Positions 1-64,000 of a stretch of 64,000 bases of DNA are shown here, in pieces; within the stretch, counting starts at the first letter, position 1, and the number at the start of each line of letters is the position of its first letter. This DNA is from Leucoraja ocellata (lineage: Eukaryota), in contig JAWMAR010000329.1 of NCBI GenBank assembly GCA_036785375.1, positions 372,001 through 436,000 of the forward strand, in the 5' to 3' direction. The notes under the pieces were generated by a model, which saw only the letters and a list, made by a program, of their open reading frames with translations, ran no database searches and was not told where the DNA came from. Both the position numbers and the translations under genes were made by a program.

Positions 1-839
1 GCTAATGTATGGGGATTGCTGGTCGGCACGGACTCGCTGGGCCAAAGGGCCTGTTTCCGTGCTGTATCTCTAAATTAAATTTCAATTGTTTTTGTTTCAT
101 TTAGTATAGGCGATTGTATGGATTGGTATTTGAATGTCAGCATAATCAGCCTGTTACTGTTTTGTATTACTATTGTTGAAAATCAGAAAGTGTGCAATCA
201 AACAACTTTTGGTATGTGGGGCAAAAGAAAACTGCAGGTGCCCGAATCTTGAGCAAAAAACAAAGTGCTGAAGGGACTCAGATAAATTGTGGAGGGAATT
301 GTGGATGGCATTTCCGGTCGGGACACTTCTTCAGACTTTGGGCGTGCTCTTCGCTGTGAATCTGGATATTGAGAATTGGCAGACTGCCCTCACATTGTGT
401 CAGTTGTAGCTCAGGGATAATACTCTTCCTTCCTAGTTATAATGCTGTGGGTTCAAATGCCATCCAAAAGATCTGAGCACACAGAGTCAGCTGACACTTC
501 GTTGGACTACTACCAGTATATTGCCAGAGCCACTTTAAAAAAAAGACTTCAAACACCTCCCAGGACATGAGGAGAAATTTATTTAGTCAGAGGATGGTAA
601 ATCTGTGGAATTCTTTGCCACAAACTGCTGTGGAGGCAAATGCAGTGGATATTTTTAAGACAGAGATAGATTCTTGAATGTTAAATTCCCTCAAGTGAAT
701 CACCCATTCCATACAGTACCATACAGGACAGCACTCACCTTCTCCATCCAGCCACACCCCTGCTCTCTGGCCATAATTTTCAGGACCTACCAAGCCTTAC
801 AGTCCAAGTAATGGATATAGGACACAGTCCAAAGAAGGC

Positions 840-1240
840 CTCAGAATGCTGTGGCGGCCAAGTCAGTGGATATTTTTAAGGAAGAGATAGATAGATTCTT
901 GATTAGTACAGGTGTCGGAGGTTATGGGGAGAAGGCAGAAAAATGGGGTTAGGAGGGAGAGATAGATCAGCCATGATTGAATGGCGGAGTAGACGATGGG
1001 CCGAATGGCCTAATTCTACTATCACATGACTTTATGAATGATCCCATGGCAAGAACGTGAAAAAATGTTTGGATTCTCAAGGGCGTCAGTCACACAGCAT
1101 GGAAACAGGCCCTTTGGCCCAACTTGCCTACACTGACAAACATGCCCCATCTACCCTGGTTCCACCTGCCCACGTTCAGCCCATATCCCTCCAAACCTAT
1201 CCTATCCATGAACCTGTCTAAATGTCTTAAATGTTGAAAC
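840..1240. mobile_element. Two CR1 3'-end fragments in opposite orientation
   Basis: 845-1035 (+) matches the CR1 UTR at 62815-62995; 1088-1235 (-) matches the 38070-38190 UTR. Confidence 0.7.
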
Positions 1241-1699
1241 AATGTCACCTGTCCATGTTCTCTAGAGATGCAGCCCAACTCACTGAGTACTTCCAGCACT
1301 TTGTGGACACTATTTTTCTCTGAACTTATAAAACAGATGATCTCTCTGCTATTATTGGAACTGCAGACGTCTGCACTTACACCAAAATGGAGACTGCAGT
1401 AATGCTGGGACTCAGATGTTAATATGAACACCCACCGAGACTCAGACGACTCACTGTGAGCAGGTGAACTACGTCTGTACATATCACACATGTGTTGATG
1501 CCTCCCAGCAAGCTGCAGCAGCAGATGCCTGCTGGCATGCCATGTAGAAACGAAGGGAGCCTGTGGGTGGAGTCCGCGGAGCCTGGGTTGACAGAGTCCG
1601 GTGAGCTAGCGGAAATGCCAAGGCCGGAGCCAACGCCGGAGCCAAGGCCGGAGCCTCGCGGATTGGACTTCCTCCTGGCGATCCATCTGCTCTCCATGG

Positions 1700-1882
1700 T
1701 GGCTTCATTCTAAAAATGTCTGGCGACCATAATGAGGCCGCGACTAGTTCCCAGAATGCGGGAACTCCATGAAGATGACTCCCCGGCAACCATGTGGCAA
1801 CCATGTGGCAACTGCGTAGTCTCCTGCAGTCACCTAAAAAGTCGTCTAAGTGGGACAGGCCCATTAGTGGGACAGGCCCATA
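1700..1882. mobile_element. Right end of a PIF/Harbinger-like MITE with duplicated terminus
   Basis: gtgggacaggccca occurs twice in tandem, followed by TTA and TAA; related end gtgggacaggggct-TTA at ~28635-28651; left end not identified. Confidence 0.4.
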
Positions 1883-2067
1883 AGTCTTGTCAATTAGGTT
1901 ATTTATTAGGTTAATAAAATTAAAACAATCCTAGATGGTTTCCTTCAAGAAGGCTGGGCACACGAACGATTGTATTTCATGCCTCTGTACTATTTAGTTT
2001 AGCTTAGTTTAGTATTGTCATGTGTGCAGAGGTACAGTGAAAAACTTGGAGACAAAATAAATCTTAC

Positions 2068-2159
2068 CAGTTTCCCATTCTTGATTCTTGCAAATGCGGG
2101 AAACTATATGACCAAATGTTTCTACCTTTGTCTGTAAACTCTCCCAACTCTCCGCTCAT
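2068..2159 (-). other. Candidate exon of a minus-strand gene (possibly an FHL3 5' exon)
   Basis: Non-repeat DNA; ATG-initiated open frame MSGELGEFTDKGRNIWSYSFPHLQESRMGN ending at donor CTG|GTAAGA; E-boxes upstream. Confidence 0.35.
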
Positions 2160-2847
2160 CTGCTATTGAAGTGCTTATCCATCACTTTGTTACCTCCGAA
2201 CTTGGCGCTTTACATAAAAAACAAATCCCGTTTACCCAGCTGTGTCTGTGCATCTCACAGGCAGGTCACACAGAGGGTTTATTTGGAGACATTTCTTGTT
2301 TCAAGTTCCTGTTGCAGACAGTACAGTATTAAGTTGCTCGCCTGACATATGGCTCCCCTCACAGCTGGAAGAGGTTTGCATCAACCACTCCGAGCAGCCT
2401 GACGTGAGCTGCTGGGTTTCAACTGGTCAATCAATGTTAACTCAGTCACCATTTTAAAATTGTTTAAAACCTTAAGTTAGACACAAAAAGCTGGAGTAAC
2501 TCAGCGGGTCAGACAGCATCTCTGGACAAAAGGAATAGGTGATGTTTTGGGCCGAGACCCTTCTTCAGACTAATTCTGAATTAGACCATGTGTGAATTCC
2601 TTATCGTTCATTGCTACTACTCAAACTACTCAAACCCTGTTGGAAAATTATGGTTTCCTGAAAATGTTTAATGCTGATTCCATAATTGATGTGCATTGGT
2701 TTTTAGAATATGATGTGAGGCACTTTCACAGAATATCAAATATTTTTTTTCCTCAAAAAATAAACATTATTCAGAATAGAAAATAAATACAAAACAAAAA
2801 CTGGGCAAAAATGTTTAGTACAATCACAGTGTATATACACTTAATAG

Positions 2848-2958
2848 CAGTGGCGGACTGGGTCTAAAAATATTGGTTGCCAGGAGACAAAGGGGGCCCA
2901 CTTCATCAGGGGCCCACTTGCCATCGGGCAAGCTGACACCCTGGCCAGTCCGCAACTG
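2848..2958. mobile_element. hAT-type MITE, copy 1
   Basis: TIR cagtggcggactgg / ccagtccgcaactg; 8-bp TSD cttaatag/cttaataa. Confidence 0.88.
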
Positions 2959-3723
2959 CTTAATAATGTTATACTCAGTAGTGTCTGCACCTATCTTTAA
3001 ACAAAACACCCTTGTCACTGAGCATCAGAAATGTCCCTCCTCTCTGCCCCAAATAATGAGACATCAAAATGGAAAAGTGTCAAGAAGCTCAGGCAACATG
3101 GAGGAGGCAGAAACACTGTATATTGACTGGGATCTTATCACAAACGCAGACACAGATCACAAGACTTAACAGTATGTCAGACAGTCTGGGCAAGCTAATT
3201 ACTGTATGTGCTCTGCAAAAATTCCTTTGCTAATTTGCAGAGGCCTGTAATTACTGCTTTCTAAAATATACATTTGGAACAAAACATGGCTCCTGGTTAT
3301 AGAACTCTTGCAGTTTCCTGTTCAGCTGCGCCTGTGGTTCAGGAAGAGTTACTGTCCACTTCCTGGAGATTTCTTTGTTCGGAATTGTATGCAAAGAGAT
3401 CAATAAGAACGTTTTCCCAATCTTATCACCTTCTCTTGTTACGAGTAAGAGGCAATAGTTTTATTCCACCCCAAAATCTCCAGCACTCTTCTCAGTTGAT
3501 CAATCAGTCCATGTGAGTTTTAAACTTGGTGTTGTGAGGGAATCGGGATGATGGATTGAGGTGGAAAGGAATAGCACCCATACAAATACCCAGCCTGATC
3601 CCTCCCTGAGGTCAACACCTCTTTACCAGCTCACCACTAGTCCAGAGCAAAAACCCCAGTCAATCTTTATTTCTTTTTTCCAGTGCCCAATAAACTGAAA
3701 TCCATTGTTGTTCTTCTTCCTAC

Positions 3724-3908
3724 CTTTTAGGAGCAGCAGCTGAAACTACTGAGTTTAGCACAGGGTGGAAGTTTGGATCTAGCACTTTCCCCGTTAATAT
3801 TTCTACTTTCGCTTCCTTTACTGAAACTATGACACTGCGCTGTATTATTGGACATGGGGAACCCATGGTGCCTCGGTTCTGCATGTGCCAATAACTGGTT
3901 TGATTGCC
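3724..3908 (-). other. Candidate exon of a minus-strand gene
   Basis: Acceptor tgctttcccccag|G, open frame containing MQNRGTMGSPCP...AAAPK, donor AAG|GTAGGA. Confidence 0.3.
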
Positions 3909-4389
3909 CTGGGGGAAAGCAGTGCCAGATTCTCTGTGTGCAATACCGTCATAGATGCAGTGAGGCACAGCATATATACATCAAAGGGGCAGTGGTTTAT
4001 TTGCATAGCAGCATATCTAACACATGCTGAGTCTTCAACCTTCTACTCTTAGGCTGCGTTCCATACAGCATCATCATTACCAAGCAATCATAATACATGT
4101 CTCCAGTACAATAGAATTCCGGTATATCCAGAGAACATAGTACAGTACAACACAGGAACACGCCTTTTGGCCCACAATGTCCGTACTGATCATGATGCCA
4201 AGATAAACTAATCTCCTCTGCCTGCACATGATCAATGTCCCTTTATTTCCTGCAAATCCATGTGTTTATCTAAATGCTCCTGAAACACCACGATCATATC
4301 TGCCTCCGCCACCACCCCAGGCACCCGTCACTTTCTGTGTAAAAAAACCTGCCCACACAGCTGCTTTAAATCTTGCCTATCTCACCTTG

Positions 4390-4980
4390 AAGATACAAGA
4401 TACAAGATACAAAGTGGCCAAGTGTGTAAGAATATACAAGGAATTTGATTTGCCATACAGTCATACCAAAAAGCAGCAAGACACACAACTACATAAAAAT
4501 TAACATAAACATCCACCACAGTGCACTGTGATGGAAAGCAATAAAGTCTTATCTTCTTCTCTCCTTTTCTCCCGCTGCCGGGGCAGTCAAACCATCTGCA
4601 GTCGGGGCGATCGAAACTCCCACAGCCGGCGATCAAAGCTCCCGTGTTGGGGCGGACGAAGCTTCTGCGGCTGGAACTCCCAAAGTCGGTCCCTAACCAA
4701 GGCACTGCGAGTTCCACGGTTAAGTCCACAGGCTCCCGTGGTTGGAGCTCCCAAAGTCGATCCCCAGCAAGAGGCCGCCAACACGATGTTAGGCCACAGT
4801 AAGGACGGAGATATGATTTGGAAATAGTCGCAGCTCCGTCAAGGAAAGAGATAAAAAAAGTTTCCCCACCCCCCACATACTACAAAACTGAAGACACACT
4901 AAAACATCCATTTAACAACAAACTCAAAACAACAAAAGAAGAAAAGGACAAGACAGACTGTTGGCGATGCTGCTGTCATG
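4390..4980 (-). mobile_element. Diverged relative of the composite retroelement, inserted in a CR1 3' end
   Basis: Shares the aacatccaccacag...cactgtgatgga block and the A-rich/gacagactg head region with the other two copies; tail (TATCTTG)n; different GC-rich interior; flanked by halves of a CR1 3' end (4130-4390, 4985-5090). Confidence 0.6.
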
Positions 4981-6767
4981 TGGAACCATCCTATGCTCTC
5001 TAGTCTTTGCATTTCCACACTGGAAAAATGATTCTGACTGTCCACCCTATTTATGCCTCTGATAATTTCATATACTTTTATATTTGAGATCAAGAAGGCT
5101 GAAAACTGTACATGGCTCGATTGTAATCATAAACTGTCTTTCCGCTGACTGACTAGCATGCAACAAAAGCTTTTCACTGTATCTCGGTACACATGCCAAT
5201 AAACTAAACTAACTAACTAACTAAACGTAGATACATGGTGACTCCAGCCATATACATACACCACTATGCTCCCACTTTTTTTTAAGGTAAAGTATTTTTG
5301 TCTATGCCATGTTTGTACTTCCAACAGTAAAGTGCAAATAACTTTTCAATGCACACATTCAATGTACACATATAATTAACCAAGGATAGACACAAAAAGC
5401 CGGAGTAACTTAACATTGGCTTTCTTCTTTAAGTGTATAGCAACTATGAACTGGTCTAGTATTTGGTTTTCAGAAAGATGATTAGCCTGAAGTATTGCCT
5501 TTGTTTCTGTTTCTACATATACTGCCTAGCCTGCCGTGTGTTTCTAACACCACTGTTGATTTTCAATCTTCCTGATCTCAACAAAATGTGCAGAGCTATC
5601 ATGTGCTAAGATGTCATGGGAGATGTCTTGTTTGCCTAAGGCGGCCGCACGTACCACACAGACAGCACACGAGGAGAGGATCGAACCTGGATCTCTGGTG
5701 CCGTGAGGCAGCAGCTCTACCAGCTGCACCACTGTATCAACCACTGGTTAATCTTTCCTTTCATTGCTGCTGCAGGTTAGCATTGGTTGTGGTTTTGCAG
5801 CTCACTCTTTATGATAATTATTTATGTTAACGATTTAGATGTGAACGTACGTGCCATGGTCAGTATGTTTGCTGATAGATTTACATCCTGGCTAACATTA
5901 TCGGTTACAGAGTCAGGCTACCTTTTCACATTCTTCTACGTGGCTGCTTACTAAGGTAATTTAACCAGATCTCAAGCCTTTGCCGTTGAAATAATGGGTA
6001 ACTGAATCTGTTAAAGGAGACAGAATGTGCTGGCATTTCAACATGCTGTACCCAATGAAATGCTGCATTGTAAACTTGCACTGGCAATTGTTCGTTGAGT
6101 TTCCAACCACCTACCTGTTTGAATCACACCAAGCTATTCTCATATATCTCCCAGAATTCAGATACAGAGCAGGGTATTATTCCAGTTGAATAGACAGCCA
6201 ACAACACTTAAGAAGTTCAACACCATTGAGAACAAAGAAACTACTGATATTTTCTTATTCATATTTCCAGATGTGAGCACCACTGGTATTTATTGCCTAT
6301 CACTTATTGCTCTTGAAAAGATGGTGGTGAGCTTTGTCCTTGAACTGTTGAAGCTCTTTTGGAGCATTGGCATCCCCTCTACCATCCCTCCCTCCTCATT
6401 AATCCCTCCCTCTTCCATCAATATATCTCTGCTTCTACCGTAGTATTTCCCAAACATGCAATGATGCCACACGAAACTTGCACTCAAAGTAACACATCAC
6501 CCTGACTTGGAAATGTATTATTCCTTCATCAGCATTTGACCTAAGCCTGGAGGAAAGTAAAACAGTCATGGAGTGAACATGCACACTCCACACAGTAAGC
6601 ACAAAATGTCGAGATCAATCCTACATTGATTGAATTTTAAGGCAGAGGACCTACCTTTTGCGCCATTGGACCTTATGAGACATCCTGTAATGGCTCAAGA
6701 AGGCTAGTCTACACCAAATTGGGTTGGCAAGTAAATACTCATCTACCACCAATACTTATATCATAAG

Positions 6768-7060
6768 ATAAACACAAAATACTGGAGTAACTAAGCGGGA
6801 CACTTGGCATCTCTGGATAGAAGGAATGGGTGACGTTTCGGATTGAGACCCTTCTTCAGACTGTGAGAAGACTGACTCTAAGTCTGAAGAAGGGCCTCAA
6901 CATCACAGTCTGAAGACGGGTCTCGACCTCTCAGTCTGAAGAAGGGTCTCGACCCAAAATGTCACCCATTGCTTCTATCTAGAGATGCTGCCAGTCCCAT
7001 TGAGTTACTCTAGCATTTTGTGTCTATCCTCGGGATAAACCAGTCTCTGCAGTTCCTTAC
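6768..7060. mobile_element. Inverted pair of Penelope-derived terminal repeats with hammerhead motifs
   Basis: Left arm 6768-6862 is the reverse complement of right arm 6933-7028; the spacer holds two extra partial ctgaaga motifs. Confidence 0.85.
6826..6862 (-). ncRNA. Minimal type I hammerhead ribozyme motif (best-preserved core)
   Basis: Minus strand GU-CUGAAGA-A-GGGUC-UC-AAUCC-GAAA-CGUC-ACCC: both core boxes, stem II with one mismatch, GUC cleavage triplet; stem I short. Confidence 0.6.
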
Positions 7061-7356
7061 AACACATATCATAACATTACAGGTTCAATGTGTGTAAATA
7101 GTGGCTGTGGAAGAAGTGTTTCTGCCCAAAACGTTGCTTATTTCCTTCGCTCCATAGGTGCTGCTGCACTTGCTGAGTTTCTCCAGCATTTTTGTGTACC
7201 AATGTGTGTAAATATTGGGTAAAAAAAACCTCATAGTTCAGCAGCTGCTCACATGTGCTCCTCCGTTAACAACACTGCTTTAGTTTTGGAGGAAGATACA
7301 AAGTGCTGGAGTAACTCAGCAAGTCAGGCAACATCGCTGGAAAACATGGATGGGGT

Positions 7357-7392
7357 TGGTGACGTTTCGGGTTGGAACCATTCTTCAGATTG
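7357..7392 (-). ncRNA. Minimal hammerhead ribozyme motif
   Basis: Minus strand CUGAAGA-AU-GGUU-CC-AACC-C-GAAA-CGUC-ACC; stem I degenerate. Confidence 0.45.
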
Positions 7393-8084
7393 GATGTCCA
7401 GAGGAGTGAGATCGGAGTGATTAGAGGGAGTAGAGAAGTCACTACCGTTGATATCATGTCAGCAGTTGGAAATAAAAAGGCCACAAGGAGGAAGTGTTGG
7501 AAATGGGTTAGCGTTGGGAGGCGAGGACTCTTTGCCAGAGAAAATGGACAGGATGTGGAGGCAATGGAAGTGCTCAGCATCATGATAGGCTCAGAACTCA
7601 TTGAGGTGTGGGCATAGGAGTACATAAGGAATGCTAATGCTGAGGACTGATCATTCTGCATTAGAAAGGAGAAGTTTCGGTGGGGATGGTGAAAACCGGG
7701 CAGTGGCCAAGCTCTGAGGAGGGAAAGGGGGAGGTACTGTGGAGGGAGGAGAGGGATTTGAAGAGGTGCTTGGAGGAATTTGGAACAATAGAATCATAAC
7801 ATGTCATAGAGGAACATCTCCCAATTAGGATTAGAGCAAGCCTAAATTGAATCCCAAAATTGAATCAAAGATAATATTTTGGAGCACCTTATCCAAGCAC
7901 ACCCAGAAATAGCGGGGGAATCTAAAGACCATTAAAGTTAAATAAAATGGTAAATGAAAAATCTGAAAATTGTGGTTACTGCAAATCTGTAAACAAAACA
8001 AAACTTCTGTAAATACTCAGTAGGTCAGACTGCATCTGTTGAAAGAGAAAAATACCTAATGTTTTGGGCCAAGAACCTTTCATT

Positions 8085-8395
8085 AGACTTTAGACTTTAA
8101 TTTAGAGATTTAGAAATACAGCATGGAAAGAGGCCCTTCGGCCCACCAAGTCCACACCGACCTCACCCTACACTAGCACTATCCTACACACGGGACAATT
8201 TACAAATTCACTGATGCCAATTAATCTACATACCTGTATGTCTGGGGAATGGGAGTAAACAGAAGCACCAGGCGAAAATTCATGCGGTCATAGGGAGAAT
8301 GTACAAACTCCGTACAGACAGCACCCGTAATCAGGATCGAACCTGGGTCTCTGACGCTGTAAGGCAGCAACTCTACCGCTGTGCCACTGTGCTGC
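8085..8395 (-). mobile_element. tRNA-derived V-SINE (HE1-like)
   Basis: Minus strand A box tggcacagcggtagag, B box ggttcgatcc, central domain, CR1-type 3' end and (TCTAAAG)n tail. Confidence 0.85.
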
Positions 8396-8669
8396 TCCAT
8401 GGGAACTGGGAAAAATAAAAACACGTTAGTAGAAAGCTGCTATAAGAGTGGAGAAAGCAAAATGGATAGAGTGGTGCCAGGTTGCTTGGGGAAGAGGCTG
8501 TAAATGAGATTCAATAGTCAGTAGGTAAATGGGGACAAGTAGGCATTGTTCATGTAAATTACAAAATGAGGGTAGTTAGAGAATGAGAAGGGACACATTG
8601 ATGTACGAGTCTAGAATTAGAGAATAGTTTCAGTAAAAGAGTCTGCCATTTATGACTGAGATGAGGAGT

Positions 8670-10060
8670 CAAGGGGCAAGAGAGTTTAATTGTCATATGT
8701 ACTGGCAACAGAACAACGAGATTCTTACTTGGTGCTGCCTTACATGCCCCATTAATGCAAAACACACAAATAAATATGCATTATCATTAATACAATGAAA
8801 TAAAAATCAGTTATACTGTACTAGGTAACCATACTATAATAGTGCAAAGCTGAAATCCGTAGTGGAACTAAAACAAAGTTCATAGTTGATCATAGTTGTG
8901 AGGTAGTGGTTAGCGTTGTGCAGAGTTTAAGGACCTGGTTGCTGGGAAGAAGCTGTTCTTGAACCTGGAGGTCACAGTTTTCAGGCTCCTCCACCTTCTT
9001 CCCGATGATAGCGGCGAGGTGAGAGCATGGGTGTGGGTCTTTGATGTCATTAGCTGCCTTTTTGAGGCAGTGCTTCCTGTAGATCCCTTTGACCTGGAGA
9101 ATGGTCTGGGCAATGCCCACCACTTTCTGCAGCTCCCTTTGTGCTTGGGCATTCGAGTTGCTGAACCAGGCCATGATGCAACAAGTCAGTATGCTCTTGA
9201 CCATGTACCTGTACAGTTGGATGAAGTAGTGACATACTGTATCTCCTCTATCTTCTCAGGAAGTAAATGCATTGACGAGTTTCCTTTATGATTGCATCCA
9301 AATGCTGGGCCCAGGGGCGAACTTCAGAAATATGTATGGCCAGGAACTTGAAGCTGTTCACTCTTTCTACTGCCATCCCATCGATGAATACAGGTTCAAG
9401 GATCCCTGCCTTTCCTTTCCTGGAGTCATCAATCAGCTCCTTGGTCTTGCTAATGTTGGAAACAAGATTATTTTTCTCACACCATTCAATCAGGATGTCC
9501 ATCTTCCTGAGTACTCTGTCTCATCATTACTCATAATTCGCCAACAACAGCAGTGCTGTTGTCGAATATAAAGATGGTGTTAGAGCTGTGTCTGGCCACA
9601 CAGTAATGTGTTTAGAAAGAGCAGGGGACTAGGCACACGGCCTTGATGTGTTGTTTATTATCAAGGAGGAGGTGTTGTTGCCAATTCGTACTGATGGTGA
9701 TCAGTCGATAACAAAGTCAGGGATCCACTTACATAGGGATGAGCAGAGACCCAGTTCTCCAGGTTTTGAGGGGATGGTTGTATTGAACACCACATTGTAG
9801 TTGACTGTAAGAACACATACTGTTTGTTAGAGGTGTCCTTATGATCCAAATGGTCCAGTGCAATGTGAAAAGCCAGCAAGATCGCATCCGCAGTTGATCG
9901 TTTGTGATGATAGGTGGATTGTACTGGGTCCAGATTCATGTTAAGATAGAAGTTCATATGCGTTATGGCCAATCTCTCAAAGAATCTAATCACCAAAGGA
10001 TGGCAGTGCTCTGAGGCATGACACCTTGCGTTTCTTAGGCAAAGGTCTTATGGATGGCCT
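8670..10060 (-). mobile_element. Rex1/Babar-like LINE fragment (RT and C-terminus), decayed
   Basis: Minus-strand ORFs FERLAITH..LDPVQ..RSTADAI, WCEKNNL..NISKTKELI..VERVNSFKFL, SILTCCIMAWF, SGRRWRS..RFKNSFFP. Confidence 0.85.
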
Positions 10061-13000
10061 TTTAAATACATTACTTCACTCACAGGATTGCAAATCTGGA
10101 GCTTTCCATGTCAAAGTCCCAAAGAATTGTAAATATTCAGTCACTAAGAATGTTCATGATTTAAAACATTAGATCATTGGGCATTGTGAGGATTAAGACG
10201 TATGGAGATTGATCAGAAAGGCAAACTTTGTACTGGATTATCTTGTTCTAATTGAACAGAGGAGTTTCTTTTTTAGGCTGTTTAGCCGGCTCTTACTCCA
10301 GTTTGCTATGTTCTTATGTTCTTTTTAAAAATGGTTTTATTAAAATTATATCCCAGCAGTAATCAAACCTTTCAGCAGAGAAGAGGGAGAAATCAATAAA
10401 TTAGCAACAATAAAAATGTAGGCATTTATACAGCTAAGTCTGGTTATTCCATTTTCTCAGTATCCAATAAACATATTATATGCAGTAACTATTGATGGAA
10501 TATATACTTTACTTCAATTTAATGGTTTATGATATCAATAAAGTGCTTTATTGTGTGATTTTACTGCACTTTCAGAAATTGATAGCAATCCTCCTGTGGA
10601 ATAAGACTGATGAGTGTTTTTTATAAGCTGAGCAGTTAAAGGTGAGCCAAATAGATTGGGAAGCTTAAAATCTGGTCTGAGTGAGCTGAAAAAAAGAAAT
10701 ATCAGCTGGCGTCTTCTTTCCCAGAATTGAAGGGAAAACATTTCCTGAGAGTTTCTATTCCTAACCATGTGTCACAGTGCACGTGTGGCTATCAATTGGG
10801 TGCAGGAGTGGGAATCTGTTTGTTTCCTAAACCCGCATTTGCCATTACCTTAGCTCTGATTCAAACTATCTCAGTACTCAAGACACAGACCTGACCTCCC
10901 AGTCATTGTCTTCTGACCTTCTGACGGGTGTCCAGATTAGAACAGCTTCTTCCCAACTGCTATCCGACTTCTGAATCAATTATCCCCTTTACACCCCATT
11001 CCCGGAGGGAATTTGTACTATTTACTCTGAGCTTTATATGAGCAAAGAATTTCATTGCACTTTGATGTTTATGACAATAAACTAATCTAATCTAAACCCG
11101 TCAAACGGCAACATCTAGGGAACACCATTATCCGACAGCTCTCTGTGATTATTTGAGATTTTAGTTATTGTCAGTTGTGTTTCTGATATGTGAAAAAAAA
11201 AATCAGTAGAAGACATTACTTTAGGACAAGGGGCATCAGTAAGTCTCAATGTAAACTAGTCTAATTTAGTCACCTTGTCCCTATCATACTACTCCTGAAG
11301 ACTTTGTTGGAGACCTCAAATCTCAATCTCTTATCTCATTGCCACCTCGACCCTCAATGGCAATCCTCAGCGATAATCCTGGGATCTGTGCCTATTTTTT
11401 TGTCAACCTTTGGTCATGATTCTTTGTTTCTGAACCTCAGCCTGTGACTAAACTGATGACACTGAACCAGGTCTGGTTAACTCCTGGGCAGCACATTTTT
11501 GTTGTTGAAATGGTCGTGGGCACTCTGCAGCATAGCATATTTTGTACACAAAATGAAATAGAGATGAAGGAAATTTCAAGACCAGACATATTTTATCACT
11601 TGGCACAGCAAACATGGTCATATGCATATTTGTTATGTCTATCAATATATGTGTACTTGGAGTTAGCCCTGACAACACTAATAGTGTCGTAGAGTCATAC
11701 AGCAATAAAACAGGCCCTTCAGCCCTACTTGCCCACATTGACCGACATGTCCCATCTACACTAGTCCCAGCTGCCTGCCTAATTTGGGTGTACAAATGTA
11801 AAATTCAATTGGGGAATTCAGTTGGCAAGAGATAAACAATTTTCATTTCTGGAGGAGACTTCCAAAGTTCTTTGCTAGTTAAGTCACTGTGCTGAAACAT
11901 GGGAGGCATTCATAAATACACAGCCTTCATCTAGAGAAAAAAAAAAGAAAGAAAATCGCATCCTAACAAAAGGTCTGGCTGGTAATGTCATTCCTCATGT
12001 AAAAAGTGACAAATTGAGAACCACGCACAGGAAACCTTTGGAATAGTGCAAGAGGCATCTAGGGGCAGCAAAGGAGCAATTAAGGCAGCTTTCATGATGC
12101 AAGAACACAAATGATTTGATGGGCTTTTCTCAGCCAGATTTATCTCATGATTTTATGAATTGACTTTATCGTCAAATTGTGATCCGCCACGAAGTGCAGC
12201 AGTTCCACATCCATCATTACTTGTTAGCTGTTTTTTTGGCAAACTGCTGAGCCTCATTGTGTAGCCACATTGTGCGATTCTCTAAATGATACTTGAAATG
12301 AGAAAAAGGTCTTTCAGATACGTAGCTGCCTGCCACATTCCACAATATAATACCATAGTTGTTATACTGACATTACATCACCTCCCACCTATCAGGAGAG
12401 TATAAATGAGGAAGAATACAGTACACAGTACAGCACTGGGAAATTGTATCCACATTTTGGAAAATGCTTAATAACCAATTCAGAATCTTCCAACCTGAAA
12501 CTATCCACTAAAAAGGAGGCATTTTTTTGAAAATCCCACAAATTAAATATTTACATATTTAAATAGTTTATATGAATCACTAACAGCACCTGTGGCCTGT
12601 TGAGTAAATAACGATCCAGATGTACCATTAACAGAAGTTAGATCAGTTGTCCTGGTATTCAACAAGCATTTATCTCATGCATTTAATTCAGAAAAATATC
12701 CCCAAGCACTCGATACAAAAATGAAGGGAAGTGAATGCTCGGTTGAAAGAGAGATTATGAGGAGTGACCAGCATTTCTCCATGAGATACAGTTTGAGCAA
12801 TTACTTTCTGAATAGGGGCATATGGAGGTATCTCCACAGGATAAAAGTGTTGAAGTCACGGGGAATGTAATGGGAGGGAAATGTATGAGTGGAACTGAGT
12901 TTGGAGTAGAGGGATGGGTTGCAAGCTTGGTGAGAGAGATCTCATCTTATATACTTATAATAATACAGAAAAAAAGGCCATTCGGGCAATCAGATCCATG

Positions 13001-13117
13001 CTGGCCCTCAAGAGAGAAATAATTAAATGCAGATGGAAATTTTTAAATTCAGGTAGCAAATAAAAAGGCACTGACTTGAAACATGATTCTAAAATGTCAG
13101 GAATGCTGCCCTCTATT

Positions 13118-13410
13118 CATGGTCCCCAGATTTCTACCCATTAAACTCACATTAGGAGCAGACGAGGGCATTCGATCCAATTTGTTATTCCAGCTACAAA
13201 GACAGATGTATACAGCAATTCGTTCTTCCCCCGCACGATTAAAGCATGGAATAATCTCCCCCAACTATAGTTACCCAACCAGATGCAACTAAATTTAAAG
13301 TAGCTCTTTCTTCCGAATAACCCTTTCTGGCTTAAGCCCTCCTTTCACCACCTCCAGTTTAAATTCCATTTGGAATATTTTGGAGGACCAAGAAACCAAG
13401 AACCAAGAAC
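13118..13410 (+). mobile_element. LINE 3' end (CR1/L2-group)
   Basis: RSRRGHSIQFVIPATKTDVYSNSFFPRTIKAWNNLP; tail (AAGAACC)n. Confidence 0.7.
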
Positions 13411-16400
13411 CCTTAGATTATGTGGGTCCCCCAGCAGGTGTTCAATAATCCAATATGATCAGTCCATTCAGTTACAGACCATCCACTTATCAATCCCCCA
13501 GAAACACTTCTACAACAAACGGACTTAAGCTGCTACTCCGATTCAAATACCAAAGCTACAGTTATTATAAATGGATCATATCAGTAAAAACGATTAATTT
13601 GAAAAAAAAATGAAAATAAAAAGAATTAAGTATGATAACTAAATTAAATCAAAATTTGTAAATTCTATGAAATTATCTTTCTCCCTCACTGTTAATACTC
13701 TCCATTGAATTGGAGTTATTTAATCTATACTAAACAAGAGGTCCACAGTTGCTGAGTTGGCAACTGTGCTCAACTGTACGGAGGTTCAGGACATCAATGC
13801 TTTCGCACTTCCATGACCCTGCATAGTTATTAAGTTCTGCCTCTTACTGGAAATTTCAGCTACAAAATTCTGTTTTTCTTGCTACATTTTCTGTCTGATC
13901 GAATCAGTATATCTGGTATTTTCTGTTATTATTGCAGATTTTCACCACCTGTTGTACTTTACATCAGTATCCAGTTGATGTGCTATACTGGTCTCTGTGT
14001 TCCCAGACTGGGGAACAAAATCAGTCAGGGCTCTATTCTTAATCCCACTACAGTGAGCTGAGTAGACAGTGCGCATTGACGAATAGTGAACATAAAACAT
14101 AATTGAAACTGGTTAGGATGCTTCATTGTTTGAACAGCCTGCCTACACTCAATATCACTCAATATCTAGCCTTGAGCATAAGAAATGTTTCACTCAAATG
14201 TCCTTGTGCCATGTGTGTTGGTAAACAGTTCCATCAAGGGTCATTACCAAGAATCAGTTCTGTTCCTCCCAGCACCACCACTCCCTCTACCCCAATCCCA
14301 CCCAACCCCCTAGATGTGGCATAAAAGGCTCGATTTATACACTGTAAATGGCTCGATTGTAATCATGTATTGCCCTTCCGCTGACGTGTTAACAAGTAAC
14401 AAAAACGTTTCATTGTACCTCAGTACACGTGACAATAAACTGAACTAAACTGACAAAATAAAGCAGCACAACCAGAGAGACAGCTGCCAACCATTTCTGT
14501 TTGGGTGTGTTCCTTGTACTGACATATGAAATTCCCTGTATTGTATGAGAAGCCCATCTTCCTGCATAATTGAACACCCTACCTTAAAAGATCAAGTCTC
14601 AATCTCAAGTTAAATGGATCCTGGAAGCTACTCTCCCAGAGTCACCTGGCAGATCCACATACCTTGGGCTCTGTGCTCATTGCTGATGCAGAAATTAATG
14701 AGACCTGAGGTCCATTACAATGAGGCAAAACCAACCCCACCACACTTGACCCTCATGTTTGAAGTGCCATGTTCCAGTGAGGGATTAAATCAGAAAGTAC
14801 CTTGCTCCAAATACAGAAAATGCTGGAAATTCTCAGCTGGGCAGGCACCATACACACAGAGAGAAACAGTCTGGTTGTTTCTGGTCAATGAAGTCAGCTT
14901 TGGCAAAGGCAGTAAGAATCAGTGGAAGGAGGGGAGGAAAACAGGAGTCTGTAATAAGGTTCAAGGACAAAATAATTAAATGACAACAGGATAAAAGTAC
15001 ATAAAGTGGTAATGAAATCAGCAACATTATAGATAGGACACCATTGCTCTATGACTTTGCCCGTTGAATAGTACTAATTTTAATAAATAAACTATTTAAT
15101 ATTGATATGGTGTGATGGTTTGATGGTACTTTCCTTTACAGTAAGGCCAGACAAATGGATATCCTTGTAGTTCCGCAGCAGTAACTTAAGATATATAGAT
15201 GTAACTATGGTTACCATTCTCACCTTACAATGAAACCACACACAACTTCCGATTGCAGAGGCTCAAATTTGTTTTTATAGTCACAGGCGGCAATAGACCC
15301 TGTGCTTTTATTAACTCACATCTAAACACTGTCATTTAATCCACGCCTATGCAAACCACAAATTGCATCCAAGTATAACTTTAAAAAGCATACAATTTGA
15401 CAAGAGTATAACATTTCAAAACCGCACATGCTATCCTGTAGACACCCACTTAATTTCCTTAATTACATCCTATGTCCTGCGTAACTACATTGTTTTCTGG
15501 AACAACATAACCTTCTGGTTTCTAGAGATTCATGGGTATCTCTAAAGCTCTGACTAGTTTTAAACATCTCAGTTTCAAACGGACTAACTAAATCATGCTG
15601 ATTTTCTTTGTTAAGCTATTGAATTGAGTGCCATTTCACCAATCAAGGATTTACAGCATTTTCTGTTTTTTTGTCCGATTTCCAGCACCCGCAGCACTTT
15701 GCTTTAGTTTTCAATGTCTGCCACTGTATTTAGCTTACCTGGTAGGTAAGTTGCTGAGAGCCAAATATGTTTGTCGACACACCATTGCCAGATTGTGTTG
15801 ACCAAATTGTCAAATGATATCGATTTTATCCCGCCCATATAGGCCACCACTGTGGTATTATCAATTTGTAAACGAACATGCAAATGGTGCATATTTGTAC
15901 AATATGCTTTTAAACCATAGAACGTACCCAACATTTCCAAATAGTTTATGCCCAGTGTCTGTAGTAGTGATGATTCTAGATTAGTCCATCTACCACCTGT
16001 GCTGGATATGGTATTAGTTGCTCCCCAGCCTTGAACATTGGCATCTGTTTGTATAGTTAACGTTGGGTTACTGATGATGATAGGGCTGGAACTATGTCAA
16101 ATGTTCTCTATCCACCATTGCAGCTCTGATATAGCTTCAATGGGCAATTTCATGGTTCGGTCAAAATGTCCTGCATGTCGTTTTAACGCTTGCACCTTTG
16201 CTCTTTGTAAGTTTTGATAGTGCAAAGGTCCAAACTGGGTAGCTGGAAATGCTGCTACTATTTTACCAATTACTCTTGCCACTTGTCGGATGGTTGGTCG
16301 ATTGTTAACCATTAATTTGTTACATGTTTGTGCCAATTCTGCTGATTTCTCTTTTGGCAGCGTTACAGACATGTGGACTGAGTTAATTGTGAACCCCAGA

Positions 16401-16866
16401 TAGTCCATAGTCAACTTAGATTTATCTGGATGTATGACGAAACCCAGGGTTTCAAATAAATGTTTAGTAGCTAATACAGCTGAATTAGCTAATTCCATGG
16501 TTTTGCCTATTACTAAAATATCATCAAGATATGCCATGACAATATGTTTTTTGTTTTCTTAATATTGCCAAGGCTGGTTTTAGTATCTTGGTAAACAGTC
16601 TTGGGGATGATGTTAGGACATTAGGCAATGATTTGAACTGCCATAGTTGCCCCATCCAGGTAAATTTTAGGTATCTACGATGATCCTTGTGAATAGGTAC
16701 TGAATAGTAGGCATCTTTTAAATCGATGCTTGCCATAAAGTATCGTTTGGAAATCAGTTGTTTGGCAGTCACAAATGTTTCCATTTTAAAGTGTATATAC
16801 TTAACGAAAGTATTCAATGCAGTTAAGTCAATGATGATGCGACATCCACCATCTTTTTTGGTTTCC

Positions 16867-17880
16867 ATTCCGGAAGTGGCGGCGCTGTGAAACGGCTACG
16901 GCTCGCCTGCAGTCTGTCTGTTTTTACTTTTTTGTGTTGTTTTTTTTTGTCTTGTTCAGTTAAACTTTTGGTTATTAGGTTGTGTTATGTGGGGGGGGGT
17001 CTGAGCTGAGGCCTAATGGCGGAGCTGGCGGCCTCGAACCTGCGACCGACATCGAGGATCCGGAGGTAGAGCCAGCCAGCACTTACCAACGCGAGGCTGG
17101 CCATCTTCGAGCTGCGGCAGCGTTCGGGCAGTGGCTCGACTCGGCGCTCCAGTGAGGGTGGATGGCGCGGGGCTGAGACACTCCTGTGAGGGCGGCCCGG
17201 CTCCCGGCTGGAAGGCGCTCCCGTGTGGGTGGCCCGATGCGGGGCTGAGACACTCCCATGTGGGCGGCCTGGCTCCCGGCTAGAAGGCGCTCCCGTGTGG
17301 GCGGCCTTGCTCCCGGCTGGAAGGCGCTCCCGTGAGGACGGCCCGGCTCCCGGCTGGAAGGCGCTCCCGTGGGGGCGGCCTGGTGCGGGGCTGAGGCGCT
17401 CCCGTGTGGGTGGCCCGGTGCGGGGCGGAGACGGTGCTCCGATGGCTGAGGCGGCGTTCTGGCGGCTGCGACCTGAATCCGAGGCTCGGCTGCGGGCTGG
17501 TGGATGACATCGTCGGGAGCTCGCTGGTCACAGGTTGCTGCCTGTTTTCCAGAGCTCCCGTGGCAACAACTGCATCCGCTGGACTGGAGGGCGGCAGCTT
17601 CGACCACCCCCAGGCCGCGGAGCTTGAACCGCGGGACTGACTTACCATCGCCCGGTGGGGTATCGCCTCAGTGCAGAGGGAGAAGAGAAGGGAAGAGACA
17701 GCAACCCTAAAACTTTTGCCTCCATCACAGTGAGGAGGTGCTTGGTGAACTCACTGTGGTGGATGTTAATTTGTGTTTATTGTGTGTTGTTTATTATTAC
17801 ATGTATGGCTGCAGGCAATGACATTTCGTTCAGACCGAAAGGTCTGAATGACAAATAAAGGATTCAATTCAATTCAATTT
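16867..17880 (+). mobile_element. Non-autonomous composite retroelement (YY1/ETS-like head, GC-rich VNTR, LINE-type 3' hairpin, (ATTCA)n tail), copy 1
   Basis: Starts ccggaagtggcggcgctg, T-rich tract, VNTR, 3' region homologous to 26496-27360, hairpin at 17827-17850, AATAAA and microsatellite tail; inserted in DIRS RT. Confidence 0.8.
17140..17440 (+). repeat. GC-rich minisatellite, ~8 units of 35-37 bp
   Basis: Unit ggcgctcccgtgtgggcggcc followed by either ...tgcggggctga or ...ctcccggctggaa. Confidence 0.9.
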
Positions 17881-17903
17881 AATTTTGGTAAATATATATA
17901 TAT

Positions 17904-18654
17904 AACACAGACATTAACCTCCTACTCAACACATCAAAAACCCATGAACTTATCATCGACCTTAGACGTAAGGCACAACCCAAGACCCCCCTACTCATCT
18001 CCGGTGAACCCATATCCACCATTGACTCATTCAAATTTCTTGGCACTCACATACGCAATAACCTCAAATGGAAAACCAATTCAGATCACATTTATAAAAA
18101 AGCCAACCAAAGACTCCTTTCTCCGTCAGCTCAAGAAGTTCAGAGTGAGGAAACATCTCCTAATCCAATTTTACACAGCCATCATCCAAAGCATGCTCAC
18201 TTCATCAATAACAGTTTGGTACAGCAGTTTAGACACTCACTCCCGTAATAAACTACAGCGCATTGTCAACAAAGCATCCAAAATCATCAGCACTCCCCTC
18301 CCATCAATAGAATCACTCAATCTCAAACGGTCCGTGTCAAGGGTGAAGAAAATCATTTCTGATCCCTCCCACCCAGCTCACCACATCTTCCACCTGCTGC
18401 CCTCAGGGAGGCGCTACAGCTCACTGCTTGCCAAAACATCACGATTTAAAAACAGTCTCTATCCATATGCAATTCGAACTCTGAACTCTCTATTATAATA
18501 TCACAAAGCCACCTTGTGCATGTACTGTATACTGTATGTTGTTTGTGTTTTATGTTTGACGGGAATCAGCTTATTGTGTAACATCCTGTACTGAATATGA
18601 ATTCCACCAGCTTGACTGTGTGGTCATTAAATAATCTTGAATCTTAAATCTTGA
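17904..18654 (+). mobile_element. Rex1/Babar-like LINE 3' fragment nested in DIRS
   Basis: ORF FLRQLKKF...FYTAIIQSMLTSSITVWY...LQRIV...LLPSGRRY...RFKNS; tail (AATCTTG)n. Confidence 0.85.
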
Positions 18655-20419
18655 ATATTTGAAACAAATTCCAAAGGTTCATGTTCAGATTTCTAAATGA
18701 TACCCTTTGTAAGTAACCTCGCCAGTTCTGCTTGTCCCTCTAGTTTTTCTTTTAGTGAGAGGGTAAAACCCCTTTGGGGTGCATGCTGAACTGGTGGCAT
18801 GTTTTCTTGAATAAATTCAATTTTGTATCCTTGAATACTGTTAAGTATATAACTATCAAGTGTGATAGTCCTCCATGCTTCCATGAACAGGTGTAGTCTC
18901 CCCCCCCCCCCCCCCCCCCCCCCCCATCCCCCCGCCTGTTATGTACTGGTAGGAACCAGACCCACTTACCTCCATTGTTATTGGTGGATTTATTTCTTCT
19001 GTTTCTTGTTCTGGTTCTTCGTCGGTCGTGGTGCTGTGTGGGGGTGGCGCATTTTCCATGGGGTCCGCTCTGGGCCCTGTCCTAAAAAAGGCTTCCGGGG
19101 ATGGTGTGCAGACCCCGAGCTTTCACCAGTCCCATGGAATTGACGTAGACTGGTGGATGCAATGGGGTACTGCCGCTTTGGTTGAGTGGTTCTGCTCGTT
19201 CCGGGACCTGCCCCATGAGGCCAAATGCTTTCGATTCCTCATCCAGGTCTTTGACCAGTCAAATCGACAAAGAAGGTAAATACTCTGATATGTGATGGAA
19301 AGGCAATGATAACTTGCTCAATTAATTCAACTCCGAGAATTAAATAAAAACGACATTCTCTTGGTTCAAATACGAGATTTAAAGGGCCTGCGAAGACAGA
19401 GCCAGAAACACTCACCAAAATCTTGATTCCTGGTGAGGTCCCAACAATAATAACATATCCAGTACGCTTGGACAGTTATTGCCATGTAAAATACTGCTGA
19501 AGATTACAATTATAATCAGATACCACTCATCAAACCATAAGAACTTTATGAAAACATTGATCAAAGCGGTGAAAGCTCTGAGTAGTACCAAAGCTTTAAA
19601 ACAAAAAAATGTTGAAGTAAATATTTAACGACAGAAGCAGTTAAATTATTGCCATGTATAGTATCAAAACTTTATAACACTAGAATGAATTAAATAGAAT
19701 GTAGTTCTGGATAAATATTATGCTTTCCGAGTACTCAAAGATACGTCAGAATATCAGTGTTACAATTAAGGATTTTTTCCAGGTTGTCAAACTGACTTGA
19801 CATTAGCAAAGAAATCAAGTCTTCCATGAAACATTTGCATTTTGGGATGCCCATTATGTTTTCTCTGGCATAATAGCTAGATAAATTAAAGCAAGATATA
19901 GCATTTCCACATATCTAATAATGGACTGAGGCCACTGTTGTCTGAAAAAGCCGAAAATTCAGGTTCAAAATAAATGGTTGTATTAACACAAGGCAGTTGA
20001 ATGAATAGTCATACAAACAATAACATACTAATAGGGAAGATTTAGCATTATAAAACGCCCCAATTATCAAACAGAGTTTGAAGCGAAAGCACATAAGGAA
20101 ATATTAGTGTGGATAATTAAAAGCTTTGTCAAAGGGAAAAAGTTATTGTCAAACGAAAAGGGTGGGGAAAAAGCGGAGATGTTGATGGAAAACAATAATT
20201 AACCACTTGGAATGCGAAAATTATTTTCACGGTGTCAGGACATTGAAAGCTGCTTACATCCAATAAAATACCTTTGCAGCCGAAATACCATCTCTCTGCA
20301 CACCCTTGGTATGTTTTAAAATTGCAAAGTTAACTCAGCAGCTAATGTGTATACAACAATTTCCTTATCCAGATCATATCCAGATCATCAGTTTTAATGA
20401 CATTAGTTGAATTGGTAAA

Positions 20420-21470
20420 TAAAAATGCTGGGGAAACTCAGCGGGTGAGGCAGCATCTATGGAGCAAAGGAAATAGGGGAAGTCATTGTTCATACCGCTG
20501 GGGTGTAAACTACCCAACAAAATATGAGGTGCTGCTCCTCCAATTTACGGTGGGCCTCACTCTGGCCATGGAGGAGGCCCAGGACAGAAAGGTCGGATTC
20601 AGAAGGGGAGGGGGAGTTGAAGTACTGAGTCACCGGGAGATCAGGTTGGTTAGTTATTGCGAACCGTGCGGAGGTGTTGGGCTACGTTTGGTCTCACCGA
20701 TGTAGAGCAGCTGACATCTAGAGCAGCTGATGCAATAGATGAGGTTGGAGGAGGTGCAGGTGAACCTTTGCCGCACCTGGAAAGACTGCTTGGATCCTTG
20801 GATGGAGTCAAGGGGGGAGGTAAAGCGACAAGTGTAACATTTCCTGCGGTTGCAAGGGAAAGTGCCAAGAGAGGGGGTGGTTTGGGTGGGAAGGGACAAA
20901 TTGACCAGGGAGGGAGCGGTCGCTGCGGAAAGCAGACAGGGGACAAGATGGGAAGATTTGACCAGTGGTGGGTTCCCTATGGATGTTGCGAAAATGTCGG
21001 AAGATTATTTGTTGTATGTGACGGCTGGTAGGTTGGAAGGTGAGGACAAGGGGGGCTCTGCGAGTGGGGGGGATGGGGAGTGAGAGCAAAGTTACGGGGT
21101 ATAGAAGAGACCCTGGTGAGAGCCTTATCTATAGTAGAACCCCTGTTCCCTAAAGAATGAGGACATCTCCAATGCCCTGGTTTGGACCACCTCATCCTGG
21201 GTGCAGATGCAGCTTAGACGGAGGAATTGGGAGTAGGGGATAGAGTCCTTACAGTGAGCAGGGTGGGAAGAAGTGGGAGTCAGTGGGTTTATAGTAGATG
21301 TCAATCAGTAGCCTGTCACCTGCGATGGAGATAGTGAGGTCTAGAAACGGTGGGAGATGTTGGAAATGGTCCGGTGTATTTGAGTGCAGATGAAGTGGAT
21401 GAAGTCAGTGGTTGTGTGTGGGTGCAGGAGATAGCACCAATGCAGTCATCGATGTAGCCGAGATAGAGTT
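20420..21470 (-). mobile_element. Penelope-like element fragment (RT C-terminus, GIY-YIG endonuclease, terminal repeat)
   Basis: Minus strand YIDDC (~21450), YYKPTDSH, CNRRKCYTC, FTCTSSNLIYCISCSRCQLLYIGETKR, HPSGMN; joined directly to the short aatgctggggaaactcagcggg repeat. Confidence 0.88.
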
Positions 21471-21742
21471 GAATTGGTTGTAGATATCATAATTTGACTA
21501 TGGCAGTGGGATTTTCACAGCATAGGCCCTTGAAAACAAAATATCTAGGAGGAGTGGATACCTTCTTAGATTGCATGTTCCAAATTCAACGACCATCTGG
21601 GTGAAAAAAAAAATCTTCCTTTGATTCCAAGAGTCAAGAGTCAAGAATGTTTTATTGTCATATGCCCCAGATAGAACAATTAATTTCCTACTTGCTGCAG
21701 CACAACAGAATATGTAAACATAGTACAGTGTAAACAATATAA

Positions 21743-21920
21743 NNNNNNNNNNNNNNNNNNNNNNNNNNNNNNNNNNNNNNNNNNNNNNNNNNNNNNNNNN
21801 NNNNNNNNNNNNNNNNNNNNNNNNNNNNNNNNNNNNNNNNNNNNNNNNNNNNNNNNNNNNNNNNNNNNNNNNNNNNNNNNNNNNNNNNNNNNNNNNNNNN
21901 NNNNNNNNNNNNNNNNNNNN
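21743..21920. other. Assembly gap (178 N)
   Basis: Run of N; the left flank 21627-21742 is a minus-strand Rex1-like 3' tail running into the gap. Confidence 1.
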
Positions 21921-21977
21921 AGTTTCTAACTAACTACATTATCAATGCCTTTCATGATTTTACACCCTCAATAGGTA

Positions 21978-22190
21978 GCAAAGAACTGCAGATACTGGTT
22001 TAAACTGAAGATAGACACAAAATGCTGGAGTAACTCAATGGGCCAGGCGGCATTTCTGGGGAGAAGGAATGGGTGACGTGTTGGGTCGAGACCCTTCTTC
22101 AGACTGAAGACCCAAAACGTTCCCCATTCCTTCTCTCCAGAGGTGCTGCATGTCCCGCTGAATTACTCCAGCATTTTGTGTCTACCTTCT
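21978..22190. mobile_element. Inverted pair of Penelope-derived terminal repeats
   Basis: agacacaaaatgctggagtaactca...cttcttcagac / ctgaagacccaaaacgtt...ttactccagcattttgtgtct. Confidence 0.85.
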
Positions 22191-22909
22191 GCCAAATTAA
22201 TCACTGACCTATTCTTTAACGGTCCCCATCCTTTGCCACTGGTCCAGCCTATTCAACCTCCTTCGCCATCTCTCACATGGTAGAGTCTCAGTTTTGTTTC
22301 AAATGCCACATGCAAGGCATCAGGAATGGAATGGGTTTGAATGTTGCTGCTGAGGTGGCTTTGCACAAACTGCTTTAGATCCCCATGCAATATTGTTTTA
22401 ACAAGCCTCGGTTATCCATTGATGCATTTCTAACTTGACATTTTTAAGGCCAGATTCCTGAACTGATCTCCACATGCCTTTCATTTAAACCACTTTCACA
22501 TAAACTGTAGCCAATCATTAACCAAATCCCCATCCTGAAATATTTCACTAAATTGTACTTTAATCCGGAAACTCAGACAGAGGCATAGACCTACCTCTGC
22601 AACCAATGGCAGGTAACGACTGCATCCCTCATAATTACATTAGATCAAACAGCCATTCATCAATACTGAATGAATCACTAATGTTTGACGTTGATAAAGA
22701 TGTTAGTGATTAAATGTAATGGCCTTGGGCAAAGAACAGTTCTCACTTAGACAACCCATTGCGTTAGTCATAAAACCAATTGCATTGTGAGCCACTTACA
22801 GCCAATATGTCTGCTCTGAATTAATAGGACCATCTGGTAAAAAATAGCTTGTATAACTTTGGATGTTAACCCTTTAGAACATGTTGGCTAACTCCAGCAG
22901 AATTGTCAT

Positions 22910-23820
22910 CCTCCTCTCAAAATGCTTGGAACATGATTTTGTTTGATATATCAAGAATCAAATACAAGACTTCATGGCAACAGCCTTGATCGTGCCCTTG
23001 TCACTTGCAATATTGTCCAAGTGAAGGATCACAAGGAGATCCCTGCATTATGATGGCAATGGCCAGCCTATCCTTTCTGTTACTGTCATCAAATTGGCCA
23101 TTAAACGGCAACAGAGGCTGGAGCTCCGATGCAGCAAAATCAGTGTTGAGATTTCAATGACACTGAAATGAAAACTTCAGTTAGTCATCACAGACTGATT
23201 GTCCACAGAGCCTGACGTCAACCATTACCTACACCTGTAAAATGTCTCTGAGCTTCTCTAGCAGAAAATAACAAGAATGATTTGATGAGAATAATCAGGA
23301 AATCCAGGAGCTAATAAATCATTAACATGCAAACTCCTTGGATTGGAAATGCCATCTCTTGTCAAATATAAAGAAAGAGATCTGTAACCACCTAAGAAGA
23401 GATGGTGGATGTAAAGAGCACAGCAATTAGTCAATAACCATGATATGCATGCATTCTTAAGTGATGTCAACACCATCTCTGGCCCACACACATAGGATCT
23501 GCACTGCCAAGAGTCAAGAATGGAGGAGATTTTATCAAAGACAGTGAAAAAGTCAGCAGCATCTGAAAAGAACATCTTAATCAAGAATTTATCTTTCGCA
23601 GCAATGTCCTTGACTCCATTTTACAACACACCATCCACTACAAACTCAGAGCTACGCTGATCTGCCAAGAGGCCATCTAGTAGCTGATAAATAATTAGAT
23701 CCCTGGAGGTCTAATGACAAGCTCCTCCTTAATTCCAAAACCATGATAAAGAAGTACTTCTCGTCTGAATGCATGTCTCATCTCCCTCATCTTAGAAGAC
23801 AAGAACGTATCAGAAGTAAT
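22910..23820 (+). mobile_element. Highly decayed LINE remnant (RTE-like)
   Basis: Patchy resemblance to RTE endonuclease/linker sequence; no intact ORF. Confidence 0.3.
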
Positions 23821-24279
23821 TGTGAAAGAAGGAAACAGGCTCTTGGGTCCAACTCGTCCATGCCAGCCAAGTTGAGCTAGTCCCATTTGCCTGCATTTGA
23901 CCCACATCCGTCTAAATCTTTCCTATCCATGTACCTGTCCACATGTCTTTGAAACGTTGTATTTGTTCCTGGCTCCACCATTTCCTTAGGCCATCAGTCT
24001 TCGTCACGTTGAGTGGTGCAGGCAGCGGTGGGGACCTCATCGGCAATCTGCTTCTGGGTCTGGTCAAGGTGCCGTCAAAGGTTCTGCCTGAGGCATCTGC
24101 CTACCCATTCTCTGAGGAACTTCTTTCCCTAGGTGGCTCAGGAGAGGGAGCATACAGTGTCCACCAGCTCACCAGATGACTTCCAGGAGCATTAGGCATT
24201 GCAGGGGCTGGAGTGCATCCTGGACACAGAATGGTCATGATTTCATTTGCGAATTATGTAAATATTCTGATGAAACTTA

Positions 24280-24750
24280 TCTATATTACTAAAAGTCTGA
24301 TCTTGACCGCTTTTGGCCCACTGTGCTGCAATTTCCGAGAGAACGCCACCACCTACGGCCATCATTTTTGGCCACCTCGATCAGAGCCCACGTCTGCCTT
24401 CCTGGACCAGAGTATTTTTCCCATCGATGAAAAATCAGAGAGAAATTAATGTTTTAATAAAATTCACCATTCTCTCTGCTGCCCCTGCTGGAGGGACTAT
24501 AAAACCAGGAAGTGGTGTGCCTCAATCAGTCTGCAAGATGGAGGTCACTCTGAGCTCTGAATGACACTGAACAAATGTCTACACAACTGTGAGTAAGTAC
24601 CCTTAATGTGGTTTGAAAATGAAAATATGGTTAGTTTGAAGTAAAAAAGCACTGCCTGCAAATGGTTGTTTGGAGGGTTTGGGTTGAAAAGGCATTCTCT
24701 CTCTCCCCACCTCTCTCTCTCCCTATCCAACGGGTCTGCACTTGGTCTAG
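24280..24750 (+). mobile_element. Non-autonomous Helitron
   Basis: 5' TCTATATTACTAAAA, 3' CTAG, inserted between A (24279) and T (24751) with no TSD; weak subterminal ccaa...ttgg hairpin. Confidence 0.72.
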
Positions 24751-26495
24751 TGTAAATATATAAATAAACCCTTTGAAAATTTTTTTTTAATTGGAATGAA
24801 TCATTTGTTTCCAATGGCAACACACACTTCTGACAGCTGATGTAAACCACTGCCAGATGGTTTGATAGTTTTATAAAATGTGACGGATTTTTACCATCAA
24901 TGTTAGTGTACTGGAGATTTAAATATTTTATTTTTACCTTCATGAGTTTTAAATTGTTTAGATGTTGCTTAACAAATCTGACACAGACAAATTAGGCCAA
25001 TCCATTCTGCACATTCCACTTTGTGCTTTGTAAGCAATCCACTGACCTCCCAGTAGTCAGCTCAACCCCAATCCATGAAGCTGCTTCCACCAGGGCTCTA
25101 ACACTGACTTAGTCATAGTCATAGAGTGAGTGACACAGTGTGGAAGCGGGCCCTTCAGCCCAACTTGCCCACACCGGCCAACATGCCCCAGATACACGTC
25201 ACACCTGCCCGCGTTTGGTCCATATCCCTCCAAACCTGCCCTATCCATGTACTTCTGGCTGATGGAAAAGCATCGCAGGAGTAAGGCATCTTTAGCTTTC
25301 CCCAAGGAAGGAGCAACAAAAGCAAAAGTCCAAGTTCACATTTCTATCTTGTTTCGATAGGTAAAATAATGCAAACTACCCCAGAAGCTTCTGATTTTCT
25401 CTCCTCAATATTTGGGCTCCGTGCTACATATACTTTGCACACTCCCTCTGTGATCATCTGTTTTTCAGGTTTCCTCACAAAGTAGTTGATCGGTTATTTA
25501 AGTGGTGAGTGATAGGTTGATGGACACCTGAGAGAGAATAAGTTAGGAGAAGATAAGTAGGGGAATGGGATTGATAGAGGTGCGAGGGATTGCAAATGCT
25601 GGAATCTAGAGCAAGAAAGAGAGCTGCTGGAAGTGCTCAGTGGTGGGAAATTGGCAGTTGATGTTTTGGTCGAGATGATAGGTGGATACAGGTTGGGAGG
25701 GATTGGAGAGAGGTGGGGGAGGCCTCAGTGCCACTACCTCCCCAGTATTTGGTTCCACACATCACCATCCTTATATCAGATTCCAGAATCTGCAGTCTTT
25801 TGTTGTCTCCACTTATCACCTCGCAGCCTCCTTTGCAAGCTCCACCCCATCTGCTGGCTCGAAGGGCCAAATGGCCTCCTCCTGCACATATTTTCTATGT
25901 CTCCCCCAAATCTTTACACTGGCTAATTCCGCTCTTTTCTTTCTGTCTAGATGTTGGTCTTGACCCGAAATGTGGGCTGTTTATATCCCCCACGGATGCT
26001 CCCTAACATGCTGAATTCCCCCAGTTGCAATCCTTTTTTGCAATGGGATTGATAGGATTACTCTGGTGCCTGGCATAAACCCAGTAGCCTGAATGGCCTC
26101 TTCCTATGTCATAAGAAACATGAAAATATAGATCTATGGATTTATATTTCCTGAAGGCAAGTGCAGAACCCTATGTTTCTGAGTAGCCTGATCTGAACTG
26201 ACTTCTGAACAATTTGGCACCCAGCTGGCAAAACACCTACATTTGTTATGGTCCCAGCTCACCATTGGCCTTGATTACTTTGCAGGCATTTCCTCCTTTT
26301 AACACTCAATACATTGTTCAGCTGTGTGACCAAATACACATGGTCTCCTATTTACCCAGTAAAATAATGCACAGCATGTGCATCTGCCACACACTTCTTA
26401 TTCCAGAATCTTGCATTGTGATGCATTAAGGACCACATTATGAATTTTTTTTTTCTCCTGTGCCCTTACTTCATCACCTGGAGCAATGAAATCCT

Positions 26496-27360
26496 CAGAT
26501 TAGATTGGATTAGATTAGATTCCTTTATTGTCATTCAGACCTTTCGGTCTGAACGAAATTTTGTTTCCCTGCAGTCATACATATAATAAAAAATGACAAA
26601 AACACACAATCAACATAAATTTAACATCCACCACAGCGAGTTCACCAAACACCTCCTCACTGTGATGGACGGCAAAATCTTAAAGTCTCTGTCTCTTCCC
26701 TCTTTGTTTGCCCTCTGCGCCGAGGCGATCCAGGCTCCAGATGTTGTGACCCCACCGGGTAATGGTAAATCCCGCGGCTCAGCCGTGGTCCGCGAACGGG
26801 CCGGTTCAAACTCCGCGGGTGGTCGGTGCCGCCGCCACAGCTCCGAAGCCGAGTCGAGTCTCCACTGCCACTGCCGCCGCTACAGCTCCGGGGCCGAGTC
26901 GGGTCTCCGCTGCCGCTGCCGCCGCCACAGCTCCGGGGCCGAGTCGGGTCTCCGCTGCCACTGCCGCCGCTACAGCTCCGGGGCCGAGTCGGATCTCCGC
27001 TGCTGCTGCTGCCGCACCCACAGCTTCGGGGCCGAGTCGGGTCTCCGCTGCCACTGCCGCCACAGCTCCGAGGCCAAGTCGGGTCTCCGCTGCCGCTGCC
27101 ACCGCCACAGTTCCGAGGCCGCCAGCTCCGCCATTATGCCTCGGCGCAGACGGAGACGGGGATGGGGAATACGACAGAAAAAAAGTCGCATCCCCCGAAG
27201 GAAGAGACCAAAACATGTTTCTCCCACCCCACCCACACACATACACAACTTAATAAAACAAAATTAACTAAAACATGATAAAGGAACAAAAAGAAAGAAA
27301 AAAAAAACGGACGGACTGCAGGTGGGCCGCAGCTGTTAAGCCAGCGCCGCCATCTTGGAC
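26496..27360 (-). mobile_element. Non-autonomous composite retroelement, copy 2
   Basis: Minus strand starts caagatggcggcgctgg, T tract, 45-bp VNTR, 3' ~210 bp homologous to 17660-17860 including the identical hairpin (26532-26555), tail (AATCT)n. Confidence 0.8.
26826..27125. repeat. 45-bp GC-rich minisatellite, ~6.5 copies
   Basis: Unit ctccggggccgagtcgggtctccgctgccgctgccgccgccacag starting at 26841, 26886, 26931, 26976, 27024, 27066, 27111. Confidence 0.92.
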
Positions 27361-29231
27361 ATGATGTGTGCCTACAAAGAAGCAGACATAGCTGGAGCCC
27401 ATGAGGGTGCCCATAGCTACGCCTTGGTCTTGGCGGAAGTGGGAGGAGTCAAAGGAGACAGTGCTGCAGATGCTGGTTTACACTGAAGACAGACACAAAT
27501 GCTGGAGTAACTCAGCGGGACCGGCAGCATCTCTGGAGAGAAGGAATGGGTGATGTTTCGGGTCGAGACCCTTCTTCAAGAAATTTAAGTTGCTCTCACC
27601 CTTGGTGTGCTGTTATTCCCAGATATGAGGACATCCAAGTAGGAAAAACTCATCCTTCATTGTAGTACAAGGAATAAAATGTTGGTATATTAGAGTTTGG
27701 CACTCAATACAATGCTAATGAATATGTGTAGCTGCTGAGAAAGTCAGAAGTGTTTTTGCACAGTTCTTGGTTTGTATATATTTTTTATTCTGAATAAAGT
27801 TCATTTTGGGGGATAAAAACTTCGAGTTTGGTGGGGACAACACTCAAACAAGGGAAGGGATATCACCCTAGAGAGTAGCAAGGGTGCTTTGTTTAAAGAT
27901 AGGTGTGAACACCACTGGTTATAACACTATTGAATGTATATAGACACTGAGAGAGGGTGAAGAGTTTTTCCAATTTTTCTTGTTTTGTATATATTTTTTG
28001 TATTTCGAATAAAGTGTATTTTTTTGCAAAATGGTTACTCTCAATTCGTGTAATTCTACAAAAATTCCCAGGATTCTGCTCAATCTACAACGTGGAAAAT
28101 AATTCAGGCAAATATAAGACAACCATTCTTTGCAAAAAAAAAGTGATGTTTCTAAAAGCTATTCTTTTTTAAACTAAGAACTACTGCGAGCATTGAACTA
28201 GTGTTTCAATATAATTCTGCACGTTGTAGGGATGATGACTGTCAAGGAATTCCACAATTCCCGTCTTCAAATGACATTATAATGCGTGGCAACTCATTTA
28301 GTACGAATTGAAGTCCCCTCATGCATGCACTCACTCCCCTCCACCCCAACAGCACAAACTACATAACTAGATGATTGCATACTGTGTACAGGTCCATTTT
28401 ACAGCTCTTTGCTCGTTGTTCAGTTCTATTATGCTGCTGAAGAATAAACTGATTGCTCAACGTCTGTTCCTCATGCACTTTCCTCAGTTCAAAAGAATCC
28501 AACAGACACACTGTTGTTAGCTTGTCAACACTGTGTATCTGATGACAATGCTCCCACACTTTGTTCGGTGCGTCGAATGGGGTTGTCAATTCTGACTCCG
28601 TCTTCTCCTTGGCTTTACCAGGTAAACTCGCGTTGTGGGACAGGGGCTTTACTCTTCCATTTGTGTTTCATCCTAAACTACAAAAACTGAAAGAATGTCA
28701 CACACACATGTGTAAAACATTCTGCACAAACACGAGAGAATGTTTGAATTCCATGTGGTGAAGGGCTTGTCTCATAAATGTACGAGCTTCACTGCAATAA
28801 GTACTAACAAATGTAAACACTGAAAAATCCACCAGTCGAGCGAGCCAAAGATGCAGGTGAAAAATAACGAGGAGGCTTGGCTCAGGCTACGAGTGAGACA
28901 GTGAGGAGAATTTTAACCCTGACCTTTGCATAGATTTAAGCGGTGGCTGGTGGGACTTACAATAAAACCTGTGAATTTGACAGTAAATTTCCAACCGTTA
29001 TTTAACTCTGGAGGAATGTGGGATGAGTGGCCATACGGTTAGGACAAAAGGGTCAACCATTTTAGACATAAATAAAGAAGAATGGTCTTGACCCAAAACG
29101 TCACCCATTCTTTCACTCCAGAGATGCTGCCTATCCTGCGGAGTTACTCCAGCATTTTGTTTAAAATAAAGAAGAATTCCTTCTCTCAGAGGGTTGTGAA
29201 TATTTGGAATGTTCTATTCCAGGCTGCCCCG

Positions 29232-29266
<35 letters not shown>

Positions 29267-29385
29267 ACACCCTTCCTGTCACAGATGCTCCCTCCTGTTT
29301 TCTCCTCTCATGCACCCTCCTTAACTATATCCAAAGATAGGTTTTACCTCTAACTGTTCTTGGTTCTAGTGAAAGGTCATCAGAG

Positions 29386-29700
29386 ACACAGCTGATAGCG
29401 CTGCTGCCTCACAGCATCAGAGACCTGGATTTAATCCTGTCCTCGGATGCTGTCTGTGTGGAGTTTGCCATTCTCACTGTGACTGTATGGATTTCCTCCA
29501 GGTGCTATGGTTACCTCCCACATCCCAAAGACTACGGGTCCGTAAGTTAGTTGGTCACTGAAAATAATTGCCCTTAGTCATTAGTGATACGAAAGTTGGA
29601 TAGTATAGAACTAGTCAGAACTGATGATTGATGGTTAACATGGACTCGGTGGGATGAAGGGACTGTTTCCATGCTGTATCTATAAAATATAACTAAAAGC
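29386..29700 (+). mobile_element. HE1-like V-SINE
   Basis: gctgctgcctcacagc..agagacctgg..tgctgtctgtgtggagtttgc..cctcccacatcccaaagac..CR1-type tail. Confidence 0.8.
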
Positions 29701-30717
29701 TAATTCTGAAATAGTAACAACAATGGAAAATGATGAAAGCACAGACGTGTGTCAGGGATTATGCGGAGAAGGCAGGAGATCAGCCACGATTATAATGATG
29801 GAGTTGACTTAAGGGGCCAAATGGCCTAATTTTTCTCCTATTACTTATGACCTTATCACCACTCAGCAGGTCAGGCAGCATATGTGGGGAGAGAAATGGT
29901 TAATGTTGTAAGTTGGGTCATTAACATATTTTCTTTATGTTTCTAGCAATTTCTGTTTTTGGAGTTACTGATTTTTACGACTTACAGCATTAACTGTACT
30001 TCTCTCCCTGCAGATGTAACCTGAAGTGCTGGGCATCCCTGAATTTTCTGTTTTTGTTTCGAATTTTCACCAGCTGTGATATTTTTCTTTTGGCTTGCAG
30101 AATGAATGAGTGCCCAGGGTGGGATCTCTGGCTGGTTTTCCATGGGTACGAGATGTCCTTGGCTGCAGAGATTCAACAATTTATTCACTCCCAGATCTCT
30201 CTAGAGTCTTTGTCCTTGCAAAGGCTTTCTTTCCAATTAATATGCAGGTAATGTCGAGGTCAGCAAAACAGTGGAATGTCGTTATTAATGCATGTGTTAC
30301 ATAGAGGGCACCATTGTCACTACTCATCATGCCACCACAGCCAACTCTAATGCCAATGGCACAAAGCAGTCCTGCAAATAACTAGCAACCCATTACACAC
30401 CCAATGATTCTCATCAAATCATGTCTTTTTGTTCACCATCAACCACGTTAAAATACATGGTTTTACACAGCAACTAAGGCTATGCAATGAGAAAAGTATT
30501 GCCAACGAAAAATCAAATGATATTCTTCAAAACAATATATATGTTTTTAATGGATACAGAAACATAACAATACATACACACTTTCTCATTTAGCTAAGTC
30601 AATCTTCTTTTTGTGTTAATCTTGTTACAAATGTTGACATCACTGTCATCGTCCGTCTTGAGAAGGAGGCAAGCTTCCAGCGACAATCAGTGGAAGCCGT
30701 CACTTGTTGCAATAGAT

Positions 30718-31076
30718 CAGGGGTGGGGAACCTGTGGCCTTCTAGGCCATGAAGTGCGACCTTTTGAATTAATCCAAATTTTGTAGAACAAATCCTTTTA
30801 TTTTTATTAATATGTTTTTGTTCTTCTTTTATAATTTTTATTTTAATCTTAAAATGAACGCATTTAAAATACCAAAGAATAAAAGAAGATTCAACTAAAT
30901 AATCCTCCCTGACTGACGGCCACAATTAAAACATTAGTATGTCATGAGGGCTATTTTAACAAAATAATGTACATTTTGAAGTATATCTGATTGAAGGATC
31001 TTGGATGCGGCCTTATTAGATTACAGCTAACTTAATGCGGCATTCCAACATGAAAAGGTGCGGATATTGCACCCTG
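30718..31076. mobile_element. hAT (Charlie-like) non-autonomous element
   Basis: Ends cagggg... / ...caccctg; perfect 8-bp TSD caatagat (30710-30717, 31077-31084). Confidence 0.82.
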
Positions 31077-33334
31077 CAATAGATGATGTTGTTAGCAGAA
31101 TTACCTTAGGATACTTCCAGTTTCCAGCCCTGCGATGTGGACGCTTCAGCTATGGGGCCAGCTAAGTGAATCAGAATGGTAATATAATGGTTAAACTACT
31201 GGAGAGAGCCAGCAGTAAAGCCAGAAAGTAAAGCAACAAGAGTTCAAATCCCATTCATGAAAAGAGAGCGATTTAATTAATAACAACTTCATAAAATAAA
31301 TTAGGAATAAATAGTACATACCAATCATCTGGCTAAATCCTACATGGACATAAAAATGTTATCTGGTGTCATAAGAATGTTTTTGTGGGAACTTGCTGAG
31401 TGCAAATTGGCTGGGTCATTTCCTCCATTACAGCAGTGACTACACTTGGAAATTATTTTACTGGCTGTAATGTGATTGGGGATATGCTGAATGAGACATC
31501 GAGGTTGCTTTCTAATCGCAGGACTTTCACCTGTCCTTATTTTTGGAAATTAGGCAGTTCTCCCCCCAAACAATGTGTCATTTAATTTATTCTTTTGGGT
31601 ATACAAATAAACACAAATTTATTTCATTTAATTATTTTAACTGAGCGGTGGGAAAGTGTAGAATGACCCTAAATCAAAATCCTATTTTCTCTCCAGTTGC
31701 CTGTACTTTAATCTGCAGCAAAATAACAGAAAGAATGTTGCTCTCTTTGTTATTGAAACTGAATGGACAAACTTTGTTTCAATTCACTTCTCAATAGACA
31801 TGAACCATATGCCCAAAACCACCAAGAATTTGGCATCATGAATCTCTGCGAATAGAAACTTTCACCCAGCAACAATGCAGGATGCTTTTTTTTTTAAGGT
31901 TGGTGTTAAAGCGTTGGTTGATGAGAGGATATAGGCGGGCAAAGGAGGAGGGCACAATGACTGTGGTTGCTTCCTGTGGTAATTCAGAACTTTTTACACA
32001 TTGCTGCCATTTCGGTATGTGTGACCCATTCAGATGGAAGCAAGAAAACCACAGTCTAATTTTAACTGAATAAACAAAAACATAAATGTTTTCCGATCAT
32101 GAGATAAAATGGTAGAGCAATCCCTCACTGGTGCTTGGAATTTCCAACAATCAAATACAGCTGGGTCCATGGTATTCTCTTCCAGCGATCCCCAACCATT
32201 GCATGAGGATCAAATGGTGTTTGGAATGTGAAAGTCCCATTACAATCAAACGGCAACATGTGGTTCATTCCATCTTGAAATCTGATCACTATAGCTGTGA
32301 GACCGTTGCACTTAATTCACGTATCTTAGCTAAACACATGTGGAAAACTTCCAGATTTCAATGTATCTGGGGAATTGGAGTTCTTCATTCATCTGGGCTT
32401 AGAGGAATGAGAGAAGAATTAATTAAAACATGCAATATTCCAATAGGGCTCATGAGGCTGGTTACAGGGAAGTTACGTATGCTGATTGAGAGGTCTAGCA
32501 CTGTGGTTCATTGTATTGATTCAGGCACCTTGAAAACAGAAACAAGAGCAGGCCAGTCCACTCTACAACCTAATCCACCATTCAATGCTGATTCTCTTTG
32601 TCAATCCTATATTGACAATCCTAATCCAATCAGGTTCCAAACTCATTTGATGTTTTTACTATCTGTAAGTTTACCTATCTCCTTCGCAAGTCTGTGCAAC
32701 AACCTGGCCTCAACATGGTAAAGAATTCCGTAGGTTCACCATCCTCCTCATCTCAGTCCTAACTGTCTTACCTCATATTCAGTGAATTGAGTTCAGAATA
32801 TTATTATCAGAAAAGCCAAGGGAGATCTTTCTAAATTGGTAAAAAAAGATTTTCCTAATTCAATAAAGTAGCAAATCTATTAGATAGTGTTGATGTAATC
32901 AAATATATTAGAGTGTTAAGAGTGCAATTGATGCTGGAAATCAACTGGAAATACAAGAGGAACAATTGGCAGGTTTTGTTTGCCCATTCTCACCTTCCCT
33001 TTAGTTAAATGACAAATATTTCAATGAGATGGTAGGGTTAGAATCAAGGCTGGTCCCCTGCAAAAAACATTCTGCTACTGAGAAATAATGAAAACATTCC
33101 AAATCACTAGGTAATTCATGGAAGAGCTTAGAGGCTCCTTGCCAGTAGGAGTGTGAACTAGAATATATAACATAGAACTGTACAGCGTACCAACAGCTAC
33201 AACGGCCCATGATTTTTGAGCCATATAAACAAATCTCATTTAACTGCACAAAAAGACTCTTGACTATGCCTAGCGATGTCTTTCAACCATTTACTGTATA
33301 TGCTTATCTTTGTTTTATTTATTTCTATTATGTC

Positions 33335-33866
33335 AGCCCTCAGCCTTTGATGCACTGTAGAAAATAATCTAAACTCCAAGCAACATGCTGGTGAACTTCT
33401 TCTGCACCCTCTTCAAAGCTTCCACTACCGCTACAATGACCAAAACTGCATTCTAAATGCACCTTAACCAAAGTTTTGATACAATGACAAGACTCACCAA
33501 TTTTTATATTTAATACCCCAACTGATGAAGACAAATATGCCACAAACCTTCGTTACCACCCTATCTCCTTCCGTTTCCATTTTTGGAGAGCTATTGGCTT
33601 GCATCCCAAGATCCCTGTGCACATCAATGCTCCTAAATGCCCAGCCACATAGTATATACTTTCATATTACATTTGACCAAGTGCAACACTTCATACTTGT
33701 CTGCATTAAACTACATCTGGCATTTCTCTGCCCATATGTCCAACTGATTTATACCCTGCTGCATCCTTCCTCACTGTCCACAATTCTGCCAATTTTTATG
33801 CCATCTGCGGACTTGCTAATCAGCCCACCTATATTTTCATCCAAATCATTTATTAATTTCACAAAC
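33335..33866 (-). mobile_element. Decayed CR1 RT fragment
   Basis: Minus strand INDLDENIGGLISKSADGIKIG and KTLVKVHLE. Confidence 0.7.
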
Positions 33867-34630
33867 ATGACGTTTTGGGTTGTGACCCATCTCCAATCCA
33901 TGTTCTCCCGATATGCTACCTGCCCTGCTGAGTTACTCAAGCAGTTTGTGTCCCTTTGGATATCTTTAGGAGATGTGTAGAAGTATTTCCTTACACTGAG
34001 AAGAATAGCAAATCAATAAACATCTTAACAAAGTGGTAAAGGCAAATTCCATGAATCAGATGATATCTCATGCTGTGTGTCCCATGTGTGAGATCCAGTA
34101 GAGTATTTGACCACAGGTACTACACAATGCAAGCTTAACTGATGCATTACCATCGGGATCATGGCTTGGCAATCAAGTATAAAGCTTCAGCAAAACACAA
34201 AGTGCTGGAATAACTCAGCGGGTCAGGCAGCATCTGGATATGATAGGTGATGTTTCAGCATTCCTGTCCTAAGACTGATCACCATTGTTCTAACTGAGAT
34301 AAGACAGTTCAGCATTGGCCAAAGATTGAATCTGTGATACACCAGATCTGTAACGTTTCAGCAAAATATACATTTAACTGAAGCCAGAAAGGCGTGCTTC
34401 TTTAAATGTTGATTACACGCTTAATTTTTAAGATTCTTTATAGTCTCAACAATTCTTATCAATCCTAGTGGGAGCCATGAATGGTTTTCAGTGCCAAAAG
34501 CATAGCGGATGCAGCCTTCTATCACATTTGCTCGGCTAAAAACCTGGCAAAGCTGAGCGTATTAGTATAGCTCGGAAAGGTAGTGCAATTATAGGTGAAA
34601 TAGGGTCAGGGATGTGTCAGGGTCAGGGAT

Positions 34631-35029
34631 GTGTCTGAACGTGTCCAAGAAATCCTGAAATGGGAGGGAGAGGAGCCTGAGGTTGTGGTACATATAGGTA
34701 CCAACGACATAGGTAAAAAAAGAGAAGAGGTCCTGAAAGAAGAATTTAGGGAGTTAGGTAGAGAGTTAAGGAGAAGCACTGCAAAGGTAACAATCTCAGG
34801 ATTACTGCCTGTGCCACGCGACAGTGAGAGTAGGAATGGAGCGGGGTGGAGGATAAATGAGTGGATGAGGGACTGGTGCAGTGGGTATGGATTCAAGTTT
34901 CTGGATCATTGGGACCTCTTTTGGGGAAGGTGCGACCTGTACAGAAAGGACGGGTTGCACTTGAACTCGAGGGGGACCAATATCCTGGCGGGGAGATTTG
35001 CAAAGGCTACTGGGGAGACTTTAAACTAG
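34631..35029 (+). pseudogene. CR1 ORF1 SGNH/GDSL esterase domain, C-terminal part
   Basis: GTND and DGLHLN blocks in the translated ORF. Confidence 0.85.
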
Positions 35030-36401
35030 TATGGTTGGGGGGAGGTACTCAAATTGGGAAAGCTAGCAGTCAGTGTGTGAGGCAGGAGGCAGAGAATGGT
35101 AGCACTCTGACCCAAAATGTAGGGGAGAGAGAAAAAAAAGACAATAAACAGAGAATAAGAGAGGGTGGGTTTCTTAAATGTGTATATTTTAATGCTAGGA
35201 GCATTGTAAGAAAGGTGGATGAACTTAGAGCCTGGATTGACACCTGGAAGTATGATGTTGTGGCGATCAGTGAAACATGGTTGCAAGAGGGCTGTGATTG
35301 GAAACTAAATATTCCAGGATTTCGTTGCTTCAGGTGTGATAGAATTGGAGGGGCAAGAGGTGGAGGTGTTGCATTGCTTATCATGGAAGATATTACAGCA
35401 GTGCTTTGGCAGGATAGATTAGAGAGCTCGTCTAGGGAGGCTATTTGGGTGGAACTGAGAAATGGGAAAGGGGTAGCAACACTTATAGGGGTGTATTATA
35501 GACCGCCAAATAGGGAGCGAGAATTGGAAGAGCAAATATGTAAGGAGATTGCAGATATTAGTAGTAAGCACAAGGTAGTGATTGTGGGAGATTTCAATTT
35601 TCCACACATAGACTGGGAAACACATTCTGTAAATGGGCTGGATGGGTTAGAGTTTGTAAAATGTGTGCAGGATAGTTTTTTGCAGCAATACATAGAAGTA
35701 CCTATTAGAGAAGGGGCGGTGCTGGACCTCCTGTTAGGAAATGAGATGGGTCAGGTGGCACAGGTATGCATTGGGGAACAGTTCGGGACCAGTGATCACA
35801 ATACCATTAGTTTCAATATAATTATGGAGAGGGTCGGAACTGGACCTAGGGTTGAGATTTTTGATTGGAGAAAGGCTAACTTTGAGGAAATGCAAAAGGA
35901 TTTAAAAGGAGTAAATTGGGACAGTTTGTTTTATGGGAAAGATGTGGAAGAGAAATGGAGGACATTTAAAGGTGAAATTTTAAGAGTACAGAATCTTTAT
36001 GTCCCTGTTCGGTTGAAAGGAAATAGTAAAAATTGGAAAGAGCCATGGGAAATTGGACGGTTCGGAAAAAGAGAGAGATCTACAATAATTATAGGCAGCA
36101 TGGAGTAAATGAGGTGCTTGAGCAGTATAAAGAATGTAAAAAGAATCTTAAGAAATAAATTAGAAAAGCTAAAAGAAGATATGAGGTTGCTTTGGCAAGT
36201 ACGGTGAAAGTAAATCCAAAGGGTTTCTACAGATATATTAATAGCAAAAGGATAACGAGGGATAAAATTGGTCCATTAGAGAGTTAGAGTGGACAGCTAT
36301 CTGCAGAGCCAAAAGAGATGGGGGAGATATTGAACAATTTCTTTTCTTCGGTATTCACCAAGGAGAAGGATATTGAATTATGTGAGGTAAGGGAAACAAG
36401 T

Positions 36402-36552
36402 AATTGTAATTTGTAATTTATTTATTTTAGGGACTGCATATTAATAAACATTTAGATGTAATACGCAAGATTGTAGCCAGTAGCTAATTTCCATCTTTAG
36501 TCCCTCCGGTAAACAAGGTAAACACATCACAACACAACACAAATGGTCTATT
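36402..36552 (-). mobile_element. Short insertion interrupting CR1 ORF2 (probable retroelement 3' end)
   Basis: CR1 sequence reads ...gaaacaagta[insert]agtagagtagc...; the insert begins with taattgtaatttgtaatttatttatt, a reverse simple-repeat/AATAAA tail. Confidence 0.65.
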
Positions 36553-39500
36553 AGTAGAGTAGCTATGGAAACTATGAGATTCAAAGAAGAAGAAGTACTG
36601 ACACTTTTGAGAAATATAAAAGTGGATAAGTCTCCAGGTCTGGACAGGATATTTATTCCCTAGGACATTGAGGGAAGTTAGTGTAGAAATAGCAGGGGCT
36701 ATGACAGAAATATTTCAAATGTCATTAGAAACGGGAATAGTGCCGGAGGATTGGCGTACTGCGCATGTTGTTCCATTGTTTAAAAAGGGGTCTAAGAGTA
36801 AACCTAGCAATTATAGACCTATTAGTTTAACGTCAGTGGTGGGCAAATTAATGGAAAGGATACTTAGAGATAATATATATAAGCATCTGGATAAACAGGG
36901 TCTGATTAGGAACAGTCAACATGGATTTGTGCCTGGAAGATCATGTTTGACTAATCTTCTTAAATTTTTTGAAGAGGTTACTCGGGAAATTGATGAGGGT
37001 AAAGCAGTGGATGTTGTATATATGGACTTCAGTAAGGCCTTTGACAAGGCTCCTCACGGAAGGTTGGTTAAGAAGGTTCGATTGTTGGGTATTAATGGTG
37101 GAGTAGCAAGATGGATTCAACAGTGGCTGAATGGGAGATGCCAGAGAGTAATGGTGGATGGTTGTTTGTCAGGTTGGAGGCCAGTGACGAGTGGGGTGCC
37201 ACAGGGATCTGTGTTGGGTCCACTGTTGTTTGTCATGTACATCAATGATCTGGATGATGGTGTGGTAAATTGGATTAGTAAGTATGCAGATGATACTAAG
37301 TAAGATAGGTGGGGTTGTGGATAATGAAGTAGATTTTCAAAGTCTACAGAGAGATTTATGCTAGTTGGAAGAGTGGGCTGAAAGATGGCAGATGGAGTTT
37401 AATGCTGATAAGTGTGAGGTGCTACATCTTGGCAGGACAAATCAAAATAGGACGTACATGGTAAATGGTAGGGAATTGAAGAATGCAGGTGAACAGAGGG
37501 ATCTGGGAATAACTGTGCACAGTTCCCTGAAAGTGGAATCTCATGCAGATAGGGTGGTAAAGAAAGCTTTTGGTGTGCTGGCCTTTATAAATCAGAGCAT
37601 TGAGTATAGAAGTTGGGATGTAATGTTAAAATTGTACAAGGCATTGGTGAGGCCAATTCTGGAGTATGGTGTACAATTTGGTTGCCTAATTATAGGAAGG
37701 ATGTCAACAAAATAGAGAGAGTACAGAGGACATTTACTAGAATGTTGCCAGGGTTTCAGCAACTAAGTTACAGAGAAAGGTTGAACAAGTTAGGGCTTTA
37801 TTCTTTGGAGCGCAGAAGGTTACGGGGGGACTTGATAGAGGTCTTTAAAATGATGAGAGGGATAGACAGAGTTGACATGGATAAGCTTTTCCCACTGAGA
37901 GTAGGGAAGATTCAAACAAGGGGACATGACTTGAGAATTAAGGGACTGAAGTTTAGGGGTAACATGAGGGGGAACTTCTTTACTCAGAGAGTGGTAGCTG
38001 TGTGGAATGAGCTTCCAGTGAAGGTGGTGGAGGCAGGTATGTTTTTATAATTTAAAAATAAATTGGAAAGTTATATGGACGGGAAAGGAATGGAGGGTTA
38101 TGGTCTGAGCGCACGTATATGGGACTAGGGGAGAATACGTGTTCGGCACGGACTAGAAGGGTCGAGATGGCCTGTTTCCGTGCTGTAATTGTTATATGGT
38201 TATATGGTTAATAGCAGCTTACCTTCAGTAGAAGTGTAATGCAGTGCTATAATAAGGAGCAAGAATACGATAAGCACATAAAAAATTATTATTTTGACCA
38301 AAACCAGATATAATCAAGTTACAACGTAAAAGGTAGCCATTTTGGGATGGAAAAAAGTTTCAAGGAGAAAACAGACATCTGATTAGGATTACATGGGTTA
38401 GGAATGATTTGATAAATTGCAATCAAAGGGACAGCTGGCTACGTGAAACTTTTTGAAGTTCTAGCAGAAGGACTGCATCAAAGGGCTGCTAGATTGGAGA
38501 GGTCTAAGAAGAACGCAGCCTCTCTCACTGCCACTTTAACAGACTGGGGATATTTGCTCAAGTCAATTGAAACCAGATGAAAAACATCTGGCACTAGGTA
38601 TGCGATATTTAGATCCTAACCCCACAAAACGTGCTTTCACTTTAATTTTGAGTTTGCTGAACTCTGCAAATCCTGCTCATTTCTTTCTGAAAGTTTTCAG
38701 GCACATCGACGGAGTATTGTTTTACTTAAAAGGTTTGTAGCGACGTGAAAAGCGGGAGAAAACAAGAGTTTCTGCACGTATTTGCAGATTGCAACATTTG
38801 GTTTCAATTGGGAATTGAGCGCACCATTAACAGTTTAATTTCAGCAGAGTTGAAGTTAGGAATGGGTCATGTGTTTGCTCACCATGAATCCACAAAATAT
38901 ACCGTCATGATGGAACGTACACTGGAAATGGCCAGCTCCTCAATACTTCAATAGACTGGCTAACTATGGAACTAGTAGAGAAGGAGTGGGTACCAGTCTT
39001 ATAAGGCACACTGGCCATAGTTGCACCAGCGCCCTGGCAACCAAGGAAATCAGAGAGATTGCAGAGGTGAGGGAGACCAGGTGACCACCCAGGGCTGCCG
39101 TAGGATAAGCTTGGCAAGCAATGGCTCCAGCTGCCTTCCCCAGGTGTGACAATCACCAGTAAATTTGAGCCAGAGCTAAGTTCCATGTCCTCACAAGATA
39201 AGCCAAGGAGTTGCCCATAGCTCAAACAATTGTAGTAGCGGGCTTGGTAGTTCGATCAGGTGATCAGTGCAGCTGGTGCAGAAGGAGATATGTACAATCT
39301 GGACTCTCTTAGTTGGTTATTGGTGATCTCTGTTGAAATTAGGGGTGGAGAAGGTCACTTTGATTGGAATATGGACAATGACTTGTGAAAAGGGGCTCAG
39401 TGTAAGACTCAAATAAACCATGCAGTTCATACATTCATGTTCTGCTCTGGTGGGAGTGAAGGCTAATGTTGTTCTGCTGGGGCTTGATGTTGGTGCTGCT

Positions 39501-39771
39501 GTTGTTTAGACTGTACCTGTGTCGCTCAGGCTCCACGTCTGTTTATTCTCTGACACAAGCGTTTGGCCCAATGGTGCAAAACTCAGAACACAATGATAAA
39601 ATCAGCTACTGGCCACATAAAACTGGCCATCCCTGGGATTGGTGCTTGCACCAGAATCCCATTTCAACAGAGTAATGTCATTTTCCACAATTCTGGTATT
39701 AGCGTGACTCTCATTTTGGTGGCGAACAACTGCTGCTGTCATACTGTAAGTCGTTCGGATTATCATAGAAA

Positions 39772-40086
39772 TATAAAGTACAGAAACAGGTCCTTTGGCC
39801 CATCAAGTCTGCACCAACCATCAAGCATCCATTTACACTAACCCATTTTTACTTTCTCCTAGCACCATCAACTTCCAATGCTCCAATACTGATTCACACA
39901 CTGGGGGAAACTTACTGTGGCCAAGCAACCTCTTAACTGCATGTGGGAAGAAGCTGTGAATCATCTGGAGAAATCCCATGCGATCAAAGGGTCACATTGT
40001 GTGCCATCTCTACACAAACAGCATTGAAGGTCAGTAATGTCCAGGTGGCTAGGAGACAGCAGCTCTACTAGTTGTGCCACTGTGTC
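39772..40086 (-). mobile_element. HE1-like V-SINE, diverged
   Basis: Minus head gacacagtggcacaactagtagagctgctg, decayed V-domain, CR1-type tail. Confidence 0.6.
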
Positions 40087-40117
40087 AGGAGCCAGTGAGG
40101 CAAAGGGTACACATGAG

Positions 40118-40262
40118 CAGTGGCGAACTGGGTCTCAAAATATTGGTTGCCAGGAGACAAAGGGGGCCCACTTCATCAGGGGCCCACTTAATATAAGGGG
40201 CCCACTTCATCAAAGGCCCACTTGCCATCGGGCAAGCTGACACCCTGGCCAGTCCGCCACTG
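40118..40262. mobile_element. hAT-type MITE, copy 2
   Basis: Same TIRs; perfect 8-bp TSD cacatgag; internal gg(g)gcccactt motif in 4 copies versus 2 in copy 1. Confidence 0.9.
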
Positions 40263-42399
40263 CACATGAGACCATAAATGCTGGAATCTTGAGCAAAGAA
40301 CAAACTGCTGGAGGAACTCAGTGGTTCAGGCAACATCTGTGGAAGGAAATGGACAGATGGTGTTTTGGGTTGAGACCGTTCTTCAATCTAATGGAATAGA
40401 GGGGAAATATCTGAGGGGAATAGATGAGGGGAAGGGGTGGGGCAAGAGCTAGCAAGTAAAAAGTAGCCCTTGGTCCCCGGGTCACTCCCTCCGGACGAGT
40501 TGGCCATCTGAAAGAATCATACGTACTTCCCTGCAATGCAGCATGAATTATCAGGACATTTTTCTGATGATTCACAACCATCCAAGCATGGAGGGAATAA
40601 AAATGTTTTGTTTAGATAGAAAAAGATCAGGGTTATTAATGTGAACCGTTATGGACACACAAGGGCAGTGAAAGTCTGCTTGCACTCATGGGAAGAGAGA
40701 GATGCTGGCAAATCCCACTGCTTGGGATGTCACAGGGTCATCACTTAAATCAAAGTAGATGAAATCATCCCACTACAAATAGAGTGCCTGAGTGCATGTT
40801 CCATTACAGCTGTGAGGAGTAAATTGTGAGATGCTGCAGTGTTCTGCTCCAGCCACTCATAAAAACCCTAACAGAGAGGAAACTGAGTCAATGCGATCTT
40901 GACCTTCATGAAGCGAATAGTCCATGAGAGAGTGGCTGAAATCTCCCCCCAGAAGATACATTTATCTCTGCATTGACAGTATCAGGAAAACCTGGGCATG
41001 TGTATATGTCATTTATGAGGGAAAATCGGGTAGGAGGTGGTGACTCAGTAAGTGTATGTTCTTTGTGGATATGCCTGTCTTTGCCTCTGGCAGGAGATCC
41101 CTGACCCTACCTGCATGACCAGTCACTGCCAATCCAACCTGCAGTAACAGAGTGCTACCAGCAGTCATGTCACTGAACGGCTTAATGAATGAGTATCTTA
41201 TCAGTTAAATACTGGAGGAAGAACTGGTCTTTTAAGCACACTCTCGTGATTTCGAGCAGCCCACACTCAATCCATAAGCTGCTCCGTCAAATTTCCTATT
41301 GTAAGCAGAGTGTCTTTTTAAATAGTGACAATTGTAACAAAGTGCATCACACTCCTAGTTTCTTATCAATCTTCAACAGCAGTCATAGGTTACACCCAAA
41401 AGCTCCAGTTAATACTGATAAAGATGGAAATGGGTGTTGGACGAATAGCAATGTCATTATGCGCACACATAATGCCAGAAAAAGGTGAGTCATATTTGGG
41501 TATGCCTTCAACAATTTCCCATTGGACACTTTAATCATAAAAGATAATAATGACATCTATTTTGTTTCAATGAAATAAGTGCCAATCAATCTATTTTCTC
41601 AGCTACATACGTACTTCACTGGCGCCAGATTTTTAATTTGTAACCTTTAGATTTGACAATCTCTCAAAGAAAAATTAACAATGCCACACAAAGGCTGGAG
41701 GCAACTGGTGGAACGTTTGCGGTGGTTGCGGGTTGCGCTGTTGGCAGAGGCAGCCCTGGGGGGCCCTACTGCAGCTTTGTGAGCGAGTGAATGGAGCTGC
41801 AATGCAAGAACTGAAAGCTTTGCACTGGGCCAGGAAGGTCATTCCCTGCTTCATCAACCCAGTGTCGCCAGGACATGGGCTTTAAAATGACAACATAAGA
41901 AAGTGCATAGAAAGAAGCTTGGAAGTTGAAAGATTGCTCCAGAACATGGTGATTCTCTGGGTGCTGTTCCATAGAGGATCTATTGTACTCATGTAGAGTA
42001 TGATTTGACAGGACGGCATGGAAAGCAAGAATTCCATTGTAAGTCTGCAAAGAGAACAATAAAAAAGCTAAAGCAAAAACTAAATCGAAACAATAATGAA
42101 ATTGAAATTAAAGTGTTTCCAGATCAAGACCTCAAACCCAGCACATGGTTTACCAAGACTCCTTGCAGAAGGCATTTTACTGGAAGGGTATCACCTTTGC
42201 TGTATGCACACATTGCTCCAAATCCATAAGAAGGGTGTGAAATGAAACCAGTGCCTTTTTCCAACATCCCAGGACTGAATCCCTAAATTCACTTAGTTGG
42301 TTTCATTGAGCAGACTACTTTTTTTGCACCCTGCCACTTGACTCTTGACACAAGCACACTGTTCTATGCACCAACAAAGACAGCAATTCACAGGACAAG

Positions 42400-42745
42400 A
42401 AAGGAAAAGATTCAAGATACTCTGAAACTGTGAAATATACAGGATCCCCACTGATTTCTAGAAATCCCTGTCCATGGCTGATCAGAGTAGAGAAGGAACA
42501 TTTGGGACAGCACTGTGAATCTCAAGCCTATGTTTTGGGAGTGCCCAGAAGTCCTGCAAAATTGGTGGATGGAGAATTCCAATCACTTAATAAATTTACT
42601 ACTCGCCAATTAGGTACCTTCTGCTCCATTTGTAGAAGAGTATGTAGGTCCTGCATAGGCCTCATCAGTCACTACAGAAACTACAAAGAAGGAGTGGAAG
42701 CATGTCATCCTCGATCCTGATCTACTGATCCTGAAAAGGAGGATG
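42400..42745 (+). mobile_element. RTE-clade LINE 3' remnant
   Basis: CSICRRVCRSCIGLISH resembles the C-terminal CxxC..RIGLxSH finger of RTE ORFs. Confidence 0.55.
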
Positions 42746-43268
42746 AATGGGATTTAGTGTTAGCAGTGACCAGGTCAGCAGAGTTTTGGATGTCTTTCAA
42801 GTTTGCAGTGAGTACAATGGAAACCGGCCAGAAGAGTGTTAGAATGGACAAGTTTGGAGGTATCAGGAGCACAAATTAGGATTTCAGCAGAACATGGTTT
42901 CAAGTGATATTATGGAGTTGGAAATGAGCATTCTTACTGAGACTGAAAATGCCTTGACTTTATTCTTAACCCGGAGATTATTATGCCCCCAAGTTTTGGA
43001 GCAACTCAGTGGACGAGTCAGAAACATTGGAGGTCACAGGTGAGTGATGTTTTCATCCTAAAACGTGAACTGTTCATGTCTTCCAGAGATGTTGCCTGAC
43101 CCACTGAGTTACTCCAGCACATTGTGTTTTTTGTTTGTAAACCAGCATCTGCAGTTCCATGACTATAATGACCAGATGAGGCTTTCTAAAGTGCATGAAG
43201 AAAATAAAGTTGTATTGTTCATTTGTGCACAGAATCCATGCTCAAGTAGGATCATCTTAAATGGTGGA

Positions 43269-43615
43269 TGGACACAAAATGCTGGAGTAACTCAGCGGGA
43301 CAGGCAGCATCTCTGGAGAGAATGAATGTGATGTTTTGAGTCAAGACCCTTCTTCAGACTGAGTGTCAGGGGAAAAGGAGGCTAGAGAAATGGAAGGGTA
43401 AGATGCAAAAACAACAGATCAAAGCAGATGATGATCAAGGAAATATAGAATGGCTCATTGTTAGCTGAGGGGAAGGTGACAACGAGGCAAACAATCAGTA
43501 GTATTAATCAGCAGGACAGTGAAACAAGTCAGAGAACCAGGGTGGTTGAGGGATGGAGAGAGAGAGGGAGAGCAAGGGTTACTTGAAGTTAGAGAAATCA
43601 ATATTTTCCTACCGC
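43269..43615 (-). mobile_element. Penelope-like 3' end (ORF end, UTR, hammerhead-bearing terminal repeat)
   Basis: Minus strand ...NIDFSNFK* then a pyrimidine-rich UTR, then ctgaagaagggtcttgactcaaaacatcac and the common gacacaaaatgctggagtaactcagc repeat. Confidence 0.75.
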
Positions 43616-46600
43616 TCTAACCACGTAACTCTTGCATTTCCTGGGTGAATATTTTTTTTCTTAGATCTCTTAGGCCTTTCTCCAAATCTACAGCCTCTAG
43701 CTTTAAATACCTCTCTGGGAAAGGATCATAGCTGCAAACACTTTTCCTCAGATGACCAATGGCCGTGCTGGTGTACTGAAGGACATCTTTTCTGCATCAA
43801 TAGGTCAGAATTGAGGATGTGCACTGATTGTTTCATGGTGTCATTTTAATTTGCTTTCTCTCAGAGAATGCAGGAAGATCAGGTACCCATGCAGATATGA
43901 ACTGACGATTGACAAGTGACTAACCCCACTTGACGCTGAATGTCTTCAACAATGGTGGGTCTTTCACACGTTTTGCACATTGTCAATGGGGGTGGGGGGG
44001 GGGGGGTGGGGGTGGGGGGGGGGTGGGGGTGGGGGGGGAGGGGGTTCATAATGGGGAACTGCTCAGAACTGATCAGACACTTACATAAACTGCCTACAGT
44101 GACCACATCCCATGATAAAATTTAACAGCCTGAATATTAATGCTTTACTTGAGAATTCAGTTGATCTGTGAACTTCAAGGAAGCTAATCATTTGTTTCGG
44201 GAAAAGATGTTCCAACATTTTCCTAAGTTACATTCAGAGCCAGAATACTTGTCAGACCATTCCAAAAGCGATGAGATTTATCAGAAAGGGTCGTGCGTGT
44301 CCCTCTGCAACTTTCAAATGTTTCCTGTGCTTGGTTTCCAGTGAACAGTCGTATATCTCATTCCAATCTGAAACCGAGAAATATTTATTATCCTCGACTC
44401 TCTCTATTTTCATCCTTCGTTCTCTCACTTTCACAAGTTTCTTTTCAGTGAATGTTTTATTTATTAATCACCACATTCCTCAATAAAGCAAATCTCCTGC
44501 CAAAGTTAAGCTCAGCCTCATTGTAAGCTACAACGTGCACATTCTTCCTTAGTCACTTCATTCCACTCACAAGCAGGATCTGAAGCCAATATTTCCGTTC
44601 TCCCGCACACAAAGCTACGTCCTCTCTGAACTATCACCGCCGAAGAATGCCCGGTAGAGGAGATCTGGGATCACACCTGACCTATGTGGCACCTCATTAT
44701 CTCCCAACAAACACAACCATTGTGATGGCTTATTATGGAAAAGCTGCAACTTTGGTAAATATGATTCAGTTGAGGGTGTAGTGGGATAATGAAGGGGCTT
44801 GGGTGCACAGAGAGAAGTGGAGCACAAGAAGGTATGAGTATGTACCACAATAATCAGAGTCAGTGGATATGAGGAAGTAATACCCTACACAGAGGGCTGC
44901 TCTGGTGCCGCGCGCGCTTCACACTGGTCATCCTCCTGTGTGGGACTTCCTTTATCTCACTGGTCTCAGCAATGTTTGGAGCTCATGGAGTAGTGTTGCT
45001 AGGAGATTTCCACAACAAGGACAGCAATATTAAAGCAACTGTGCTTGCACAGCTGTTTGAAACATCTTGGTGGCGATTTATGTTTATCTTCAATACTGAT
45101 GCAAAATACTGCAGATATAAGTACAGGTAGAAATGTCTGAAGAAGGGTCCTGACCCAAAACATCACCTACCCATGTTCTCCAGAGATGCTGCCTGATCTG
45201 ATGAGTTACTCTGGCACGTTGTGTCTTTTTTTTTTTAATAAACTAGTATCCGCAGTTCCTTGTGTCTCTCTAGAAAATGCTGGAAATACTTTGCAAGTCA
45301 AGTAGTATCTGTGGAGAAGGAAACTGGGTTACTGACCTAGAAAGCCTATCACAAAGAACATGCTGGAATGCACAAGCCAACTGATGTCAAATATTGTTGT
45401 TAACTTTCCTGTAATGTATCTTGAGTCATTCTGCTATATTTATTTTGGTGGTGGATAAAATGAAATATTAAATGATAAGTCGAAAGCAGAACTTTTTTTA
45501 AAAGTCGCAAAAAAAATCAATTCCTCCATACTCTCAAGTGAAAAGATTCCAGCTACCCTGTCAGATATATAACATAGATACTCAAGGAGAAACCAAAGTT
45601 GTATTTTTTGTTCCATAAAAATAGTCTGGGAAAAGTAAAACAAAGATTTCCGAGTGCACTGAAGCTGGGTATTTTGAGTGACCGAGTGCTTTCCAGCAAC
45701 AACAAGAGGCAAGTGTCACAACCCTTCAACCTGACTTCCCATCTAGATACGCAGTGAAATGTAAAAGGCAAATATTTCAAACAGCAAAGAAAAAAAGACT
45801 ATCTCTCATATCAAAATGTTAACTCTTAAGTAAGAAAAGGATTTAAAAAAAAAGGATTAAGAACATTTCCATTTATGGAATGGAATTATTGATGAAACAT
45901 AATTACTGCAAATCAACTGATCTTTCATCTCGATGCAAGATGAATGAAACAGCATCTCTTGAGATAAAGTGGTCTAGTCCCTGACCTTAGACACAGCACA
46001 TATGATGAAAGACTCTCCCAATTGCTTGGCATATGAATTCTCCATCTTAATTCCACAATGATAGTTCTGTCAGCGACTTCCTACACAGTTACAATGAAAC
46101 ACAATCTAACCTTGAGGACCAGTACCCTATCACTCGACAAAGCACATTGTAACTTTCTGGATTCAACATTGTGTTCAACTATTACAAATAATGATTTTAT
46201 TATTTCCATTTACAACTCCACTGGACCCACTTTATTTATCTTGCACACTTTCCACCTTCTTTTTCCCTTGCACCATTTTTATTTCTATTTAGCTTTTCCT
46301 TTTCTGTCTTCCTTCTTAACTCAGATTTCCCCTTTTTTCTATTCCTCATGGCATTCCTAATACTTTAATAACAATAAAATAGGAGCAAGAGTAGGCCGCT
46401 TTGTCTGGCACCTCTCACAGCTTGTCCCAGCTCTGCAGAGAACATACCAAATTTGAACAAATCTCCCAGCAAGCCATGAAACTTAACCCCATTTTGAAGT
46501 CCTGACGTCCAATTTAGCCAAGATTAACTCGGGCAAATGTGACTAGCTAAAATGGGGCATCTTGGTTGGCATGGACAAATAGGGCTGAAAAGTCCATGCT

Positions 46601-47615
46601 ATATGTTACGTACTTAACGAATTACCTAAAAATGTTAACATATGAAAATATTGCAACTATTTGAAAACTACAGTATATTACAATATGAATGTTCAATTAA
46701 TCTACTTTGTTTTGGGTAGAAGAACCATTTGCTAGAAAACTGGTAGGAAACTCAATATTCCAGCATAAAACTATTTTATCATTCTTCAAAATCAACAAAC
46801 AGTTGATGTCCCATGAGAAGGACAGCACTGCCAATAGGGCAAACATCGTCAATTATGGACTGATTAGTGCAACTACATTATATGTCCAAGTACTTCTGAG
46901 CTATATTTGTTTAAAACTAGGTTCTTTCTGAATTCTGCACAGTCATTTGCTCTGACAAAATATCATGAGGACTATTGCATCTACTTAAGCAAATTTCACC
47001 ATCTGGCTTTAATTGATTTCTACAATTAAAATTTTTGATGTAGCTCCTATTACACCAGACATCAAATGTGATTTATATTTCAATGCAATTTATTTATATA
47101 CCTTACAGAATGAAGTGTATAAATTTGGCATTTGTTTTTTAATCTGACACTGTTTCATATTAGTTATGAATAGCTGATTACAATACCAAGGTATAATTGA
47201 GGGATGCACGTTATACTGAGATTAATAAACTGTTGAGAGAGATTACCATGCAGCCAAATTAGGGATACTTCATGTGCTTTAGGCAGTGAAGAACACAGAG
47301 CCATACAACATGGAAACATGCCGTTTAGCCCACCAATATACTGAAAATCAGAAAGTCTAATAACATGGTACTCGAGTGAATGGATGACCTATGGCCGCTG
47401 TGGACTCAGTAGTCCGATGAGCCTGTTTCTGTGCTGTACCTCTAAACCAAACTGTATTAAACCATTAGAGCATTTATGGATTGGAAGAGCTTGGAGGTAG
47501 AGCCAGTAAATAGTTCTTGGGTTAAATGGAAAGGTTGGTCAAAGAGTCTGTTGGTCGGGAGGTATTGCTACTGTGAACTTGCAGCACAAGGAACAGAAGA
47601 TACTGTGGGACTCAC

Positions 47616-47738
47616 CTTAGTTGGTTCCTTATCTGGCACTGCACAGTGAAAGTTGGCATTCACAGGACTAATCCATGCCAATCTCTCCAAAAATCAGTGT
47701 AGATACTTTCTTTCGCAATATCCCTTAACATAACATTA
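47616..47738 (-). other. Candidate (mostly UTR) exon of a minus-strand gene
   Basis: Acceptor ttcattcgtgtctctccag|, consensus donor AAG|GTGAGT, 123 nt of unique sequence. Confidence 0.35.
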
Positions 47739-47920
47739 CTGGAGAGACACGAATGAACCTGATGATGTTCTGTGTATTTCACTCTATACATAATGCATTT
47801 TCAATCAATAATCAATCAAGTGCAGCATGTGTAGAATTTGTACATTATCTCTGTGACTGCCTTGGTCTGCCCCAGATAATCCTAGCTCCTCCCGCAAACC
47901 AATGATCTGATGATAGGTTA

Positions 47921-48205
47921 CGGCACAGTGATATAACTAATTGAGCCATTGTATCATAATATCGGAGACCCAGGTTCAATGCTGTCCTCGGTTGCTGACT
48001 GCTGAGTTTGCATATTCTCCCTGTAACCACATGGTTTCCTCCCACATCTGAAAGTTGTGCAGTTGGTTGTCAGTTACCCCTAGTGTGTAGGTGAGTACAT
48101 TTGGAGGTAGTTGATGAGAATGGAGAGTCAAAACAAATGGGACTATTGTGGTTTATGGTTAACACAGACTCAGTGTGCCAACGGACTTGTTTCTCGACTG
48201 TAACT
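47921..48205 (+). mobile_element. HE1-like V-SINE, diverged
   Basis: ggcacagtg..gagacccaggttcaat..gagtttgcatattctccctgt..ggtttcctcccacat. Confidence 0.7.
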
Positions 48206-49679
48206 CTCTGTTACTTGACTACTGGAAATGAATAATTATTCTGTGTGAATGTCAAAGAGAGTCAGATGGGAACTGATGATTGTCACATAGAAAAAGTTGC
48301 TGGGGTTAGAGAAATAAAGAGAGGAGGAATGGGACCAATGGGCCTGCTCTCCAAAGCATGGGACCAATCGGTCAAATGGCTTCCTTCCACATAAAGATGT
48401 TTTATAACAAAGGAAATATGTAAATTAGTTATTTATTTTCTTACATTTTGAACATCTAATTCTCACAATCGTTCAGCACTTTCGCTTGATTTAAATATAA
48501 ATTTATGAATTATTCCATTTATAATATTCATCTGATTTGAAATCAAATATTTGCTAAATGTTATCATATTCTCAGAATGCCTCAATGCACTATACCACCA
48601 ATGATATGTGAGTAGTTTAATTTATAACTGCATGTTATAATGTACTGAGATTAGTTTTGTGACAGTTCACTTTTTCAGTAATCGCAACATTGCTGAATCA
48701 ATAAAACCCCTTGAATGAATAATAAAGCTGTTCCCGATTACACTCAATAAACTGCGATCTCTAAGCAGTGGAGATTGAAAATGATCAGGGAAGGAAGTTA
48801 ATGAGGAAACGTAAGGGATTGAATATGCTGGAATCTTGAGCAGTCTGATGAAAGATCCCAACCCGAAACATCAACTGTCCACTTCTCTATACAGATGTGG
48901 CATGACCTAGAGAATTAGTCAATACATCCAAAAAGCCTACCAGATTTGAATAAAACCTGACTTTAATATCCATCCTTGGTAGGTTAATTAGCTTTTTCCT
49001 TTACATTTTTTTAATTGTTAAGTACCTCTTCGGTAATTTCCTCTCCTGAAAATATTGACTTGCTTTTATCCATGTCAGCTTTCTGCCGCTCATGATTTGT
49101 AGGCATTTAAAGTTGTAGGCTGTTGAGTACAGAGCAGAAAAGTCCAGGTCATTTAACTCAATGTTGAATCCAACAACTGCAACTGTCTTCGGGCAATTTG
49201 CTTGAAGCTCATGTTTCACATGCGTAGAGGAAAACTTGTTCTTATAGCCCAACATTGGTACTCCTTGCAATTTGTTGTACAGCCAATGCAGTATTGTCGA
49301 GAGGCAATCACTCTTGTGGTGTGGGAAACACAGGATGAAATGCATGCACAGTTAACTCCCACAAGTAGCAATTTGATAATGACCAGAATGACATTCTGGG
49401 TATCTAATTCTCACAAAGTCTAAAGTCAACTCTTTAGCCTGATGGAACCATCTGCCTTTTTGCATCACTTTTTTTAATATGATACATAGAACATAGAATA
49501 ATACAGCACAGGAACAGACTCTTTGGCCCACAATGTCTGAGCTGAACACGATGCTAAGAATCTCATCTGACTGTACATGATTCATTTCCTTCCATCCCCA
49601 ACATGTCCATGTGACCAGCAATAAGGCTCTTAAATTCCACGATAGTATTTGCCTCCACCACCACATCTGCCAGCTCGTT

Positions 49680-50212
49680 TCAGGCACTCACCATTGTTTG
49701 TCAAAGAGGATTCTCTCGAACTTCTACAGGTGCACAGTAGAGAGCATGCTGACTGGTTGCATTGTGGTTTGGTTCGGCAACTTGAACATCCAGGAGCGGA
49801 AAAGAATGCAGAAAGTTGTGACCACTGCCCAGTCCATCATCGGCTCTGACCTCCCCACCATCAAAGGGATCTATCGCAGTCGCTGCCTCAAAAAGGCTGC
49901 CAACATCATCGAGGACCCGCACCATCATGGCCACACACTCATCTCCCTGCTGCCATCAGGTAGAAGGTACAGGAGCCTGAAATCTGGTACATCCTGGTTC
50001 AGGAACAGCTTCTTCCCCACAGCCATCAGGCTATTAAACTCGCCATCAAACAAATATATAAACTATAACAGACTATTGCACTTTATCTGTTTATTTATGT
50101 GTATATATATATGGTCTATGCTGAACTGTTCTTTATTTATGCTTACAGCTGCAGCAAGCAAGAATTTCATTGTCCTATCTGGGACACATGACAATAAAAG
50201 CTCTTGACTCTT
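49680..50212 (+). mobile_element. Rex1/Babar-like LINE 3' fragment
   Basis: NFYRCTVESMLTGCIVVWFG...LLPSGRRYRS...NSFFPTAIRLLN; tail aataaaagctcttgactctt; splits a minus-strand CR1 3' end (49490-49670, 50212-50405). Confidence 0.88.
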
Positions 50213-51556
50213 GTGTGAAAACCTTGCCCCTCTCACCTGCTGCAGTCCAGTATTAGATTTTTCCACCCAGAGAAAAAGGTTCTGCATCTATCCTATCTAT
50301 GGCTCTCATAATTCTATATACTTCTATCAGGTCTCCCCTCAACCTCCGGCGTTCCAGAGAAAACAATTCAAGCTTGTCCAACCTCTCCCTGTAGCTAATA
50401 TCCTAATCCAATCCAATCCAAGCAGCATTCTGTAAATTGCCCCTAGTGTGTAGAGTGTGGATGTGAAAGCTGGATAACATAGAACAGGTGTGAACAGGTG
50501 CCAACAGGTCGGCGTGGACTTGGTGGGCCGAAGGGCCTGTTTCCATGCTGTATCTTTCAATCATTTAATCAATCAATAAGAAACAAACATTCCAACTTTG
50601 AATTTTGTAAAACTTGCTCCTTGGTAGCCAATTTCAACCCAGTAAACTCGAACCTGGCTAGCGTCACAGAACCTGCTGACATCTCGTCATTTAAATCTGG
50701 GATCCTTAGGCTCTGCGTTACACAGGTACTGCATAAAAGCACTGACCTGCTCGAGACAGTAATATTACATTTAAAGTTAAATTCATTTTACATATATTCC
50801 ACCTGCTGTTACTGTATATTACATCCTAGAGAGTGAAAAACAAAAACCAATGCAGATGCTGGAAATTGAAAATGCTGAAAAAATATCAACAGGTCAGGCA
50901 GCATTTGTGGAAAGAGAAACCGGTCTAATGTTTGAGGTTTCACTCTTCATTCTGCCAAAGGGTCTTTTGACCTAAAGGGATAACTCCCTTTCTCCCTCCA
51001 TAGATGCTGCATGATATTGTTCCGTGTTTCCAGCATTTTCCACTTTTATTGAGAGGCAGAGAGGTCTCCAGCTCTGAGTTTGCAATCAAATTCAGGCAAG
51101 ACAGCAAAGGAGCCTGCAGAAGCAATGGCAAGCTGTTTAGGAAAACAAATGGAAAATTTCAAGACTAAATAGAGAAATATCTTTTCAGTTTCATTTTCCA
51201 CTTCACCAATCAGTGTGCAGTGCAGAATCCGCACCTACTTGGATGTAAGCCGATGGAGCAGAATCCTCAGAAATATTATTCAGATTCAATCCCTGATCTT
51301 CAGGGTATATATGAATTTCTGGCCTAATATATGTAATAAAGGACTGATATAAGGATGGTTGCTACTTTGTGCAACTTGACTTGGTTGGAAAACATATTGA
51401 GAAATGCAACATTGACATCTATTGGTGCTATTAAGCATTACACTGTCACTTTCTGACCTTTTTACAATTTTAATCACAAAATGATTTTATTTTATCAATA
51501 TGCAACTGAAACTCAGCATATCCAGAGGGAAGCACTGTAATGGCAATTTCTGGCTT

Positions 51557-51855
51557 TTTAGACTTTAGACTTTAGAGATACCGCGCGGAAACAGGCCCTT
51601 CGGCCACCGTGTCCGTGCTGACCACCGCTTACACTGGCACTATCCTACACACTTGGGATAATTTACAATTTTACTGGTCAATTAATCCGCAAACTTGTAT
51701 GTCTTTGACATGTGGGAGGAAACCGGAGCACCCGGAGAAAACCCACGCAGTCATAGGGAGAACGTATAAACTCCATACAGACAGCATCCGTAGTCAGGAT
51801 CGAACCTGGGTCCCTGCCGCTGTACGGCAGCAACTCAACTGCCGTGCCACTGTGT
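51557..51855 (-). mobile_element. HE1-like V-SINE
   Basis: Same head, V-domain (tctccgggtgctccggtttcctcccaca) and tail as 8085-8395. Confidence 0.85.
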
Positions 51856-53799
51856 TACCCGTTCTACATTATTCAGAAAATATTTCCTGGCATTTTCTTG
51901 CATCGGTCTACCTTGCCACCATGCCACAAATTCCCCTGATGTCATTCTGCATGCAACACTTAATTTGGAGCAGCGCAGGGGAACTTGTCCTGTGGGTGCT
52001 GATGAGACAACATGGTCTTTCCAGCACTGAATCCCAAATGAGTCAACGCTATGAAGAGAAATATTTTCCTTCAGTCCGTCCAGAGTCCATGACTCCTTGT
52101 GGGTGCAGTAGAATTTCCAGAGAATGGTCTAACCTTTGATCTTATACCTAAGCTATAATGTTGTGAAAGCACACTTTACCTATGTTTTGAAAAAAATGTA
52201 CTCAGTGATGCACAGCCATATATTTACTTTTGAGCCAATTTATTCCATTGCCCCCTTTCCAGAAATGAAGGATCCTTGAAAATTCTCACAACTGGAGCAA
52301 ATTGTTCAGCCAATTTAGCCTAAGAGAAATTTCCACTTGGTTCCCATGGGCAACATAGCATCTGAAGTCAGAAGAATATGTTCCGGGATTCTGGCAATGG
52401 CTTATCATAAACAATCATTCGGAGGAGTTCAGAAGTACCCAAGGGACCTTTGATCTTCAGCTCTCCCACTGTAAACGAATGGGAGAGCACCATGACTACT
52501 GTGCTGAGATCAAGACTTCAACATTAGGAAGAGCTCTCCTGCAAACTTCCAGCCATTTCCCATTTCTCATGGACTGTTTCCAGGACTTTGTCACACAGAA
52601 GTGTTGTATTTACCCACAACAATGACTGCACGATGTTTAAAAATGTAAGCTGTTCCTTGCTCTAAATCTACCAATCCCTCCCGTCCCTTCATCATTAAGG
52701 ATTATTGTCCCATATAAAGGATTCTACATGATAAATGTAAGTTGCTGCTTGAACAGGTATTGACTAATGTGCATAGTTTAGGATTTTGATCATAATCTTC
52801 AAAGTGATTCTGTCAATGGGGATCATTCAGAAATTCTGATGGATATCTTCCATTCTTATACTTTGGCTCGCCCTTCTGGAAATAGTATCCAATCTGAGTG
52901 AGTGTGCACTTACATGCAAGAGTGGCGTCACCCACATAAACACACACAAACAGGGCAGGTTGCTAGGCACCTGTGGAATATTTCCAATAGGGCTACGCTC
53001 AAACTATGCACACAGCACCACTGATGCATGCATGTAATCCATTGACACAGGTGGTTTGTGACAGGTACAGGTCAACTGATCCTGGAGGTAATGGTGTCCT
53101 CCACAAGCCGGCATCTCCTTCAAAGCTGACATTTACTGCCCGTTCTAATTACCCTTGAGAAGATGGCAGTGAATCACCTTCCTGAACTCCTGGAGTTCTT
53201 CTGTTGAAGACACTCCCAAAAGCATTGTTAGATAGAACATTTCAAGATTTAAATACAGTGGCAAAGGTCTTCCATTTACAAATCCTGAAGCTGTGTTACC
53301 TGGAGAGTAATGTGCACGTGATAATATCCCCACCTGTTTGTGATCTTGCTCTTCCAGGTGGCAGAGGTCACAGGGTTAGGAGGTGCTTTTTACTAGCTGT
53401 TCCACTGTACCATCCAAATTGGCAGCAGGACTTCAGGAAAGTGCTTGAAACACTCAGCAGGTCAGGCAGCATCTGTGGAAAGAAAAAAATACTGATTAGG
53501 TCTTTAACCTACTTCAGCACATTGTCTTACTCCAGCACATCATTTTCTTAAAAAAGGGACACAAAATGCTGGAGTAACTCAGAAGTGCAGAAGAAGGGTC
53601 TCCACCCAAAACTTTACATATCCATCTGAGCCACTGAGTTACTCCAGCACTTTGGGTCTTTTTTCAAGAAAATAAAATCTTGATTGACTCATCTCTGTAA
53701 GCCTGGTTCCAATGAAGTCCACAGATTTTTTGATTTTAGTAAGTGTTAACCATTGTTCGATATTTAAGATATATGCATAACAGAGACACATATAAGGAA

Positions 53800-54610
53800 A
53801 ATATATGATATTGATATGCCATTTATTGTCACTATACATGTACAGTGAAACTGAAAGCTGCTCGTACTCAGTGCATACATACAATTTAGCACAAAAAACA
53901 AGAAACAGAAAAAACAAAAAACAGAAGGGAGATGGGGGGGGGGGGGGGAATAGGTGCACAAATTCTGCGGCGCTACATACATATATACATATATACAGAT
54001 GGAAGTCCGTGTTGGGCGGTGTAGTCAGTGCATGTGTGAATTTGAATTTATAGTAGATATAATTCTCGGAAAGCAACTATTCCTGAGTCTGTTTGTCCTG
54101 GATTTGATGCACCTATAGCGCCTTCCAGAGGGCAGCAGGTCGAACAGTCCAAACGCAGGATGGGAGCTGTCTTTGATGATATTCTTTGCCCTGCTAAGGC
54201 AGCGGGAGGTGTAGATGTCCATCAGGGAGGGGAGAGGGCAGCCAATGATCCTCTGCGCTGTCCTGGTTACCCTCTGAAGCCTCTCCCTGTCTGCCATGGT
54301 GCAGCTGCGATACCATGCTGTAATGCAGTATGTCAGCAGGCTCTCGATGGACGAGCGGTAGAAGGTCAGCAGCAGGTTAGAGTCCAGGTTGTGCTTCCTG
54401 AGGACCCTCAGGAAGTGCAGCCGCTGCTGAGCCTTCTTGATGACCGCTGTCGTGTTGTCCGTCCAGGAGATGTCAGCCGCGATATGGACGCCGAGAAACC
54501 GGAAGGTGTTGACCCTCTCCACACACTCGCCGTTGATGTGTAGGGGGGCTAAATCGGTGCTGTGCCTCCTGAAGTCGACAATGAGCTCTTTTGTTTTCCT
54601 GGTGTTCAGA
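53800..54610 (-). mobile_element. Rex1/Babar-like LINE 3' fragment, relatively young
   Basis: Uninterrupted ORF LNTRKTKELIVDFRR...FLGVHI...AQQRLHFLR...FYRSSIESLLTYCITAWY...LPSGRRYR; CpGs retained; 3' UTR and (ATATC)n-like tail. Confidence 0.9.
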
Positions 54611-54974
54611 GCCAGTGGATGTAGAAATTTCTCCACACTCCGTCAACTTTGAGAGTTGTCTGAAAGAAATATGGTGCTGGAATGGCTCAACCCAATTGGG
54701 AACTCAACTTTGACATTTTTATGCAGGATTTTTATTCACACTCGTACCTATTTTTCAGTGTAAAACACTCTCAATTGGCATCAACATCAGTGTAAGTCAC
54801 AAAACTCATCACATGTGATTCTTCAAATGTCATCAATCTGAAAGATGACTGTCTTCATCTGCACATTGAACAACCAGTTTTAATTAACATCATTTTCCAC
54901 AAAACCAGATCACTGAACGGAGCAGAGTATTTCCCCTCATTCCTACACTCATCTCTGATCCCCGAGTCCCTCAT

Positions 54975-55325
54975 TTCCCTTGCATTCTCCCCTCTTTCCA
55001 CTTTCCCCTGTTGCCTTCCACCTATACTCCTCCCTTAGGTTTTACATTTCACTCCTCTCCTCTACTTATCTGACATTCTTACATCTCTTTTTCACCTCTC
55101 GCCTTTGTCACTTGTTCCGCCTATCTGCCCATTAACCACCACTCCGTCACTTGCCAGGTATTGTCCCACCCCCTACCTCTCTTTTCTAGCATTTTCCCCC
55201 TTACTACAATCAATCTGAAGAAGGGTCCTGACCCAAAATGTCCAGTCCTTCCACAGATGTTGCCTGACCTACTGAGTTCCTCCAGGACTTTGTGTTTTGC
55301 TCACGATTCCAGCATCTACCATTCC
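54975..55325 (+). mobile_element. Penelope-like 3' UTR plus terminal repeat
   Basis: Pyrimidine-rich UTR followed by ctgaagaagggtcctgacccaaaatgtcc and the terminal repeat. Confidence 0.6.
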
Positions 55326-55491
55326 TCGTATCGTCAAGGAAGGAGAGTTCATTCACTTTTTCTGCAACTAACACAAATGGGAAGTGCGGAGATTTGTCTG
55401 CAATGCAAGATTCCTTGGAGCGCAAGGTGCCTGGTGCACATTTGTCAAATTACTGCTTATAGAAACCTGCCTGACAACTACCAGCTGGTAG

Positions 55492-55730
55492 CCACAAATG
55501 CTGGAATAACTCAGCGGGACAAACAGCATCCTGGGAGTGAAGGAATGGGTGACGTTTTGGGTCGAGACTCTTCTTCAGACTGAGAATGACCAGAAAGGAA
55601 GTGTCTGGGTCTGAAGAAGGGTCTCGAACATCACCCATCCATTTTCTCCAGAGATGCTGCCTGTCCCACTGAGTTACTCCAGCATTTGTGTCTATCTTCG
55701 ATTTAAACCAGCACCTGCAGTTCTTTCTTA
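55492..55730. mobile_element. Inverted pair of Penelope-derived terminal repeats
   Basis: Arms ~55492-55581 and ~55606-55697 are reverse complements; both carry ctgaaga motifs. Confidence 0.85.
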
Positions 55731-56769
55731 CACGGGCTGTACCTGCTGGCTGTGCCTGACTGCCAGCGTTAAAGGGTCTCTTTGCAGAAAGAACGTAGCT
55801 CCTACAGAAGATAGACAAAAAGTATATCTGTAGGATCGCAAAGCCTGTGCTTGGTCTCACCGATGTAGAGATAGGCCTAGTTATTAGTGGTTTTCAGTGA
55901 GAAGCACCTGCCCCATTGCTTGTAAGGCAAAACTCCGTGCCTCAGGGTCCTTTCTAAATTGGTACAGGATATTTGTGAGGGATGATGGACATACCCTTGA
56001 ATTGCAATTCACTAAGGAGCACCCATAGTTCCTGATGCCCTGGATAAATTACTGGAGATACTGGAGAATCTCTAGATTTCAAAACAGCCTTATCAGTGCT
56101 AGACTATGTGCATCCTCTGTCCCTCTGTGGCTAAACGAGCAGAGGAAAGGCTATGTGCTAATTTGTTTGTGAGCTCTATTCAATCATGTGTAATGGGAGG
56201 ATTTTGCAAAAGAAAATGTGGTGCTCTATGGCTGCTGTTGACCCTTTGAACATCATCACTGTCTGAAAGCATCTTCTCAAGTCTGAACATGGTTCCTTTG
56301 TGAAATAGCTCTTACATTGTTCATAACTTGGAAGTTGTGCATTAGTGACTGTGGCACCTTCACCCACAGCCCCAACCCAAAATATAGCCGATGAATGTCC
56401 ACCAGAGATGTTGCCTGTCCTGTTGAGTTACTCCTTTGTGTGCTGCTGAATAAATCTTTTCTGCCTGGTGTTCCCCCATCGTCTTTCTCTTCTGCCCTCC
56501 CCTCCCCACATCTCAAAACCTGTCCCAACTCTAACTTTGTGAAGTTCTGTGGAAGGGTCTTTAAATTTGAAAAGGCCATTGCTGTTTCCCTCCCATTCCT
56601 AGTCTTCAGAGATGTTGCCTGTCCCGCTGAGTTACTCCAGCATTTAGTGTCTGTCTCCCTCCTCACAGATGCTGAATTGGATCTTCAGCAGGTCCAAGCC
56701 AAAGATACTAGCTCTTCTAGCATCTTTGGTCGTATCTTTGGGTCCAAGCTTCCTGGGCCCCTCCTTCTC

Positions 56770-57240
56770 CCTTGTGGGGCGCAGCGAGTGCAGTACAGGG
56801 CCGCCAACAGGCGGGGGCGCTAGAGAACCGGCCATCCTTGACCCCTGACCCGGAAATGTGCCGGCTGTTCCTGGAGACCGGCTCAAGATGGCGGCCGCCT
56901 TTCGCAAGGCGCAGAAATCGGTGCAGCGGGACCACCGGGAGCGGAGCCAGGTGGGGACGGGGACGGGGATGGGGATGGGAAAGGGAAGAATGAGAGGGAG
57001 GCACCGGGCAAGGAGCCGAATAGGCAATGGCTGCGTCTTCAGCGAGCCGGCCCGGGACAGAGCGCATCGTCCACTCAGTGCTCCCGGTGCCCGGGCAGGA
57101 CGTGGCGCCGGCGGTGGCGGCGGCGGCAGCGGCAGCAGGAGCAGCCAAAGATCCTATAGCAGAGGATCTTTGGCAGCAGCAGGAGGAGGAGGAGGAGGCG
57201 CTGTCCACGGGGGGAGATCTTTCCCCTACCGCCACCTGCC
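56770..57240 (+). promoter_or_regulatory. CpG-island promoter of UTP11
   Basis: Sharp rise in GC and CpG; GC box (ggcgggg ~56809), ETS-like ccggaa (~56850), YY1 consensus CAAGATGGCGGC (56884-56895) overlapping the start codon, as is typical of housekeeping ribosome-biogenesis promoters. Confidence 0.8.
56888..56950 (+). CDS. UTP11: UTP11 (U3 snoRNA-associated protein 11, SSU processome), coding exon 1
   Basis: ATG in caagATGG context translates MAAAFRKAQKSVQRDHRERSQ, matching the vertebrate UTP11 N-terminus (MAAAFRKAAKSRQREHRERSQ); ends CAG|GTGGGG; 63 nt, phase 0. Confidence 0.96.
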
Positions 57241-57889
57241 TCTCTCATCAGCCCTCGTCTTCTTTACTCTTGGGGTCCTGAACCCAACATCTCAGCAGCC
57301 CCTCAACCATTGGAAGGTCTGGGCACCTTGGACACCGAGTAGCTCAGTACATTCAGTTATTGAGTCAGATCTTAATCTCTAATATCTTTCCTATCCACGT
57401 ACATGTCCATTTAAAAAAAAACCTGCATTACCACTTCCTCTAGCATCTTGTACCACATACCCACTACCCTCTTGTAAGAAATATTTGTCCCTCAATCCCC
57501 GTTTAAATCTTCCACTCTGACCGTAAATCTAAGAAAGAGACTGACCATGTGCTTTTTGATTTATCTTGCGTCTATAAGGTAACCTCTCCAGTCCTGATAA
57601 CATTGGTGGGCACAAGGATCTACAGGTGCTGGATTACCAAAAAAAAGACAAAATGCTGGACTAACTCAGAATGTCAGGAAGCCTCTCTGGTGAACACTTC
57701 CTCCAATTCTGCCTCTTGCAAAGATGATATCCCCCAACATTCAATTTCCTCCTCTCCACCACATCTGTTCCCAAGTATTGTAAACGTGCCCCCCCCCCCC
57801 CCCCCGGCTGTCATAGATCAATCCCTCACCCACACCTCCTCCCTGTCCATTAGTTCTGCTTTCATTCTCTCCCCCCCCCCCCCCCCCCG

Positions 57890-58240
57890 ATGAAACAAGG
57901 ATAAAGTTCCCCTGGTCCTCGTCTTTCATGCCACAGCCTCCACATTCAACACATCACCCTCCGACATTTCTGTGAACTCAAATAAGATTCCACCATCAAT
58001 CACATCATCCCATTTTCACCTAATGCACAGACTGCTCCCTCTGCAATTCCTTGTTTCACTCATTCCATCCCACCCAAACCATCTGCTTCCCAGGGACTTT
58101 CCCCCGCAACCGTAAGTGATGTAACACCCGTCCCTATACATCTTCCCTTTGCTGAAAGATCCCGACTGGAAACATCACCGATCCATGTTCTCCGGAGATG
58201 CTACCTGACCCGCTGAGTTACTCCAGCACTGTGTCTTTTT
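57890..58240 (+). mobile_element. Penelope-like fragment in UTP11 intron 1
   Basis: Degenerate homology to the reverse complement of 20810-21070 (KVPLVLVFH..., GTFPRNRK*CNT) followed by the terminal repeat. Confidence 0.6.
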
Positions 58241-59328
58241 CTGATAACATTGGCAATTACTATTGATGATTGTTTTGGAAGTGTAAAGATCACTCTTGCC
58301 CAGTGGTACAGCTCATTATTCTATACATGATTGAGAGGTTGCAGTGTTGATTGTGTCATCTTTTAGCCAAGACATTAAAATATGGTCCCATCTACTGATC
58401 CAGATTATTGTAAAGATTTAAGTTTAAAATCTTAACCTAGGATCTTGTAAAAGTTCCCATGACAGAAGTGCACAAACAATTTCATAGATTTTCTGACCAT
58501 ATTTATTTGAAAGAAGATTATTTCTTCATTATCTCGCTGCTATTTTAGCAGCTTGTTGTATGTACATTGGCTGCGGTGTTCCCTACATGTCAAGTCTGGG
58601 ACGTCAGAAATAAATCATAAAGTGCTCTAAGATATTTTGAAAGTGATGTGAAAGGCACTTTACATCTATTATTCTTTATTCTTTTTGAGTGAAATTAAGT
58701 AAACACACACGCACCTAGGTGTGCATGCATACTTAGCACTGAGAAGTCGAATTTCTGTTGTGGATATAATATAATATTCAAATCTTTAACTGCTCTGTTT
58801 GTAAAATTAACAGCTGTGCACAGCCTTAAATGACCCAAGTGTGTTTGATGCAAATGGTAAATGAGATGTTTTCCTATAATCGATGAATTAAAGCAGAAGT
58901 CTATTTACCAACCTGTAATAAATGTGATTATATAGACGGGAGGTAATTCTTGAACTTCATCAATCTCTGCCACCTCTTTGGACATTTGCTTGTACAAATT
59001 GTATTCACCATGGATGTAAATGCCTACCTCTTATGTTTGGCATCATCCATGTATAATAATTTTTTTTTATTTTTAAGTTGGTCAACATGATTTTCACAAG
59101 CACTGCAAACTGGACATTTTACTGATTAATCAACAATTATGTTTACAGTTAGGCAAATAATCCAATTTTATCAGTGCAATTATATCTCATGAATAATACC
59201 ATTATACCATGCCAAGTTATAAGAGAGTGTATCATTTCAATTGTATGTACTTGCACAACCATAGAATTTCACAATTTTACAAACATTTCTATATTTTCTG
59301 GTAACATACTTTTTCCGTATTTTTACAG

Positions 59329-59390
59329 CTTGGATTTCGAAAACAACTGGGCTTTTTGGAGAAGAAGAAAGATTACCAGATCCGTGCACA
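59329..59390 (+). CDS. UTP11: UTP11 coding exon 2
   Basis: Acceptor ttttccgtatttttacag|, translates LGFRKQLGFLEKKKDYQIRA(Q), donor CA|GTGAGT; 62 nt, in frame with exon 1; GxLEKKKDY motif of the Utp11 family. Confidence 0.96.
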
Positions 59391-59549
59391 GTGAGTGCCT
59401 CATGAACCATAAAGCCAAAGCATTTGGTGTGAATTATTTGTCATAATTAAAAAAAAAATTAAACTACAGATGCTGAAAACGTGGAATAAAAATAGGAAGT
59501 GCTGGAAATACATAGCAGCTCAGGCAGCATCTTTTGCCTCTCATAATTT

Positions 59550-60545
59550 TATATACTTTTATTATATGCTTCTACCAAATCTCCCCATAATCTCCGATGA
59601 CCAAGAGAAAACAATCCCAATCTATTCAACCTCTCCTTGTAGCTGTAGCAGAAACCTTCTAATCCAGGCATAATTCTGGTAAATCTCATACCCTCTCCAA
59701 AACCTCTGCATTGTTCATGTAATGGGGTGACTAGAACTGTACGCAATACTCCAAATGCAAGCTATCCAAGGTCTAATAGAGCTGCATCATGACTTCCTGA
59801 CATATTCAATGCCCCTTGTGCTGCCACCTTCAGTGAGCTATGAACCTGGACTCCAAGACTCCAAGATCCCCATGCATATCAATGCTGTTAAGGGTACTGC
59901 CATTAACTGTAAACTCTCTCCTTGCATGCAGCACCCAAAGCACCTTGCACTTACCTGGGTTAAACTCCATCAGTCATTTCTCTGCCCATTTCTCCAGCTG
60001 ATATACATCCCACTACATGGTTTAGGACCAAAGTATATCACTGACATGCTTCCACTACATAAGCCTTCTAGACCGCTAAGATCTTCTGAAACCAATCTGT
60101 TAGTGATGCTTAGAGTAAATGCAAAACATGGGAAAGCAGGATTTAGTTACTAGGCAACAAATAGCTGGAATAAACTTCCTGAAGATTTAAGACTTGCCTC
60201 AACTTTGACCACTTTTAAAACAAGACTGAAAACTTTTATGTTTACTTTAGCTTTCAGCTAAATCTTAACTGCATTGCACTTTTTAACTTTTGCACTTTTT
60301 ATAATGCATTTTTAATTTTGCTTTTCTTTTCTTGTAATTCTTCTATTTTATTTCATTTTATTATTTCATTTTATTGTATGACATGTTTTTATGTGAAGCA
60401 CTTTGAGTGCCTCGTGTATGAAATGTGCTATATAAATAAAGTTGCCTTGCCTTGCCTATCTTTTGGCAGCATTCCCCACTGTCTGAAATCTGTCTACATT
60501 TACGTCTAGGTCATTTGTACCTATCACAAAAGCAGACGTCTCAGC
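59550..60545 (-). mobile_element. Decayed CR1 fragment interrupted by an L2-like 3' end
   Basis: Minus strand RFTRIMPGL..YKERLNRLGLFSL..RRLWGDL; CR1-like sequence resumes after 60456. Confidence 0.7.
60011..60456 (+). mobile_element. L2-clade LINE 3' fragment
   Basis: LHGLGPKYITDML..SRPLRSSETNLL..GKAGFSY*A..SWNKLPEDLR..FKTRLKT; 3' end aagcactttgag...tatataaataaa and (CCTTG)n tail. Confidence 0.8.
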
Positions 60546-61116
60546 AAAGATTTTCTTATGTGTTCTCTCTAACTACCCTCATTCCACTATTAAATTGAAG
60601 ACTCAGAAAGCACTGCAACATTTGGACAACCTTAGACACTCCTGTAGTTCTCTCCACTCTCCTCTTCTGGAAGTTATCATGATGGACTGAAATGTTAACT
60701 CACTCTTTCTCTATGGGTACTGCATGATCTAATTTTCCTGCATTGCCAATTTTATTTGTCATAGTTTTTACTTTGCAAGACTTTAAAATTCAATATTTGG
60801 ATATCTTTGTCTACATGTTGTATTCTAGTTCCTTTGCAAGTTACTCAGTGCTGTGGTAAGATGTGCATTATTCTTTTTGACTGATTTGTTTGGGGTTTTA
60901 TCAAAGAAGGATTAGTGTAATTTTCTCTTATTTTTGTTTGCTATGCAATTATTATCCGCAGGAGAGTCGTACAGCTTGGAAACAGGACTGTCGGTCCATG
61001 TCGAGCATGATGCCCCATCTACACCAGTGGCATCTGCCCACATTTAGCTCAAGCTCTGTCCCTATTCATGTACTTGTCCAAATGTCTCAAATGTTGTCAA
61101 TGTAATCATTGTGTGA

Positions 61117-61390
61117 TTTAGTTTAGAGGTACAGTACAGAAACAGGCCCTTCGACCCACCGTCTACCCCAACCATCAATCACCTATTCACACTAGTTCTG
61201 AGTTATCCCACTTTCCCATCCACTTCCTATACAATGGGGGTAATTTAGAGGCCGATTAACCTACATATCTTTGGGATATGGGAGGAAACTGGAGTGCCTG
61301 GAAAAAGCCAACATAGTCACAGGGAGAAATTGCAAACTCCACACAGACAGCACCCAAAGTCAAGATTGAACCCAGGTCTCTGGCACTGAA
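61117..61390 (-). mobile_element. HE1-like V-SINE in UTP11 intron 2
   Basis: Reverse-complement match to the same family. Confidence 0.8.
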
Positions 61391-61563
61391 CCAGAGAAAT
61401 GTATTTGGCTCATTGAGTTCCTGCTGGTTCTGTATAAGAATGTGACTTTCTAAGGTCCTTGATAGTATCTAAATATTTAAGATAGATATTTCATGAAACA
61501 TTTATTTGGTAATTCCAACTTGTCCTCTATGTAATCTTGATAATTTATTATTGTGCTTTTCAG

Positions 61564-61666
61564 AAACTACCATCGCAAACAAAATGTCTTAAAGGCACTA
61601 CGCCAAAAGGCATTAGATAAAAATCCAGATGAATTTTACTTTCGAATGACCAGCAATAAACTCCAG
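61564..61666 (+). CDS. UTP11: UTP11 coding exon 3 (gene continues beyond window)
   Basis: Acceptor tgcttttcag|, translates (Q)[34 protein letters not shown] with the KNPDEFY motif, donor CAG|GTGAGA; 103 nt, phase compatible with exon 2. Confidence 0.96.
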
Positions 61667-61935
61667 GTGAGATTTTTAAGGTACTGAAAGTTTGATTTGT
61701 TCAAAAGAGATGGGGAGAAGAGTCCTTTTCCACATCTTATCTCTAAATAATAATATGGACCCTAGATGGCCAACAAAATGATCTTGCCTTTGAACCAAAT
61801 GAACCACTTGGGACATCCTCTCCTATCCAGATACAACCAGACAAAGTGCCGGATGTTCCGCTAACTTTATGCATTTCCAAATGTTTCTTGCAAAAAATCA
61901 ATTAATCAGCATGAAGAAGGCTCTAAACCCTAAAG

Positions 61936-63007
61936 CAAAGAGTAGGAGTGAACGGGTCCTTTTCACAATGGCAGGCAGTGACTAGTGGGGTACCGCAAGG
62001 CTCCGTTCTGGGACCCCAGCTATTTACGATATATATTAATGATTTGGATGAGGGAATTGAATGCAACATCTCCAAGTTTGCGGATGACAGGAAGCTGGGG
62101 GGGGCAGTGTTAGCTGTGAGGAGGATGCTAGGAGGCTGCAAGGTGACTTGGCTAGGCTGGGTCAGTGGGCAAATGCATGGCAGATGCAGTATAATGTGGA
62201 TAAATGTGAGGTTATCCACTTTGGTGGCAAAAACAGGAAAGTAGATTATTATCTGAATGGTGGCTGATTAGGAAAGGGGGAGATGCAACGAGACCTGGGT
62301 GTCATGGTACACCAGTCATTAAAAGTAGGCATGCAGGTGCAGCAGGCAGTGAAGAAGGCGAATGGTATGTTAGCATTCATAGCAAAAGGATTTGAGTATA
62401 GGAGCAGGGAGGTTCTACTGCAGTTGTACAGGGTCTTGGTGAGACCACACCTGGAATATTGCGTACAGTTTTGGTCTCCTAATCTGAGGAAAGCCATTCT
62501 TGCCCTAGAGGGAGTACAGAGAAGGTTCACCAGGCTGAATCCTGGGATGTCAGGACTTTCATATGAAGAAAGACTGGATAGACTCGGTTTGTACTCACTA
62601 GAATTTAGAAGATTAAGGGGGGATCTTATAGAAACTTACAAAATTCTTAAGGGGTTGGACAGGCTAGATGCAGGAAGATTGTTCCCGATGTTGGGGAAGT
62701 CCAGAACAAGGGGTCATAGTTTAAGGATAAGGGGGAAATCTTTTAGGACCGAGATGAGGAAAAGTTTTTTCACACAGAGAGTGGTGAATCTCTGGAATTC
62801 TCTGCCGCAGAAGGTAGTTGAGGCAAGTTCATTGGCTATATTTAAGAGGGAGTTAGGCGTGGCCCTTGTGGCTAATGGGATCAGGGGGTATGGAGAGAAG
62901 GCAGGAACAGGATACTGAGTTGGATGATCAGCCATGATCATATTGAATAGCGGTGCAGGCTCGAAGGGCCGAATGGCCTACTCCTGCACCTATTTTCTAT
63001 GTTTCTA
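61936..63007 (+). mobile_element. CR1 LINE 3' fragment in UTP11 intron 3
   Basis: [62 protein letters not shown]; typical CR1 3' UTR. Confidence 0.92.
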
Positions 63008-63519
63008 AACGTCACCCATTCCTTCTCTCCAGAGATGATGCCTGTCCCGCTGAGTTACTCAAGCATTTGGTGTCTACCTTTAATTATTTATATTGGTCTG
63101 CTAGTTCCATTAGCTTTGCTGAGAAAAAAATAAACAGATCACGATGCAAAAAAGGAAGCCAAATTTTGCTCCCCAAGTCTATTTCTATGTGCATGAATGG
63201 ATGTTAACCCAGTAGAGACCAATTTGACGTTGGTGGTGTTCATGATCCCTGACCCCACACTGCCAGACATCTGTAAACATCACATCACAAGCTGCTTGAT
63301 ATCCTGGGCAATTATACCGTTTTATATTATTCAGAATTCTAGGATCTGCTTAATAGCTGAGCATCTACAATCCTCTGTGGTAGACAATTTCAAATATTTG
63401 CAATCCTTTCTATGAGCAAATACCTATGCCTCACTACCAACTGGCTGTCTGGATTTTCTAAGATTGCCATGACTTCAAATACCCCATTCAAGGATGTATG
63501 TTGTAGCATCTGCAATGTT

Positions 63520-64000
63520 CATGTGATAGGAGCAGAATTAGGCTATTCGACCCATCAAATCTACTACCCCATTCAACCATGGCTGATCTACCTTTCCCTC
63601 TGAACCCCATTCTCCTGCCTTCTCCCCATAGGTCCCCATGGGAGTCCAAAATTACTCCCAATATGGTCTGGACAGCACCTTGTAAAGCCTCAGCATTATA
63701 TTCCTGTTTTTGTATTCTAGGCCTCTCGAAACAAATGCCACCATTGTGCTTACTGCCGATTTGGCTTGCAATTTAATGTTTTGGGAATCCTACGCCAGCA
63801 CTCCCAAGTCCCTTTGCACCTCTGATTTCTAAATTATCTTCCCATTTAGAAAATAGTCTACACCTTTATTCTTACTACCAAAATGCATGACTCCACACTT
63901 TGACAGTGGCAGTATATCATTTGCCACTTCTCTGTCCACTCTCCCAACCTGTCCCAAGTCCTGCAGAGTCCCTACTTTCTCTACGCTACCTGCCCCTCCA
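63520..64000 (-). mobile_element. CR1 LINE 3' fragment with internal deletion
   Basis: Reverse-complement similarity to the 62880-62990 UTR and CR1 RT C-terminal sequence. Confidence 0.7.

Follow-up and report, generated by a model that had tools for sequence, protein, structure and literature searches.

The window, by which we mean the whole 64,000-nucleotide stretch of Leucoraja ocellata DNA analysed here, contains three collinear elements that belong to a single multi-copy family: A (16865-17882, + strand), B (27358-26496, - strand), and C (~4990-4390, - strand). The initial annotation had placed the first two elements essentially where we find them and had seen a third, diverged copy near 4390-4980, which the collinearity of C with B bears out; the limits shifted slightly in that A begins at 16865 and C reaches ~4990. 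Window self-BLAST agreed that A and B share a head and 3' sequence, aligning them in three places: 127 nt of the head (74%, E 2e-10), 44 nt at a post-head motif (89%), and 233 nt towards the 3' end (82%, E 5e-55). C is an older copy with the same body as A and B, a degenerate and non-tandem interior, and a different (T2-type) Rex1 tail, and it aligned with B in both its 5' portion and its subterminal block, with block identities of 66-84%; this collinearity and self-BLAST delimit B. A block of ~76 nt that is present in B, C, and most reads was absent from A, and CpG o/e was 0.99 in B versus 0.36 in the window.

Evaluating the insertion site, we found that A splits a DIRS-like RT fragment (15704-16864, - strand, identified by RVT_1 matches, flank translations, and empty-site joints), which we take to be DIRS from its peptide pattern and which continues as an 8-nt remnant (17886-17893) and then from 18655. 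Joints from 16864 to 18655 in 4/4 runs revealed the empty site, so that the DIRS fragment was evidently interrupted by A, and they fix the 5' boundary of the element, while a depth ~30-200x lower past 17875 forms a sharp 3' boundary; depth over A was 3'-biased in the sequencing runs. A separate 5'-truncated Rex1-type LINE (17894-18654, + strand, PF09004) adjoins A and was rejected as its partner, lying outside the T1-tail clade and having a depth far below that of A. Target-site duplications (TSDs) of the L1 type span ~6-20 bp. At A an apparent 7-nt TSD was rejected because the 7-nt match is native to the target, leaving ≤3 nt once the empty site is taken into account, and none was evident for C or B. 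The three copies within the window and the empty-site joint indicate a multi-copy, interspersed family in which direct head-tail linkage is given by three copies, and an exact-pattern scan for further copies found none in metagenome contigs, viral contigs, or 103 retrieved loci.

A decayed ORF as the interior, which the initial annotation had named beforehand as evidence against its reading, was looked for and rejected: tblastn of 120 Rex1-type proteins against A, B, and C gave no significant match (best E 1.3), Pfam gave none over six element frames, and one B reading frame had no homologue in a protein search. Together with copy number and the empty site, this absence of coding matches upholds the earlier description of a non-autonomous, non-coding, mobile family.

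The interiors diverge at a conserved post-head motif (16999-17036, + strand; 92% A/B, 72% A/C), and RNA reads share this motif and then split into A-type and B-type interiors, with loose ends at 17036/17037 in 717 B-type and 746 A-type reads. Consistent with the differing GC-rich arrays already reported for A and B, TRF found a 37-bp unit (x6.5-7.4) at 17143-17432 (+ strand), arranged as 35-37 bp higher-order units, and a 45-bp unit (x6.6) at 26827-27121 (- strand), with only degenerate repeats in C. The A array varies in length among copies (joints 17037 to 17326, 17203 to 17323, and 17269 to 17444). That the two arrays are unrelated holds insofar as they do not align with each other (p 0.58-0.91), but each resembles family sequence elsewhere: the A unit matches the C interior in reverse (p 0.001), and the B unit matches the family block adjoining the array, which is the block after A's array (p 0.0045). 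Because the arrays resemble family-native sequence, one of them inverted, they probably expanded in place, with modest support, and the proposal of swappable cores is not sustained; we saw no copy that combined A and B segments.

Towards the 3' end, all three copies possess a subterminal hairpin (17721-17763 in A, + strand; z -4.4 in A and -5.5 in B; loop deleted in C), which forms the highest DNA depth bin and occurs three times in the window, each time with a head. A then ends (17808-17882, + strand) in a Rex1-type terminal stem-loop (17826-17851; hairpin z -4.1), an AATAAA-like word, and (ATTCA)n, and B (26496-26574, - strand) in a Rex1-type terminal stem-loop (z -4.2) and (AATCT)n, while C carries a 7-nt unit, so that the microsatellite tails do differ as first described. 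A covariance model of tail structure (model R2), whose E-values are rough and which was built from 14 LINE tails chosen for T1 words, scored the stem-loops of A and B at E 0.016 and 0.0017; over the window it gave seven matches at E<0.03, with B fourth, A sixth, and LINE tails as the other five, the next match being at E 1.8. Without base pairs A reached only E 0.56, and covariation in the LINE stem was thin (1/7 pairs changed on both sides). The tail of C was the best window match of a T2 model (E 0.32), and the T2 pattern, drawn up after C was seen, had one match versus 0.065 expected. Among LINE loci reaching the C-terminus, 48/76 end in an AATAAA-like word plus microsatellite. A quick tree grouped 14/14 T1-tail rows in one 22-row clade (SH-aLRT 99) that also contains MAAR-type heads and three LINE fragments from the window, whose tails are related, not identical, to those of A and B.

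By this modelling, the 3' stem-loop and microsatellite that close A and B are those of one Rex1-type LINE lineage, which fits the suggested mobilisation by a Rex1-like LINE, although none of the distant teleost-type LINEs compared was an autonomous element sharing the exact ends of A and B. We take these LINEs to be of the Rex1 clade on the basis of RT plus PF09004, and not of a Repbase reference tree. Viral contigs contained no related LINE loci, and a second protein search gave no match named as cartilaginous fish. One study reports that rays have the highest Rex1 coverage, that Rex1 was transferred between rays and teleosts, and that Rex1 occurs without ORF1 (PMC13343379).

In full-length Rex1-type LINEs the head motif falls at the point where the ORF begins. 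In A, the head (16865-16990, + strand) appears as a decayed Rex1-type ORF start, with GTG at 16876 where ATG is expected, followed by a T-rich tract resembling the hydrophobic N-terminal stretch, and B (27300-27358, - strand) has an ATG at 27353 in a TISU/YY1-type context with a stop after five codons. A six-frame protein profile search with 12 Rex1-type N-termini, chosen for resemblance from 34 by a MAA/MAP motif near the start, returned the A head as its top match (E 0.007); the B head reached E 0.012 only with composition correction off and tied with an unrelated site. In pairwise comparisons with 12 LINE 5' ends, made against distant teleost-type LINEs, A scored p<0.01 for 3/12 and B p≤0.004 for 4/12 (range for both 0.001-0.008), versus 0/12 at p<0.01 for the UTP11 start. 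The C head matched 1/12 at p 0.004, marginal after 12 tests, and that it follows the T2 lineage is only a lead. DNA profiles of the 12 heads ranked B first at a non-significant E of 1.9-3.1 and did not list A. The likeness does not stop at the ATG but continues into the alanine-rich, hydrophobic N-terminal part of Rex1, and the "YY1/ETS" head thus looks like the decayed start of a Rex1 ORF, if with modest statistics, rather than a promoter taken from a housekeeping gene as had been proposed. UTP11 itself was identified by Pfam Utp11 on the downstream exon (E 7e-13). The motif sharing once suggested between this gene and the heads stands for the YY1-type start context in B; the ETS-like word upstream of UTP11 is CCGGAAAT, not CCGGAAGT. 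Both the B head and the UTP11 start hold the TISU core AAGATGGC, with the ATG of the core as start codon, whereas in A their place is taken by GTG and an ETS-like word, and in C the head has decayed. Judged from sequence, the UTP11-head likeness is that of a common start-codon/YY1 (TISU) context, and TISU binds YY1 (PMC2518114).

The family is multi-copy, has inserted into an existing site, and carries a LINE-type 3' structure, two interior subfamilies, and arrays of varying length. We consider it likely that the family is not an SVA but a bipartite, non-autonomous Rex1-clade LINE that lacks an ORF and has a plastic middle carrying VNTRs. Such an element would keep the extreme 5' end of Rex1; in many Rex1-type elements the single ORF starts there, in a TISU/YY1-like context, and the site is plausibly also an internal promoter for Pol II. 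It would likewise keep the 3' stem-loop and microsatellite, as the recognition signal of the LINE protein for target-primed reverse transcription. Between these ends would lie a family-specific body (post-head motif, GC-rich block, subterminal hairpin) whose central part is plastic, undergoing deletions, and in which short native segments, some inverted, would expand into 35-45 bp arrays and so into subfamilies. Transcription would proceed by Pol II from the head, a Rex1 lineage with a T1 tail would supply mobilisation in trans, and the tail would have been exchanged in C. Tail exchange has been described for related SINEs (PMC5786205).

The modest head statistics would also suit a SINE-like composite with only its tail from Rex1, its head acquired from a host promoter or first exon (TISU/ETS), and its interiors exchanged by recombination or template switching; SVA_F1, for its part, captured a MAST2 exon. 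Non-aligning A and B arrays, another tail type in C, and reads forking at the single point 17036 would accord with it, and a host source would be easy, given that ~4% of human genes carry TISU (PMC2518114). We nonetheless regard this origin as unlikely, given that head likeness continues past the ATG into the Rex1 N-terminal stretch, the UTP11 start scored lower, and array units match family-native blocks with no A/B mosaic seen.

Complementary arms in B raise a further reading, in which a cassette flanked by inverted repeats (MITE-like or fold-back DNA) and containing the arrays was taken up by a Rex1 bipartite shell. The 5' arms flanking the B interior (27138-27214, - strand) are complementary to 26685-26726 in inverted pairs of 16 nt (94%) and 12 nt (92%), forming a candidate long-range stem with predicted pair probabilities of 0.97-0.99 that 0/60 local shuffles equalled; A keeps 11/13 of the inner arm (p 0.03), and its unit matches C inverted. 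Yet the arms are marginal in A (4/60 shuffles equally strong) and absent in C (p 0.35; 19/60), no free-standing copy occurs in the window, and 3/3 copies have both LINE-like ends, which makes such a capture very improbable. The predicted rod fold reached z -5.2 in B versus -0.4 in C (A was folded without shuffles), and a rod fold was not established as a family-wide trait. Speculatively, and with a rather low chance of being right, the family could be a Rex1-derived VNTR composite of independent, non-primate origin, with an RNA forming a long rod with conserved-block arms and a loop tolerating any GC-rich array, a body whose tail has switched from one Rex1 lineage to another, and a TISU/YY1-type head that spreads CpG-rich promoters for Pol II to tens of thousands of locations. 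We give scant credence to the family being a SINE transcribed by Pol III from a concealed tRNA-like promoter, with the A box lying in the post-head motif and the remains of a B box following the interior. Scanning with box motifs located an A-box-like 12-mer at 17017 (A) and 27133 (B), within the best-conserved motif, and a B-box-like word with one mismatch at 26811, and a Rex1-mobilised tRNA SINE is listed for Nematostella (PMC3747384). These words are no more frequent than chance predicts (0.2-0.3 and ~3 per copy, respectively), their spacing exceeds 300 nt with T4+ runs before and after, and an exact B box is absent from every copy. ARAGORN and Rfam found no tRNA in the elements (one Rfam scan gave four chance-level matches, E 3.6-5.3) and Rfam no known RNA or ribozyme at the head, in keeping with the original statement that tRNA A/B boxes are missing. 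T4+ runs, which begin ≤~60 nt from the 5' end, and the missing B box argue against Pol III, making Pol III transcription of the family unlikely.

Returning to the bipartite Rex1 derivative, full-length Rex1/Babar LINEs resemble the family in having a 3' region followed by an oligonucleotide tail (PMC6274825; PMC13343379), and their ends resemble those of the family, modestly so at the 5' end, but the family has no endonuclease/RT coding between them. The non-coding bipartite LINEs RIME/Ingi, RTESINE, Bov-A/RTE, Vingi, and R2 derivatives combine LINE 5' and 3' ends, a microsatellite tail, and presumed Pol II transcription (Kojima 2018, PMC5786205), as the family would on this reading; it differs from them in its apparent Rex1 parent and in a 400-800 nt, non-LINE-looking body with variable arrays between the ends. 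Kojima 2018 names four LINE clades with bipartite derivatives, Rex1 not among them, and an ORF-less Rex1 derivative of such layout was not found in the papers searched. As described in PMC6139936 and PMC4432496, SVA, LAVA, PVA, and FVA are also non-autonomous non-LTR elements, whose central GC-rich tandem domain of 30-50 bp units is variable in length and lineage-dependent; a domain of this kind is seen in A and B. The initially proposed SVA-like composition was not supported: neither an ERV-derived nor an Alu-like domain was found (no SRP/7SL-type match in Rfam), TRF gave no hexamer array, and a poly(A) tail and a clear TSD were likewise missing. A and B end instead in the Rex1-type stem-loop and microsatellite, and both ends look LINE-derived. 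The family also differs in an array unit wholly different between subfamilies and in a partner that looks like a stringent 3'-recognising Rex1, not L1. The resemblance to primate SVA is in layout only.

Confirmation would add Rex1 to RTE, Ingi, Vingi, and R2 as LINE clades giving rise to bipartite elements without an ORF, and would bear on the question left by Kojima 2018 of why only some LINE clades yield them (PMC5786205). It would also provide a vertebrate example, outside hominoids, of tandem arrays evolving inside a non-autonomous retroelement, as a comparison for SVA VNTR evolution, and would point to a compact signal, at the 5' end of Rex1 elements with one ORF, that combines promoter and start. 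Copies of this kind look like CpG islands and TISU promoters and may mislead annotation. In one RNA run, a poly(A) library, the head was deeply covered with a 20:1 strand bias of uncertain sense and had no read-start pile-up, and many reads extended upstream of it (969 reads upstream of 16891, median 58 loose bases).

Copy A (16865-17882, + strand), copy B (27358-26496, - strand) and copy C (~4990-4390, - strand) all lay where the initial annotation had placed them, and they form a real family, most likely a bipartite element that derives from Rex1, has a plastic middle in which arrays form, and works in like manner to a bipartite non-autonomous LINE. Self-BLAST of the window revealed that A and B share a head (74% over 127 nt), a post-head motif (16999-17036 in A; 89% over 44 nt) and 3' sequence (82% over 233 nt), and TRF found tandem arrays with units of 37 bp in A and 45 bp in B. 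Collinearity of C with B ran from head to post-head motif and resumed in the subterminal block, A was missing ~76 nt that B and C both have as a block, and a subterminal hairpin (17721-17763 in A) was retained in 3/3 copies, its loop deleted in C. CpG o/e was 0.83 (A), 0.99 (B) and 0.68 (C) versus 0.36 for the whole window, for which youth alone could be a sufficient explanation. The best-conserved internal motif (17013-17028 and 27137-27122) contained a further ATG, whose YY1-like surroundings overlap an A-box-like word.

The family is mobile and multi-copy. Copy A splits an RT fragment that we take to be DIRS-like, and 4 of 24 listed sequencing runs were compared with this region (16400-18850) at 80% likeness; because no run shared half of the stretch's words, the reads come from relatives. 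Each of the four contained a joint 16864->18655 (~8 letters in the gap), representing the target site empty of both A and the LINE next to it, and this joint fixes the 5' end of A at 16865 and limits any target duplication at A to at most 3 nt. Summed contig depth in these runs ranked the subterminal hairpin above the tail and the tail above the head, with a minimum in the A array and a 30- to 200-fold drop beyond 17875; this profile, which is not a copy number, is consistent with a large family that undergoes 5' truncation and has several interior types. Listed read pieces (<200 nt) were too short to join head and tail. The interval 16865-18654 holds two independent non-LTR insertions 8-13 bp apart within one DIRS-like RT fragment, namely A and a 5'-truncated Rex1-type LINE (17894-18654, +) with a possible 5-nt duplication.

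As to the 3' end, LINE fragments in the window carried PF09004 and had RT + PF09004 proteins, mostly teleost, as relatives, and an alignment of 19 of these was used to retrieve 103 LINE loci, apparently animal DNA within microbial collections. Bacterial genome records with Rex1-type LINEs and tails (L001-L018, L022 and L023 in genome_contigs, one record holding ten loci) point to animal host DNA in those assemblies. Among loci extending to the C-terminus, 48 of 76 finished with an AATAAA-like word and a repeat of 4-7 nt, and the terminal hairpins of A (z -4.1) and B (z -4.2) had the architecture of that in L024, one of the LINE loci. A covariance model of 14 tails, picked for words of tail type T1, gave seven matches, B (E 0.0017), A (E 0.016) and five LINE tails, with the next at E 1.8, while a tail model without base pairs brought A to only E 0.56. 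The A/B 3' end is a Rex1-type signal. In a quick 56-row tree (careful search unfinished), 14/14 T1 rows and three window fragments shared a single clade (SH-aLRT 99), and 7/7 rows of the second tail type, T2, shared another (97); the C tail was the best window match of the T2 model, a weak one (E 0.32). The LINE adjoining A was rejected as partner, being outside the T1 clade and a separate insertion, and no element with the exact upper stem of A/B was found among the 103 loci and window LINEs. Several short tails of Rex1 type (11034-11086, 14392-14444, 5150-5203, 21651-21700) had a microsatellite but lacked an RT match upstream, and they represent extreme 5' truncations or else additional non-autonomous families; two of these regions, 5105-5225 and 14341-14462, were 80% alike. 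A Rex1-type C-terminal fragment (54028-54642, -) encoded protein 79-81% identical to cichlid- and medaka-named entries, a likeness that would be compatible with the ray-teleost transfer that has been reported.

The head is probably the 5' end of a Rex1-type LINE, on moderate evidence from distant relatives. Many full-length Rex1-type ORFs start MAAR..AAA and continue into a hydrophobic stretch, two having K before the M, and their DNA opens ATGGCGGCGC and then turns T-rich, as does B. A protein profile built from 12/34 N-termini, those that have an early MAA/MAP motif, gave the A head as its top match when the window was searched in all six frames (E 0.007; 15.1 bits versus 10.1 for the next) and matched the B head only without composition correction. 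DNA profiles of LINE heads gave no significant match to the head. Pairwise against 12 LINE heads (p<0.01), B matched 4, A 3, C 1 and the UTP11 start 0. The initial annotation had likened the head to the UTP11 promoter, and the motif is indeed present in the UTP11-like gene (first three exons at 56889-56951, ~59330-59390 and 61568-61666, + strand, with a Pfam Utp11 match on the third). The start codon of this gene has a TISU/YY1 context, and a CCGGAAAT word stands 40 nt upstream of it. The TISU core is reported for ~4% of human genes and is bound by YY1 (PMC2518114). Since the motif is the start codon in UTP11 too, the likeness needs no homology. Within the first UTP11 intron, a short imperfect palindrome (57146-57174) between GGC- and GGA-rich runs is, we assume, possibly a transposon footprint. 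Six full-length Rex1-type ORFs (P0017, P0029, P0054, P0056, P0085, P0087) had a short hydrophobic, signal-peptide-like N-terminus before the endonuclease.

The interior had been described as unrelated, swappable cores. The A and B arrays indeed fail to align, but each unit resembles sequence native to the family: the B unit matched the block after the A array (p 0.0045), the A unit matched the C interior in reverse orientation (p 0.001), and the post-array blocks were related to one another across the three copies. Five further array-unit comparisons were not significant. Native segments expanded in place would therefore fit better than imported cassettes, echoing the DNA-level, microhomology-driven remodelling described for SVA/LAVA (PMC4432496); SVA membership itself fails on domains, tail and TSD against a published description (PMC6139936). 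A decayed LINE ORF as interior was ruled out by search with Rex1-type proteins. RNA reads diverged at 17036/17037 into the B-type array (717) and A-type interior (746), 2697 reads held the block missing from A, and joints 17037->17326, 17203->17323 and 17269->17444 represented shortened interiors. Blocks either side of the B interior were complementary, and the whole RNA was predicted to fold as a rod (z -5.2); local shuffles were as strong in 0/60 (B), 4/60 (A, marginal) and 19/60 (C, nothing), making the rod a lead from B, not a family property.

One poly(A) run gave 4062 versus 201 by mate direction in head bins, 71-253 versus 24-144 in interior bins and about 0-4 in the adjoining LINE. With a library of the usual kind, this would be sense RNA, a reading not secure because the DIRS flank, with its ORF on the opposite strand, leans the same way ~5:1. 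No start pile-up was seen at the head in this run, and 969 reads extended upstream of 16891 (median 58 bases, 0.81 agreement), as if a single locus that lies within a longer transcript were dominant. Dispersal of promoters by the heads, as put forward in the initial annotation, thus gains no support from this run. Pol III transcription of the element is unlikely.

Bipartite non-autonomous LINEs are attributed in the consulted text of Kojima 2018 to RTE, Ingi, Vingi and R2 only, with Rex unmentioned (PMC5786205), and the consulted text of a 2020 follow-up deals with RTE cases only (PMC7245038). The consulted portion of a 2026 survey gives Rex1 abundance as highest in rays and leaves non-autonomous forms unmentioned (PMC13343379), and for Nematostella there is a listed tRNA SINE whose tail is of Rex1 (PMC3747384); PMC6274825, PMC4455052 and PMC4350176 give general background on Rex1 and on naming. 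No published description of the family was found in searches of the open literature, Repbase, Dfam, subscription papers and supplements being outside this scope, and the family may well already stand in a library as an uncurated entry. The host is a vertebrate in which CR1-, Rex1-, DIRS- and Penelope-like repeats abound, and these repeat types would suggest a cartilaginous fish. One very abundant ~90-130 nt repeat, which we take to be a Penelope-like 3' fragment, occupied ~20 sites across 2460-63100, often as inverted pairs (for example 6765-7058, 21980-22189, 27456-27578, 55487-55726).
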